Part shown: positions 1 through 64,000 of the stretch, in pieces | How the letters are laid out: every line of letters begins with the position of its first letter | How positions within the stretch are numbered: the stretch's first letter is position 1 | Assembly: GCA_002633005.1 (NCBI GenBank) | Contig: NMRA01000061.1 | Span: forward strand, 62,001 to 126,000 | Direction: 5' to 3' | Source: Phoronis australis | Taxonomy: Eukaryota > Animalia > Phoronida | Length of the DNA: 64,000 bases | Position numbers and translations under genes: made by a program | The notes under the pieces: generated by a model | What the model saw: only the letters and a program-made list of their open reading frames with translations | What the model was told of the DNA's origin: nothing | Databases searched by the model: none

Positions 1-2058
1 ACAGTTGTCATAGATACTGCCACGAGAAGTTGTTTCATCTATTAGATCAGTCTCTGGGACATCTTTCATCTGCATCTCAGAAAACTGGTTATCAAGGCTG
101 GTGGTCAGGTCTCCGCTGAGATTCACTGTTTCAAATGCCTTTGAATAATCCCCAAACAGTGTTTGATCACACTGACCATAGTTGATGACTCCAAATTCTC
201 CGTGGTTGGATGACTTATCGTTCTTCTCCGATTCGGAATCTGAATTGGCATTGAGTGCCAAATTCACAACACCCCCAGCATCTTCTGTACCCGACACGAG
301 AGTCGTCTCTATTTCACGATCTTTGCTCTTTCGATTGATAACGCGTTTTGGTGAAAGCCTGGCAAATCGGCTAGGGCTGCTTCTTTCCACGGATGTCGTT
401 GATCTAGAGGGACTGGTACGGTCACTCGCTGATCTGATGGAACTGAAGCCTATATCAACAGATCTGGCAGGGCTGTACTCCTTATCAAAGGTTCTGGAAG
501 AAGTAGATTCCTGGTCAATGGACTTTGCAGGACTTGCTCGATTTCCGAAAGAGATGCCGTACTTCTTAAATAGATCTTCACTGGAGTTGCTGCTGAAGTT
601 CACAACCATGGGTTTATCATCTTCTGTACGCTCTCCCTCACCAGAGTTCACAAATGACTGCGGTCTGTGTTCGTCTTCTTGCTTGCCACTGAAGTCAGCG
701 TCATCTCCACGATCAGCCGCCATAAATGGAGAATTCCAGATGCCACTCGCTCCAGAAGACTTAAGAGACGGGGTGGCGGGTGTGCCACTGCGTCGTTGCT
801 CATCAAACTTTGGTGATTTGGGACGTTTTATTTTTCTTAACTTGGCAGCCTTGGCATCTTCTCCGGATTCTGTCATTGGCATGTTCATATGACTCTGTGA
901 AATAATTTGTTAAATTGTACAACACAAAAATTAACCCATCCAACTGAAACCTGGTTAGAAATCAAAAATGATTAATTCCAATATTTTGGTATCGCGTTCT
1001 CATACACAACTCATCACAAGTTCTGAAAACATTTATCTTCATAGGCCAACTTGTACACTACGTTACGGAACAGAGTGTAAACAAAAGGATTTGGTAGTGA
1101 TATCACTGTTCGTTTAATTCATAAACAAATTTACTACTTACCTTAGTTTCCCAGGAAAAAGGTGCAGAGTGCTCGTCCTGCCAAGTCCATCCCTGTAACA
1201 ATATGTAATGATGACCAATAGGACCATCTTACATACAAAGACTTACAAAAATTAATGTAAAATTCTATTATTTCTATTACTGTTATTTACATTTAGAGAG
1301 AAGCATTTTGTAAGTTTCTTAGCACTTAGCTATATAGATAAATCATTAAATGTATAGAATAGGTGTTGACATTAGTAAAACAAAAGATTAAACACATAAG
1401 ATATCTTGCAGTGCGGCTGAAGAGAATTGAAAACAATTTCAAATTTGAATTAATTACAAAGCATGTGAATGGCAAGCACATCTTAACAGCTTCAGAGGAG
1501 TGCTATGTACTAGTTGACAAGTCAAGAAAAATCTTGGCACTTATGTTTTCGCTGAAGTCAAGAGACTGATAAGACAAGATTCTTAAAAAGCAAATAAGTG
1601 CACATTCCAATGATGATGATGTGCAGGGTGCCGAGGAGAAAATACACGCTTAAGCAAAAAAGTATTGACTGGGGTTCAGCGGGCAGGCTCCTTTCTGTAA
1701 AAATAACAACTTAACTCAAGACAATATTAAAGTTAGTACTATCTAATCGACACATACAGAAACTGGAAACAAAACTCACATCATTGTCAAAGTCTATGAT
1801 GATCTTTTCTCCACTATCTATGACCAGTTTAGGAAAATACTGCGGGACCTCCTCTGCCTGTGGATGATCTTTATAAAACTCTCGAATCGTTGAATCTACT
1901 ATGTGGTCGTCAATAAGTTGCTCCTGTTTGTCAAAATCCAGTCGTTCCCAATCTTGTTTATAAAGATCTTTCAGTGCTTCTTGGTCCTTCATGATCTTTT
2001 TAGCAATCGAGTTCATCGACGCAAAATAAGCTGGGGCAAGTTCCTCAACTGTAGCCAT
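1..2058 (-). CDS. C1orf198: C1orf198/DUF4706-family protein, 5' part (3' end lies beyond the window start)
   Basis: Exons 2058-1780, 1192-1142 and 894-<1, all GT-AG and phase 0. The translation includes YFASMNSIAKKIMKDQE and WQDEHSAPFSWETKS, matching the recalled conserved C1orf198 signature. Exon 3 is a long open Ser/acidic low-complexity region. Confidence 0.9.
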
Positions 2059-2384
2059 TCTTGACTTGTAATGTCGACAACAGAGGTGAAGGAGCAGGCT
2101 AATTTACCTATTTACAGAAACAAAAGAATTTGCACACCCATCTGTCAATTCGTAAAGCGGAAGTGACCTCTTTTGACTAATTGACGTACCACGTTTTTGT
2201 TTTATAAAAATTACAAATATTGCAAAAATACAGTTTTTATCACATTCCATGGAATACCGCATATTATGTCGCACTTTAATTTTTTTAGAACGCAAAGCTA
2301 CGTTAGATTACATCTATTAATGAATTATTTACAATCACTTTTGCCTGTTTAATAATAAACGTTTACGTCTCATCATTATTCAAG
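2059..2384. promoter_or_regulatory. Putative bidirectional promoter shared by C1orf198-like (-) and PUS10 (+)
   Basis: The two start codons diverge only ~326 bp apart (2058 on -, 2385 on +). The region keeps several CpGs. A YY1-like CAAGATGTCGG overlaps the PUS10 ATG. Confidence 0.6.
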
Positions 2385-5300
2385 ATGTCGGCATCCATGG
2401 GTTTCATGTTTGAGGTATTCTTTCAGAAAGTTTGCAAACTGGAACTTTTAGCTTGCTGTCTGTACTGCACATGGTAGTGATGTTTGTAGAGACACGAAGT
2501 AGCTTTTTGTGTGTAGCATTACATCCAAAGTCACAGAAAAATGTGGCGTACTGGTCAGGAATCAGTTCTAATACCGGTAGCGGTAGGGTAGTCTTCACCC
2601 AGTCTCAGTCAGACAGTGCCACCGTCTGTACTTCTCTAACTTAGAAGTTTTAGTAGTAGAGATGGTGATCCTCCCATAAGGCCTTCATACGCTGGAAGCT
2701 TTTCGGCTAATTATGCTTCACATTGGAATGATTAAAATATTAAAGTCATGTAACGTCGCTATAAGTATAAGTACCTTCTGTGCATACAGCCTGTATGCAC
2801 AGAAGGTACTAGTAGGTGTCCCTGTATTACAGGGACACCTACTAGGTCCTAGGACGACGACCTAGGAGGCAGTCGATGTCATTAACTCCTTCTAACTTGA
2901 ACAAATACTCCCGTGATCAAACATTTTTTAGCAGTCTTTTGTTCCGTTGCCTATATTGGCAACTAGCCATTTTCTCACTGCACACGCCACGGAATATAAT
3001 GTCATATCTTCTGGCGAGTTGGAATGAATTAAAGATACCGATGACAACGTCCTCCTTAGCTGTCCCTCAATGCACCACAGGTACTTATAGCAATGTGACT
3101 TTGATGTGAGGCATAATTCGCAGAAAAGCTTCCAGCGTATGAAGACCCTATGGCTATGAGAAGGCCACCGTCTCTACTGCTACGCATTGAAAGATTGTTT
3201 GTATTTAACTACTTAATTTTATTTTTGTTCAAGAAGGTTATTGACTAGGATTGCGTACGATAAAATCACACTAGTGTAGGATGCAATGTGATTGACAGCT
3301 AAAATTTTATTTTCTTATTTTTCATGTAAAATGTATAGCTCAAAATTAATGTGTTATCATGTTGAAATTTTAAATGATATCTACGATCACACAAACTTTT
3401 AGACATTAACAACGATATAAGAAGACCTTGAAGCATGAGAAAAGAGAAATTTTGGCAACTACGTTGTCTGAAATTTGTAAAGAATTTACGTAATTTCCCC
3501 GTACTTTTTATTTTCAGCATACGTTGTTCTGCACTGATGCTAGCCAAGTTGCCAAATCTGTCAGGATCCTGTCGGAGGCTAACTGTTGCCCTCGCTGTAT
3601 ATTTCGTCTTCTGGGAGAAAAAGATCAAGACACATACCGTAACAACACAGTGCTGGTTTGTATGCTCTTTGGTCTCAATCATTCTGCAAGAGAGTTCAAT
3701 TGCTTGGAATTTTTCTATTTTGGGAGGATTACCTCTTTTTTGGTTTCGATTTCTTTTTATTTGATATCCAGTTTCCATTTTTTTTGTCTCATATTATCAT
3801 TATTTTGACTTTTTTATGCACAAAATGTTTACTTCAGTTGAATTTTACACAGCCCAAAAATATTTCTGATTGTGCCTTAATAAAAGTGTTTTGATTTTAA
3901 GGCGTGATGGGAATGATGAGGAGGTTTTTGGAAATGAGACAAAATTTGTGCCTTTTGAAAGCTTCAGATGGTGGCGTGTGTCTCACTTGTTAAGATACAT
4001 TGTTCTATGATAACCAGTGGTAATATTTTATGAGCTTGTGTTTTCTGTTTTGGTGTTAACATATAACGATGATGAATTTTTTTTTTTTAAATGAAGGAAC
4101 TGACAGACAAACTGAAGCACATGATCAACTGTGATTTGAATGGCGAAGAAACAGATAAACACACAACTAGTTTCAAGGAGTCTCCCTGTGCTGTGTGTGT
4201 GGGGGTTCTTCAAGATGAATTTTGCTCTGAGACATTTCTGGAACAGGTATGTTGACTTTAAGACCCACGGAGCACAGATAATAATAGTAGATCAAGATGA
4301 AATCACAAATTTCAAATTAGAATAATTAGAGTTAGTTGAGTGAATCTTCCCTTTGATGTGATCAGTGAACTCCGTGGTTTATCACTGTGTTATAGGGATG
4401 TACTCCCGCTGTATTAAAAGAACAAAATAATTATAGGTTCCGCGTCAAAAAATGAAAAAAAAAACAACCTGTGGTTTTCAAGGGTGGTGCTTCATGAGGT
4501 TAACACGATTCGTTCATTTCCATGAACAATCAGTATTATTGTCGAGCAGTCTGAAACAGCAAGGGAGCTTAAAATTCTGGAATCCTAGCACATCAATTGA
4601 CTCAAGACTGGTTTGGATTAACAGTTGGCTCACAGCAGGTTGTCACTAGTCTGGTGAAATGCCATTGATTTATTGCTATGGTGCTGTACATAGGTCACTC
4701 TCACTCTCTTCTGGCCTTGTTGGGTGGGCTCTTACTATAATGCTGTATATGGGTCAGTCTTACACTCTTGTGGCCTTGTTGGGTGGCCTCTTACTATAAT
4801 GCTGTATATAAGTCACTCTCACACTCTTCTGGCCTTGTTAGGTGGCCTCTTACTATAATGCTGTATATAGGTCACTCTCACACTCTTCTGGCCTTGTTGG
4901 GTGGCTTCTTACTATCATGCTGTATATAGCTCACTCTCACGTTGTTCTGGCCTTGTTAGATATTGTTGTTTTTTTGAGGATGATGTTGGACTCATCAGAG
5001 CATGTCAAAACTTAAACATCTCATTATTTTTCATTTGTCTGTGTCCATCTATTGGACGCGTATCTAACTACCCATTTTGAGCGATTAAGTCGCACATAAT
5101 GACCTCTATTGTTTTTGTTGGTTACCAAGGTTGACACTGCTGTGCTCAGAGTTCTGATTTTACCTTTGCTTTCTCATTTTTTAGATTCGCCAAAAAATTG
5201 TAGATGAAGGATACGAATATGACGACTACCTGTGTTCGATAACACTGCCTGTTACGCTGCTAATTAGACAGGTAAGGTTGTGAGTGTAAGGTTATTGTTT

Positions 5301-8300
5301 CAGACTAAAAATCTAATGGGATTAGCATCTTTCTGAGTTCATGGCATATATTCCGAAAAGTCGATGGCAGAGAGAATAGTCATAAAATATGAAGTCTCAA
5401 GAAATACTAGTTTTTGTTTGAAGACTCACAACTTCACGTGCATCAGCTGAATATGGCCAGCACTGAGTACATCTTGTTTGGAGATCACAAACATTTTTAA
5501 GTCTGGTCTGCATGCCACCTGTTGGCCATATCACGTGACCTAATGGAGATGTTGAGGAGTTGTGTGGCAAGAAGTGCATCACCTTCATGAAAATGATTTT
5601 TAACAAATGTTTATGTTATCACTGCTAAGTCATCATTTTTATGACTGGTTTGTCTAATTCTCTCGGTATTGTCACGATTTCTTCCAGGATTGATTTTGCT
5701 CTTTTTGGCTTGTGTGTCAACACAGGTGTTTCACTGATGACGGATGCAGGTGTCATCTTGAATGAAGTATGCAGTGACCTCATTAGCTCTTGGTGGTCAT
5801 ATGACAATGCAGAATAGACTGTGCATGTGTTTCCTTTTGCAAAATTCTGACTTCAATTGCTTATTGTCCAAATGCAGCAGTTATGTTTAGTGCTTCTTAG
5901 CAGGGAACTAGTACCATTTTTCCAATGAATATTCAGTGAGAATATAGAAGGAAGTGACTGAACATTGACACAAGGGGATAACTTGGAAAAAACACATTTT
6001 GTAATAATTCCTGTTTCCCAATGGATTTTCACACGTAAACATATAATCTGTCCTGCAATTGACTGCCTGTCACTTTTAGTTGTTCATATGCTTGAATATT
6101 TTTTTATGACCTTTGATATTTCTGTCCTCTGCTTGGCTGAAACGCGGTACGCCTATTTCTGATGTATGATAATATTGACCAAATTAGTGTGGAATATCTC
6201 TTTTCACTCATGCTGTTGGACATAAGATGTAACTATTTGCAATCTGACCAATCAGACACTGCAGAAACCATAAACCCTGACCACGAAGTGAGGAGACGAA
6301 GTCAATACATCAAAACAGGTAACAGCAAGCTAATCTAACAAGAGACGGAACATTATTGAGAAGAATCGTCAGTGTAATTAAACAAAATAAATGTAGTCTG
6401 ATCACTTGAGCATATCTGATCATATGGACCTCGGGAGAGTAATATTGCCCTTGGCATCTGGCCTTGTGCATCATAGCTCTCCCTTGGTCCATATGGCCTG
6501 ATATCACCCTCATGATTGGTCTGTAAATGTATAGTGTTCAACCGTAGCATTGGGTTAAAGATAGTTATCTCCCTTGAAGTTCGTGTCTGTTCGTTTCAGC
6601 ATTCCTTGTGGGTCCTGCTGAGGTCATCGCTCAGGTAAGTAGCAGACTTATTCCCATCACAGTTTGGCTGGTTAGAGAATAGAAAGCACTCTTAGGTTAC
6701 TTTGTCCTTGTGAGAGTAATTGATATGTCCATGTTATTTTACCTCGTCAACACAAGACATGTTAAAATGATAAATCACACGTACCTCTGTGCTTATTGTG
6801 CGTTGCACATTGATTGATATACTCGCACATTAATTAAAAAAGGTAACAAGGATGCGCTCCCGAGGCTCGTTTGCATTCGAGCAAAGATCATGGAAGATGA
6901 GACAACAGACCATATTCATATAAATGCTGTATAAATGAGAAATAATTATAGTTGAACAAGGGAACTATCAGTGGGTCACGTGAGTCTGTGAAATGTGCTT
7001 GCCATCATAAAATTGTTCTAAATATCAAGTTATACACTGCACTATCTTTGAAAACTGTTTTTAGGGTGGAACTCATTTTTTATTTTATCAATAAATATGG
7101 TAAGTTAATGTTCTTTTTACAAGAGTATGCTAACTGGATTGATTCCAGTTTTAAGTTTGCTGCGATTTTGGTTTGACTAAACAGCCATTTTCAATGTAGC
7201 GATGTCATGGTGAGATACGGTTTGCCACAAAGTGGGGATAGGGTACTAGGTGTGCAACGCTCTGCATTCTAGTATGGATATAATGCAGTGGAATATTTTC
7301 CAGCGTTTTTTTATAAATTCTTTGCGACCACCATGCAGTCAAGTTGTCACTATTGTGCAGGGGAGGAATTAAAACAATTCCCAGGTGTCCCAACATTGCA
7401 ATTCGTCTTTATCAAGTCTGCCCATCTTGCTCACCAGAATTAGAAATTGGGTCAAGCTAAGTCTTCTTTGTCACGCTAAAGAGTTGTAAAGTAGAATGTG
7501 TTAGTGCTGTTTGAGACTACAAATATGTTATATTATGTTCGTTTACTTATGATTTGTCAACAAGGCATACTTCTTAAGTAAGAATTATTTGCCTTTTTAC
7601 ACGCTACATGTTGGTCAAATCATGTGACCTCTGAAAAGATTTTTGTACCAACTGGGACTTGAACCCGTTTTTTTCTGCCAACTGTTCAGATGCTTCTAGT
7701 CCACTGAGCTATCGGGACGACTGGTCAATTACAGAAATCTTTTCAGATTTAAATCTAGGTCATGTGATACGACCAACACATGGCAATGATAATTGTTAAT
7801 TATACCATTATCAACACGTTGATTAATGATGACATAATTAATCACATACTTGTGTTGCAGTGAGGTGTACAGTGACATCTCTCTTGATGATGTTGTGCCA
7901 ATTAAAGACGTTTGGAAGTGGATCAATGGCCCTACACTAGGTCTCCTGCTGAAGGTGCCGTTTAGCTTGCAAAGCGGCTTTGAGATCACCTTGTTTTTCA
8001 CTCATGACGAACTTGAAAACGAGTGTTCATTCCTGTAAGAATTTCACAGTTGAGGAGGAGGATAATTTTGTCATTTGTTAAAAGTATAAGTTGAACATTG
8101 CAAGTTTATGTACTGAAATTGAAATTGGATGGCAGTGCATGTTTGAATTAAACTGACTGTCGCAGTGACTTGAATTATCTTTTGTCGTGCCTATTGAACT
8201 TTTTAATTGTATACTAATTGTTCTTTAAATTAATTTCATTCAACGCATATTCAACGTAATTTTAAATTCTAAAAGAACAAGTCATCCGAAATCTTTCAAC

Positions 8301-11300
8301 ACTTGTGTCCTAAACTTGCTCTTAATGTTGTAATTGGGAATTTTTGACATTCATTAATTGTTTGTTTCAGGTATGATTTATATCCAAACATATTCAGAAA
8401 GCGCAAATACGGAAAATATACCCGAAAGGTACAATACGTTTAAAGCCTCATGCTATGCCATGGTTGTAGAAAACTATTGCTCTGCTTCATGTTTTGGAGT
8501 AGAATCGTTTTGATTTTTAATACGGCGAGTGAGTGTTTCTAATAACACTGTAATTAAACCATGGATTGAATAGAATTCACTGATTGCTTCCACGGGAAGA
8601 CTCATTGCTACAAACTTTGCTTATGCGATTATGAAGTGAGCGACTTTAAATTGACTAAGCACTGTGTGAGATTAAACAACATTGCCAATGATCTATTATA
8701 TTGTTGCAATTGATTAAGCATACGAAGGAAGCATATTCTTAGCTGGTTGGTGATGCTTACTTCTATGAGAAGGCTTTGACAGAACTACTGTGCTTAATGT
8801 TTCTGTTTTTTGTATTTGATGCATAGTGTTGACATTCTGTATGTGCGAAATCGATTTTTAAGTGCAAAGCATTCTCTGGTGGCTAAATAATGGATTTTTA
8901 GCACCGCTGACAAATTTTACGATTTATCCGTTAATTGGAAATTACATTTTCTGTTTTGTATTTTCAGTATAAGCTCGAGGTGTTCAACAGGACCAATGTC
9001 TCAAAAGCGCTTAATGACACATCAGACGAGAAATTCAAACAGTGAGCTCTTTCATTGCAGTTTCAGAATTTTGACTGAACTTTTGTGTAGAGTTGGTTGG
9101 GACATCAACCTGATCAGGTGTACCATAGGTCATTGATTGGAATGTCTAATGTGTTGAAAGTTAAGCATTTGTCAGCTGCATTCGTTTGGATAGAAATATG
9201 CAAAGCAAAATCAAACACAACTGTGGCCTGGTGGAATAAGTGTCCGTTGCCTTTACTCAAGGTTGTGAGTTCGATTCTCACCGGGGTACATTGCTAGACC
9301 CTTGAGTGAGGTCTTTGGCTCCTCAGCTCTGAGCAGCCTGGGCATGTCTGGTACTAGAGCACTAAACCTTATTTTTATATAAAACGTGACAAAATCATTC
9401 TCTTATCAATTAAATGCCTGTATTTTGTGAATTCAACTTATTTCCTTCTTCACGGTTAAATTAAGACCCAATCCTGTTGCCGCCTTTATGTGCTTGGTCA
9501 CATGTGAAAACTGCCCACAACTAGCTGTGTTGTTCTATTAGAAATGAGTATGGTTTATTTTGATTACTTTGCAATGATTTGCATGTCTCTGACAAAATCC
9601 TTTAAGTTAACTGGTTTTTACTCGAAATGGAACACAAAATTATGTTGAGCATTTTTTCTCTACTTTTGTGTGAACTCAAGATAAGTGTCTATTATTCTAT
9701 GCTCGAGTAATGACTTACGTGGATAATTTATTAGTCCAGGTTTGCAGCTGATAAACCCAACATTAAGGCTAAAAGTTTGAACTCGAAATTTTGAGATTTT
9801 ACTCAAGTTTGTAGCACAAATATAAAGGTTTTCAAGTGCAAACTTGGACTAGAAACTCATTATGCATAAACTATAATGTATTCGGACACAGTCTGATAAC
9901 CCATTATCTTGAGTTTGCGCAAAAGGTGCAGAGAAATTGCCAAAAGTAATTTCGAGTGCATTTTGATTACAAAGATCAGAGACCGGGCCTTGAAAATATA
10001 TAAAAAGTTAACCGATCTCAGCCAGTGGTGACATTCTGTGATTGATTCATACATTAGTGAATACCTTTAAAACGTGATACTTTAAGTTACACGCCTAAAA
10101 TGATTGGATAAAAATTCTGTTTCCGCATCATGGTAGCTAATTCAGAGTGCATCATCTTGTTAGCTTTCTGGTAAATTCTCCCAGTCAGCAGGAATGGCTA
10201 CTATGATTATTGTCATTGGCTTGCTGTCAGCCATCATACTAGATGACCGCATATCCTAATGAAGGCTGGGCGCCGAAAGGTTTTCTCTCCAAGTTATGCT
10301 AAACCCTGGCTAAATAATCAAATTTACGTTACTATGTACATTTTGAGTGTAGATGGACGCCTTTTGAGTCAATTGTATTTTTTAAATCCTTCCAACTTGA
10401 ACAAATACTCCCACAATCAACTTTGTTTCTAATAGACCATCGTCCCATCAATGCAATTGAACACTGAACGCCATTACTGTCAATGGACTTGAAAATGTAC
10501 AGAGGGTTATGGAGAGGCCGCCCGTCTGCCAGCCATGCTGAGAGGAGGCAGCACAGATGGGGGATCTATCTACCATCATGCTGAGAGGGGGCAGCACAGA
10601 TGGGGGATCTATCTACCATCATGCTGAGAGGGGGCAGCACAGATGGGGGATTTATCTACCATCATGTTAGGGTACTTCTCATGTGTACCATACTCTGTTC
10701 TGTCATTTCAGATTTTCCAAGTGCCCTCCCAAGAAATTATCTTCAGTTTGCAAGTGCTCTGAAATTAGGTATTGCCACAGTTCTGTCTTTCTTGCTGGTA
10801 AGTCTTTACCTCTGGTGTTGCCGTTCTCACACGTGAGTCATGTTCAACAAAGCTAGTTACTTCTGAGACGCTTGTGTTGAGATATCGCGTTCTTTGCGAG
10901 GGACACAGCATTGTGGAAATTTACAAGCTGTACACTTGTCCATTGAAGGAATTGATGTTTTTATCATAGGCAGTACTTTTTGCTTAAATATATCAAAGAA
11001 GGGGTAAATTGTTTTAACTATTAAAATCGGTTTGAGTGTAGAAGAAGCACAAGCTTCCTGTGAGCACCCTTAGGCATCTCCAGTACTGTCTGCTGAATGT
11101 CGTCTGCTTCTTTCCTTTTGCACTTTTATTCCCAAATGAAAGATGCTTTTGTAAAAGGTATTTTATTTGAACCCTTAAAGCGGCTTCAAACACAAGCTCC
11201 TTCGAAGAAGTGAACTTTCATTTTGGATCACTTACCAGTATGAAATTGGTCTCAATTTGTTCCTCACTCAGATGAGAAGTTGTCTGGGTTTGCAAAGGAC

Positions 11301-14300
11301 TGACACTTTGTTATTCCTTGAGACTACGCTTTCTGCATAAGTTGGCATGCCATGACTACCCAACCTGTAGATCCCGGTCTCAAGCAGTATCAAAATGTCA
11401 AGTTTTGCGAAGCCCTGAAGTCGCCTCTTGTTTGACTCAATAGCAATTTAGTGCTTGATCTACATGTATACTAATTTCATTATGATATATATGAAGTTGG
11501 TTTTTGTGATGGAGGGCGGTTTAATTGTTGTTCTTTTGATGAACAAATAAATGTGAAATTTATATCTCTCTCACTTTTGACACCTGGATGAACAAATGTG
11601 AAATTTATATCTGTCTTTAACACTTGCAGGGCGGTACAACAAGTACTCCCGCACTCTGAGTCAGACCCCCTGGGTGGTTGATGGACACCGGAAGACTGAG
11701 TCATCAGTCCAGGAACTCATCTGTGAGAAACTTATAGAAAGAATTCGACCTGATGGTGAGTCATTGGTGATTTCCGCGACCTACTTTATGTTTTGGCTGA
11801 TTATGAGGAGGGATACTTGACTTGTCTTCTTTGTAAACCACATCTGTTACGCATTATAAGAAACTTTGCTTAAATAGACAAACTTAAGTCCAATAAATGC
11901 ATAGGCGTAGCTTTAATAAGTTACGCATTACAAGGTCATGCTGTTGTGTGACACTGTAATAGGTTTACGCACTTCAGATAGGTTGTATTTTGCCTTACTT
12001 AGGTTAAACCCATTGATGTGGTTGGATCTGACTTAAGTGAATTTCACTGTATTTTCTAAAATTGACTTCAGTTGTCATTCACTCTACTACGCATCCCATG
12101 AATATGGAAGTCAGTCAGCAGACAATCAGATTAGGGTGTTACCTATTGACAAGCGTGCCACGCAGCGGCGAGATTTGGCACATTACATCATTTTTATTTA
12201 GAAGTCTTACTCGGTGGCGTGATCGGCTGCACAAGTCCCCTTTTCTGGCAGTTATGAAGCATTAAAAATTGTGTTTCAGAGAAAACGAGGAGGCAAACTT
12301 ACGTGGACAAAATGAAACGTGCTGTGTGTTTCTGAATAAAAGGAATGTTTGAATCTACATTCACATTACCAGGGACTTGAAATGGGTCTGAACCCTTTAC
12401 AGTAAACTCTCTCACTAATTTCATACAAAAGTGATCACCAAAATTGTACTTTTTCAGTTTTCAATTTCATAACATTGCTGTAAATGCTCACAATCTTTCA
12501 AAACATTGTCTGTTGGTAGCCGTTGTGCTGAACTTTGATATGGAAAGGGATTTAGATTGTTATTGTACATCCTTCATGAAAAAAATGAGAAAATCAAAAC
12601 ATTGTCTGTTGGTAGCCGTTGTGCTGAACTTTGATATGGAAAGGAATTTAGATTGTTATTGTACATCCTTCATGAAAAAAATGAGAAAATCAAAATGAAG
12701 TTTCACATGTCTCTCATATTGTGTGTTAAAATGGTGAGATTTTTTGTAATGGGGGATTAGCGAAACAGTTGCAGTTGTTTGAATGTGTTTGGTGGAATTA
12801 CGACTGCTGGAAATCTTGTTTTGCAGAACACAGATTTTCATCTTCTGGCCGGGAAGACGTAGATGTTCGTATGTTAGGAAGAGGTAAATGATATAGTACA
12901 TGGAAATCAATTGTTCCTTTTGGGCACAGCCTCTGTCAGTCTATTATTACTGTTTGGTGTAGTTTGTTAACTAATTTAAATGATTATTTATGCTTCAAGT
13001 GAGTATGTTTTTGCCTTAGATAAAATCTCCCGAATTACAACTCTGATTACATTTAGATGTCTTTTTCGTTGTAGTTGATTTTAAACTATAGGTCATCTCT
13101 GTTGTTCGTTTAAGTGCTAAAGTCATTAAGATCTCAACTATTTTTTTTTCTTCGTCGTAAATAAATGTTTTTATGACAGGGCGGCCTTTCATTGTTGAGT
13201 TTGTCAATCCACGAGTTACGAATATCTCACAAGAAGAGCTAACAGGTTTACAAAAGGTATGGTTTTGTTAAAACAATTACTACTCTAAGGAACTGAAATG
13301 GTCCTGACAATGTGATGAACATCAATGATCAGAAATTGAATTTTGTGATTGGTGATCTTAAGCTAGACCTTTTTCTGTAATTCTGCTTAAAAATCCGTAG
13401 ATGTTGCATAAAATGCTAATTTTCCAGAGATGTTTAAATTGATGTATGGCAAAATCTCATCAGTTTAGGAAACAATTTGGTGGACAAAGAGAGTGAAATT
13501 TATTTTCCCCCATCTCTGCAAATTTTAGCTCTCAGAATTTTATTTTAGTGTAATGGACAATCGCAGATTTAGTGACACCCTGCATTATTTGGGCGGGAAA
13601 ACAGCCATACTCTCCTGCTATATTTTGTATGACTCTTATAAACAAATCCAAAGTAACAATAACTTCCTTATGGAATCAACCTCATGGACGAAAGCCCACC
13701 CTCAACTTCTTGAGAGTTTCGTTTATAAATACCAACGTTTAATTGAATGCCCGCCCTCCAATTTTTTAGTCATTGGATGTAAGTACCCAGGGTGGTAACC
13801 TGGATGAGTATGGTAGTTACAATACATTTTTTAAATTTCCTTTTTAGGCTGTAAATAGTTGTACACGTGATGTCCGCGTAAGAGATCTACAGAGGATCAA
13901 AAAGTAGGTGTGTTTATACACTAATTATCTATTAATACTCACATCAGAGAATGCCATAGTCTTTGGCATTAGTCTGATTTTTTCATCATTACCCACAATG
14001 CTGTGCAAAAGTAGTTCACTTGTTTCACTGTTGTCATCCTTACAATTATTTAGGTGCAAAATTGTTATTATTATTATGCCAGTGAAGTTCTACTCTTCCA
14101 AACTGAATTGAAATGCAAACATAAATAGTTGACCAGCTTACCAAGGTATGATACACAGTTCTTGAGTTGTCTGACTCAGATGTGTGTTAGCTGCTCGACC
14201 ATTTGAAAACTGACAGAGTTAGTCATGCAGTGCATTTTTCGACTTGTGCAAAAGATGGCAGTTGAAGTCTGGATGTGGCTTTTGGGCTTCTTCAAAGGAA

Positions 14301-17300
14301 GAAGTCCTTTAGTTAATGTTTGCACACTGTATGTCATCACTTGCTGATATGCTGTGGATGTTTTTTAGTGCGTTATAATTAATTAACATCTGGTGTCCCA
14401 TTATATCAAAGTAACACCGAATTATAACAAAAGACCACCGTATCAGATTTTTACTGTAACATAATTTCTTAAAAGAATTTGTGAAGACGGTCGCTTAGTG
14501 CGCATGGGACTGTTACTTGAATTTAAATACTTGTACTTTGTTGCAATGCTGGTCGTTCTCATGAAAACACTGTGTTGTATTTGCAATCTCTTGCGTGCGA
14601 CTGCCATAGGTACGAGGCCATTATTTGGTGAAATGGGCCAGTGAGACTGTAGCTCAGGGATGAAAATTGAATCTTGTCTCATTCATGTACATAGGACTAC
14701 TGGCACGATTTAGATTATTATTTGTTGTTTGCAGAGAAGAAACGTGTGTCTTGAAGGAAGGGGAGGAGGACAAGACAAAATCATATTTGGCGCAGTGTTG
14801 GTGTCAGCCTGCAATCACACAATCTGAGCTAGACAAGCTTTCAACCATGAAAGTAAGTCTATGTTACTTAGCTATTATAATTGTCGCGCTATTGGTGTGA
14901 GCCTGCGATCACACAGTTTGAGATAGACTGGATGTCAGCAATGAAAGTAGGTCCATGCTAGCACTGTTGGTGTGAGCCTACAATCTCACAGTCTGAGCTG
15001 GACCAGTTGTCAACCATGAAAGTAAGTCTATGTTAGCCAGTACAATTGTCGCACTGTTGGTGTGAGCCTGCGATCTCATAGCCTGAACTAGACTGGCTGT
15101 CATCGAGAAATGTGCGTCTATGATAGCAATCACATTCAGTAGTTAAAAGTTTTTAATTTTAATTACGAGACTTGTGCTGGCTTTACACCAACTCAAAATT
15201 AAACTTAAAGCTTTAGAATTGTCTTCTGTTTTTCTCAACTGTGCTTCAAAGCTGTCACAAGTTTCAGCTCTTTAAGTAGGGATTATTTTAATATTCATTT
15301 CCTAAAGTATATGTTTTAATACGGGCTCTCCTTGAATTTCTGGTGATTATCAGATATTCAAATATTTAACTTTCGAAAGAGCAGTATCTAATACTCAATA
15401 GAGCTGAATATATCGGAAGCTTCTTTTCACTCGTTCACAGGACATTGCGCTGAAGCAGAAGACTCCTGTGCGTGTACTACATCGGCGAGCTCTGTTGTTC
15501 CGCGACCGAATGGTGCACAGCCTGAGCGCACAGCTGGTGGACGATCACCACTTCAACCTGACACTGGTCACTCAGGCTGGGACGTATCCTTTGAGGTTGT
15601 TTACAAGCACTGACCATTTTTAAAAGATTTTTAGCAGGAGCCTCGTGCTGTGCAATTGTTTTTCCAGTTAGGACAAATTCCTCAGCGCAGATAATTTGTA
15701 GGAAAATCCAGCACTGTCATTTTCATGATTTTTAGAAACTGTTCATCTGTCATAAAACAACTTTTTTATAAAATGCTAATGTTTTTTTTAGCAATCTGGA
15801 AAGTTGGCAGCGTTTAATAAATAAAAAAATTCAATTCCTTTTCTATGAAATATTGAATAACTGCTGTATTTTTGTTTAATGTTTGGGGGTTCTTTGTAAT
15901 TGAAATACCTTGTGAACTTTTTCCAAATTTGCTACAGGGAATTCCCGGCTGTTATCTTTTCAATTTAGTAATACTCGCAGGCTTTTTTGACACGAGCGTT
16001 GTTCAGCCGTCGGTGTTAGAATTTAACTTTTTAACCAGAGGCATTTTTTTAGCTTCTAAGTTGAAAATCTTGGAGCAAAATCAAAGTCATAGACACAAAA
16101 CTATTTAGATCCTAAAGTCTGTATATGGTATTGCTGAGCATGTACCTTAACTGTAGTTAACCATTAAAACACGAGGCAATTTTTCAATGCTCATTATTTT
16201 GATTACACGTCATTGAGCACACGTCAGTCAGGATCAGCAAAGAACTGCTCGGTAGTCAATGCACAAGATTTGTACAATATTACACAAGACAGTGATGAAT
16301 TTCCTACTTAATATTAGAAGAAATGAATTTTAAACGACAATTACGTGTAATTAATTATGCACACAGTAAACGACTGAGTACCAGAATGTTGCAGGGTCGA
16401 GATTTTCAAAGCAAAAATGAAACAAGCCTCCACCCATTTTTCAGGTTTAGGTTACTTCACCAAAATCTATGTAAGAAGCAATGATTTGCTACTGGGATAA
16501 ATTTCTAGGCACAAATCCCTATTTTTAAGTGCATTTTGCTCCCATTAATTTCAAACACTGGCGTTTTCTTCTTTAAACACCACTTCATAAAGAAAAGCAT
16601 CGCTGGTCCGACTTAAATTAGAGACCAGCATCTCCTGGAAACACGACTTCTATTCGAAACTTTACGGTACACCTATCCCCCACCAGTTAGTGAACTTTTA
16701 TTGTCACCAGCTCTTGACCCAGCTGGTGTGTGTTTGTCCTTGTTATCACGTGAATTTTCACCTCTTTGCAGTTGGTCTTTCTCAACACTGTTATCAGTTC
16801 ATCATGTGTGACTATTACTAGGCTGTCATGTGTTCCTATATCCATCTGATAAATTGTGCATCGTTGTACCATGGTGCGTAGTTTTACCATGATGGTGAAT
16901 ACTTTTACCATTATATTGCATTATCCTTTTACCATTTTGTACATACCAGTAGCATAGCTAATGCGACAATAGTCACTTATAGGATTACCAAAGTTTGGTA
17001 ACCATTTTATTGCCTGTTATTTAGTTGTGAGAACTGGTTCTCAAGACACGACTTTTACAGCTAATGCAAATTTTCCCATGCTTATGGACCATATAAAGAT
17101 CTTTTTGTAAAGAAAATAGGTTGCAGAAGTTCTAAATTTAATTGAAATTAAGTTTATTTCTCTCAAACATGTATTATAGATAATGGGCGCTACTCAGGGA
17201 ACTTTCGAACGTTAACAAAAGAATGGAAATTTTTGCAACAACAATGATAGCACCTTGCTAATAAAAAGTGGAAAAATAAATTAAAATGCGTACTTACCAA

Positions 17301-17873
17301 ACTATCCATCTGTGAAGAGGTAGGGTATGGTGAGGGGAAAATATTTTAAAGACAGCCCTACGATAATTTAGAAACAAATTTGATTTCAGTACTGTGAATA
17401 TTTATTACCAACTCAAGTTTCAGGGTTCTGGTATATTTTGTATCTTATCTATAATTTAATCAATCCTCAAACTTGTGAAGGGCCCTTCATTCACATTATA
17501 AGAAATGTTTCCACAAAACCTGAAATTTTATTTAATTTTTGTATGTCCCTCCAGTTGTGACTTGGATTTTATGGGTGAGCAAATTGTAGAAAACATTCTT
17601 TCTGAAGTAAAAGTTCAAGTCATTCCGGTGTTGTTAATTTTTTAAATTTTAGCCAATCAGCTTGTGTTTTTCTCACTTCCTATCGCACAACAAACAGGAA
17701 TATTCTGTCTACTTGTCTACACATACACGCGGTCACGTGTTTTTGATTGCTGTCTTCCTTAACGCCACATCAGATATGTTAAAGAGTTTGTTCATGGCGA
17801 CTTTGGTCGTACTCAGCCCAACCTGAATACGATTCTTGGCAGGGAGTGCGATATTCTTGAATTGGATGTCAAG
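2385..17873 (+). CDS. PUS10: tRNA pseudouridine synthase Pus10 (3'-partial; terminal exon not found)
   Basis: Phase-consistent exons: 2385-2414, 3518-3655, 4097-4246, 5185-5271, 6600-6634, 7861-8034, 8371-8428, 8968-9041, 10712-10797, 11630-11755, 12827-12883, 13180-13256, 13848-13903, 14735-14852, 15441-15583, 17774-17873. Motifs: CPRC and CAVC (Zn site), GRYNKYSRTLSQTPW, catalytic SSGREDVDVRMLG, QKTPVRVLHRR, TQAGTYVKEFVHGDFGRT, DILELDV. Confidence 0.96.
2651..3182. mobile_element. MITE/non-autonomous TIR element in PUS10 intron 1
   Basis: ~75-bp imperfect TIRs: 2651-2723 (tagtagtagagatggtg...cttcatacgctggaagcttttcggctaattatgcttcacat) is the reverse complement of 3104-3182. No coding capacity. 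A related internal fragment occurs near 10387-10420. Confidence 0.75.
3705..3867 (+). repeat. Dispersed T-rich repeat; second copy at ~20584-20736
   Basis: Visible alignment over ~160 bp (ttggaatttttctatt...tttcgatttc...ttgatatccagtttc...ttatcattattt...aattttacac...atatttct). Confidence 0.65.
4677..4959. repeat. Minisatellite, ~59-bp unit, ~5 copies
   Basis: Unit ctataatgctgtatataggtcactctcacactcttctggccttgttgggtggcctctta repeated in tandem in PUS10 intron 3. Confidence 0.9.
6391..6527. mobile_element. Small fold-back (hairpin) MITE-like element
   Basis: Imperfect inverted arms: catatggacctcgggagag ... ctctcccttggtccatatg, extending outward to tgatca/gatatc-like pairs. Confidence 0.55.
7651..7718 (-). 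mobile_element. tRNA-derived SINE head or tRNA pseudogene
   Basis: The reverse strand reads gtcccgaTAGCTCAGTGGactag...GGTTCAAGTCCcagt, giving Pol III A and B boxes. The anticodon arm is degenerate, so it is not a functional tRNA. Confidence 0.6.
9221..9374 (+). mobile_element. tRNA-derived SINE (family copy 1)
   Basis: A box TGGCCTGGTGG and B box GAGTTCGATTC, followed by body tgctagacccttgagtgaggtctttggctcctcagctc and an AT-rich tail. Aligns with the inverted copy at 28873-28985. Confidence 0.75.
9616..9989. mobile_element. MITE, left-truncated copy of the element at 49473-49853
   Basis: Colinear match (gaactcaagataagtgtctattattctatgctcgagta...tatgcataaactataatgtattcg...gagaccgggcc) to the NPHP1 intron copy. 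Confidence 0.85.
10534..10667. repeat. Tandem repeat, 43-bp unit, 3 copies
   Basis: catgctgagagggggcagcacagatgggggatctatctaccat x3, just upstream of PUS10 exon 9. Confidence 0.9.
12498..12695. repeat. Near-identical ~99-bp tandem duplication
   Basis: tcaaaacattgtctgttggtagccgttgtgctgaactttgatatggaaagg[g/a]atttag...aaaaatgagaaaa occurs twice with one visible mismatch. Confidence 0.9.
14790..15130 (+). repeat. Four tandem copies of the 3' half of PUS10 exon 14 plus its donor site
   Basis: Unit tgttggtgt[c/g]agcct[g/a]c[a/g]atc[a/t]caca..ctgagct[a/g]gac...caaccatgaaa|gtaagtctatgtta starting at ~14790, 14887, 14961 and 15051. Confidence 0.85.
15584..17773 (+). other. U12-type (minor spliceosome) GT-AG intron of PUS10
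   Basis: 5' site GTATCCTTT at 15584. Branch site TTCCTTAAC at 17755-17763, ending 7 nt before the CAG, with no polypyrimidine tract. Removing the intron restores QAGT/YVKEFVHG. Confidence 0.93.
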
Positions 17874-18999
17874 GTAATACAAGTGGACAAAATGCCACAT
17901 GGTAGAAATCTCTTCCTTGATTTTATTTACACAACATAGTTGTCATACTTATGTTAAGGTTTATAGAGGCAATACACTGTGCTTGCTCAGTTGCTCTGTG
18001 TATGATTACGACTGTGACTTTTGTCCCTTAAGATTTTTAATTTACCTTATTTAATTGGTTTTGGTCAGGTATCTTTGGCCAGAACTTCTCTTTGGTCCTT
18101 TTTCAAATTTTTAAAGAGGAGTTCCATGCACTTTGTACCGTGAGGATGCCCTCATATTATGTTGTATTGAAGATTAAAAAATGTCAAATACAGGAATCAG
18201 ATGCTGCATTGACCCTGTAAGTGAGGTCATTGATAATGCCTGGTACATCAATACTTTGCTCTGTTGATTAAACACAGCACCAGGTTGTACATAAATATCA
18301 TATCAGTGGTATCTGTAGAACTGATACTTGACTATGTTGATGAGACACAACACAGATATGCATGAGTTATGCCTCGGAAATATTGGTAGATTTGATTATT
18401 TAATTTGTTAAGGTGATTGTAAATCACCTCGGTCACAATACTTTTGATTTAAACTGGTAACGTTATAGACACTTAGTCTCACTGTTGTTGAAGACTAGTA
18501 CTATTTCCCTCTAAGCTGTGATAAATATTCTGAATTGAGAGATAGTTATATTGAAGTGTAATACTGGAATTTTCCATCCTTTTTCAAGTTCAATAGATTA
18601 ATATCAAAAAGTGGTGATGTTTTTCCACTGGGTGATAGCTTGCTGCACTTTTAAGTATGTTGCACGTTGGTCTTTTGTTCAGTGGGCCTATTGCCTTTAT
18701 TACAGAAATAAATTGATTGATTGGTTGATTATGGAATTAGTCTCAAATTGTTGCTTCGTCCAAATACATTTGATTCCTGGGCTTGAAAAGAACCCACATT
18801 TTGTTATTATTTAAAACAAGACTTTACAAGTTGACTTGTCATTTCATTCGAGGAGCACGTCTCTAGAAATTATGAGAACTATCAATTAATTGCAATACCA
18901 AAATCAGTTCTGTTCTCATTCAGGAACTAGTTGAGATCAATTTAGAAGCAGTAGGTGATCTTAATCAAAAGCGGGTCTGTTTTTTGAGGGAACTCTGGT

Positions 19000-19000
<1 letters not shown>

Positions 19001-19085
<85 letters not shown>
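19001..19085. repeat. (CTG/CAG)~28 trinucleotide microsatellite
   Basis: Uninterrupted tgc repeat of 85 nt. Confidence 0.97.
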
Positions 19086-19087
<2 letters not shown>

Positions 19088-20163
19088 ATCAGACAAAGTG
19101 CTTGGAAGTGATATTTCCGTGAAATTGGTAGCTCCTGTGCAGCGTTTTTTGTTGATCAGTTAAGTTGGGCATTAGTTGTCCATAAGTGTCATACGGCTAC
19201 AGTAGACGCAGGAATCGCACGAAAACGTACGATCGTGCCAGTCCGTGAGATACCTCCATGCATTACAAGTGAAACGCGTGATCACAGTAGATTTTCTCTT
19301 GAATGTCTTTGGTCTACGGAAAGCAGGCCTGGATTGTGTTCCGTAGAGGCGAGAAACTCTCGAACACGCAAGACTTCCTGAGATATCACCATGCATTACA
19401 ATCTAAGCACGTGATCACGCAAGCCTTTTGCGTCTAACTCAGCCGATACTTTGCTATGTAGGTAACGCACACGTCTTGGGGAAGCATGGAACCAGTCTAC
19501 TTCCGTGTTATACATGTGACTAACAGTTTTTATCATTTCCGTTGTAGTCTGTGGACGTAAGTTGGCCAAAGTGCATAGACACTGATGAAGAATGTCAGGA
19601 TGCAAACAGCGAAGAACCTTTTGACAAGAAGATATAGCAGACAATATGGCCGACAAGTGAAATTCTATTTTGCCAAGTTTCTCCACAAAAATAAAGAATT
19701 GAATAAAAACTTAGTTTGTTACTAGCATGGCTTGTACTGTGTAGATGTGGTAAAATAACAGTTGCTAAATATCCGACTTCTGCAGTGAAATATTCAGCTT
19801 TTAGAAAAATGATAATTTTGGCAATTATTTTTGTGTAAAATAAGTGTAGAATTAGCAAGCTATATTTATTTTAACACTGAATGTGAATTACATTGTATGA
19901 CTGTGATTTTTCTAAATAACATGAACCCACATCTAGAAGACCACTTTGTTTTTGTTCAGCATTGGGCATTTGGCAATATTTATGCATTAAAACTCAAACA
20001 AGTTCAATAAAACCGGACCAAGTGATTTTGTATTAATGTGGTGAAAGTCTACTTATCTGAAGGTCTGAGTTCATGAACAAGAACAATCGTACCAGTGAAA
20101 TTGTCAAGTTTTGCGAAAATCTTCTTAGATATCCAGCTTAAGCCAGTTTTACTGTATATGTAG

Positions 20164-20197
<34 letters not shown>

Positions 20198-20215
20198 NNN
20201 NNNNNNNNNNNNNNN
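20164..20215. repeat. (CA)n microsatellite abutting an 18-N assembly gap (20198-20215)
   Basis: Directly visible in the sequence. Confidence 0.97.
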
Positions 20216-20962
20216 TACTTATGTGCTCGTTATACCGTCCTCCCGATTCGTCCCTGCGTCGTCTGCTGCTTTATAGCCAAAACCACTAGATGTATTTTCG
20301 CGAAATTTACGAACAAGTTCCTATCATGGATGTTTTTGGACGGATCCGACTACCAGTCTGCCCGTATTGGCGATTTTAGTTTTTTACTGCCATGTTTTAC
20401 TGTAAGAATATGTAGGACATTGTTGACAAGTGTGTACATGTAGCTATAAAATCTAGCTCCTAAAAGTATATGTTGTCCCAATGAAGAAATTCCGTAGAAT
20501 TCCATTTTTGCATTATCAGTGGAGCGTAACGTGCGGGGCAGCATCCTCGGCTGACCATCGATGGGTGAAGGTATTTTTCAGGGCTTAGAATTTTCTTCTT
20601 GTAAGAAGATTTCCACTTTTTTGTTTTCGATTTCCTCTTATTTGATTTCCAGTTTCTTCTTTTTCATCTCTTTATCATTATTTTTCATGCAAAAACGTCT
20701 ATTGATCAGTTAAATTTTACAAAACAAAATATTTCTATCACAGAAGCCTACTTATTTGGGGAACAATACATCACCTGGGAAATTTTCCTCTTTCTTGTCA
20801 TTGGTCATTCCAAGCCCTGATTTTTGCTGTTCAGCATAGGTACCCCACAATTGCCCCTCATGCTGACTACATGTACGTACTTTTCACGGCGTCATTTCAC
20901 ACCAGGCAACTCAACCTGAGAAATGCTTTTTAAATTCCTTCGGAAAGAAATAAGTCCACTCG

Positions 20963-21106
20963 CATGGGAGGCGCACCATAGGGGGCGGGGGCTATAGCCC
21001 CCCACTTTTTTCAGTGCTAGGCCCTACATGGTCTATAGGCGGTGCACCACAGGGGTGCTGAGGGGGCTTTAGCCCCTCCCCACTTTTTTCAGTGCTGCGC
21101 CGCCCA
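20963..21106. mobile_element. Short hAT-like MITE (copy 1; copy 2 at 43825-43966)
   Basis: TIRs catggg[a/c]ggcgca ... tgcgccgccca and an internal direct repeat ggggct[a/t]tagcccc...acttttttcagtgct. The two copies are colinear. The superfamily is inferred from the CATGGG-type end only. Confidence 0.75.
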
Positions 21107-22344
21107 CGAGTCTCGTTTATCAGTCGGAAACCATAATATAAACCCTAACCACTGAGAATGTTTTAATGTTATCGTAGATACATTTTCTGACGAAAAGCCA
21201 CGACGTATGAAAATTTGAGGCTACTCTTCAAAAAATAATGAAATTCGCAAATGTTGAACATAACCCAATCGAGTGTCCCCACCAGTTCGCCAACACCACC
21301 CCAAAATGTTAACCACCTCCGTTGCCACAATCTGGCCAGTACTTTATGTTGCGACGCACGTGACACGTAGATCCTGGAGAACTACTTAAATTTATGATGA
21401 TGGCTGGAACACCGTTCAGACCACACGAGGCGTCCTCAGCTCGACGGCACTCTATTACCGTCTTCATCTGCCACGGATCCCAAACTGATAACAGTCCCAA
21501 ATGACCGATGTCTCAACCTGAATAGAGAATGAAAACACCTGTCACTCTAATCACTGTTTATTTTTCTTACTTCAGAGGTGTCCTCAAGAATTCAACGGGG
21601 ATCTGGGGGATCTGCTCTCGTTGTTCCCCCGTAATTCTACACAAATATGAAAAGTGGTCGTGTCAAGGCTTTGAAGAAAATGTCTAAGAATAATTTCAAG
21701 ATCAATTTCGAGTTTGGAAATCGGACCCGGCCCGTGGTCTTCACCAGATTCATTTTGAAGCCTGTTCCCCAAAGGCACGTACTCGCCCGAACTTTTTCAA
21801 TAAGCGGAAACAAACGCCCACATCGCCTTTAGCGATTGGCGAAGTTCGCTTTTGTCAAAGGCTACACAAGCGTATTTCTTAACAAATTGACTTGGGAACT
21901 TAGCTAGAATCACCTGGTTCAATACCTTAATTGATCGAGAACCAGTTTCCAATGGAAAGTGGTATAGTTTTGGTGCTGTTGACTAGAGTACAGACAATCG
22001 GCGTCATTGCATGAACCGCCGAAGCTCCTGAAGAAAAAAAAATACCGCGCCACGTCAGGGCACATCAGGTGTCATTTTAAAAAAACTACCAATTCTCAAA
22101 AATTGACCAACCCAATTCTGTTACTGTTTTACGTCTCATTCGGCCGGCCACAACGTCCCAAAGTGTCACAATTTCAACACTGTGACAATTTGGGCCTGCA
22201 CAAAGCATCCCCCCTCCCCCAAAGATAAGGCGAGACGAAATCATTGCTGGCGCACTCCTCTCGCTTAGATTAAAATGAAAACGAAGTACACAATCATCAA
22301 AACCTAGACTATTCGTGCCTCCGGCAAGTCTTTAGAGTCACAAC

Positions 22345-25300
22345 ATGCATTTGGTGACGGGAGCTCAGGTGTTTATAGCCGCCTCAATGCTGGTGGTCTC
22401 CCACGCCCAGAATATTAACATTTTATGCATGATGACCAAGTGTCTTCAACAAAGCGTGCGCTGTGGTGCCTCCGCTACCTGCCGAAGCGCCGTGTCGTGT
22501 ATTGGAAAATGCGGAACAGACATGACCTGCACGTACAAATGTATTGCAACGTACGGTGACAAGACGTTCGATCTTTTCATTGACTGCGCAATGACCAGTA
22601 AGTAAATACTATACCCAGTGTGCCTCACCGTAGCTGCGGCGTTTTGGAATTCAGTTTTCATATTGCCCCAGAAGATTTATCAATTTTTGTGCCAACTACC
22701 ACTATTCCTTTGTGCATTTTACCGTTTTACCATCATCCGGGTGAAAAATATTTCCAATCTGGTAAAAACATTCGACCTAGATGAAATAGTTGAAAATACG
22801 TATCAACGTTTTGCGGTTAATTTTGGCAGTCTGGGTCATGGTAAAAGGCTTTGCGCGGGTTTTTAATATTCTCTCTTTTCACCAGCTCGTAAATGAATAA
22901 ATGCGATCAATTGAAATGAGCGGTTCGTAAATTACAGCCATGTGCGTATTCGCTATCTTTATTGTCAATTTTCTCAGTTCACAAAAAGTACAAATTATGA
23001 AGCTATTCTATAGTGACCACCATCACGTTATATTCGTTATATTACTACTTTAACAGAAATCCAAAAAAGCGATTTCAAAAATTCCTCACCAGTCACGAAG
23101 ATACATTTGAAGTAAAAGAGAATGTTAAATGTCTTCTTGATCGAATTCTCATTATTTTTAAAGGCGTCGCGCACCACTTGAAGATAATTATTGACAAATT
23201 TGGAAAGCGTTACAACTTGCTGTTTGACATTTTTACCTAAAATGAAGCGCCGGAAAGAGTATTTGTAAAAGCCTCAATCCGACACGCGCGAAGACGCATT
23301 TAAAGCTCATGACTATGGTTGGCCAATAGCGTCAATGTCTTTTTGCCGGCATTCGCGAAGAACGTGATGAAAGTTTTGATGAACACTAAATATAACCATT
23401 TCCTCAGAAGCCAATTCAGGATTTTAACCACAGGCCTTCGATTTCTATTTGAAAGCGAGTTTCACTTTCTGTGCTATTGGCCTGTTTTCGAACATTTACA
23501 ATGGAACAATCTTCTAGGTTTTCTTTTTAAAAATCGGGTAAAGAGAATATTTTGATAGACAAAAAACTTCAAAAACAACGTTTACATGACCGGGCCTTAC
23601 CACCAGGTCACATTCAGTATCACTGTGTCGTTACAAGAAAACAAGTGCATCGTTCCACCTGCCAACCCCCATCCCATACAATGTAAGAAGCCTCCTGTGG
23701 ACAGCTTGGTAAAAAACTTCAACATCACGCAGCTGTTGGGAAAATGGTACGTCATCTATGGCATGAACCCGGTTTTTGACTGCTTCAATCGCTCTTGGAG
23801 TTCCTTCGAAAAAGATGGCGACCAGAGTCTCGTGCTAACTGAACATTACCAGGTCATAACGCTCGACGGGAAACCAAAGAACATGAGTCAGAGAGAGGTA
23901 AATGTGAAGACAAAGGTATATGGGGTCAGTAATAAATCAGGATTGTTTTAAATCACCTACAAACCGCATTCCGTTAAAATACTTATTTAGACTACTTATA
24001 AAACTGTTCCCACTAATAAGTCGTTAACTGTTTAAGTTTGGACTGAGTCGAGTTTCGGGCTTTTGTAGAACTCAGTGGCTGTCATGTCATGAACAGAGTC
24101 CCTTTAAACAACAGTATTAGACCAGGACCGATTTTATCAACATTTCTTTCAGGCACAGCTTCTACTTTGAGTTAGTGATGTAGTTAGTTAGTTAGATTAT
24201 AAGCCATGCTGATAATTACTCACCAATAGCTCAAGGCTGGGGGTTCTCTTGACAAAATAGCTATTACTAGACCAGGAACGCACACAGTCTTATTTTTACT
24301 CCTCCATTCAGATTTAATAATTTCCATCCTTCATCATGTCCCAAAAAGAAAAAAAAAGAAAATAGAGCCTGGATGCTTTCAAGCATTCTATTTAGATATG
24401 AGCTCGTAAGAAACAGTTCCCTCACTTTGTGAATAGAGTCACACTATTGATAACTAGTATATTCCCTATTGTGAATGGAATGTCACGTGGATAGAACCGG
24501 TCCAGCTCACAACATGGCTTATGAATTCCTCAAAATCGATCCTCATCTCGTTTAAAGGGAGTGTCTGCAGCATGGCTCCTTCTGCTACAGTAAGAACCAG
24601 GCTCATCTATGCTGGAATATGACGTATCCGATTAGTGCACCGATCATGGCTTTTAGCCATAACACTTACCACTAGTTCTTTCCAAGTTCACCCAAATCAC
24701 TTTTCATTTGAGTAATGACAATAGTTGTCTTCATCAGAAATTTCAATTTCTTAGACTGAACGTATGCAGAAGCTTTAATATAAAAAAGAAAATCGTGAAT
24801 ATTGACGATTTCATTCATGGACAGTGTAGGCGTATGCAATTTACTATTTAGTAAAACGTTTCGCCATTTGTTCCTGATCACCAGTGAGCATGAAGGATGC
24901 ATCCAATTGAAATTAACATTGTTTTCAAACAGGATGTGTCTATACTCAGTACCATGAAAACTTTTAAAGGTAATTGTTTAAATTACCTCTAATGACCGCT
25001 CATTTTTAAATTCGGAAACCCATAGTCGCTTTTATATTGATGAAGTGGCTTAAAATCGACACCATTAACTTGTTTTGTCGATTACACCTATCGAAGTTTA
25101 TTTTATACAGAATTTCGGGTACGTCGACGTGAAAGTGTCCCCGTCCGTTTTTTACTTAAAATCCAAAGACCCGGGCATAGCGAGGGACGACGAATTTAGA
25201 ATTATCGCCGCCGATCCATCAGGTGCATACGTGGCGGCTTACTACTGCGGAGAAAGCAACGGAATGAGGTATGTTTTGTCGTTGACCTAACGAGTAGACA

Positions 25301-26480
25301 ACAAATTACTTGCCCGTGTTTTCCGTCCCCCATCTTTATATTTGAGAGAAACGTTGATGAAATAGCAGATTTTGTGTGAGGACAGACTGCCAAGATAGTG
25401 GCCAGAGGGTCGACGAAAGAGTCCGGGGTTTCAGTTACTTATCTGCTATAGACACATTCAGGCTATTTCAAAGCTGCTGTTTAAAGAAACAAAACTTCGA
25501 TTTACTTTCGTGCAGCTATAAAACTGCTGTCTTACTAACATGGGAGGTGGTTTCTGGGCTTATTAGTTGAAAACGACTGACTGAGACGAGCTAAAAGTTG
25601 GGCATCTGATCTCAAACCTATAAATGGTTTAAGGACTAACCTCATGACGATAAACGGTATCAATAAAAATTTGTATTTTGTCGAAATGCGGCTCTCTTGA
25701 AGCTTTTAATTAGTCAAGAAAAAGACCAGTAAAACCACCGTCGATACTTTTGTAGCCATAAGGCTTTAGATCACAACCACCATCATCGTGTGTAAGTTAC
25801 CACTACAGAAGTTGCTACTAAAAATTCCGCAAAATGCTTAATTCGATCCTCGCTGGTCCCCTACGTGCCTAGTAGCCAGCACGCTGGCGCGGCTACCGCC
25901 CCACCCAGCAGCACGCAGGCAACCAGCGAGAATTTGATCAGGACTCCTCGCGTGGACAAGTTTCACCGTTTTGATCAGCATAAACTAATTTAATTCCTAT
26001 CAGTTGAGTTTACGTTCACGAACCGATCTTCGGCCAGGCTAGGTGACAATGCCAGAGAGGAAAAAAAAAGAAAAAAACAACATATTTCACACCATCACAG
26101 CATTCAAACAAAAAACATTTTTCACAAAAATAAGATTCAAGACCCACGATTTGGACTACCGCGACGTATTCGGAGTCTTTTTGCATATTTGAGGAATGGT
26201 AACCGCTCACGGAAGGCGTTATAGCCGTATTGTAGCCGGGGCAATGCGGATATTTTAAAATACTTTTGACTGGCAAGTTCTTTGCCCGTTACTGACGGTT
26301 TGCCCGACAATTATCTATTTCAGATACGAAGGCGGTGTAGTGTATAGTCGCACATCAACACTAACCACAAGTCAAAAAGCATCTCTCGCTCAAGACTTGG
26401 GAAAACACGGACGGGATCTCAAAAAGCTATGTCAACCAATTCCAGCTCAACAGAATCTTCCAAAGACCATCTTCAACTAG
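22345..26480 (+). CDS. Violaxanthin de-epoxidase-like (VDE/VDL family) lipocalin with signal peptide, 275 aa
   Basis: Exons 22345-22597, 23638-23897, 25111-25268 and 26324-26480 (828 nt, intron phases 1/0/2, GT-AG, TAG stop). Contains a 10-Cys N-terminal domain, LVKNFNITQLLGKWYVIYGMNPVFDCF, RDDEFRI, YYCG, YEGGVVYSRTSTL and GRDL, colinear with recalled plant VDE motifs ([51 protein letters not shown], GRDF). Confidence 0.9.
25849..25930. repeat. GC-rich hairpin in intron 3 of the VDE-like gene (probable small MITE)
   Basis: ctcgctggtcccctacgtgc ... gcacgcaggcaaccagcgag pair with few mismatches. The inner gtagcc/ggctac also pair. Confidence 0.55.
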
Positions 26481-27650
26481 CGCTCTGAATTCGTCAGACG
26501 TATTTATTCCATCTAACGGTTAATGCAACCATTTGTTAGTTATTGTTTCAATTATTTCTCGCATAAGGTACTATCGAAGATAGGGATTTAAACTATTTCA
26601 TCAGACAAAAACGAACATTGTATTTTAGAAAAATATAAGGGTGTCATCTTGAATGTTTGTATCAAAACAAATTTGGCTTCACAGTCCTTGCTGATATAAC
26701 CCTGAGGCTGATTTCGATTTAGTCCGAGTCAGCATGGGCGTACACTTCCAACGACAGGAGTATAGGCGTTCATTTTCAAATCTGCCAACTGAAGATTCTG
26801 TATCCAAAAGCATACCAGCTGCATTTCAATTCAGCAAACTTAAAAAAAAAATCCAAATATCGATATTTTCAAGCCCAAGACAACTAAAAGAATAGAAGGC
26901 AAAGCCCAGAATCTCAGTGGATAGTTTTGTACCTACAAGCATCAATAATTTCGTGTAATGACTAGCCTACCAAGGGACTAATGGGTGGGGGAAGAGGTGT
27001 GTTGGAGCAAAACAAACAGGTTCGGGGGGCTTTACTCTTTATTTACATAATATGTTGCGGTAGTAGGCGTGATAGTAGTAGTAGTTGTAGTATTCGTAGT
27101 AGTAGTAGGTAAACTGAAAGAACCAAAAAAAACATGTTCAAGCTTACATGTTGCATAGGGCTCTACCATGTATATACAGTAACATTTAGGAGGACAACGC
27201 CCAAGTAAAATGATAACTGACAAAGGGTATACATTAATGACAAGCGTTCAAAACATTAAGTACACCTGAGAGAACATGAAAAACTAACATACTAATGAAT
27301 GCAAATAAACTGTATTGTAAGAAACATGAGTACTCACGCCAATATCGCCCCAAGTCCAACCAAAATTCCGAAGAAACTAACTATGTACATTGACGTTCAT
27401 CCACCATAAAACGTTTGTGGAATGGCGTTCAAATAGAGCGGTACCAGAATAAATAGTCAGAGAGAGAGCGACATCTGGCGCAAGAACTACACTGTAGAAA
27501 GTCCTCTACATGGCGGGAAAAAAGTGTATTCGTACGCCCAATCGGAATAACATAACGTAACGTAACATTGCAGTCTGCAGTAACAAGGTGTAACCCAGCA
27601 TTGACAACATACTATTGCCAAACGGCGGGGTACAGTCTGATATACGATGC

Positions 27651-27713
27651 CCGTATTTTGAGAACCAGATTTCTCCACTGAATAACAGGCATCAACTGGT
27701 TCTCAAAATACGG
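27651..27713. repeat. Perfect 18-bp inverted repeat with 27-nt spacer
   Basis: ccgtattttgagaaccag (27651-27668) / ctggttctcaaaatacgg (27696-27713). Confidence 0.9.
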
Positions 27714-28872
27714 CCACCTTATGTCGCGCTATTGCCCACATACATGGCAAATGGATGCCATACCAACCGATAAGAATAATACTAGAGTCAATACAAAAAC
27801 TGCATCATCATAACCTCCCTGATCACCCCCATGCAAATCCAAATTATCCATCAGAGACTATTCCGCAAAGTCAAATTACCCACCAGCAAGGTTACCACAA
27901 CCTGCAAAGCCAAATTGGCTACCCAAGAGAATACTACAAAGCCGAATCACCCACCCAAACGAGACCATATCTTAAAGGGCAAAATACTGAACTGCATCTG
28001 TGGCTCATCTTCATCAACCCCTCCAACGAGAGAACCCCCAGACCTTCACAGAAAGTGACTAAATGACTACAGGAATACTTCAGTCTGCATAAAATGTACA
28101 CAAGTTGTTATTGAAACAGATACAAATCCATACAGTTATTAATGTTTGACTAAATGCACTGATTGTTCAACAAAAGAAATATAACTAAAGGTACATCTCT
28201 CCAGCTAAAAACTTGTCACATCTCTGTCTAATAATTCTACACACTGCTTTTGAACACATGCAAACACAACTGCAGTATGCACATAGCACTGATCCTTTCT
28301 TAAAGATTCTCACACCACTGCTTTTAGCAATTCAGATTCAGAACAAGGCACAAACTTGTCAACCAAAGACACCACTAAATTGAAAACATTTAGTAAATTA
28401 CAGCTAATTTTGGCGTCATAAAAATTGAAATACATGTCAACATCACCAGCCACAGTTGGGTACACCAACATAAATGCACATTCATAAACTCAAAATGAAT
28501 TCCGTTAATTTTGAAAAAAGTGACGATACAATGAACAAGAATCATGTTATATAATTTGTTAAACTAAATTAAGCAAACGTAAAAACTTCTCCTAATACTC
28601 CTAAATACCTGATTTTGTTGTTGAGTACCTCACGATTCAAGTAGAAGAACGCGTAATTCAAGCCGTAACGTGTAACGTGCAGCTTTAAATCTTCGTACTA
28701 TCATACTATAGACCTGACTACAGAACCGTGGGGTTACTATCCAACTTTTAAAAAAAATAATTGCAGGTGGTCTGGTACACAATGTACTAAACAGGCACAG
28801 GCCGCGCATGTGGGCCCATTGCACTGATCACCTGGTACCATTTTTATGATTAATTAATACGTAGTTTAAAAC

Positions 28873-28985
28873 GAGCTGAGGAGCAAGAGACCGCAATCAA
28901 GGGTCTAGCACTGTGGCCCAGTGGGACTTGCACCCGCGACATTGAGTAAAAGCAGCAGGCACTTATCTCAATAGGCCACACTGCC
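28873..28985 (-). mobile_element. tRNA-derived SINE (family copy 2)
   Basis: The reverse complement ggcagtgtggcctattgagataagtgcctgctgcttttactcaatgtcgcgggtgcaagtcccactgggccacagtgctagacccttgattgcggtctcttgctcctcagctc aligns end-to-end with 9221-9330. Confidence 0.75.
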
Positions 28986-29986
28986 TCCTAAAATCTAACT
29001 TTAGTCTGACTTTCTCTTGAGCTGACTTGCTGGGTCTCCACAGCATTTTCTGTAAGTGTCCATTCGACGATGATATACACAGAGGGGATCCTGGACATAT
29101 CGTTGCATATCAAAAAACTGGTCCGGTAACACAAACATTCCATCGTTCACATCAAACTAGAGTTGGTATTTACAGACGCACGATTTTGAGAAGCATTGTC
29201 AAGACAGCCTCTGTTTCAGTTCTGTATATGATGAGCGATTCAAGTGTGATTGTTTCCCATTTGTCCCTCTCTATAGGAAACGCATTTCTGTCCAACAAAT
29301 AAGACATGCGGAACTTTGCGCAGCTAATCACGGTCACATATAGAGCAAAAACATGCTCGGCTACAACAACAAACTTACTACTCCGGTAAAAAACTTTCAG
29401 TGTAGGACAAACCATAGCGGAAGTGTTTAACGTCTCAACAAAATATCTATTAAAAAATTGTAATCAATATTTTTACTGCACAGAAGTCACCTAATAACAT
29501 TGGGTATGGTAAAATCTCACCATTTTAGGAAAAAATATGGCGAACAAAGTAATATTTTTTTATTATTCTTTTCAAAAAAAGATAAGTAGCACCTCAATAC
29601 GGATTTAGCAGTTTCAAGTTCTGTACCATAGCTGTCATGAGACATTTTGAAAAATTGTGCCTAAAGGGAGAGTTTTTACCAAGTAGGTACTATTACTAGA
29701 TATTTTTAATCTCCAGCGACACAGTCATGCTTAAAATTGGGCCCTGTATTCCGAAGATAGATAATCCAGAACATAACGGACGATTTTTGGTTACTTGGTT
29801 CTTGATTGCTTAGCGCATGGAAGTCATTTGAAACAATACCAAGTCTCATTTAAAATCGGACCCAGTACTCCGAATGCTGAGTACGACTGATAGATAATCC
29901 TTAAAAGGTGATGATTTTTGGTTACTTTTTCCTGGATAATTTAGCGCACGAAAGTCACTTGAAACAACACCACGAGGACAAGACAT

Positions 29987-32900
29987 TCATTTTTCCGTGT
30001 AAACCAACTCTTCTGCATTTGGAGGGTTTTTAATCACCTCCACATAAGGAGGGGGTGGCTCCTGCTCAGTCAGAGGTATGCTGTTTGCATTGAGTGCCTG
30101 GCCCTGACTTGGTGGTGGCCCTTCGTTCCCTACAGCACTGTCATAAGTAGGAGGTGGCAGAAAGTCAGCCTGTTGGAACCTGCAACAAATGGAACATTAC
30201 AGCAATTTACAGTATGCTGTTGCCAGCCTGGCAGAGCCTACAGAAGGCAGGAACAGCAGTTTGCAGTATGCTGCTGCTACATAGAATTGCTGCAATGGGA
30301 CCATCCTCACACAATGACAGAGATCGTTTATTGTAACTTTCACTTGCAACATGCACTGCAGCAACTTGCATGCAGTTTACCTAATAATCAACAGGAGAGG
30401 AGAGTTTCTGAGAAACCCATTGTTAGTGGAATTTGTTGACATTGCATAACTATGGTTTTTGCCAAAGCAGTGATTTCTTTATTCAGCAAGAAATATTCAT
30501 TTCTTTCAATAATTGAATTCCACACAAAGTCAAAGTATTTTGAGGCTTTTTATTACAACAAAACTTAGTCATTGAATAGAACGTAACCAACATTGGACAC
30601 AAGATTTGTTTCTTGTGAAATTTATACTGCAGCATTCTCGCGCATCAATATGTCATTCGGTCCGAACTTACAATGCCTCGTGGAAGTTTTTTGACAGGAA
30701 GCTTTACAATTATTAGAGTTGTGAAAGTTTGAACAGCGTGAACAAATGGAGGGAGTCTGCGTTTAGATTTATGTTGTTTGCATCTTCAACAAGTCTGATG
30801 ACGTTCATATGGCAGGTCAGTCCTAGAATTTTGGCGGATATTTTTTCAACCTGTATTTTCTCCTATTTCAAATTGCATACTTAGCTACTCAAATACATGT
30901 GTTGGTAAGAGAGCACCAATTTAACTTTTGTGCCAATAACTAGCCTTACGGTTACAGGAAATCATTTGAACTTTGAGTCTGCACTTGAATTTCAAAGATC
31001 ATGGTTGACAGGGTGACTCTCTGGCTCAACAATTAAGTGCCCACACCTTGCTTTTCAGGCTACCCAGTGTTTCATTGCCATTAATTAGAATGTTTCGATG
31101 ACAATCATTAAGAGGATGTGTGATTTCGCAAAACAGATCATGGTGGACTCTGGACACGATTGCCAGGTGTACAGCGGGACATGCAGTTGTCAGCAACTGC
31201 GACGATCTAAACAAAAAGAAGAGAACATTGCCAAATGTCCACTCGGCACTCATACAAGCGATACAAGTGAGGTCAATTTTCCACTCCTATTTTCAAGCTC
31301 AGCAAAGACGAAGCAAATAAGAACACGGTCATAATGTAATTAAGCACAAACTTCAAAGTGCCAAAACAGAAATACTATCGTGTGAAAAAATTCATACAAT
31401 TTCAAGACAGTTATAAAAATGTCACCCTTTTCTAACAATAACCCAAGTTTAACAGCCTCTCCTAAATTATTATCAACCTTGTACCATTACTACAACCATA
31501 TAAAAGAGAAAATAAAAAATAAACACAAAACAAATCGTAACTGACACTTTACCTAAAACCATGCGACTCGTTCAGGTGACAGGCGTTTATTGCTTCTGAA
31601 CCAGCGATGATGGTGACGACATCACCTCTAGTTTCTGCTCCTTCAGATATCTGCAAGAAACATACCGAACTGTCTACCGGCACAAATCTTGTTGGCGATG
31701 GCCAAAGGATTACGGTAAATAGTCTCAAGTTAGGGACACTGAAAAATTAATTATTTTGCTTAAAGTTGGAGCTTTTAGAAATGGGCAATATTGGCAGTCC
31801 CAAATTCAGGAATTACGATTTGCAATAAATGGTTGATCACTTCCATGTTACACATTATGGATGCCTAAAGACATTGTGTTAGTGTTTCTATGAATTTATG
31901 ACCCACAAAGTTAAGTTTCAAACTCTGTCGATCCTAAATGCAGTGTCCGATACATGAGAAATATGACAAGCACCGAAATCATCCACAATCCAATCTTCAG
32001 AATCAAGTAACTTCAAATTTGAGACTGTTCCAAATTGGAGAAATTTTATCATAAACGCCACCAATGATTAGTAAAACAGAAAGATAACAGTATGGTAAAC
32101 CCTCACCACAGCCGAACACAGTGGACAAGTGGATCATTTTTTCACAAAAGATAAGGAGAGCAACATGTGCACAAGTCCGATCCAATCGCACCAAGAGATT
32201 TTATCTAAGTAGAGAGCAATCCAATCCCAGGTGAGAAGTCACCACAAAATTGGGCAAGTATGCTTCAACAAAATTTCACGTGAAGGGGTCATTTTTTAGG
32301 CATAGGTAGGTTACATGATTAAGATATGATTTTGACCATAAGGGGGTATTTTTAATGAAGTTTACTTTTTAAGGTTCAGTTTTGGAAAGTTCATTTCATT
32401 GGGGTCATGTTTTCAAGGCTCATTGATACCATGTACTCTGTGTCAAGTTTCATTGAAATCCGTCAGTCAGATCTCTTGACTAGATGTTACCCAGAAACGC
32501 TCTTCCCAAATCAACACTTGAAAAGTCCCTTGCCAAGAACAAAATGACCACTAGGAGGTGCTACAGTGATCGAAACCACAGGAAAATTCAATGGTGCTAG
32601 TGCATGATAACACATACTCCTGTGTTAAGATACGTTGAAAACCATCAATCCATTCTCTAAATATCACCTGGAAATGCTCTTGCCCAAAAATACTGAAAAA
32701 GACACACCTCCTGACCCCAGGAGCTGGGGCAGATTAAACAGCAGGACAAACTATTCTAGTGATGCCCTACACCATTGAGCCAAATTTCATCAAAATCTGA
32801 CCAAGAGTTTACGAGATGATATCAAGCAGACACCCTGACAATGTGACCACTATATGCAACTACATTGTGGACACATAAAAATGAAAATGGTCAATTGTGG

Positions 32901-35900
32901 CAATTATTTCAGTTCGAAATTAAACAGAGTTTACTGTACTCTAATTCCACAGGCCTGCAGTAAGTAGACTTCTAAATACTAAACCGTAGGAAATAGCAAA
33001 ACTTTTCTTCAGAGACACCTACTGCATTTACATCCGTTGTGGTTTCCTGTGATTCACCGAGTTCGGCCAACTCGGACAATCGCCTGGCTAATGTCAGGTA
33101 CCTGGCGGCCACAATAACCAAGAGCATGGCCAGGGCAATACACATGGGGCCCAGCGCTCGCGCCACGTGAGTGAGAACGGCATAATAACCTGTAACAGCA
33201 AATGCGAATATAAATAGGACTTCAATGCCATGGTTTCTACATAACCCAATTAGGAGCTAGTCTAGTTTTGTCTCACTCATGTTAAAACTGAGATGTGAAA
33301 ACAGATGAAGTCTATCGGATGATTTAAAAAAAAAGAATGCAAAAAATTTTCAAAGATGATGTTTTGATTAAATCTAACAATGAATCTCTGGAGGCCAAAT
33401 ATAATTAGGTCAGGTCAAAATAATGGACTTCAAAGTACAATAAATCATTGATTTGCAGAGATTTTTGGAATTCTCCGAATATCATGAAACAGTGTTAGGT
33501 AATTCTAATACTATTTGAACTAGGTGAAAAACAACAAGTAGAAAATTGAATCAAAATTATTTTTGGCAAAATATAATAGATACAACATCTATATCAATTT
33601 ATTCAAATATCAAAGCTTAAAAAGTTACTATGTAAAATTGTAAAAATGTTATCATTGTTAAATTTAGAACCAAACAGTCTTGCTTCACATCAAATCTTTT
33701 ATAGAACATCCCAAGCCCTAGTACTGATGGTTAATAGCAATTTGCACGAATGGCGTTTGAATGGAACATTAAATTTGTGAGGAATATTTTGTGTGATTTT
33801 GTATTCTCAATTTCCTGTTTTGACTTCTTAATAAAAAAGTTTGAATGTACAAACATAGCTCTGCAGAAGCAATAGTGGTCAATAATGAACACTATCTCAC
33901 TAAATGCTCAGACAACGGAGATCTTTTAAGAAGACACTTTGCGCGGTGTTGAACTCTTCTTAAAATCAATGGGAAAGGTGATTAATTTCAAAGGACAGTT
34001 AATCCCAAAAGAAGTGCAGCAGAGCTCATGAAGTCATCCCAGTTAAAAATACCATTTTCTAAGATTAGTTGCTAAGCAACAAGAACCTACACTGACAACT
34101 TAAATTAAATATTTCTAATTCTAGCATAGCCAACACTTATCCAAACATTTAGTTTTAGGGCCATTTATAAATAGGTTAAATGTAGCCAAGTTAACTATCA
34201 CCATATATCAGTATAGTTCGGTAGTAGCCTTTTGTTTACACAAACTTCGTTAAAAACACAACTAGACTTTTTGTTTGCAAGCTCGATATTGCTACGGCAA
34301 TATTATCTACTAATTGCTTCAAACAAATTTAACTGTAACTGAACAATTCATACTTGTATTTATTTAGCAATTCCAATTAATCGAGGTTAATAACATAAAC
34401 TTAACTTTTAACTCCATTTAAGGGAGCATATCATGTCTGTTTAATGCTTTGGTGCTCAGGACATTAATGTTAAGTTCTGGTACAGTGTGAAGAAGAATGA
34501 ACTCCATGGAGCTCTCACAGCAACTGATACAGTAAAAATTATCCAGTTTGGGACATTTAAAAATATTGTACTTCTCAAGATTGCGGCTTAAACCAAAAAA
34601 TATTGTACTCCTCAAGATTGGAGCTTAAACCAACTTTTAGAAATTCACATTAATTAGCAAGATTTTTCGTAAATATGGCAAATTTATCCATAGCCAAAGT
34701 TTTGGGGATGAAGTGGTATTATTGAACATTCCATATTCATCTTTCCTTTTCAGTACTGAGTCAAAGAAAGAAATCACACCCATCTAGTCAATGTTATGGT
34801 GCAGCAGTGAAACTTTACTTGGCAAAATCAAAGAGGGCGCTGTTGTAGGCCTATATCAGAATGCATCCAGTAAAAAGGGTGTGATTTACAAGTCTTAGCT
34901 CACAATAAAGGCATGCCTGTTGAAGTTAACAGTAGGTGCTGACAGCTGTTTCTACATACCAATCACACTCATACGCAAAGTCTCTCAAACAATTTGACTG
35001 TTTGAACAGGTGTTTTTTTAACAATGATTAGCAAAAGAATATGAATATCAAATCTTTAATCTAGGTGAACACAACATTCCTGATAAGGCTCACAGGTTGG
35101 GGACCACGATTTGAAAAAGTAAGCATTCTTAACAAAAACATCTATCAGCAAAAGCACGATTAAAGGATAAAAATGGTGTCAAGTTCAACAAGCAATACTT
35201 ATGATACCAAAAACTACAGCACGGCTCTAATTGGCGTCCATAGATTTTGTTTGTTGACCTGGTTAAAAATCCCAGGTTGCCACGAGCTCACCATGCCATA
35301 TCCGAGCACGCACTCAGAAATACTACAGGAAGTAAACAGAATAAGCTGGAATTATCCAGCAAAAACTGTGAGGGACTGATCATGTCTGTCTGCTTCAGGA
35401 GGTTAGCCTCACCACCAAAATCACTCCGACAGCGGGTATTGCTAATACACTCTTAGCCATTAGAAAGTTTGACGATTTCGTGGCACCTCGTATTTCGTTA
35501 ACATATTTGTATAAGAACTGTGAGCGCCATCAACACTCGATACCATGAACACTGACCAAAGTGGTTTTATCATGGAGCACAGAATTTACCTTACTTGCAA
35601 TGATTTCACAGCAGTAAAACTTTAGACTGAAACTGGTGATTTTGAGAACAGTTGGGTTTCTGAAATTGGACTCCTTACGAAAAAATAGGTAAGGATCATT
35701 TTTATCCAAAGTAATACGACACAAATTATCGAAAAGGATGTAATTGCTTTCTGTTCGTTGAAAGCTGTTTTCAGTCGGAGCTTGTTAACCTATACATGTA
35801 TTCATACAGTAAAAACATGTTTCCTTGCATCAAACATGTTTCAAGTGAATAAAGATGACAATTTCTCACCAAGAGGAAACTGAATTACATATATTCAACA

Positions 35901-38352
35901 CTCCATTTGCCTATGAAAATTAACCCAAATCAACGAATCAAAGACTTTTTGCAGTTGACTACCAAAATAAAAAGTGCTTCATCCCCCATTATGTAAGGCA
36001 ATGTGGAAAATTAGTCAACATAATCACGGGTGAGAAACAACATGACCGCCGGTCCTCTAAATTGGACTGACTCATCCAAAACAGGACGTCTGGGGATCAA
36101 ATGGGACTGCTGCACCAGAAAATGAGACTGACACACCTAAAACATGACCGCCCCACCACAAAACAGGACCGCCGGCGACTGAACATGACCGCCGGACAAA
36201 ATGTAGTTATCAAGGCCTTTGTATGATACTGCGGGTTATGACGTAACCGGTCAGCTAGCTGTGGGACTCGCCAAAATAAAACTTGGTAGCACTGCGTTAT
36301 TGAGCTCTGTTACATCCCCGAAATTTCCCACAGCCCGGGTATAGTTCTGCTCGTCACCTGGTCACGTGAAACTTATATCAACAAGTAGAGCTAGCGAGCA
36401 GAGCAGGCGCATGCAAAATCTAGGAGTCAATCAACACTCACCTTGCAGGTTGCAGCCGCTTGAGTGAAAAACAATCTAATGAACGTCATTTGTTTGCCTA
36501 TTGTAACAAAAGTTTGTCGCGCTTGTGACATGAGCACGTGCCATTTCCTAAAATTTTGCGACATCTTTCGGAAGTTGATGACTCAACTTCACAGCAGCAT
36601 CAATTTTTTCTGAAATTCGGTTTGCTGGTATTAAAATACTAAAAACTTATGACGAAATGAAACCAGTTCTGATAATTTGTTGTGCCATGTACGCAACCTC
36701 GTACAAGAGAAGAAGAGCTGACTGAAAAATATGTGAAAAAAGGAACTGGTCAATGTTAGCCGACCTAAAAGAATGCATCTCAAGCAGAATAACGACAGAT
36801 CGACAAATTTTCCCGGCGAGCGCCGATAAATAATTTAGTTTACTCTAGGAAGAGTGTCGTTAATAACACTAATTCAGTGAAGATTTTATATGTGCAGTGT
36901 TTTACCCACATCGCGCCAAGCTGTATATTTAGTATACTGCTTTGCCGCACAAAGGCTAGTTATGATGCTTCACCCGAGAACCAGAACGCCCGTTTTAAGT
37001 TTTTTTCTTGACTGAAATGTCACATTGGAGAAAACGATTTTCATTTTGTCCTAAAACTTACGCAGTGGATAAAGTTAAAATTATTTAGCTCAAAAGCGTG
37101 CAACGTGGTTGGTTTGTGGTTAAAACTCAAAAGCGCCGCGTGTTACAAAGTGAAGTGTCCTGTAGAGCACAAAAGATTTCGTTGGAGTAATCGGCACAAG
37201 ACCTGCATATGCATACGTATATAGCTCCATTGTATGATCTGTGTAGGACTACCGGTAATAAATCTTAGCTTGTTTGCCGTTGCGGATTCAATCCCCGGCG
37301 GTCATGTTCAGTCACCGGCGGTCCTGTTTTCTGGTAGGGCGGTCATGTTTTTAGGTGCGTCAGTCCCACTTTCTGGTGCGACGGTCGCATTTGATCCCCG
37401 GAGGTCCTGTTTTGGGCGAGTCGGTCCGATTTAAGAGGACCGGCGGTCACGTTGTTTATCATGCGTGATAATGTCACTAGTCATTGCCTACTTGTACAGA
37501 TGTCAAGTTCGTTAGAGAAGAGAGCCAGCACAATAGATAGATAGTCATTAACATGGTGATAACTAAGTCACGGCATCAAATTAAGCATTAAGTTCTGTGA
37601 AATCCCAAAAATGATATTCCAATGCAATCTCAAGTAAAAACCTTTCTAAAATGATTGGAATTTTGGCAGAATAAATTAAGCACACTAGAATACAATGACT
37701 TCTCAAAGATATTCACTAACTTCCCCTGTATTTACTTTTGTTATCACCACCTTTTGCAAAATTCTGCGACCTTTCGACTTTTTGAAGAAAATGTCACTTT
37801 AGAGCCCTTAAAACAAAAAGAAAAATCTAAACCCTTGACACCTATTAAAGAACGTAGTTCCACTGGGTTTAGAATGTCTTTGAAGCGTGACAGAAAATGT
37901 ATACTTCCAACAAGTCAATGAAACTCCAGCCAGTCAATAGTAGCAACTGGCAACCTGTCAACACAGCGATAGCCCACCTTCCTCTGTGAGAAAGTAGCAA
38001 AATCTCTGCCCAGTCACCACCGATACATACCCCGAAACCCCTACCCTTCACCTGCATGATTTTTAAAAATTATTGGGAGGGGAATAGGGTGATACTTGGC
38101 CCAAAATTGAAGGATCAAGTGCCCTGCATGTAGAACAGCACCACACTCACCCAGGCCAGTTAGAATGGCTCCAAAGACAAAAAGGATAGCCGATGACCCA
38201 ATGAACACAATTCCACGATGAAACAGTTGACGAGCAGATCCACTGTAGGCATCTGGTGCTAGCGACCGACAAATCCGAGTAGTCCGTCCTCTTGCCGCAG
38301 AGTTCATGCCACCTACATAGGAGGGCCGACTCGTGATTATCGCAAAGCTCAT
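29987..38352 (-). CDS. Small two-transmembrane protein with C-terminal PPxY motifs (TMEM171/TMEM174/PIRT-like architecture), 219 aa
   Basis: Exons 38352-38151, 33189-33023, 31650-31553 and 30179-29987 (660 nt, intron phases 1/0/2, TGA stop). TM1 IVFIGSSAILFVFGAILTGLGYY, TM2 ALGPMCIALAMLLVIVAA, tail LPPPTYDSAV...EPPPPYVEV. An acceptor at 38435 implies upstream non-coding exon(s). Confidence 0.8.
31965..32881 (+). mobile_element. Non-autonomous Helentron/DINE-like repeat (tentative; boundaries approximate)
   Basis: Recurrent internal motifs aagtttcattgaaatcc and aaatttcatcaaaatctg, and a 3' end ...ctatatgc...cataaaaa typical of these invertebrate repeats. Similar-looking fragments occur at ~20216-20580 and ~29710-29970. 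Confidence 0.4.
36012..37479. mobile_element. ~1.5-kb non-autonomous DNA transposon with ~185-bp TIRs built from ~20-bp subrepeats
   Basis: 36012-36195 (aacatgaccgccgg / aacaggac repeats) is the reverse complement of 37295-37479 (ccggcggtcatgtt / gtcctgtttt). No transposase ORF inside. Confidence 0.85.
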
Positions 38353-41300
38353 GGCTGTTTACATTTCACAATCCAAACTTTGACGAAAGTCATTCACTGA
38401 TGAATATTAAAACGCTTTCACATTGTTGTGCAACCTGTAAAAAAATAAAGCATACATCATTCTACTAAATCAGTTTAAAATTCCACACAGAAAAATTGAA
38501 CCCGATTCCTATGCGAATATTTCTTAGAAAAAAGTCAGACACAATACACTTTTAACATTCGCAGACTTATATGGCCTTTCATACTAACGTCGATGTTTTG
38601 GGAATTGCGATCAGTATGGACCTTTAAATTCGGTCCTGGATCAAAGTTAACAGCAACAGTTTGCAGTAAACAGGTGGATTTAATAGTGCAGCATCAACGC
38701 TGCGATGCGGCATGACCAGTCAACTTTGGTCCCATTGAAGTTATTGTCAGGTGACAATGTCATCGTAAACAACTAAAGGGCAGTGTCATAGCCAATAGCT
38801 GCTCATAGTTTGCTCAAATCACCAATCGAATTAGAAATGTTATATGTCAATTAGCACATATATGTGTTCTTAAATTGTCACAATGGAAAAATATGTTAGC
38901 GTGCAAGGGATGCATCAGCACTACCTTGTAATTACTTCGATGACTACAGCATCACCTAACCTTTACTTCGACGTCCATTAACTACCAAAGCCGGTATGAA
39001 CGGTTCATTTAACTTCGCAGTTTACGTGGACCCTCTTCTCAGATTGGAGTTAAGTCAGTAGGAAAGGGCCTTATGACTAGTTCCAAAAACATCCATTTTA
39101 CATTAAGTAACAAAAATAACCAAATAAACCTGTACTGTACTTTATTCCTAAAATTTGTACAGAACACTATAAGTGAGATAAAGGAGCATTTTGCTGCCAA
39201 TGTTAAATTCTTAACTAAAGTGTTTTGTGGTTTAGAAACATTACTATGCTCCTCCCAACTTGAATTGAGCTGGAAAATCAAAACCACAGACAATGCAAAT
39301 AGGTGCCAATTTCGAAGTCGTATTTTAGGGTTGGTCATATCCCAACAAACTCAGAAATGTTTTCTTGAGTAGATAATGGCTTTTGAGGATTCTTTTTTCA
39401 TAATGGAAATAGAAATCCTATCAAAGTACGGAATACTATGAGACTAATTTTAAGAAAGTAAAATGCCAAATTCGATGTTCATGTTTACCCAATTAAACCG
39501 AACACAATGCAGCTTAAAACATCTGGAGGGTGAAGCCAGGCATTTTTTTGTCCAGACTAACACTTAAAGAAATCGTGTAAAAATGGCAAAAGAATGTAAA
39601 AGTGTATTTAAACTTGACAAGCTTAAGTCAGAAAGAGTGTTTATCATCAGTCTACTAAGTCCCTCAATAAACATCCTTGTGTTTACAGTTAGGTAAACTG
39701 AAGAAGGAAAGGTAGATGCTGTTCAAATGCAAATGAACTCAGTTGACAGGTCACACCTGAGACAAAATGAGCCATAGAGATTTTACCTCACGAGGCAGTG
39801 AAGCAAATGTCTATCTAGTTGTACTTCCTTTACCTGGTGAGCTGTTAATACTAATAGCATGCAGGCATGATGAGCTAAGTGTTAGGGGGATTATCTTACA
39901 TAGCCAACAAAAATTAATTACTGTATCACCTAACAACAATAACTATCTCTGGTTGGCTCATTGAAATCCTGTGTACTACATTTCATTACCACAAAAAGTA
40001 GTAAACAGGTTAAGGTAGTGAGTATTTTACCTTGTTGCATATGCATAAGGAGGTTGCAAGGCAAATTTCACTTGAGCTCAGAGGTTATAGGTCTAGACTT
40101 GATGCAGACAGGTCAGCTCACAGCTCTCTATCTGTGGTGACCCTTACTTACAATATGAGCATTGTTTGAGAATTACATAGTAGTGAATGATTGGGTTACA
40201 GTCATATCTTGCTGTGCTTCATCAATTGCAACACAATAGTCATGATTTACACACAAGGGACAATAAACTACCTTACCCTTGGAGATGGGCTACCTGGGAT
40301 TGGGGTGGTTATTTGAAATGGGTTTGCCACAGAATCAGAATTAAACTATAGGCATCACGATTTTGTTGGCCAATTCAATAAAAAATACATAAAAACCTGA
40401 AACATGACTGTTCATGAGTAAAATACAACTGTTACACAAAACAATGTACAGAGATTTATTAAAGCTCAGTACAGTAGGACTTTACAAACAGCTAACCACA
40501 GCTTACAGTGATAAAAAGCTATTACAAGCAATATACCCCAGATGACAAAGATCTCATAAATAAAATAAAGCTCACTGACAGCCCTAACACAATAGGCCTA
40601 ATGAAAGTGACAGGATCTAAAGTTTCTCACATACAAGACTAATGGAAAATAACCAGTCAACTTAGCAGTAAGCAATACACTCACTTACTAAAGGAGGAAA
40701 CATTTGGCAAACTGAGACTGCCTGTACAGTATGACTGGCAAACTGAGAATGGTGTACAGTATGCTATCAAACAGCTCCAAGGTGGATCTCTAGTGATGAC
40801 TGATGTAATGCATGCTGTGAGTCATTAGACACAGTGGGATGATAAAAACAATGACCTATAATACCATGAGATCAGTTTTATAAGTTTGGGTTCAATAGCC
40901 TAAAACTGATTCACCTTTCTATAATAGTAGACAAAGTGTCACACCTTGCCTGTCACAGGAAGATAAATACTGGACACTTCAATCTCATAATATTTCAGAG
41001 GCAAAGTTTTCACCTCATCAAATACAACATTTCATCTGGTCATACTGGTTTCATAAATCAAATTTAACAAAAAGTTCTTAAAACCAATATAATACAACTT
41101 TTAAAAGTGAACTTATAACATGATCAAGTCTGTACTTCTCATAATTACTGAAATGTCATTATACAGGAACTTGTAAATTCGGGTATGCTGGTCCTGAACT
41201 GACAAGATTTCACCAAATTTTCATACAACAAAGTCCGGTGAGGGAGACTCAAGTATGTTTCGACTGAAGAATCAAGGATAAATGCCCAAATTATCTTGAT

Positions 41301-43824
41301 ACTTCTATCAATGAAGCTAATAATTCCAGCCAATCAGGTCACGAGAACATGTAAACACAACAACAGTCAGCCATCATTGTCTAACAGAAACCATTTGTTC
41401 CATAAAATAGCACAGCAGAGCATTTAAATTCTTGTTGCCGAATATGCAAGACCACCACCACACCTACACTGTCTACTCCTAGCGACCAGACAATCCTTTT
41501 GAATGAATCTTGGTGTGTTTCTGGTCTGTTTTTTGAAAATTGAGTATCATGGTGCGATTTTTAGTGGCTCACTTTTTCAAAACAGAAAATCAACATGAGA
41601 CTAGCAAACATGATGCCGGATTTTTTATTGGACTCTTGACAGGTTTTGGTAGGGAGGGCTTTATCAGCCAATCATAACTTTGGCATTGTTCTCTGACATA
41701 ATGACAAATGTCTCAGTTATTAGGTCATAGGTTTGTAAGCCAATCATAACTTTGGCATTGTTTTCTGACATAATGATCCAAACTACATGTTAAGCAAAGC
41801 ATGAAAGTCAGAGATTGAACATGGTTTTTGACATATTTGTATATTTTTGTTTAAAAATTTGTAAACAGAAACTAGCATGTGTGCTATTCTCTTATTATTT
41901 GTGTCTTGATATGACTTTAAATGAAGTTTATGACTACAGACTACTACTAGTACTATGCGCTTGTGGTACTTTGTAACGGTAACTACGAAAGGTGTGGCCT
42001 ATCCATCCTCTTCAGATTATTTTGTGCTATGTGTTAACAGGTAAATCTAATTGCGAATGTATGCATTCTTCATTTGATGTTAATTGTAAAATTTTAATTT
42101 ATATCTAACATTGATTATGAGGTAAAAATTGCAGATGCTGTTCTCAAAATTGAGAACCATCATGACAGTAACATAGCATAGATTTTTGTGAATCGGTAGA
42201 GGTATCGTTTATCGACGTCGGACCGTTATTTGAAGAGATATGGGGGATTGAAGAGGGATACCTCAACTCAAATTTAACCAGACTATGATATCAGTAGCCT
42301 CTGGGCAGTAAACCAACACAGCTAGATACGGTAAAGTCGCGTGATTTTCGGACGGCCCGCCATTTTCGACCAAGAATAAATATTTACGAAATGAGTTTTT
42401 CATAGTCCACGAAATTCGTACAAGGTCCAAAAACTGTTTTTCAAAGATCCTCGAATTTCGGACATTGTCATAAACATCAGAATTTTGTCCCGCGACTTTC
42501 GGACAAGGAAAATTTTAGATACGGTAATTTGGGATCGACGCAACTCCCGTGTCACTAAAGCGTTCAACGGATGATTACTACTGTATAAGGCTCGAGTCCG
42601 AGAATCGGTATAACGGGTTTGTAATTTTTACCTTGTCTTGACGATGTCACGACCGTTACTCGATTGTCTTGCGTTTAGCTTGTGTTTGGCGCTTTAGCTA
42701 TGAAAAGAATCACCGAGTTCCGCCTAACGAAAATTTCTGATGAAAATACAAATAGGAAATACACCGAAGGCTGCAACTTTTCGTTGTAGCGTAACATGTG
42801 CTCTGGTTTAAATAGGCCGTGCTGTTCGACTCCCGACTGTGACATTGAACATGCACGCCTGACATCAACTTGCGTGTTTACGAAACGTTTTTATTTTAAA
42901 ACGTCCTGGCCTTTGCAAATGCCCAACTATCGCCGGACAATAAGTTTTGCTGCCACTTACCTGCATCCCGGCGAATGATTGAAATCTTGGTGCAGCCGTT
43001 CTGGGCTTGCTTAATAATTTTGAATGGGACAGTTAGCAAGGAATGAGCCACCACTGACTAACATTCAGACGTGCTTCTGACAACGCAATTTTTGGGTTGA
43101 AACGAAAATTTTTCATTAAAAATCTGTTTGCAGTTCAAACGTCTTTCGTTTTTCAGTGTCTTCTTGGTAGTGCTCATTCGTGTAATGTGTTAAGCGGTGT
43201 AAGGCCCAGCACTCAGAACGGCGCGCTGGCGCAGTGCCGCACACGCATTTGCTACAGGGGCACTGCATCCCTGCCTTAGTGTTGTGTAAGTGCCTGTACT
43301 ATAACACATATCAAAAACTAATATACAACCACGTAACCACGCTTCACTACCCTTACAAATTCTCTATCTTTGATAATCATCACAGATGCAAGAATCTCGC
43401 TAAAGAAGCTAGTGTGATCGTGTGCTTCGCTTGCAATACTTGACCATACGTCTCGAAGTCTTCAGACTAGCGTGCTCGGTGAGATTCTCACCCTTGCGGC
43501 CCTGGACAAAGACTAGGGTAGAGTTCAGTAGCTGTCTTGGGAATAGAAAAATCTAGCCAAAATCACGTTTTCAACTGAAAATACACAACATGTCACGTAA
43601 TTTCATGAATTCTTGCTTTTTAGTGAAGTCCTAGCGTTACGAGCTTTACCCCTATGTAGACCTAAAAATATTGAATATGCGGCGACCTAATTTTGATTGA
43701 TCATCCACTGGTCTGTGTACTTGTGGTCTTGTTAATTCGCGCCTTGTACCGTCTGAGGTACAACACCCTGGACTCCATGGTGTCCCGAGATTAAGATGAA
43801 TCCCGACAACTGAGGACACCGGGA

Positions 43825-43966
43825 CATGGGCGGCGCACCATAGGGGACTGGGGGGCTATAACCTCCCACTTTTTTCAGTGCTACGCCACGCGTGGTCAAT
43901 AGGCGATGCACCACAGAGGTCTGAGGGGGCTTTAGCCCTCCAATTTTTTCAGTGCTGCGCCGCCCA
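43825..43966. mobile_element. Short hAT-like MITE (copy 2)
   Basis: catgggcggcgcacca...tcagtgctgcgccgccca, colinear with 20963-21106. Confidence 0.75.
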
Positions 43967-44439
43967 AGCGGTACCCTGTGGCACTCGATCTCTGTCTGCG
44001 GCGACCATAAGAAAATCCTCCAATCATTTCGAAAAATGACAAGTCAGTTGAATCAGATTTGATAGTCGTTGCTTCTTGCGGTCCTAGGGGTAGGCTAACA
44101 AGAATACAGGACCTGCAGTCCGATGCAACGAACCTGAGACCTTATAGGTGTTTCCGACCTGGAGTTCCATATCTACTTTCCACAGGACCTTGTCTTCTTG
44201 TCCATTTCACCGTCTTCAGTTGATAGTTTTGAGACAAAAAAGAAACGTGATCTTAAACTACAGACCATGCTTTTTGTATTACTTAAGATAGTTTTAGAGG
44301 CATTTCAGCTGTAAGTGTGTTTAATTGTGTTTGATTCGAAAGAGATGGCTGTTACATTGCTAATTATTATTGTTCTATTTTTACCCGAGGTGATGCCTTA
44401 CCTGCAGCAAGGGTAAATAATTTTGGGAAGTATTACCAC

Positions 44440-44559
44440 CGATTTCCGTATATAAGTTCGGGAAACCAAACGTCTTATGTAAAAATACTTTTTAGGGAAA
44501 AATTTAAGATACGCAAATTGGCCATATATTCTGCTGGACTTATATACGGAAATCTACGG
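44440..44559. mobile_element. Tiny Tigger/pogo-like MITE
   Basis: TIRs gatttccgtatataagt ... acttatatacggaaatc(tacgg). Confidence 0.6.
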
Positions 44560-46755
44560 TGAATCTTCTTAAACCTGTAAACCATGAAAATTTCATTGAG
44601 ACAGTTTTGTTCTACTAACATGTTCAACTAACATTCCGTTCATGCAAGTCGGTCAGTACGTTTGCGTTTAAGTCGTTATTGCAACAGGTAAGTGTTGTTT
44701 TGATTTTTGTTTGGTGTTTCCATATTTTATTTTGTTATGTATTCCTCTCCTCAGATAGTCACTGTTATTTTTCAAAAACATTTCAGTCTGTACTTATAAT
44801 GAGACTTCAGTAAACTCGCGACTGTTCATACATGTACTTTAAATGTTAGCTGAAGTGTGTAGTGTCCATCAGCAGAGACCTGTAGGAAGAATTATTTTCC
44901 ATAACTGTAGCAAATATATGACGCAATGAAATAAAAACCGTCGACATAGATGGATTGTAATTGGTTAAGTATGTATTAAGAAAGAAAATTAAGTATATTA
45001 ATAGTAGATCGGTTCTTGAATTGCCTGGTTTACGTCCTTCATGAGTTCACGCTGTCCCAAATTGAATGCTTTCGTTTTTCTTTTCAGGTCGTCACTAGTC
45101 GATTCTTCTAACAGTCGTGATCTGGCCAGTAGCCTATCGTATCAACGTGCCCAACAACGGTCTTGGCAGGGGGGTGCACCTAGCAGACTCCCATAGAATT
45201 AGTGGTTCAAAATCGACATTGGTGTGCACGGGGGGGGGGGGTGGCGGCGTAAATTAGTAGTGACTGACGGAGACTGAGCTGCGCGAAATTGGTGACGACC
45301 GTGGACGGCGCTAAACTGGTGACGACCAGAAGAAACGGCCCTGTTATCTTCAACGCAGATTACCAGAAAATGTCAACGATTATCAGTTTCATTTCATCCA
45401 CAAAAAGATTTCACAAGTCAGAGTTTTCACTGTGGTTAAAAACGTAAGCGAACCCAGATGTGTTAGGTCACCTCAGTTGCATGAAGACGCGCCAGTGTAT
45501 CACTGAGTTAACATCGGGCGTTTCAAAGGCTGTGGATGAGAAAGGTTTTAATTGTAAAAAAAACGGTTGGGTGAATTTGATGTTGGTAGCATTTGAAATT
45601 GCATTTGCTTTCTAGACAACGCCCTTATATATACAATATGTTAGTTAATCGTGTCTTCAGCCGCGCAGCACTGTACTAGTCGACGCATTCCCATCGTTTG
45701 CCGCAGTAGGCCTAAACATGTAGAACGACAGCGCTTCTTCAACAATTCAGACGACTACCAGGACGACAAATGGGGATCACAAGTCGATGAGAAACTACTC
45801 GTTTTATTATCATGATTGTCTTTGTTATCTATTTTGGGTAATTGTTCAATCGAAGTTTTCATGTTGAAACTGAGCTTTCAGTTAATATGGAAATAAATGT
45901 GTCAGAGTTAACTTGCGTTTCGGTTTGTAACCAGCAGACAATGCATGGATACGTTTAACAAACATAAATATATGCTATGTTCTTGTCATTGTTCGTCACT
46001 TTCTTCATTGAACTCGTTCCCACATCCATTACTGTTACGTTTAATGCAAAATTCGTTAAAATTGAGAAAGCGCATGTTTTGATGGTCGGGAACCCTCTTT
46101 GTGCGCCGAATACGCAATTCCAGCATTTTATTGGGAAACCATGCGTTCACAGCGCAAACTCGACATTTTTGTTATTGAGAAAACGCATTTTTACAAAAGA
46201 GAATCGGTTGTCTAACGTTTCATGTGCGTCAACAACGCAAACCAGACCCACTCATTGAAAAGCCCATATTTGTCACCAGGAAGACTCTTCGCAACGCAGC
46301 CCGATATTTCAAGTGGGATAGCGCAGTTTTGAAAAGATTCCGTCACTTGCGGAGAACGGTTTTTGAGCATCGGCAATGCAAGCCGAATATTTCATATTGA
46401 GAAAGCACATCTTTGAAAAGAAGAACCAACACTTGTTGGGAACGGTCTTTGTGCGTCGACGGCGCACATTTCTTATTGGGAAAGCCAGATTTTCAAAAAT
46501 TAATCGCTCAGACCATTTGAGTCTCATTTACCTGCAATTATACTGCTATCAAATGACCGAGCCAGCATTGTTGATGCTACGACCGCTCATCGAAATAATG
46601 TACACCCACGAAATTCGGACACTAGCGGAAACCCAAATTTGGAGGTTCGCCAAATTCGGACACCACAAAATGATATTTCGCGAGATTCGTCCAAGAATGA
46701 ATTTTTTCTATTGGAATTAATTTTCAGTGTCCGAAAATCACGCGACTTTACCGTA

Positions 46756-47127
46756 TGTAGCAGCCCAAACTGATGCCTGTGCACCAAGCTGATTTGGCGC
46801 ACTTCAATTTGGTGTGGGCTTGTGAACCACACTGATGCCTGTGTCAAATTGAAGCTACCATAAGTTCCCAAATTACTTTAAATGGTTTATGTTTTTTAAC
46901 AGTTATCAGAACCGCAATTGACAACAACGAATGCGGAGTGGTGCGTAATAGTTTCTCAGGACACCTTCCCCGTGCGACTATGACCAGCATACATGAGCAC
47001 TCATTGTCGTCAATTTCATAAGCCAAAACTGGCAGTAATTTGTTAGCTGATGGTACCTTCAGTTTGGCACAGGCATCCGTTTGGCTCAGGCATCAGTTTG
47101 GCTCAGGCATCAGTCTGGGCTGCAACA
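46756..47127. mobile_element. MITE with TGT...ACA ends and subterminal caaactgatgcctg repeats
   Basis: tgtagcagcccaaactgatgcctg at the left and caggcatcagtctgggctgcaaca at the right. It directly abuts the right TIR of the 4.4-kb element. Confidence 0.75.
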
Positions 47128-47928
47128 GACACAAACAGAAAGTAGCACAAGCCACAAGGCAAATTGCCCAAGGCTGAGATCCCTATTCCTGCTGAAGTGA
47201 AGATGCCTTTTTAAGCAGTAATACTAACCAAGCCCCTGTCTCAACACCAAGCAGATTAAAGTGAAAAACACACTCACACACATATCCCATCCAGTGCACA
47301 CTGAATCCCACGCTGGGTCAAAGAACACGGTGAACTGTGCATGATGTGGACTGGAGAGTGGAGCGGAACTTCGTAAGTAAAGTAAACACGCCTAGAGTTC
47401 CCATTAAAGATGCGATGCTATAGTAGAATGCGCAAACCATAAGAACTTACCTAAGTGTCAGTAGGCCTATTGACCAGAGTTATCTGTGGTACGTGAATTT
47501 TTGTTTCTCCTTGTTTACGACACCGAAACAAATCATGAGAAGATAACAGTCATAGATCTAGGTTACCCGAAATTTTTGTTGTGATTTGAGAATTATCTCC
47601 CCTATCAGAATCTAAAACCCTCCAAAAGTACTTTTTGTAATCAAATGAAAACTATCAAAAAAAATAATTTTCACAATGTAAAAACACTTAAATAAATAAT
47701 TAAATAGCAAAAAGATACTTTATTTAAGTTTTAGTCGACCAAAATGTCCTAAGAATAGTTCAAATTTTTGTTCCAGCAATAAGGTATGGGGTTCAATTCT
47801 GAAAACAGGCACGGGCTCCAAAGTTTGAAAATGGACGATCCGAAGAACTTGTAAACATTGAACAAGATTATGAAAATGAGTTTGTTTTAACTGCACAGCC
47901 CATTTGAATTTAGGGTTAGAGACGTGAC

Positions 47929-50900
47929 ATGCCAACTAAAGACCGTGGACCGTTGTTTGAGGCCCAAAGAGAAGGCGATTTATTTAAGAAACAGGTGACA
48001 ATGTCTAGTCCTAGTCGTCGGCAGGTTCTCAAAATCGACAAACGGGTTAATTTCTCTCTATCGGATAAATTCTTCTGATAGGGAAAGCAATTCTCCTTTT
48101 GATCACGAGAAAATCTTCCAGGTTGGGGAATGGATTTCACAATGTATTTGCACATAGCCATCCAGTTAGTTAGACACTGACAGCCTTTGCCCTCTTCGGC
48201 TCTTGGCGTGGCTGGCAGATAGGAGAACTACACTCTACATCCCCTGGTTGAATGCCGCAGGTGACCTGCCCCAGGCCAAGGCAATATCCCTCTCAGTACA
48301 TCCATTTTTTTGGAACACCATGACCTTAATGGCATTCAGTTGTAACATGTCAATAAAACTAATAGTCCCAGGTGACTAGATCGCAGGAACGTGTAAACAT
48401 GTCAGCGCGCTGTTTGTATCCCACAATCATTGGTTGTGAATGATAGCATTAAGATGGTTTTGCGATGCTTTTCGGGACCCTTGCAATGAAAATCAACATC
48501 ACGCAGAGAAGGAAAGAGGTTGAAAAGTGTATGTCACTGATAAAAGCATGTAGTAGTGGACTTGCACTTTATGATATGTTAGTTTTACATGGAAGCAGCT
48601 GGTCTTCTAATGAATTCCAGGTGTTTGTTACTACCTATTTCAATTCTCGCGTTCTGCATTGATTGCTCTCCCATGCCGTGAGGTACGAAATAGAGGCACA
48701 CCTCCAGATATGGCAGGCAGGTCAGCAACCTCACTTTTGCTCCTGTGGAGATTCACATGTTAGCATCTGTCGTCTGGATACTTTATATTTTATGTCTTAT
48801 CTAAGTCATGCCTTGAAAGTATTACGGTTGATTCAAGTATGTGGGATAAGGTGGATAAATATCTGTGGATGTGGGATGTCACATTTCACTCCTTCCCGAC
48901 TGTTGTGAGGGACAAAAGATGGCGAAGCCCGTTGTGCACAGATGGCTACCGTTGCACAATCAATGTAATCTTACCTCCTGGTCAAGAAGAGCGGGAGTGT
49001 GGAATATGGGAAATCCAGCTAAGAATTATGAAAACAATGATATTGTAACAGTTATGGAAGAATACGATTATCATAATTCTTCACCCATATAGCACACTTT
49101 ATGGTGGACAAGGAAATTTTGTTTTGTAAATTTTTTCTACGTAAGCACAAATTAAGAAAATTTTAGTGCATTATTGGCTTGGTTTGTACTGTGTTGGTGT
49201 CATAAAACAGTGTGTGGTAAAGCTCCCATTATTTGTGCAGCAAGGTAACGAGGCTTTAAAAATGTAAAAATAACAAATTTTCATAAATATTTTTGTGTGA
49301 AATAAGTGGAACATTGTCGTTTGTAGTTCTTGACACGGAAACATATATAAGAGCTTTAATTCTTTTCAGATTGACGAGCTTGTCGGAGTGAGTGACAAGC
49401 CAATTAAGGACCTGAACTTTCCTAACCGGTCTGTTAAGTTGAAAGAACTGAGTAAGAAGTAAGTGTGACCAGGGCCCGGTCTCCAATCTTTTTACTTGAA
49501 ATGGAACTCGAAATTAGGTTTGGCATTTTCTACTCTACTTTTGTGCGAACTCAAGATAAGTGTCTATTATTCTATGCTCGAGTACACAATAACTTACTTA
49601 GATAATTTATTGCCCTTAGTTCACAGTTTGTAAACCCAATATTAAAGCAATAAGTTCGAGTTTGAACTCGAGTTTGTAGCACGAATATCAGGGTCTTCAA
49701 GGGCAAACTTGAACTAGAAACTCCTATGCATAAACTATAATGTATTCGAGCACAGTCTGATAACCAATTATCTTAAGTTCGCACAAAAGGAGCAGAGAAA
49801 TTGCCAAAAATAGTTTCGAGTTCGTTTCGAGTACAAAGATTAGAGACTGGGCCATGGTATAGTTCATACAGAGCTCTTGCATTGTATTTAAGTTTTGCAT
49901 GTTTCAGTGGAAGCGTGACATACAAAATTTCGTGGTATTTGAGAAATGCGGTAGTTTTTGAAATAAACTCCAAGACATACTTTGACAGAGCTCTGTCAGA
50001 CTCTGCAAAATTTGGACGAAGTTATTGCTGATACTCTTCTAAATTGTACTAAAAAAGAAATGATCAATTAATGGCAGATTGGTTAAACATCAAAAGCCAA
50101 GTTTTACAGGGTTTCTTGAGAAATTGTATTCTTTTATTGAGTTAAAATCTATAGTTTTGTTGTTGCCAGTATTATGTAGCACTTCAGATGAATCTTTGAT
50201 GCAGTAAAATTGTTTTTGAAATTTAATCGCAGGTCAATGTGATGTTATTGTACCTAGTCACTAATTGTTTATTTTTGAATGGTTAGTTGTCGCAATTTCG
50301 ACGAAGTGCTTTAACCTGTCAGAAATTTTTGCCGAGATTCAGCCGTAATTGAAAGGAGTTCTTGTCAAGAAGAAATGGATATTTTGGCGCGGATTTTTGT
50401 GGCGAAACCTCATCGAACTTTGATATTGTTCAGTATATCTTGAAAACTATTTTACATGCATTTATTTTGAAAATATAGAGAAACAAATTTCTCTGACATC
50501 ATTCACAACAGAGTTTACTCTGACTCCTTAAATTTGCTTTTGCTGAACTCTATGGCTCACAACCAGTTGGGTAAATATGCTTTATATACATTATATTGTC
50601 TGTACCTACTGTTGTTCATTATTGATTTAGGTGTGAGAATGTGTCCAGTGGCATCACAAGATTACACAAAAAGGTGCAGAAACTCACCAAGGTAAAAACA
50701 GAATGGTCAATTTCACTTATTGCCATTTTCGAACTCATATCATTTTCTTTTTATACAAGTTTTGCGTTTTTTATATGATAAAAGTGCTACTATGTTTTTG
50801 GATATCGATTTGTCAGGTGTCGTGTTATGCTCAGATAGTCATTTGCATTAGACTATTTTTGATGGGCCACGTTTTCATTGGTTTTAATCAACCTAATATG

Positions 50901-53900
50901 GAACTGGCTCTAATGTTAGTTTTGGGCCAGTATTTGTCAGCTGATGAAAACTTCCTTCTTTCGTTACCACAGGTTGATGAGCCTGGAAAAGTGTCCGATT
51001 TTGAGGGCAAGAAAGAGGCTGAATTAAAAAGACTCGTTGGACTAAAGGTAATGTTAACGAGGACGTTCTGGTGGGTGGTAGAGTTCATTAAAAATGAATT
51101 GTAGGACAACCAAAACGTCAAGGCATGCCGTATGGTGATGAAATTGTGATCAAGTCAAGGCGTCTCTTGACGAAACTGTCAACGGAAGGTTTCTGTATAA
51201 GGTTTTGGCTATATTACTAGAAATTTATTTGTTTCGTATTGTCTCTATGTTGTCTGAATTTTTTTAATCTTATCAAATTTGTAAATTCTTAATGCTTGTT
51301 TTACTTCGAAGTAGATATCCTAATTACATTTTATTGCAGGTTCAAACGTTTGTGGCTTATCTGTTGATTACAGCTTTCCTGACAATCCACAGCTGAATGC
51401 TTAGCCTTCTTTCCAGGAAAGAGTCGACAAGCTCTCCAATCAGTTGGTACCGGATGAGGTGGAGGAGGACTATTTGAGGAAGATGAAGAAACGCGAAGGT
51501 GCCTACGAAAGTGAGTCAGTGATGGACGAAGACGAGGATGAGGAGGATGAAGATGAAGAGGAAGAGGAAGAAGATAATGATTATGATGATGAAGGTACAC
51601 CTCTTCCTTAATGCATTTATGATTCATGGTGATGAAGGTGCATCTCTTTTTTGAAGGTATTTATAATCCAAGATGATTGTCTAAATGCAGTGCCGGTCTT
51701 GGTGTAAAGTAGTGACCAACATAACAACATGCAAACAATTTATGAAACACCTGATGAATGAGCTGCATTGTAGGAAATTGTCGTAACAGTGTAAAACTGC
51801 ACCATTTCATCGCTGTTTTGCGGTCTAAGTTGAATTCTAAACTGAGGTGCTTTGAGGTATAGACCCTATTCACGCCGACAGGAGGCGCGTTCCAAAACGA
51901 GGCTCGCTACGATAGCTCTGGTCGCTTATCCGCGTAGTTGTACTCCGCGTTACTCGAACAGCTAGAAAAAATACGGACACTCTGTTTTACAATCCCTAAG
52001 GACGTTGGGATTCGGAAGCATTGGGTCCTTGCCATACGCCGCGACGAAGGAAAATATGTCCGTGTAAAATTGTAAAACTGTTTTCGAATCATAATTTGGC
52101 GCATCTCGGACTGAATGCCGCCATAGCAAAGAGGACCGGAGAATCTTCGGCCAGCCAGGCTGTGTTTTCATGACTATGGGTTGAAGCGCGATACATTTTT
52201 CTTTACAAAAAGGACAAGGCCCTCAATCCCTCAATTTTGAGACCAAATATCGGCCCTATTCCCCTCTCAAAAATATTGAAAAATCACGCGAAATTCCCGG
52301 CCACGAGGCCTAAAAATCCCTTTGTGATTGAAAATTTCTCTCCAACGGTTCAAATCACCTGTGATTACAGAGGTGACAATTTGAAAAAGTACAAAATCAT
52401 AGGCGGATTGTCGCAAGCAAAATAAACTAGCAAAGCGTGAAGAGTTCGAGCTAGAACCGGTAGCGGACGAGGGGGAAAACACGTTCCGTTTTAGTTTTTT
52501 CTTAGTCCAACGACAGATTTCCTGAGCGGAAGGTATACATCCTGGGCGCCGGCAACTTCCGGGCCGCCTGCGTGGATGTCGACCCCCCCCCCTCACTAGG
52601 CCTATATGGTATCCTAGATCAGCCACTGAAAATGCTACTTGAGACAGAGCTATGAGAGCTTGCAAAAGGGCGGGGTGCTATTGATGGTGATCGGGAGGTC
52701 AGTAGAGTTTTCACTGACCCGTCACTCGGCGAAACGTTCCCCTCTCAGAAGGCCGCACACACATGAGGCACCTTTCCCCTCGGATATGAACGAGGCCTAT
52801 GAAGAAACATGATAACTATGCTTGTTCCAGGGGGGATTCAGGACTTTGAGTTTGGGGGGGGGCACGGCAGAGTATTAGCCAGGATTTGGTCCGTCAGAAA
52901 TTCGCGCTCCTGAACTGCCAAATGGAATCTGGGAGAATTTTAGGGGGGGCAGGGGTATAGCCCTTTGGCTCCCTATAAATCTGGCACTGTGTTCTGTCCA
53001 GTTAACTGAAATTGAGCTCTAAAACGAGGTTGTGCTTTGGACGAAAGAATTAGGTGTTTTAATTTTAAAATTCAACTTGGTCGAGATTGATATTTGAAAA
53101 TATAACACATGAAATAGACGTAATTATTAAAACCAAGAAAGCAGAATTGATGGTCATATAATTTTTATTTTCAATTGCGAGCCTAGTTTTTTATCGTAAT
53201 CAAAATATATATCTAATAACATCAAGTATTATTTCAGATCAATGACAAATCAACTGTTAGTCCCGGTAGTGCCTACCTCACCAGGACCTAGGCTATGCTT
53301 GAAGCTAATAAGCCTACTCTTGATCAACAAATTAAACCAGATGAGACTAATTGCACATGACAGCAAAATGCTATGAGCCACCACTGTCGAATATATCTTC
53401 AACTCGTCAACGATACCACCAGATGACCTGGTTCGTGTAGAAAGCATTTTTATCAAGAATTTATTAGAAGAAAAGTAACCCTGCATTCAGCGTGATACCT
53501 AATTCGTGACACTACGATCGCCGCAATTTGGTCATGTTTACTTTTCATGTTTCGAACCTAGTTTTCCGGATAAAAACCTATATCCTTTCGTCAGACATCT
53601 CTTTGGTGCATTGACTTGTTCTTTAACTGTATTTTTCTACGTCTCTGTGGTTAATTATTGACACATTTTTTAAGATTTAATATTCAGGTTGGACTCCAAA
53701 GACCGGCCATTTAACTCACGCAATGTAAATTTCCGCTTTGTTTATCGCAGTAAGCCTCGCTTTGGATTTTAATGTCCGCCGCGTGAATAGAGTCTATTAA
53801 AGCATTACCATGCTCGTCTGACCTCAAATAATGTGCTGAGTAAACGGGCAATGCGTATATGCAGCAATTTTCGAATTCGCAGTTTTTGGGTTGGTCAACT

Positions 53901-56900
53901 CCATTGAACTCTGAAGCATTTTCTTGCGTCGGTGATGATTTGATGCTCTTGCTAGTAATGGAAGCGGAATTAAATCACGTTATAGAACAAGACCTGTTTG
54001 ATGGCAATAAAGGGTCTAATTCAATTTTTATGTTTTAGTCAGCTAAACTGAGTGAGATGCAGCCTTAACGTGTCTGTGCAGCAATCTGAAGCAATACTTT
54101 GTCTCTTGTACTTCTTTGTGTTTGCTTTCACATCCTTCCCATAACTCTTCTCCTCTCCTTTTCTATCCTTCTGTCAATCCTTTCTGTTCTGCCCTGTCCC
54201 AGCTTCTGACAATCCCAATGATCAGGGTCGTTATCTGGGACATCTCTGTACAAACCAGAACAACAGAAGCTTGACTAAGAAACGTCGTAAAGGTAGGAGA
54301 CAACAGTGGAAGACCTAGTACTTGTAATTTGCAGGTGCTTTGGTTAAAATACTCTTAATTCCTGCATTAGCTTCATTGGTGAAAGACGACACATTAAATA
54401 GTTCATATTAAGAAAATGAAATTTAAAGGCGAAATTCAATTTTTGAAGATTACAGTCGAAAATTTGGTTTCCACCTTTGGCTAATGTAAACGTCGTGTGC
54501 TAATGTTGTGAATTCGACACAGTTGCTTGTTGTTGTGTACTAATAATTAACATGCATTATGTTCTGTTATACTGCCTAATTCCTGTAGTTTTGACTATCA
54601 TGGGGTACTTCATGTGGAGAAAAATGGTGCTCTCTATGGACTTTCCCAGCCGCAACGAGGCGGACTATGATCCCATACCTCGTCGGACAAACCTGCGTGG
54701 ATTTTCCCGACCTTATCACCCAACCGTATCACGTGACCCGATCGATTCGAAAAAGTCACCATCATCTGGCAATTCACCATCGCCTGGCAATTCACCAAGT
54801 TCTTCTACCTCGAGACGATCACGTGTCTCCTTTTCGTCTGAACCGGTCGGTTTTAAGTACCGTAAGACAGCCATGTCAACGGATGGTACTATCGATCCAT
54901 TTCCTGACCACATCGTTAGACCCTATCCGTCTCAGTACGGCCATACTGGAAGTACGAAAGGTAGCTGTGTTACAGGCTCTGGTGGAATAACATTGCTGTA
55001 GATAATTGATATCATGTGTCATGGTGATTTAATGTATTTAATTGCCATCTACACTATGCACTTGTCTAATTCTAGGTTATGAAAAACACGACTGTTAAGG
55101 AGAATGTTTTCATTTTGTAGAAAATCCTATTTTTGACTTCTATTTCAAAGGTTATTATAGGTTCATGTTAAACATACAAAATTATACAGTAGAATTTATT
55201 AATCGGGCGGAGAAGCAATCTCTTCCCCCATTGATTTTAAAAGTCATAATTGCTTTGGGTTCGAATGTCCTATGTTGCCTTAGTGAGTTGAATATTCAGT
55301 TCTTCTTGAGCTCATAATTCACATATGATCTTGGAAAGGAACAAGCCCTTACAAATTTTGTGATGTGGTTTGTCTAAATGTTTCGACTCAAATGTGGGTA
55401 GAAATTACTTATATCAGTATTTGTTTTTTATGTCTTTCGACAATCTTCTTTTGTATAGTGATCGCAATTTGTAACAATATTATTATTAGTGTAACACTAT
55501 AAAATCTTTTTCTTCTGTAAGTCAAAGACGATGTGAATCGAATTGGAAAACATACTTGGAGGACATCTAGTGGCGGTGTCCGACCATATCCTGTGCAGAT
55601 GGATAGTGTGTCTCCCGAGGCCTATCTACAGTCACTGCCAGATAACCAACCTATGACGTATGAATACCAGTCACCAGACCTTCCTGACACCCCGTATCCC
55701 ATGACATCAACACCTGGTATTTAGTATCATTAAGATAGCAGCTGAGGCTGTGTGTAGTACTGAATTACAGGATGGCACAAAACTTGTTTTCAAAATCTAG
55801 TGTCCCTGTAAGTGACTAGTGCCAGCTTTGCCATAGTGTTGTATCTTTAATGATAAAAGAAAATAATTGCTACTCAGGGCTAAAATGGTGGAATAATGTT
55901 GAGAAATATTTCAACGCTGACAGAGCGACCCGCCGTCTTATTTGCTCTGGGCATCCACTAGGTGGCATTGTTGTATGGATGAGTTGTGTGTGGAGATTCT
56001 AGGGAGTTAGAATCGTCCACCATCTTTGTTTAGGTTAGAATCATTTTAGCTGTGAGTAAAAGTTTTGCTTTTATTATATAGGAACCGTGGCAGATAAGTT
56101 TTTATCAAATATATCTTCATAGTTTTTTGTAAACTTGGTCACAAAAGTTAATACTTTAAACCTAAAAAATAATTTGTCATGTTTAGCAATGAACCTTTCA
56201 CTACATGAAAATTGAAACTCGATGACCATTGATCAAATAATGTAGAGGCGCTTAGGGTTATTGAAACTACATGGTAGTTGTTTGAAGGCTGTAGAAATAA
56301 AAATGAATGAATTGTGAAGAAGAGTGATGAAAAGAGGTTTCCATAGGAAAAGGACATTGGCTGAATTGTTGTGGACTGTATTCAAACTGATGGATGTGAT
56401 TTGTTGTGAGTACCCTCGTTACACTTTTCATATGGGAAAATTGAATGTTAGTTGAGCGTTTGTGGTTACCAGTAACTGATATCTACCAAACTTGTAGTAC
56501 CTGGTGATGACGTGCAATTTGACTTCGAGTCACCGGCCGTGAACAAAACGTCACCCAAATCTATTCTTAAGTACCGTAACTGGGGACAGGATTTGAGAGG
56601 TAATACACTGCATTTTTCTCAGCGCTAATCCCTAAAGGAAATGTTTCATCAAGTATATTTATTGTGTTGTTTTACTATTCAGCGCTACGCAATTAAAGCA
56701 TTTAGTTTAATTGGCTAGAATTCTCACACTGTGCAATGTAGGTTAATATCCAGTTATCAACCAATAATAGTTTCTTGGTTGACGTTAGACACAAGTGTAC
56801 TATTGAATCCAAAGCCTACTTCAATGCTGGTTAAATCAAAGAATGTGAAATTTTAGTTGACATGTATCCTATTCATTGTTTTGCCGCTGCTGTATTTATG

Positions 56901-59900
56901 TTTACTTGATAAGTATTGTTTTCTTGACAAATATTTTATTTTATATTCACTAAAGAGCAGAAGTATGGGAAATCAGAAGCTAGCGGCATTAAGTCTGCAC
57001 CGACCGACTATTTCTCAGATAGGCTCGAGCAGAGGCAAGGGTTTTCGTTTCAGTCCATGCCTGGAAACGTACGACCGTTCTACAACCCAAAGGCCTATGA
57101 GTGGAGCTCTCGCTCCAGGTCTTCGTCTCCTGACAAAATGTCAGCCAAGGCTGTTGCTGGTATTTAGTCTACTGCTTGGACATTTCAATCAGACAGTGTT
57201 TCTTGTACTGTAGGGTAGGGGTAGGCCAGTGTGGTTATTTAAGTCGTCGATTGTAAAAACGAATTTAACCCGTAAGTGGTGTTTGGATGAATGAATTAAT
57301 TTTAGTGTTTGAAATAATAATTATCCACTCCTTATGTTTTTGCTCATTGGATAATTATATAAAATTTGTAGGGGATAAAACATCTCAACAGGGATCTAAA
57401 ACACCTCGACAGAGCACGACGAAGCCTTTAGGTCATACAAGTACCGTGGACAACAATTCCGTAAAATCCGTATCAGGAAGAGCATCCCCAGAAAAACCCG
57501 ACTCAAAACAGGTCCAGCAAACCAAGTCAACCCCAAGGCAACCCAGCGCTATCAGTCCCTCTGGTTCTACAAAGTTGAAGGATACTATTCCTCAGCAGAC
57601 CTCCCCCGCTAAGTCTGCCACTCTTAAGAAGAGTCCATCACCTGCTAAAACTGATTCGGCAAGACAAATGCAGGGAACCAAGTCTGTAAAAAGAGACTCG
57701 AGTCGTTCTACAAGCCCAACAGGTTCTGCGAAGTTGAAGGGTGGAATTCCTCAACAGACATTTTCTGCCAAGTCTGTAAGCCAAAAGAAGAGTCCAAGCC
57801 TGTCGTCAAAGTCCGGGGCTTTCCCAAAACAAACAAATCAGTCCCACCGTGTCAGCGAGAGTGGATTTGGGTCTTGGCTGACCTGTGACCTTGCTCAAGA
57901 TTCATCCGAAGGTTATCATAAGACCATTGAGTCGAGGCCTAGCTACGATTCCATAGGAGGAAGAATGAGTCGGTTAGATTCCTATCAAGCGTGCAGAAAA
58001 TATCTTAGACCAACAGGTTCTGTCCAATTCCAACGAGATTATGACTTCCATTCTAGGAAGGCCGTTAATGAGAGATGTTCTCCGAATTCTGCTCAAGATA
58101 AAAGTAAAAGCTCATTCACTTCATTAACACAAAGTAAATCTGTACAAATCAAATCCACACCAAACTGCCTGACATCAAAGACCAGTTTACAGTCAGCTGA
58201 GATGAACCAATCCAATCAGAACAAGTCTCAGTTTTATCCATCAAATCCAAACAAATTTCAGTCTTATTCATCCAATCAGAGTGGAGTACAGTTTTACCCG
58301 CCCTATGACAGCGAACTACAATCTGTCCTGTCCAATCAAAACATGACAATGCCATCCGCAGAAGAGATATGCATTTTTAATGCGCGAGACTTTGTGGAAA
58401 ACTCCGCAGAAGATTTGAAAAAACCTAAAAAATCCTGCAGATGTGGAGCTTCTGTAACCAAAAGTGAAATGAAGAAATGTGTATGTAGAAACAACTCGGC
58501 TTCACCTCACAGGCGAGTGAATGACTACCAGATGTTTCCAACATTACGCCCACACAGTAAAGGTAGTCATTATTACATAATCATGCAAATGTAAACACGA
58601 GTTATTCTTTGTTTCGAGTACACTTATTTCATTAAATAATAATCTTTTTTCTCATCATGCAACAGACAAGGAGATCCATTTCAGGAGTATGTGAGATGCC
58701 TTTGCGCGTACAAGATCCTTCTTTGCCAGATGCCAGAGCTCAATCGGAAGCTTTTACCATGTTCTGCAAGTCCATCTTCTTTCATCTGTATCTCTTTCCC
58801 TACCAATGTTCTTGCTTTTTAGAATTATTATTTTTCACCTAGTTCTGTTGAGTTCCACACTAAGTCTAACATGGCATTATAATTTCGCTATGCACCTTGT
58901 GAAATTGCGTATTTAAGTCCCGTCCAACCTGATCAAGGGTTTTGTAGGAGTAATGTGATGTGTAGGCTGGTCTGAGCACGGGAACTCGAACAAGATTCGA
59001 CTTATGTAAGTTTTACTGTTACATTTTATATTTTGAACTTCTTATAATGAACTTTCTTGAAACAATGTGCTTAGATGCTGAAGAAGATGGTGATTATGAT
59101 GATGAAGACGATGAAGAAGAAGAAGAAGACGACGATGATGAAGAAGAATACGAAACAGAGGAAGAAGGTACTGCTTCTGATGGAGACGCCATGTCAGTGG
59201 AAGTGACGAAGGTACTTAATATTTAATATTTATTTAAATTTTTTTTAAAAGACTGGGTGACCACTTCATTGAATACACTGATTTCCAAGTGGTCCCTGTG
59301 GGAAATAATTACATGAAGTAAAATACAGGGACCTATGTACCATTAGATTTAAAAGATTAAGAAATAAAATGAAGTAGTTATAAAAATTAGTTAATATGTA
59401 CAATTTAAGGGTAATCAATCTCGGTGAGGTGTTTCAACTTAACAATTTGTGATTTACAAGTTTAAGCAATGCAGTCGGGGGCTGGAAATGATTCCATGGC
59501 CACGGCTCCAAATGCGAACTACCACCCCATAAACCACGTTCCTTGACCAACAAACACTAAGGCCTCTGTACAAATCCCATACCCCACTCACGCACTTGAA
59601 AATGCTCCGTTAGCGTACCTGGATCCACCAAAGTCTAGTCCCTGACCTCAAAGTCCTGAATGAGGAAACTGCGTTGTCCCGGTGACTGGAGTTTGGTCCC
59701 TGGCTAAGGAGTTTGGTCACCAGATGGAACATTAATTTCTTTTTTCATGGTAGTCTGATACTATGGTTGAAGGGATTGTAACTGGAGTAAAGAAGCACAG
59801 TTATGGAATCGTTTCCACCCCCTGGAAGTTATCTTTTGACAAATTTATTTTGAGCATGCCATCCATTGCAAGCTGATTTTTATTTTCAACTCTGCAAATT

Positions 59901-62900
59901 TGCTAGCTCTTTCAAGAGTTGGACAACATATTAGCAGCCATACAACACGATGTACTTACAGTTGAATAAAAATTTTGCTTTTAATATTAGGTTTTGATTA
60001 ACTCTATCAGAAAGTTTACAGTTAGCCAAACCGAGCTGTTACATTCAGTAAAAGTAGTTGAAAATATTTTTTCATACTTGTGAATTTGTAGAGGGTCAGC
60101 TTTAACTTTTACTGATGTTCCATTGACTGTGTTGTATTACTGTTTTTTTTAAAAACATCAAACATAGTGACTTAAAAGTCTATGTTTGATGAAACACTCC
60201 ACAACAATGAAAAAAATTTAAAACAATTTTAATTGTTTCATTTGAACATGCTTAGTCACTTCTGAGTGATGTTCTGAAATTTGACAAAATTTTCCGAGGT
60301 TATGTCGAATCCCAAGAAATTACCTTGAATCCTTTGCAACGTTTACTATACCTGATTTTATGCAAAAAATCTCATTATAGTACTTCTGTCTGCTTTGTTG
60401 GATCCCAGTGAAATCTTAAAATTTTGCTTTGCAGTTTCTTGATACTTGCTTAATCATGATCCAAAATGTTTTTTCCCAACAAGTTGTTATGAGTGTTTAA
60501 AAGAATTGATTTGATGTCACTTTTGAGTGACTTTTGCTAACACATGTGACTTCTATTACAAGAACAACAGTTGATTAAGGGTCTGTTATAAAATTTTCAC
60601 TCTTATTCCCTGCTCGATAGAGAACTACAAGTAAATTTTAGGCTTTAGAACAACTAATACGTGGTTTTTGACTCAGACTAGGTCCATTAATTTGTTTGTC
60701 ACACGCCGAGTTAGTTTCAGTCGCTTAAGCAGTATGGCCGACAGGAATCACATATGCTTTAGCCGCGCCATTTTTCAATACAAAGAAGCCAAGGAACACG
60801 ATGACCAGTGAAGAATGCAGTTTCTGACACCACAGTGTTTACTGCAGCTGCGTCATCTACACGTTCATCACGCTGTTGTCGTTGGTTTCAATTTTCTCAT
60901 AACATACAGTGCAAGACAAATTAAAAGTGTTCACACAAAATGATCTGAAATTTCCCGTCGTGACGTCTGAGTGGAAGCTGAATTCATCGTCAGAGAAGTC
61001 TTCCCTCATGAAAGTTAGTGAGATGGCTGAGCCATTCTGTTATCTCTCCTAATAGTTAATATCATTGATTTTGTGGTTAACAAATTAATTAGATGTCACA
61101 ACAGTTAAAATGATGTTATGTTTATTACTTTTGTCTTGTGCTGTATTTTGGAATGCATTTTCATCTTGTAGGAACTTGAGTTTGAGCCAGTAAGTTGAGT
61201 GGTTCTTCACGATCCTCATGCAACTGTATTTATGTTTTCGTAGATATCACAAATGCCTTTGATCTCTGTCTTAGTGCAGCATTCACTGTGAAGTTTACAC
61301 GTATTTGATTATCAATGCAACTTGCTTTATTCATTCTTTATTTGCACGCTGTCTTTTTGTTTGTAGAAAAGTGGTTGGAGTGAAACCTAAGTAATATGCT
61401 GTATGTTTGTATGACGTGTACGGTGTCCCCATGTGGTAGCAGCTTCAGATTCATTTAGTGATTTTTTTCTTAGTGTGGCGTGAAATGTTTTTCAACTGTC
61501 TGGCAGAGTGATCCCAGGATTTTTCTTTTTGTGTCCATGAAACGTTGCCTTTTCCAGATGGAACCTTTGTCTGAGGCATACTGTATAAAAAAGCTCAACA
61601 TTTAAACAGCGGTTTGACATGTTGATCATATAGGAGTTCTGTGAGCACCTGTTTTCAATGTCAAAACCTAAAGAGACAAGAAACTTAATTTCAAAATCTA
61701 TTCATAATCGACTTCATCGCATTTGCCTTGTGTTTAATTAGACAGATGTCTTTTTTTCTGAGAAATGTGGCTGTGAATCTATTGTCTCCAAATTTTGTTT
61801 GCCACATACTCTGACCTCCAGCTTAAAATTAATCGGCGCTCCGGAAGTGACCATTTGTCTCTGAAAGTTGTCTAGTTGATTGGTTTTGACTGGCATTAAT
61901 CTTTAGTTTCATCCTGCACTTCTTTGTATTAGGCATTGCCACTCAAACTTCAAGAAACTAGTACAAATAATATTTTGCATTAAAAGTCGATGACCAATAA
62001 CTGCTAGTTAGAACATTTAGTAATTGCTTGAGGGAGCATGGTTGTGTAATGGTTATGTCATGGACCGCCAAATTTGTATGTTCTTAATGCACAAAATCTG
62101 TGGTCTTAAGCACGAGACACAACTTACACTATTGGCCGCGATGTCATTATTCATTAGTGACACCTGGTGTGATTCACTTTTTACTTCTGGCAAGTATGTC
62201 GTCTGCTCACTAGCTGGAGCTGAGTTGTGCACTGGAAGAGAGTGGCACCTCCTCTAGGAACTTCATGAGCAAATATCGTGAGTTTTAAATCTGTTGTCTA
62301 TGTTCTGCAGTTACGTTAACCAGAGTGTGTTTTACGCCAGGTTGTTAAGTATGAAGCGATAAGTGACTACCAGGCCAGGGAGAAGGGTGATCTAAGTTTC
62401 GATGAAGGAGAGATACTTACACTCATCCAGATCAGGTAAGAATAAATTATGTTAATTAATTTCAGTTCAGGTGAGATGGAATTAGCAGTTGTGTATGAAT
62501 TCACTCTAAGTTTTGCAGAACACAATCTGGAACAGTCTCTTAATTTGGGATATTGGAACTGTTGAGAAAATCAAGGCATTGGATATCTTCTGGATGTAAA
62601 ATTGTCTTAACGCCAGTTTTTGTGACCATCATTTTGTCTTTTTAGTAGATTCATCTTTGCATTATTTTGTGTTTGTTGTAACTGGAAAAAAATGAGTAAG
62701 AGAATTCATCAAGTGCTGTGTTTGTGGTAAATCGCGAAAGTTCTAAGTATTAGAGACCCTGGTTTTCCATTTTCAAAAACAGAGGAATCCATTTCAACAT
62801 CAAATTCCTTTATTCCATTTTACTATAATTTTAAAGTGGTGAATGAAAAATTATGCTTTTCTGCTGACTTATGACACTAGTCCGTTTTCTGATAACTTGC

Positions 62901-63529
62901 TGCACGCTATGTTTACTGTTTCTCAAAATTGAAAAAGAGCAGCGCCATCTTCAGAAGTAATGAACAACTACTTGAATGTTCATTGTAAAATGATCATCGC
63001 TTGATTTGTGGCGAGAATTGTTGAATTTGATGAGGTATTTCTTAGTTTTTGATAAGTAATATTAGAAAAATTTAAAAATATTAATAGAAATATTATTACA
63101 GATTATTAAAATTTTTATTTAAACTATTAGAATTGTGGTATGTGTGCCTGAAATATAATTAGTTCTTTCGAAATCTCTTAATTCCATGACAGAATTCAGT
63201 TTCTATGAATTTTGTCCATTTCTATTTTCGCGGAAAACCAGGATCTTCTCATATAATAGAAAAATAGTGTCACGGTTGCTTTACCTCACACACACCACCT
63301 GTTGGTCACACCTTATGACCTAATTATTTTGCGTTTACCCGCACCAGTTTAAATTTACCTTCTTCACATATTAGACTATTAATGCCATGCAATAAAATAA
63401 TATTTGAAATATTAATTGTTTGCAGGGATGACGGCTGGTGGGAGGCTGAGAATGAAGAGGGGGAACGTGGTCTGGTACCTAGCACATATTTAAAAGAATA
63501 CAGTAAATACAGGGACATACAGACAGAGG
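47929..63529 (+). CDS. NPHP1: Nephrocystin-1 (N-terminal coiled-coil, acidic linker, SH3); continues beyond the window
   Basis: Core exons 47929-47994 (MPTKDRGPLFEAQREGDLFKKQ), 49370-49458, 50631-50691, 50973-51047 (VDEPGKVSDFEGKKEAELKRL), 51417-51594 (acidic), 59075-59211 (acidic), then SH3 exons 62341-62435 (YEAISDYQAREKGDLSFDEGEIL) and 63426-63529 (DDGWWEAENEEGERGLVPSTYL). Domain order and N-terminal motifs match recalled human NPHP1. Confidence 0.88.
49473..49853. mobile_element. PIF/Harbinger-like MITE, 14 nt downstream of the NPHP1 exon-2 donor
   Basis: ~85-bp TIRs ggcccggtctccaatc...gcgaactcaagataa / ttatcttaagttcgc...gattagagactgggcc. A second copy lies at 9616-9989. The superfamily is inferred from the GGCCC ends. 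Confidence 0.85.
51859..53797. mobile_element. ~1.9-kb non-autonomous TIR element in NPHP1 intron 5
   Basis: atagaccctattcacgccgac...tccaaaacgaggctcgctacgata pairs with tatcgcagtaagcctcgctttgga...gcgtgaatagagtctat. The interior is CpG-rich with G-run MITE fragments around 52830-52990. Confidence 0.75.
54203..58562 (+). CDS. Block of six in-frame phase-1/phase-1 coding exons inside the NPHP1 acidic linker (Ser/Pro/Lys-rich, likely disordered)
   Basis: Exons 54203-54292 (90), 54589-54960 (372), 55522-55716 (195), 56498-56599 (102), 56956-57159 (204) and 57372-58562 (1191). All are AG/GT-bounded, multiples of 3 and stop-free in the frame shared with the flanking NPHP1 exons. Confidence 0.72.
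59230..59640 (-). mobile_element. Degenerate 3' end of a CR1/L2-type LINE
   Basis: The reverse strand has a decayed gcatttggagccgtggccatggaatcat segment (resembling the L2 'AF..AAP..WN.LP' tail), followed by the stem-loop cagggaccacttggaaatcagtgtattcaatgaagtggtcaccc and an A-rich tail. Confidence 0.45.
61172..61189 (+). CDS. Candidate 18-nt NPHP1 microexon (ELEFEP)
   Basis: ttgtag|GAACTTGAGTTTGAGCCA|gtaagt. Frame-preserving and open in phase 0, with a TGC motif ~16 nt upstream. Confidence 0.5.
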
Positions 63530-64000
63530 GTAAGCTGGAATTAAAGGGGCACTCAACTCACTTTTGTGTGCCAAAAAGTTTTGAGTACAACCACTAGCTA
63601 GATCTTTCAAGGTCATATTGCATGCACACCCTGGTCGGACAAGCAATATCACTATTTCGGTGGGACATGTATGTGTTTTAATTGACCTCATTATGGATAG
63701 ACGAATACATCACATTACAATAGATTGTGGGTTGCTGGTCATACAGTGCAGAGTGAAACCAACCAATGAAAACCGAGAGCATACACCTTTGTTTCCAGTC
63801 AACTGGTGGCCTAGATGATGGATATTACACAAATCGCAAACCGTAAAATGGTCCTTGACAAGTGTTGCCCTGTTTTAGTTTGATGTTTATCAGGGGAGAC
63901 AATCCAAGTTCTAATAGTGAGTCACCTACTCTAGTTTCCTTAACTGAGTATGTCTGGGAGTGGAGCTTATGGATAGTTTTGTCAAACCGACAAGCTTAGT

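Follow-up and report, generated by a model that had tools for sequence, protein, structure and literature searches.

A short, probably secreted relative of violaxanthin de-epoxidase encoded in the genome of Phoronis australis

The genome of the phoronid Phoronis australis carries a complete, intron-bearing and transcribed gene whose product is confirmed, on its sequence, as a member of the violaxanthin de-epoxidase (VDE) family (PF07137). The gene lies in the 64,000-nucleotide stretch of contig NMRA01000061.1 analyzed here, hereafter the window. Its protein shows a predicted signal peptide, a ten-Cys domain and a lipocalin barrel and lacks the Glu-rich tail. We propose, with a probability of about 0.4, that it is a secreted lipocalin that would bind dietary epoxy-xanthophylls and open them without ascorbate.

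The gene consists of four coding exons in the plus strand that join into an ORF of 828 nt (275 amino acids plus the stop) and are separated by GT-AG introns, in agreement with the original prediction. Many RNA ends at 22311-22314 in runs X2 and X3 mark the likely transcription start and delimit a 5' UTR at 22311..22344. Exon 1 (22345..22597) encodes a signal peptide, predicted at about residues 1-21, and all but one of the Cys-rich domain's ten cysteines, and is followed by a phase 1 intron of 1040 nt (22598..23637; 90 junction reads in X2 and 101 in X3). The tenth cysteine, a proline linker, Cys100, lipocalin motif I, Asp132 (D114 of Arabidopsis) and Cys133 are found in exon 2 (23638..23897), which precedes the phase 0 intron 2 of 1213 nt (23898..25110; 51 and 72 reads, respectively). 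Exon 3 (25111..25268) corresponds to barrel strands with Asp198 (codon 25189-25191), Phe200, Tyr216 (codon 25243-25245) and Cys217; the third intron (25269..26323) has 1055 nt, is in phase 2 and was crossed by 73 reads in X2 and 66 in X3. Exon 4 (26324..26480) carries the last strand with Tyr231 (Y214), the lipocalin helix, Cys260, a Glu-free tail of 15 residues and the stop codon, and the 3' UTR (26481..26641) reaches the edge of the read pile-up at 26641. The gene was thus transcribed from the sense strand in two of the three raw RNA-seq runs, X2 and X3, each of which showed all three predicted junctions, and a single 903-nt contig of run X1 spans the four exons. Run X4 gave zero junction reads for this gene, although expression of its neighbours was seen in X4 as well as in the other two raw runs. 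Of the nine coding variants listed, eight are synonymous (P=3.3e-5 from site counts); the gene is under coding constraint. No second copy was found within the 64-kb window, nor transposon-like terminal repeats around the gene in 19-30 kb.

Algal or symbiont contamination of the assembly, as was suspected for a VDE-like EST of the oyster Crassostrea virginica in section 6 of a 2008 phylogeny (PMC2483416), has a practically negligible probability here. The three introns are of kilobase size, their GC content (0.36-0.42) is like that of the host, two alleles are present in runs X2 and X3, and the homologues in other animals are located on contigs of 3-71 Mb. Furthermore, the gene is contiguous with PUS10 and DUF4706, which are spliced in the same runs and, together with an SH3 gene, constitute its intron-rich neighbourhood; the DUF4706/C1orf198 neighbour we take to be an animal-type gene. 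These neighbours point to an animal host, and the gene is intact, expressed and embedded among host genes.

The predicted cysteine spacing of the first domain (4, 6, 5, 5, 3, 5, 3, 14, 6) was recovered, and it differs from that of the plant VDE P0026 in one shorter loop: P0026 has 8 where the window protein has its second-last 5. All ten cysteines align with C9-C72 of plant VDE. At the exon level, Pfam assigned exon 1 (E 9.4e-8, 32.3 bits) and exon 2 (E 1.2e-10, 41.7 bits) to PF07137 above the curated cut-off of 25.7 bits, whereas exon 4 (E 8.9e-4) fell below it; the exons were called VDE and not Lipocalin. Exon 3 had no Pfam match, yet it matched a family HMM built excluding the window protein (E 4e-6). 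The VDE-type barrel anticipated after the Cys-rich domain agrees also with the match of exon 2 to PDB entry 3CQN (E 1.4e-10). Concerning the fold, the Cys-rich domain was predicted as five helices (pLDDT 79), and a Foldseek search with this model returned no PDB match. For the barrel, the abalone protein P0011 was modelled as a stand-in (pLDDT 85) and the top four Foldseek matches were 3CQN/3CQR, with ApoD/crustacyanin and biliverdin-binding lipocalins ranking just after VDE. As the original prediction held, this is not an ordinary ApoD/crustacyanin-type lipocalin: those proteins share the barrel fold but are single barrels without the ten-Cys domain, and the short-type profile matched ApoD with E 1.6e-5 versus 1.6e-28 for VDE.

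The window protein shows 25% identity with plant VDE (NPQ1; 3CQN, 3CQR). The alignment indicates that D114, D177, Y198, Y214 and F123 (Arabidopsis numbering) are kept, with the catalytic D177 and Y198 corresponding to Asp198 and Tyr216. In contrast, the Q119, H121, R138, D117, D98, H168 and D206 positions are changed (Q119 and H121 to Ser, R138 to Gln and D117 to Asn), the carotenoid contact W179 is replaced by Phe200, and the C118 position is changed as well, so that the plant C118/C249 pair is absent. Among the ascorbate contacts, D114 is retained and Q119 is lost (residue roles for ascorbate, pH switch and substrate contacts as given in section 9 of PMC13181403). The tail comprises 15 residues with no Glu, compared to 96 residues with 26% Glu in P0026. 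On the other hand, two cysteine pairs are extra relative to plant VDE: Cys100/Cys217, which aligns with the ApoD cysteines, and Cys133/Cys260. The leaders differ too, since plant VDE has a long plastid/lumen presequence and the window protein a short one with a hydrophobic stretch at residues 3-21, as judged by hydropathy only. The window protein also has three N-glycosylation sequons, and it is likely secreted.

The phylogenetic analysis placed the window protein outside the core VDE group (99/97), the VDL group (100/100; a label assigned from published features, without named reference sequences) and a three-row group (100/100) that we take, by its motif, to be VDR. Its sole firm grouping was with P0001 (99/98). 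It scored 224 bits with the HMM of the short type (8 rows), 143 with that of VDE (8 rows), 110 with VDL (8 rows) and 63 with the VDR-like one (3 rows). Forcing its union with core VDE was rejected by the AU test (p-AU 1.9e-5), while a sister position to VDL (p-AU 0.097) was not rejected. Animal monophyly was neither supported nor rejected (p-AU 0.125), and the short type was not established as one clade (p-AU 0.30). The use of butterfly lipocalin domains as outgroup did not fix the base of the family tree. A long VDL-like branch among molluscs in a 17-row tree joined the VDL group once further algal rows were added, and its first position is therefore treated as an artefact. Of the original suggestion of a gene "horizontally acquired (or patchily retained)", patchy retention fits the distribution of the family, whereas a recent transfer from a plant or algal VDE is rejected by the tree. 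This result also bears on the reading of the protein as a true ascorbate-dependent, pH-activated de-epoxidase, converting violaxanthin to zeaxanthin or diadinoxanthin to diatoxanthin and recently obtained from an alga or plant. The Asp at position 177, where VDL and VDR have Glu, the retention of D114, Y198 and Y214, and a GC3 (0.56) above those of PUS10 (0.475) and DUF4706 (0.44) would agree with it, but the loss of Q119, H121, R138, the C118/C249 pair and the Glu-rich tail, the rejected grouping with core VDE and the divergent homologues described below make it very unlikely.

Proteins of the same short type were found in abalones, clams and a hemichordate (acorn worm), all in chromosome-scale records, and further in ciliate-code nanochromosomes, a chytrid and a vampyrellid amoeba. 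The short-type protists named here are taken to be algae feeders. The automatically named animal relatives include those of Haliotis rufescens (XP_046346709.2), H. cracherodii (XP_071080872.1), Tegillarca (KAJ8311672.1), Mactra (ACF0H5_013429) and Glandiceps (XP_077994384.1), and one animal relative carries the automatic name "violaxanthin de-epoxidase, chloroplastic-like". Where complete they have 270-279 amino acids and, as in the window protein, show a leader, ten cysteines, a barrel and no tail, together with both Cys100/217 and Cys133/260. However, they are just 27-32% identical to the window protein, and in most of them position 177 is Glu, position 179 is Trp and the barrel bears a third pair of cysteines, none of which holds for it. 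With these homologues, and with a mollusc VDE family already in print, the notion of a novelty specific to this lineage does not stand. We found no paper describing the short group; in print there are only the oyster EST, a passing mention of a VDE family in the Manila clam (PMC5499747) and the automatic names, and the literature found contains no functional description of the named animal proteins.

That several animal and protist groups share this short type indicates that the gene is not a one-off transfer, and homologues at 25-36% identity in these groups argue for its age. We consider it slightly more likely than not that the short type is, as the simplest account, an old eukaryotic branch, retained in algae-eating lineages and lost in others; one or more old transfers are somewhat less likely, and a recent one is highly improbable. 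A 2026 review assigns the VDE family to organisms with photosynthesis among the eukaryotes and regards its origin as an open question, and the 2008 phylogeny set aside its single animal sequence as a likely contaminant. An intron-bearing, expressed and constrained animal gene with relatives in molluscs, a hemichordate and heterotrophic protists shows that a non-plastid branch is real, and this branch changes the sampling needed for rooting VDE evolution.

Concerning function, the proposed secreted lipocalin would enter the secretory route by its 21-residue hydrophobic N-terminus and reach the gut lumen or a digestive vacuole, where oxidising conditions could allow the formation of seven disulfides. 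There a dietary algal epoxy-xanthophyll would be bound in the barrel, and Asp198, which aligns with the proton donor of plant VDE (Asp177), would transfer a proton to the 5,6-epoxide held near Tyr216. The outcome would be a VDL-like rearrangement or a hydrolysis and not the light-regulated reductive de-epoxidation; a non-reductive outcome is proposed because the protein lacks Gln119 (ascorbate) as well as His121, Arg138, Asp117 and the acidic tail, which serve the pH switch and dimerisation. That the fold can do such chemistry follows from VDL1, the violaxanthin-neoxanthin tautomerase, which isomerises violaxanthin without ascorbate according to PMC7056318; the same source gives diadinoxanthin, 9'-cis-neoxanthin and dinoxanthin as substrates not accepted by VDL1, so that the chemistry of the family appears narrow. 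VDL2 in turn carries out the diadinoxanthin-allenoxanthin step. The chromalveolate VDL1/VDL2 share with the window protein the two domains and the lack of H121, R138 and the acidic tail, and the Cys133/Cys260 pair is also found in VDL2-like rows. Nevertheless, they have Glu at 177 and an enlarged core of 261-325 amino acids, compared to Asp and 246 amino acids in the window protein, whose host, unlike theirs, is non-photosynthetic. In bivalves and tunicates the epoxide of dietary fucoxanthin or peridinin is hydrolysed or cleaved and the allene converted, and the portions available of the two sources (PMC3093257, PMC6949322) name no enzyme for these conversions in shellfish. The window protein represents a small, easily expressed candidate for them.

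Against this best reading, the residue at the position of the catalytic acid varies across the short type, which would fit a carrier at least as well: Asp or Glu occupies the D177 position in 8 of 15 short-type rows and Ser, Gln, Thr or Ile in the other 7. A non-catalytic secreted carrier for the uptake, transport or storage of dietary xanthophylls, like crustacyanin or ApoD, with the Cys-rich domain docking to membranes or micelles, would also be in keeping with the ApoD-type cysteine pair, the place of ApoD/crustacyanin next among the PDB matches, the loss of the pH-switch and ascorbate residues, and the plain lipocalin role that was proposed by the authors for a VDE-like gene in heterotrophic MAST-4. 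We nonetheless hold it somewhat doubtful, since Asp198 and Tyr216 are both present in the window protein, Tyr occupies the Y198 position in all 36 family rows having a residue there, and the ten-Cys domain, essential for VDE activity according to PMC13181403, is complete.

The change of Trp179 to Phe and the 25% identity to plant VDE speak likewise against opening of epoxy-xanthophylls, and could fit another hydrophobic dietary or host ligand, such as a tetrapyrrole or chlorophyll breakdown product, an oxylipin or a sterol epoxide. The biliverdin-binding lipocalins just under VDE in the fold search with the P0011 model, and the lack of a known substrate for VDR, point in the same direction. 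Such a ligand seems unlikely, however, because the members with a known reaction (VDE, VDL1 and VDL2) all act on xanthophylls in the review sections consulted, and the short type occurs in algae-feeding animals whose carotenoid metabolites need such chemistry. A broader scenario, in which the short secreted type, as a digestive carotenoid-epoxide enzyme with an ApoD-type disulfide, would be the ancestral form and source of plastid VDE, VDL and VDR, and its animal members the missing fucoxanthin/peridinin epoxide and allene enzymes of marine invertebrates, is speculative and quite unlikely.

Among candidate members, P0007 was discarded for its EF-hand repeats, and P0002 and P0003 were ruled out as butterfly multi-lipocalins. 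Word-based homologue searches gave no match with exon 2 and three with alignment A1, and with P0001 they returned P0001 alone; they were insensitive, and these blanks do not speak for absence. Among prokaryotes, one check yielded 0 of 5 and each of three phylum samples yielded 0 of 401, with no signal from any positive control. In GTDB genomes the 11 pattern matches included no confirmed prokaryotic relative and none of 17 motif matches was one; viral contigs gave four pattern matches and no confirmed relative. In metagenomes a first scan yielded 0 family members out of 11, and a wider motif led to a family ORF at 114 of 118 loci.

The violaxanthin de-epoxidase (VDE)-family gene (PF07137) at 22345-26480 on the plus strand comprises four coding exons (22345-22597, 23638-23897, 25111-25268 and 26324-26480) that join as a spliced ORF of 275 codons plus stop; its introns of 1040, 1213 and 1055 nt are all GT-AG. 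The first ten cysteines of its product are spaced 4,6,5,5,3,5,3,14,6, and together with the exon joins this spacing bears out the intact ORF of the original prediction. By the numbering in sections of PMC13181403, these cysteines match C9-C72 of plant VDE one to one in the alignment. The proposed profile comparison also agreed: PF07137 was matched in exons 1, 2 and 4, above the cut-off for two of the four exons. Exon 2 matched the Arabidopsis VDE barrel 3CQN (E 1.4e-10), and a family HMM made without the window sequence matched all four exons and, below E 0.8, nothing in the rest of the 64-kb window. The gene is a genuine feature and a VDE-family member, yet neither VDE, VDE-like (VDL) nor VDE-related (VDR).

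Four public RNA runs of one species were mapped to the locus, using 18-19% of the raw reads of each of runs X2 and X3. Junction reads for introns 1, 2 and 3 numbered 90, 51 and 73 in X2 and 101, 72 and 66 in X3, and one 903-nt contig of the assembled run X1 covers the four exons, so all three predicted junctions are confirmed. Transcripts in X2 and X3 start near 22311-22314 and end near 26641. First mates map to the minus strand here and likewise at the plus-strand neighbour PUS10; therefore the RNA is sense-strand. The third raw run, X4, belongs to the study that produced X2 and X3; it gave zero exon reads on the gene but did show PUS10 and DUF4706 junctions, and expression is thus restricted by tissue or condition. 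Multi-exon PUS10 (about 3560-17900, plus strand; Pfam Pus10_N_euk and Pus10_C) is spliced in all three raw runs, and the divergent DUF4706 gene (1-2103, minus strand) shows one joint, 894-1142, in three runs. We take the latter to be an animal-type gene, C1orf198-like by name. Frame and domain reading also gave, at 57269-63594 on the plus strand, a 441-aa low-complexity frame together with two exons, one acidic and one with an SH3 domain, which we presume may be nephrocystin-1-like. Eight of the nine coding variants of the VDE-family gene are synonymous, against a synonymous-site share of 21% (P=3.3e-5), a count covering the 40 listed variant rows examined, with 62 further rows outside it. Intron GC (0.36-0.42) is close to that of the window (0.39), and GC3 is 0.56 versus 0.475 and 0.44 in two neighbours, a mild rise that is not proof of transfer. 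This is a live host gene, and the build of the genes here, together with the identity of the neighbours, suggests that the host is an animal. Dispersed repeat pieces at 25850-25930 (intron 3) and 26870-27600 (downstream) draw reads of other loci on both strands.

With exon 2 as query, a full phmmer search yielded 27 matches at E<=0.001, 20 of which were examined individually. Ordinary lipocalins, considered beforehand as a contrary outcome, were not the best matches; these were short VDE-family proteins of the same build as the window protein (short type: leader, ten-Cys domain and barrel, without the Glu-rich tail). They came from the abalones Haliotis rufescens (RefSeq name 'violaxanthin de-epoxidase, chloroplastic-like') and Haliotis cracherodii, the blood clam Tegillarca and the acorn worm Glandiceps, all on contigs in the 3-71 Mb range, and from the amoeba Leptophrys vorax, the chytrid Quaeritorhiza haematococci and unnamed transcripts; a separate homologue search added a relative from Mactra (42 Mb contig). 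With such proteins in molluscs, an acorn worm, protists and a chytrid, the supposed uniqueness to the lineage is not supported. The closest relative is the unnamed P0001, and identity to every short-type row is 25-36%, so the group is old. In the ESM Atlas, the abalone protein and P0001 both lay nearest a 174-member PF07137 cluster (commonest phylum Mollusca, 61 with known phylum) and a 95-member cluster (commonest phylum Porifera, 9 with known phylum), phyla that serve as leads and not as the range of the family. Of the 118 loci picked up by a metagenome motif scan, 114 carried a family ORF. Five picked by motif (L023, L066, L054, L101 and L115) are open only with the ciliate code (TAA/TAG = Gln), their nearest short-type protein being P0020; C4A4-type telomere repeats occur at both ends of L023 and L066 and at one end of L054, and these three are likely spirotrich ciliate nanochromosomes. 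Prokaryote searches, run without a positive control, found no VDE-family relative, and a bacterial source is still conceivable. The chytrid protein (KAJ3084678.1) lies on a contig of only 11.6 kb, where contamination is possible; its deposited name, 'Vitamin D3 receptor', is probably a mistaken VDR abbreviation. The window protein belongs to a short type, probably secreted, that is common to several animal and protist lineages.

In print, portions of PMC2483416 place one oyster EST within the VDL cluster, with contamination suspected, and include an Acanthamoeba sequence in a figure; passages of PMC5499747 name VDE among Manila clam gene families, and passages of PMC3998028 report from heterotrophic MAST-4 a VDE-like gene that may encode a plain lipocalin. 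The abstract and sections 8-10 of PMC13181403, and a term search of it, yielded no reference to family members from metazoans, heterotrophs, ciliates or fungi. The short type has been noted in databases and in passing in print, but no account of a VDE subfamily in animals or of a secreted one, or of what such proteins do, was found in the literature outside subscription papers and supplements.

Residues 3-21 of the window protein are hydrophobic by hydropathy, three N-glycosylation sequons are present, and a secretory leader is likely. The exon 1 model has five helices (pLDDT 79) and no Foldseek match in the PDB. The abalone model, a stand-in for the window protein, shows a helical domain and a barrel (pLDDT 85), for which Foldseek ranked 3CQN/3CQR first, then sandercyanin, bilin-binding protein, ApoD and crustacyanin. 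Across a 36-row family alignment the barrel cysteines vary together in pairs: positions 100 and 217 are jointly present or jointly absent in 36/36 rows (present in 16), 133 and 260 in 35/36, and plant C118 and C249 in 34/36, counts that overstate independence because the rows are related. The 100/217 pair aligns with the ApoD cysteines and is missing from the core VDE, VDL and VDR-like rows. Using roles given in section 9 of PMC13181403, the alignment shows that catalytic D177 and Y198 are retained (Arabidopsis VDE numbering), as are D114, Y214 and F123; W179 is replaced by Phe, and D98, H168 and D206 are absent, as are Q119, H121, R138, D117 and the Glu-rich tail of true VDE. The cysteine pairs and lost pH-switch residues would suggest a disulfide-locked barrel without a pH switch, and the retained catalytic residues could still protonate an epoxide. 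According to parts of PMC7056318, VDL1 rearranges violaxanthin without ascorbate, so a VDE-type fold is capable of such chemistry, and portions of PMC3093257 and PMC6949322 report that shellfish and tunicates break the epoxide of the fucoxanthin and peridinin in their diet and also modify the allene. We tentatively regard the window protein as a candidate epoxide-opening enzyme (probability about 0.4) and a candidate for animal carotenoid remodelling. Counted against epoxide opening are the narrow substrate range of VDL1, also in parts of PMC7056318, and the acid at the D177 position in only 8/15 short-type rows. The latter would suit a carrier no less, a reading slightly less probable than epoxide opening; against it, the window protein keeps the D177 and Y198 equivalents. 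Binding of another ligand seems less probable still.

The family tree comprised 34 rows: the window protein, 16 proteins taken from databases and the 17 metagenome ORFs that a 68% redundancy filter kept out of 38 full-length ones. It excluded fragments, near-duplicates and the database protein P0007, and the Tegillarca row was trimmed where its gene model diverges. Wide VDE (100/98), VDL (100/100) and VDR-like (100/100) groups were resolved, labelled from named plant VDE, from published features and, by our own assumption, from motif, respectively. The window protein paired with P0001 (99/98) outside all three. Its forced union with core VDE was rejected (p-AU 1.9e-5); this and the missing residues make a true VDE very improbable. 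Because of the same rejection, a recent plant/algal VDE donor is excluded on these trees, and of the original 'horizontally acquired or patchily retained' an older transfer is unproven. Forced union with VDL was not rejected (p-AU 0.097). Neither the 12 short-type rows (p-AU 0.30) nor the named animals in a 17-row tree (p-AU 0.125) were recovered as one side, and neither arrangement was rejected; rooting on butterfly lipocalins left the base of the family tree open. These trees do not distinguish long-standing vertical retention from old transfers. The gene is less unique than first held, and the horizontal-transfer account is unproven. There are indirect signs that intron positions differ in a mollusc-like lineage, as might be expected from old paralogues or from independent gains. 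Three single-frame calls on 2-6 Mb contigs (P0004, P0005 and P0032) are open across the window intron-2 position and break elsewhere. The short type bears on the origin of VDE. A subgroup of two metagenome loci, L044 and L073, is sister to core VDE (91/84) and may connect the secreted type with plastid VDE. Both loci have a short leader, His121 and Asp177 as in true VDE, plus the Cys100/Cys217 pair.

What the first reader, a model, noticed from the sequence alone, without database searches (positions are those of the whole stretch)
22345..25268. The VDE-like protein looks re-routed to the secretory pathway, with a partly altered active site
Seen: a short hydrophobic N-terminus (MHLVTGAQVFIAASMLVVSHA-Q) joined directly to the Cys domain with no plastid transit peptide, three N-glycosylation sequons (NIT, NRS, NMS), and no Glu-rich C-terminal tail. 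The DD and YY positions aligning with the recalled catalytic Asp177/Tyr198 of Arabidopsis VDE are kept (RDDEF, AYYCG). The FDAFDCQLHEF segment has become FDCFNRSWSSF, losing the His and shifting the Cys; other Cys occur in IQCKK, YYCG and KLCQP. Inference: a secreted or lysosomal protein. Acidic gut or lysosome lumen could mimic the thylakoid lumen. It may be an isomerase or a carotenoid carrier rather than a de-epoxidase.
Basis: partly seen in the sequence, partly recalled or inferred. Interest (0 to 1): 0.7.

Follow-up and report, generated by a model that had tools for sequence, protein, structure and literature searches.

The report
Secreted animal relative of plant VDE
This spliced, expressed gene, most likely in an invertebrate animal, encodes a predicted-secreted relative of the plant light-protection enzyme violaxanthin de-epoxidase, and it belongs to a little-noticed subfamily found in algae-eating animals and microbes that likely acts on pigments from their algal food.

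Summary
The gene is real. RNA reads show four exons, a 275-aa protein, a transcription start about 30 nt before the ATG and no upstream exon, so there is no plastid leader. It is expressed in two of three samples of one study and in a second study. It has a signal-peptide-like leader, the ten VDE N-domain cysteines, equivalents of Asp114, Asp177 and Tyr198, and no Glu-rich tail.

These traits are not a one-off re-routing of a plastid VDE. They mark a subfamily of ~260-275-aa proteins in oysters, abalone, an ark shell, a hemichordate, a vampyrellid amoeba and a chytrid-like fungus. All 21 members examined keep an ApoD-type cysteine pair that the plastid forms lack, and AU tests reject grouping with true VDE (p 0.003, 0.014). 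His121 is absent family-wide, and the cysteine was not shifted: one pair was lost together.

Most likely it is a cofactor-free enzyme acting on dietary epoxy-xanthophylls (untested; 13 of 21 members lack the Asp177 acid). An oyster copy was dismissed as contamination in 2008. This scan found related MAST-4 and bacterial genes before.

The parts
22311..22344 (+). 5' UTR; transcript 5' ends at 22311-22314; no ATG in it
   Evidence: read ends in X6 and X7; upstream ATGs lie before the start
22345..22597 (+). coding exon 1: predicted signal peptide (22345-22407, aa 1-21) and 9 of the 10 cysteines of the five-helix Cys-rich domain
   Evidence: Pfam VDE E 3e-8; splice joint in 90 and 101 reads; model pLDDT 79.7, five helices
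22598..23637 (+). intron 1 (GT..AG, phase 1)
23638..23897 (+). exon 2: C88, C100, lipocalin motif 1, D132 (=At D114), C133, N135 (=D117; sequon), R136 (=C118), S137 (=Q119), S139 (=H121), F141, E153; sequons N113, N135, N166
   Evidence: 3CQN match E 2e-10; residue map; the donor at 23898 is set by reads
23898..25110 (+). intron 2 (GT..AG, phase 0), holds a multi-copy repeat near 24045-24410
   Evidence: joint in 51 and 72 reads; DNA-run depth 57-71 against about 6-10
25111..25268 (+). exon 3: D198 (25189-25191, =At D177), F200 (=W179), Y216 (25243-25245, =Y198), C217
25269..26323 (+). intron 3 (GT..AG, phase 2), holds a high-copy repeat near 25875-26057
   Evidence: joint in 73 and 66 reads; DNA-run depth 779
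26324..26480 (+). coding exon 4: Y231 (=At Y214), lipocalin motif 3, C-terminal helix, C260, stop; no Glu-rich tail
   Evidence: Pfam VDE E 8e-4
26481..26641 (+). 3' UTR; main 3' end near 26641
   Evidence: read ends in X6 and X7

Best explanation
The locus is an intact, spliced and sample-specifically expressed gene for a VDE-family protein that is predicted to be secreted and likely acts as a cofactor-free enzyme on epoxy-xanthophylls from algal food. SHOWN: gene structure; expression on in two samples and off in a third; the two-domain architecture; the kept D132, D198, Y216 and aromatic 141/200; loss of the plant pH-switch parts (H121, D117, Glu tail); membership of a secreted subfamily apart from true VDE. 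INFERRED: the leader is cleaved after Ala21; the protein is N-glycosylated and forms seven disulfides (five in the N-domain, plus C100-C217 and C133-C260, from co-presence of columns); it works in a gut lumen, digestive vacuole or lysosome. INFERRED BY ANALOGY TO VDL1: a carotenoid end ring enters the barrel, D198 protonates the 5,6-epoxide, and with no reductant the intermediate isomerises or rearranges (epoxide/allene interconversion, ring opening). History (inferred): a non-plastid branch, sister or ancestral to plastid VDE, not a plastid enzyme that was re-routed.
For: Gene and expression: three GT..AG joints in 51-101 reads each in X6 and X7, one 903-nt contig in X5 (second study), none in X8. 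About 60 reads per million. 8 of 9 listed coding variants are synonymous, against a 21.5% neutral share, P 3e-5. Secretion: 27-aa hydrophobic leader. In the 21 secreted-set rows, leaders are 22-31 aa in 18, against 92-167 in the 4 plastid-type rows. Sequons number 43 against 23.4 +/- 4.5 in 13 lineage representatives (0 of 3000 shuffles as high), and 2 against 5.7 in the 4 plastid-type rows. Pocket: Y198 column 21 of 21, D114 column acidic 21 of 21, aromatic at 179 21 of 21. The nearest homologue P0001 folds at pLDDT 87.8, with 3CQN as top match (Foldseek E 9e-11; VIA Z 19.9, rmsd 2.1 over 154). Precedent: PtVDL1 tautomerises violaxanthin/neoxanthin without ascorbate and keeps about 20% activity at neutral pH (PMC7056318, passages). 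Hosts: named relatives are oysters, pearl oyster, ark shell, abalone, a hemichordate, Leptophrys and Quaeritorhiza. Bivalves convert dietary fucoxanthin and peridinin by epoxide cleavage and allene-to-acetylene change, with enzymes not clarified as of 2011 (PMC3093257).
Against: The Asp177 column is acidic in only 8 of 21 secreted members (D 3, E 5, S 10, T 2, Q 1). It is Ser in the named bivalves, the animals with the best-documented epoxide chemistry. No ligand, activity, tissue or location was measured; the samples with and without expression are coded. The window protein itself was not folded whole, and pocket orientation rests on alignments. The algal-diet pattern rests on about a dozen named species, with no systematic test of absence in other animals, and the diets of Glandiceps and Quaeritorhiza are recalled. 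Unverified notes from this scan report similar exported proteins in non-photosynthetic bacteria, which would point to a more general lipid ligand. The variant count covers only the rows the tool listed (47 rows hidden). The core pI of 8.7 is atypical (others 4.1-6.9).
Confidence: 0.4

Rival explanations
1. A secreted, non-catalytic carrier for carotenoids or other hydrophobic ligands, like ApoD or crustacyanin.
For: The next-best sequence and fold matches are ApoD, sandercyanin, RBP and crustacyanin. The Asp177 acid is missing in 13 of 21 members. Roy et al. suggested a lipocalin role for the MAST-4 copy (PMC3998028).
Against: Invariant polar pocket residues (D114 and Y198 columns 21 of 21), plus an acidic residue at the At135 column in 15 of 21. 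All ten N-domain cysteines, needed for VDE activity (PMC13181403 section 9), are kept. This gene keeps D198.
Confidence: 0.25
2. A digestive enzyme or binder for chlorophyll catabolites, for example the unknown catalyst that makes non-phototoxic cyclopheophorbide enols (CPE).
For: CPE catabolism occurs in phagosomes of vampyrellids and, among opisthokonts tested, only in alga-parasitising chytrids, and its genetic basis is stated to be unknown (PMC6775998). The two named non-animal hosts here are a vampyrellid and a chytrid-like alga parasite (lifestyles recalled). Tetrapyrrole-binding lipocalins are among the profile hits.
Against: Only a coincidence of two taxa. That paper's main text has no sponge, bivalve or Leptophrys mention, and its species table was not seen. 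All characterised family members act on carotenoids. No homologues from euglenozoans or dinoflagellates were identified among my named hits.
Confidence: 0.12
3. A true ascorbate-dependent de-epoxidase working in an acidic lumen.
For: D177, Y198, D114, F123 and Y214 equivalents are kept.
Against: Q119 is Ser, H121 is Ser, D117 is a sequon Asn, W179 is Phe, R138 is Gln, and there is no Glu tail. Grouping with true VDE is rejected (p-AU 0.003).
Confidence: 0.08
4. An enzyme on a non-pigment lipid (another epoxide or isoprenoid), with the algal-diet link incidental.
For: Deep divergence (35-37% identity to the best relatives). Unverified notes from this scan report exported homologues in non-photosynthetic bacteria.
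Against: No such substrate is known for the family in the papers read. My narrow pattern scans did not retrieve bacterial copies, so these notes were not checked.
Confidence: 0.13
5. An algal contaminant or pseudogene (the 2008 reading of the oyster EST).
For: Coesel et al. suspected contamination for the oyster EST (PMC2483416 section 6).
Against: Spliced introns that hold high-copy repeats; a DNA run covers 30 of 30 bins. Contiguity with PUS10, DUF4706 and a nephrocystin-like SH3 exon. GC3 0.35-0.63 against 0.39-0.65 in neighbours. Mostly synonymous variants. The C. virginica relative is a RefSeq gene on a 48.9-Mb contig.
Confidence: 0.02

Closest known systems
Unstudied RefSeq/GenBank 'violaxanthin de-epoxidase, chloroplastic-like' or uncharacterised proteins of molluscs and a hemichordate (XP_046346709 Haliotis rufescens, XP_022333299 Crassostrea virginica, XP_055995233 Ostrea edulis, XP_077994384 Glandiceps talaboti); ESM Atlas VDE clusters of 174 (commonest Mollusca) and 95 (commonest Porifera) members
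   Same: Length, short hydrophobic leader, ten-Cys domain, C100/C133/C217/C260 columns, YYCG motif, no acidic tail; 32-37% identity
   Different: The window protein keeps Asp at the 177 column (Glu in abalone and Glandiceps, Ser in bivalves), lacks the C118/C249 pair and Q119, has Phe for W179, and is basic. No function is described for any of them in the papers searched.
Arabidopsis violaxanthin de-epoxidase (PDB 3CQN/3CQR; Pfam PF07137)
   Same: Cys-rich domain plus lipocalin barrel; D114, F123, D177, Y198, Y214 equivalents
   Different: No plastid leader, no Glu-rich tail, no H121/D117/R138/Q119; extra cysteine pairs; 27% identity to a plant VDE; grouping rejected
Algal VDL1/VDL2 (PtVDL1 violaxanthin-neoxanthin tautomerase)
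   Same: Tyr198 kept, acid at 177, tail reduced or absent; the proposed cofactor-free chemistry
   Different: VDLs are plastid proteins of chromalveolate algae with Glu at 177. No verified VDL sequence was in my trees: P0021 is VDL-like by my inference only, and it falls inside the unresolved secreted group in the full-length trees.
MAST-4 VDE-like protein 1451 (Roy et al. 2014, PMC3998028)
   Same: VDE-family gene without N-terminal extension in a non-photosynthetic eukaryote
   Different: Read there as green-alga-derived; its sequence was not compared here
Apolipoprotein D-type lipocalins
   Same: Barrel (VIA Z 16.9) and the cysteine pair before motif 1 and in strand G
   Different: No Cys-rich N-domain; about 15% identity

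Membership tests
VDE superfamily (PF07137) | Pfam VDE match | tested here: met
   exons 1 and 2 each pass the cut-off, 33.8 and 42.3 bits against 25.7
VDE superfamily (PF07137) | N-terminal domain with ten conserved Cys | tested here: met
   C28 to C88 align to At C9 to C72, 10 of 10
VDE superfamily (PF07137) | VDE-type lipocalin barrel | tested here: met
   exon 2 against 3CQN E 2e-10; the model of nearest homologue P0001, not of the window protein, has 3CQN as top match
True VDE (xanthophyll cycle) | plastid/lumen targeting leader | tested here: not met
   27-aa leader, no upstream exon
True VDE (xanthophyll cycle) | catalytic D177 and Y198 | tested here: met
   D198 and Y216 by alignment
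True VDE (xanthophyll cycle) | ascorbate contacts D114 and Q119 | tested here: not met
   D132 kept, Q119 is Ser
True VDE (xanthophyll cycle) | pH-switch residues H121, D117, R138 and Glu-rich tail | tested here: not met
   S139, N135, Q156; 15-aa tail with no acid
True VDE (xanthophyll cycle) | one clade with plant and algal VDE | tested here: not met
   p-AU 0.003 and 0.014; only 2 true-VDE rows, long branches
True VDE (xanthophyll cycle) | ascorbate-dependent de-epoxidation | not testable with these tools
   needs an assay
VDL (VDL1/VDL2) | plastid-targeted protein of a chromalveolate alga | tested here: not met
   short leader; animal-type neighbours
VDL (VDL1/VDL2) | Glu at position 177 | tested here: not met
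   Asp198
VDL (VDL1/VDL2) | placement in the VDL clade | tested here: inconclusive
   no verified VDL row; P0021 is unstable
VDL (VDL1/VDL2) | epoxide-allene tautomerase activity | not testable with these tools
   needs an assay
VDR | lacks the Pfam VDE signature (Coesel 2008) | tested here: not met
   the window protein has it; no verified VDR row was compared
Secreted VDE-like subfamily (as delimited here) | short hydrophobic leader, C100/C133/C217/C260 columns, no acidic tail | tested here: met
   the four columns are Cys in 21 of 21 rows; C100 and C217 are Cys in 0 of 4 plastid-type rows
Secreted VDE-like subfamily (as delimited here) | forms one clade | tested here: inconclusive
   not recovered, not rejected (p-AU 0.45)
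Secreted VDE-like subfamily (as delimited here) | actual secretion and glycosylation | not testable with these tools
   no SignalP or proteomics; indirect support

The most novel reading that the evidence does not exclude
Secreted VDE-like proteins are the long-missing digestive enzymes by which algae-eating animals and protists remodel or detoxify algal pigments (epoxy-xanthophylls, possibly chlorophyll), and they are the ancestral form of the family, from which plastid VDE, VDL and VDR were recruited.
Probability: 0.25. Interest if true: 0.85.

Novelty: new variant of a known kind. Interest (0 to 1): 0.58.

Why it matters
The sections I read of a 2026 review treat VDE, VDL and VDR as proteins of photosynthetic eukaryotes and call the family's origin an open question (PMC13181403 sections 8 and 10). 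The one animal sequence seen in 2008 was put down to contamination. A genuine, expressed, conserved secreted branch in animals and other heterotrophs changes that picture. It also gives a candidate, testable with the existing VDE/VDL assay, for the animal carotenoid conversions whose enzymes were unknown as of the 2011 review (PMC3093257). Limits: the genes are already auto-annotated in RefSeq, were mentioned in passing in three papers, and no function is shown here.

Tried and rejected
My first gene models were wrong. A 37-nt micro-exon (24933-24969) broke the frame, and the donor at 23916 was overturned by reads, which show 23898.

No own genome was held. A word-based search with exon 2 found 0 hits among 20 candidates. 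The third protein search repeated the same 15 hits.

Pattern scans for related loci found no relative: genome contigs, metagenome contigs and viral contigs. These are narrow scans and no evidence of absence; intron positions in other animals and bacterial copies therefore stayed untested. Broad alignments had no searchable stretch.

Rfam had no hit in the window. There is no second VDE-like copy in the window.

The root of the family was not resolved with insect ApoD-type repeats as outgroup. A single animal origin was neither shown nor rejected (p-AU 0.23). The window row joins the chytrid-like row at 86-89 support without a star, which may be long-branch attraction.

The Cys-rich domain had no significant solved-structure match. 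No complex prediction was run, because no binding is claimed.

Ten literature searches of the open library listed no functional study of animal VDE-like proteins; subscription papers are not covered, and one search did not force the VDE term.

Full report
GENE. Pfam VDE (PF07137) matched 3 of 4 candidate exon frames. RNA reads from the same species label fixed the model: coding exons 22345-22597, 23638-23897, 25111-25268 and 26324-26480. The three GT..AG joints were seen in 90/101, 51/72 and 73/66 reads in runs X6/X7 and in one 903-nt contig of a second study (X5). The product is 275 aa with 14 Cys. Transcripts begin at 22311-22314 and end near 26641; depth is zero over 21253-22256 in all four runs, and the 25 loose letters of the X5 contig resemble the 5' UTR. 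So no upstream exon adds a plastid leader. X8, from the same study as X6 and X7, has no reads on the exons in about 19% of the run read, so expression depends on the sample; tissues are not given. Eight of the nine coding variants listed are synonymous (P 3e-5 against a neutral share of 0.215; hidden rows not counted).

HOST. Neighbours are PUS10 exons, a DUF4706 exon and an SH3 exon whose best PDB match is nephrocystin 1. A DNA run covers 30 of 30 bins, shows none of the splice joints, and shows multi-copy repeats inside introns 2 and 3. GC3 is within the range of the neighbours. I infer an invertebrate animal (about 0.9; that DUF4706 is mainly metazoan is recalled). Contamination is very unlikely.

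RELATIVES. A phmmer search of 1.84 billion representatives with exon 2 gave 26 hits; 20 of 26 were looked up for names. A profile search gave 15 hits among 1590 candidates. Named full-architecture relatives come from Haliotis, Crassostrea, Magallana, Saccostrea, Ostrea, Pinctada, Tegillarca, Glandiceps (truncated model), Leptophrys vorax and Quaeritorhiza haematococci. The Atlas lists clusters of 174 (commonest Mollusca) and 95 (commonest Porifera) members for the abalone protein. The window protein is 36% identical to unnamed P0001 (E 7e-60), 35-37% to oyster proteins and 27% to a plant VDE. For column counts I used 25 rows: the window, 20 secreted-type and 4 plastid-type; near-duplicates, fragments and the frameshifted Tegillarca model were left out. 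Two of the plastid-type rows (P0021, P0023) are unnamed, and that label is mine.

TARGETING. The leader is 27 aa, hydrophobic, with a plausible cut after Ala21. In the secreted set 18 of 21 leaders are 22-31 aa (one of these, P0009, is weakly hydrophobic; the others are 73, 11 and 1 aa), against 92-167 in plastid-type rows. Tails are 5-20 aa against 32-178. The three sequons are not above chance alone (P 0.23), but the family is enriched: 43 against 23.4 +/- 4.5 in 13 lineage representatives, and 2 against 5.7 in plastid-type rows. There is no second hydrophobic segment. SignalP was not available.

RESIDUES. Arabidopsis numbering was checked on the 3CQN alignment against the positions in PMC13181403 section 9. 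Kept: ten N-domain Cys, D114, F123, D177 (D198, the second Asp of RDDEF), Y198 (Y216), Y214. Changed: D117 to N135 (a sequon at the plant dimer cluster), C118 to Arg, Q119 to Ser, H121 to Ser, R138 to Gln, W179 to Phe. Across the 21 secreted rows Y198 is invariant, D114 is always acidic, H121 is always absent, Q119 is kept in 17, and the 177 column is D 3, E 5, S 10, T 2, Q 1. Cysteines co-vary. The C118 column and the terminal Cys are lost together in 3 of 25 rows (window, P0001, Leptophrys) and present together in 22. C133 and C260 are present together in 23 and absent in the two true VDEs. C100 and C217 are in 21 of 21 secreted rows and 0 of 4 plastid-type rows, and they align with cysteines of ApoD and of insect ApoD-type repeats. 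Disulfide pairings are inferred from this; coordinates were not inspected.

FOLD. Only P0001 (pLDDT 87.8) and the window's N-domain (pLDDT 79.7, five helices) were modelled. P0001 matches 3CQN best, then ApoD.

HISTORY. Full-length trees separate the secreted rows plus P0021 from true VDE and P0023 at 100/99, with long-branch warnings. Window plus true VDE as one clade is rejected (p-AU 0.003), as is all secreted rows plus true VDE (0.014). With ApoD-type outgroups, the four plastid-type rows group at 81/65 inside an open fork; secreted monophyly is not rejected (0.45). The shared ApoD-type Cys pair is most simply an ancestral trait lost in plastid forms. The evidence therefore argues against a re-routed true VDE and leaves sister versus ancestral open, as well as one versus several animal origins (p-AU 0.23).

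FUNCTION. I commit at 0.4 to a cofactor-free enzyme on dietary epoxy-xanthophylls, by analogy to PtVDL1, given the kept acid and Tyr, the lost pH switch and Q119, and the algal diets of the named hosts (abalone and bivalves; vampyrellids; others recalled). The main counter-evidence is that bivalve members lack the acid at 177. Rivals: carrier 0.25, other lipid 0.13, chlorophyll catabolism 0.12, true de-epoxidase 0.08, contaminant 0.02.

LITERATURE SEEN. PMC13181403: abstract, passages, sections 8-10; the sections read do not mention animal members. PMC2483416: passages and section 6; the oyster EST was suspected to be contamination, and the NJ tree put it at the root. PMC3998028: passages, MAST-4 copy. 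PMC5499747: passages, a one-line mention in the Manila clam. PMC3093257: abstract, section 6, passages. PMC6775998: passages and the first part of the Discussion. PMC7056318: passages. No supplements or figures were seen; the species table of PMC6775998 and the supplement of PMC5499747 may bear on the claims. Earlier notes of this scan describe a secretory MAST-4 copy and bacterial lipoprotein copies; they are unverified and not counted as support.

VERDICT. A real gene and a new, undescribed variant (a secreted subfamily) of a known family; function inferred only. Interest 0.58.

Noticed in passing
window 22408-22596: The Cys-rich domain model gives weak fold matches to GDNF-receptor/GAS1 domains (5 of the top 20 VIA rows, Z 3.2-4.5; Foldseek 2v5e E 8.8). 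Pfam gave no such hit for 35 members. A lead only, at background Z.
   Followed up: partly
P0032, P0045, P0046-P0057, P0077-P0089: Full-length 264-276-aa bivalve-type relatives are listed on ENA/JGI contigs up to 140 kb, which may mean intronless genes, unlike the three introns here. Loci could not be fetched.
   Followed up: partly
P0042, P0043, P0010; P0090, P0091: Several copies in Tegillarca and neighbouring locus numbers in Ostrea suggest local duplications in bivalves.
   Followed up: no
window 7838-17936 (+): PUS10 exons.
   Followed up: partly
window 1-2103 (-): DUF4706 (C1orf198-like; name recalled) gene.
   Followed up: partly
window 58966-59223 and 63319-63594 (+): Acidic exon and SH3 exon resembling nephrocystin 1.
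   Followed up: partly
window 26800-27530: Reads of the opposite orientation in X6 and X7 suggest a convergent minus-strand transcript ending close to this gene's 3' end; an upstream minus-strand frame at 29990-30196 is proline-rich.
   Followed up: no
window 20600-21110, 27530-27780, 25875-26057: Dispersed high-copy repeats seen in many transcripts and in DNA.
   Followed up: no
window about 19000-19085 and 20150-20215: A long trinucleotide run, and a dinucleotide run next to the 18-base N gap.
   Followed up: no
KAJ3084678.1 (P0022): The Quaeritorhiza VDE-family protein is named 'Vitamin D3 receptor' by its source, probably a confusion over the abbreviation VDR.
   Followed up: no
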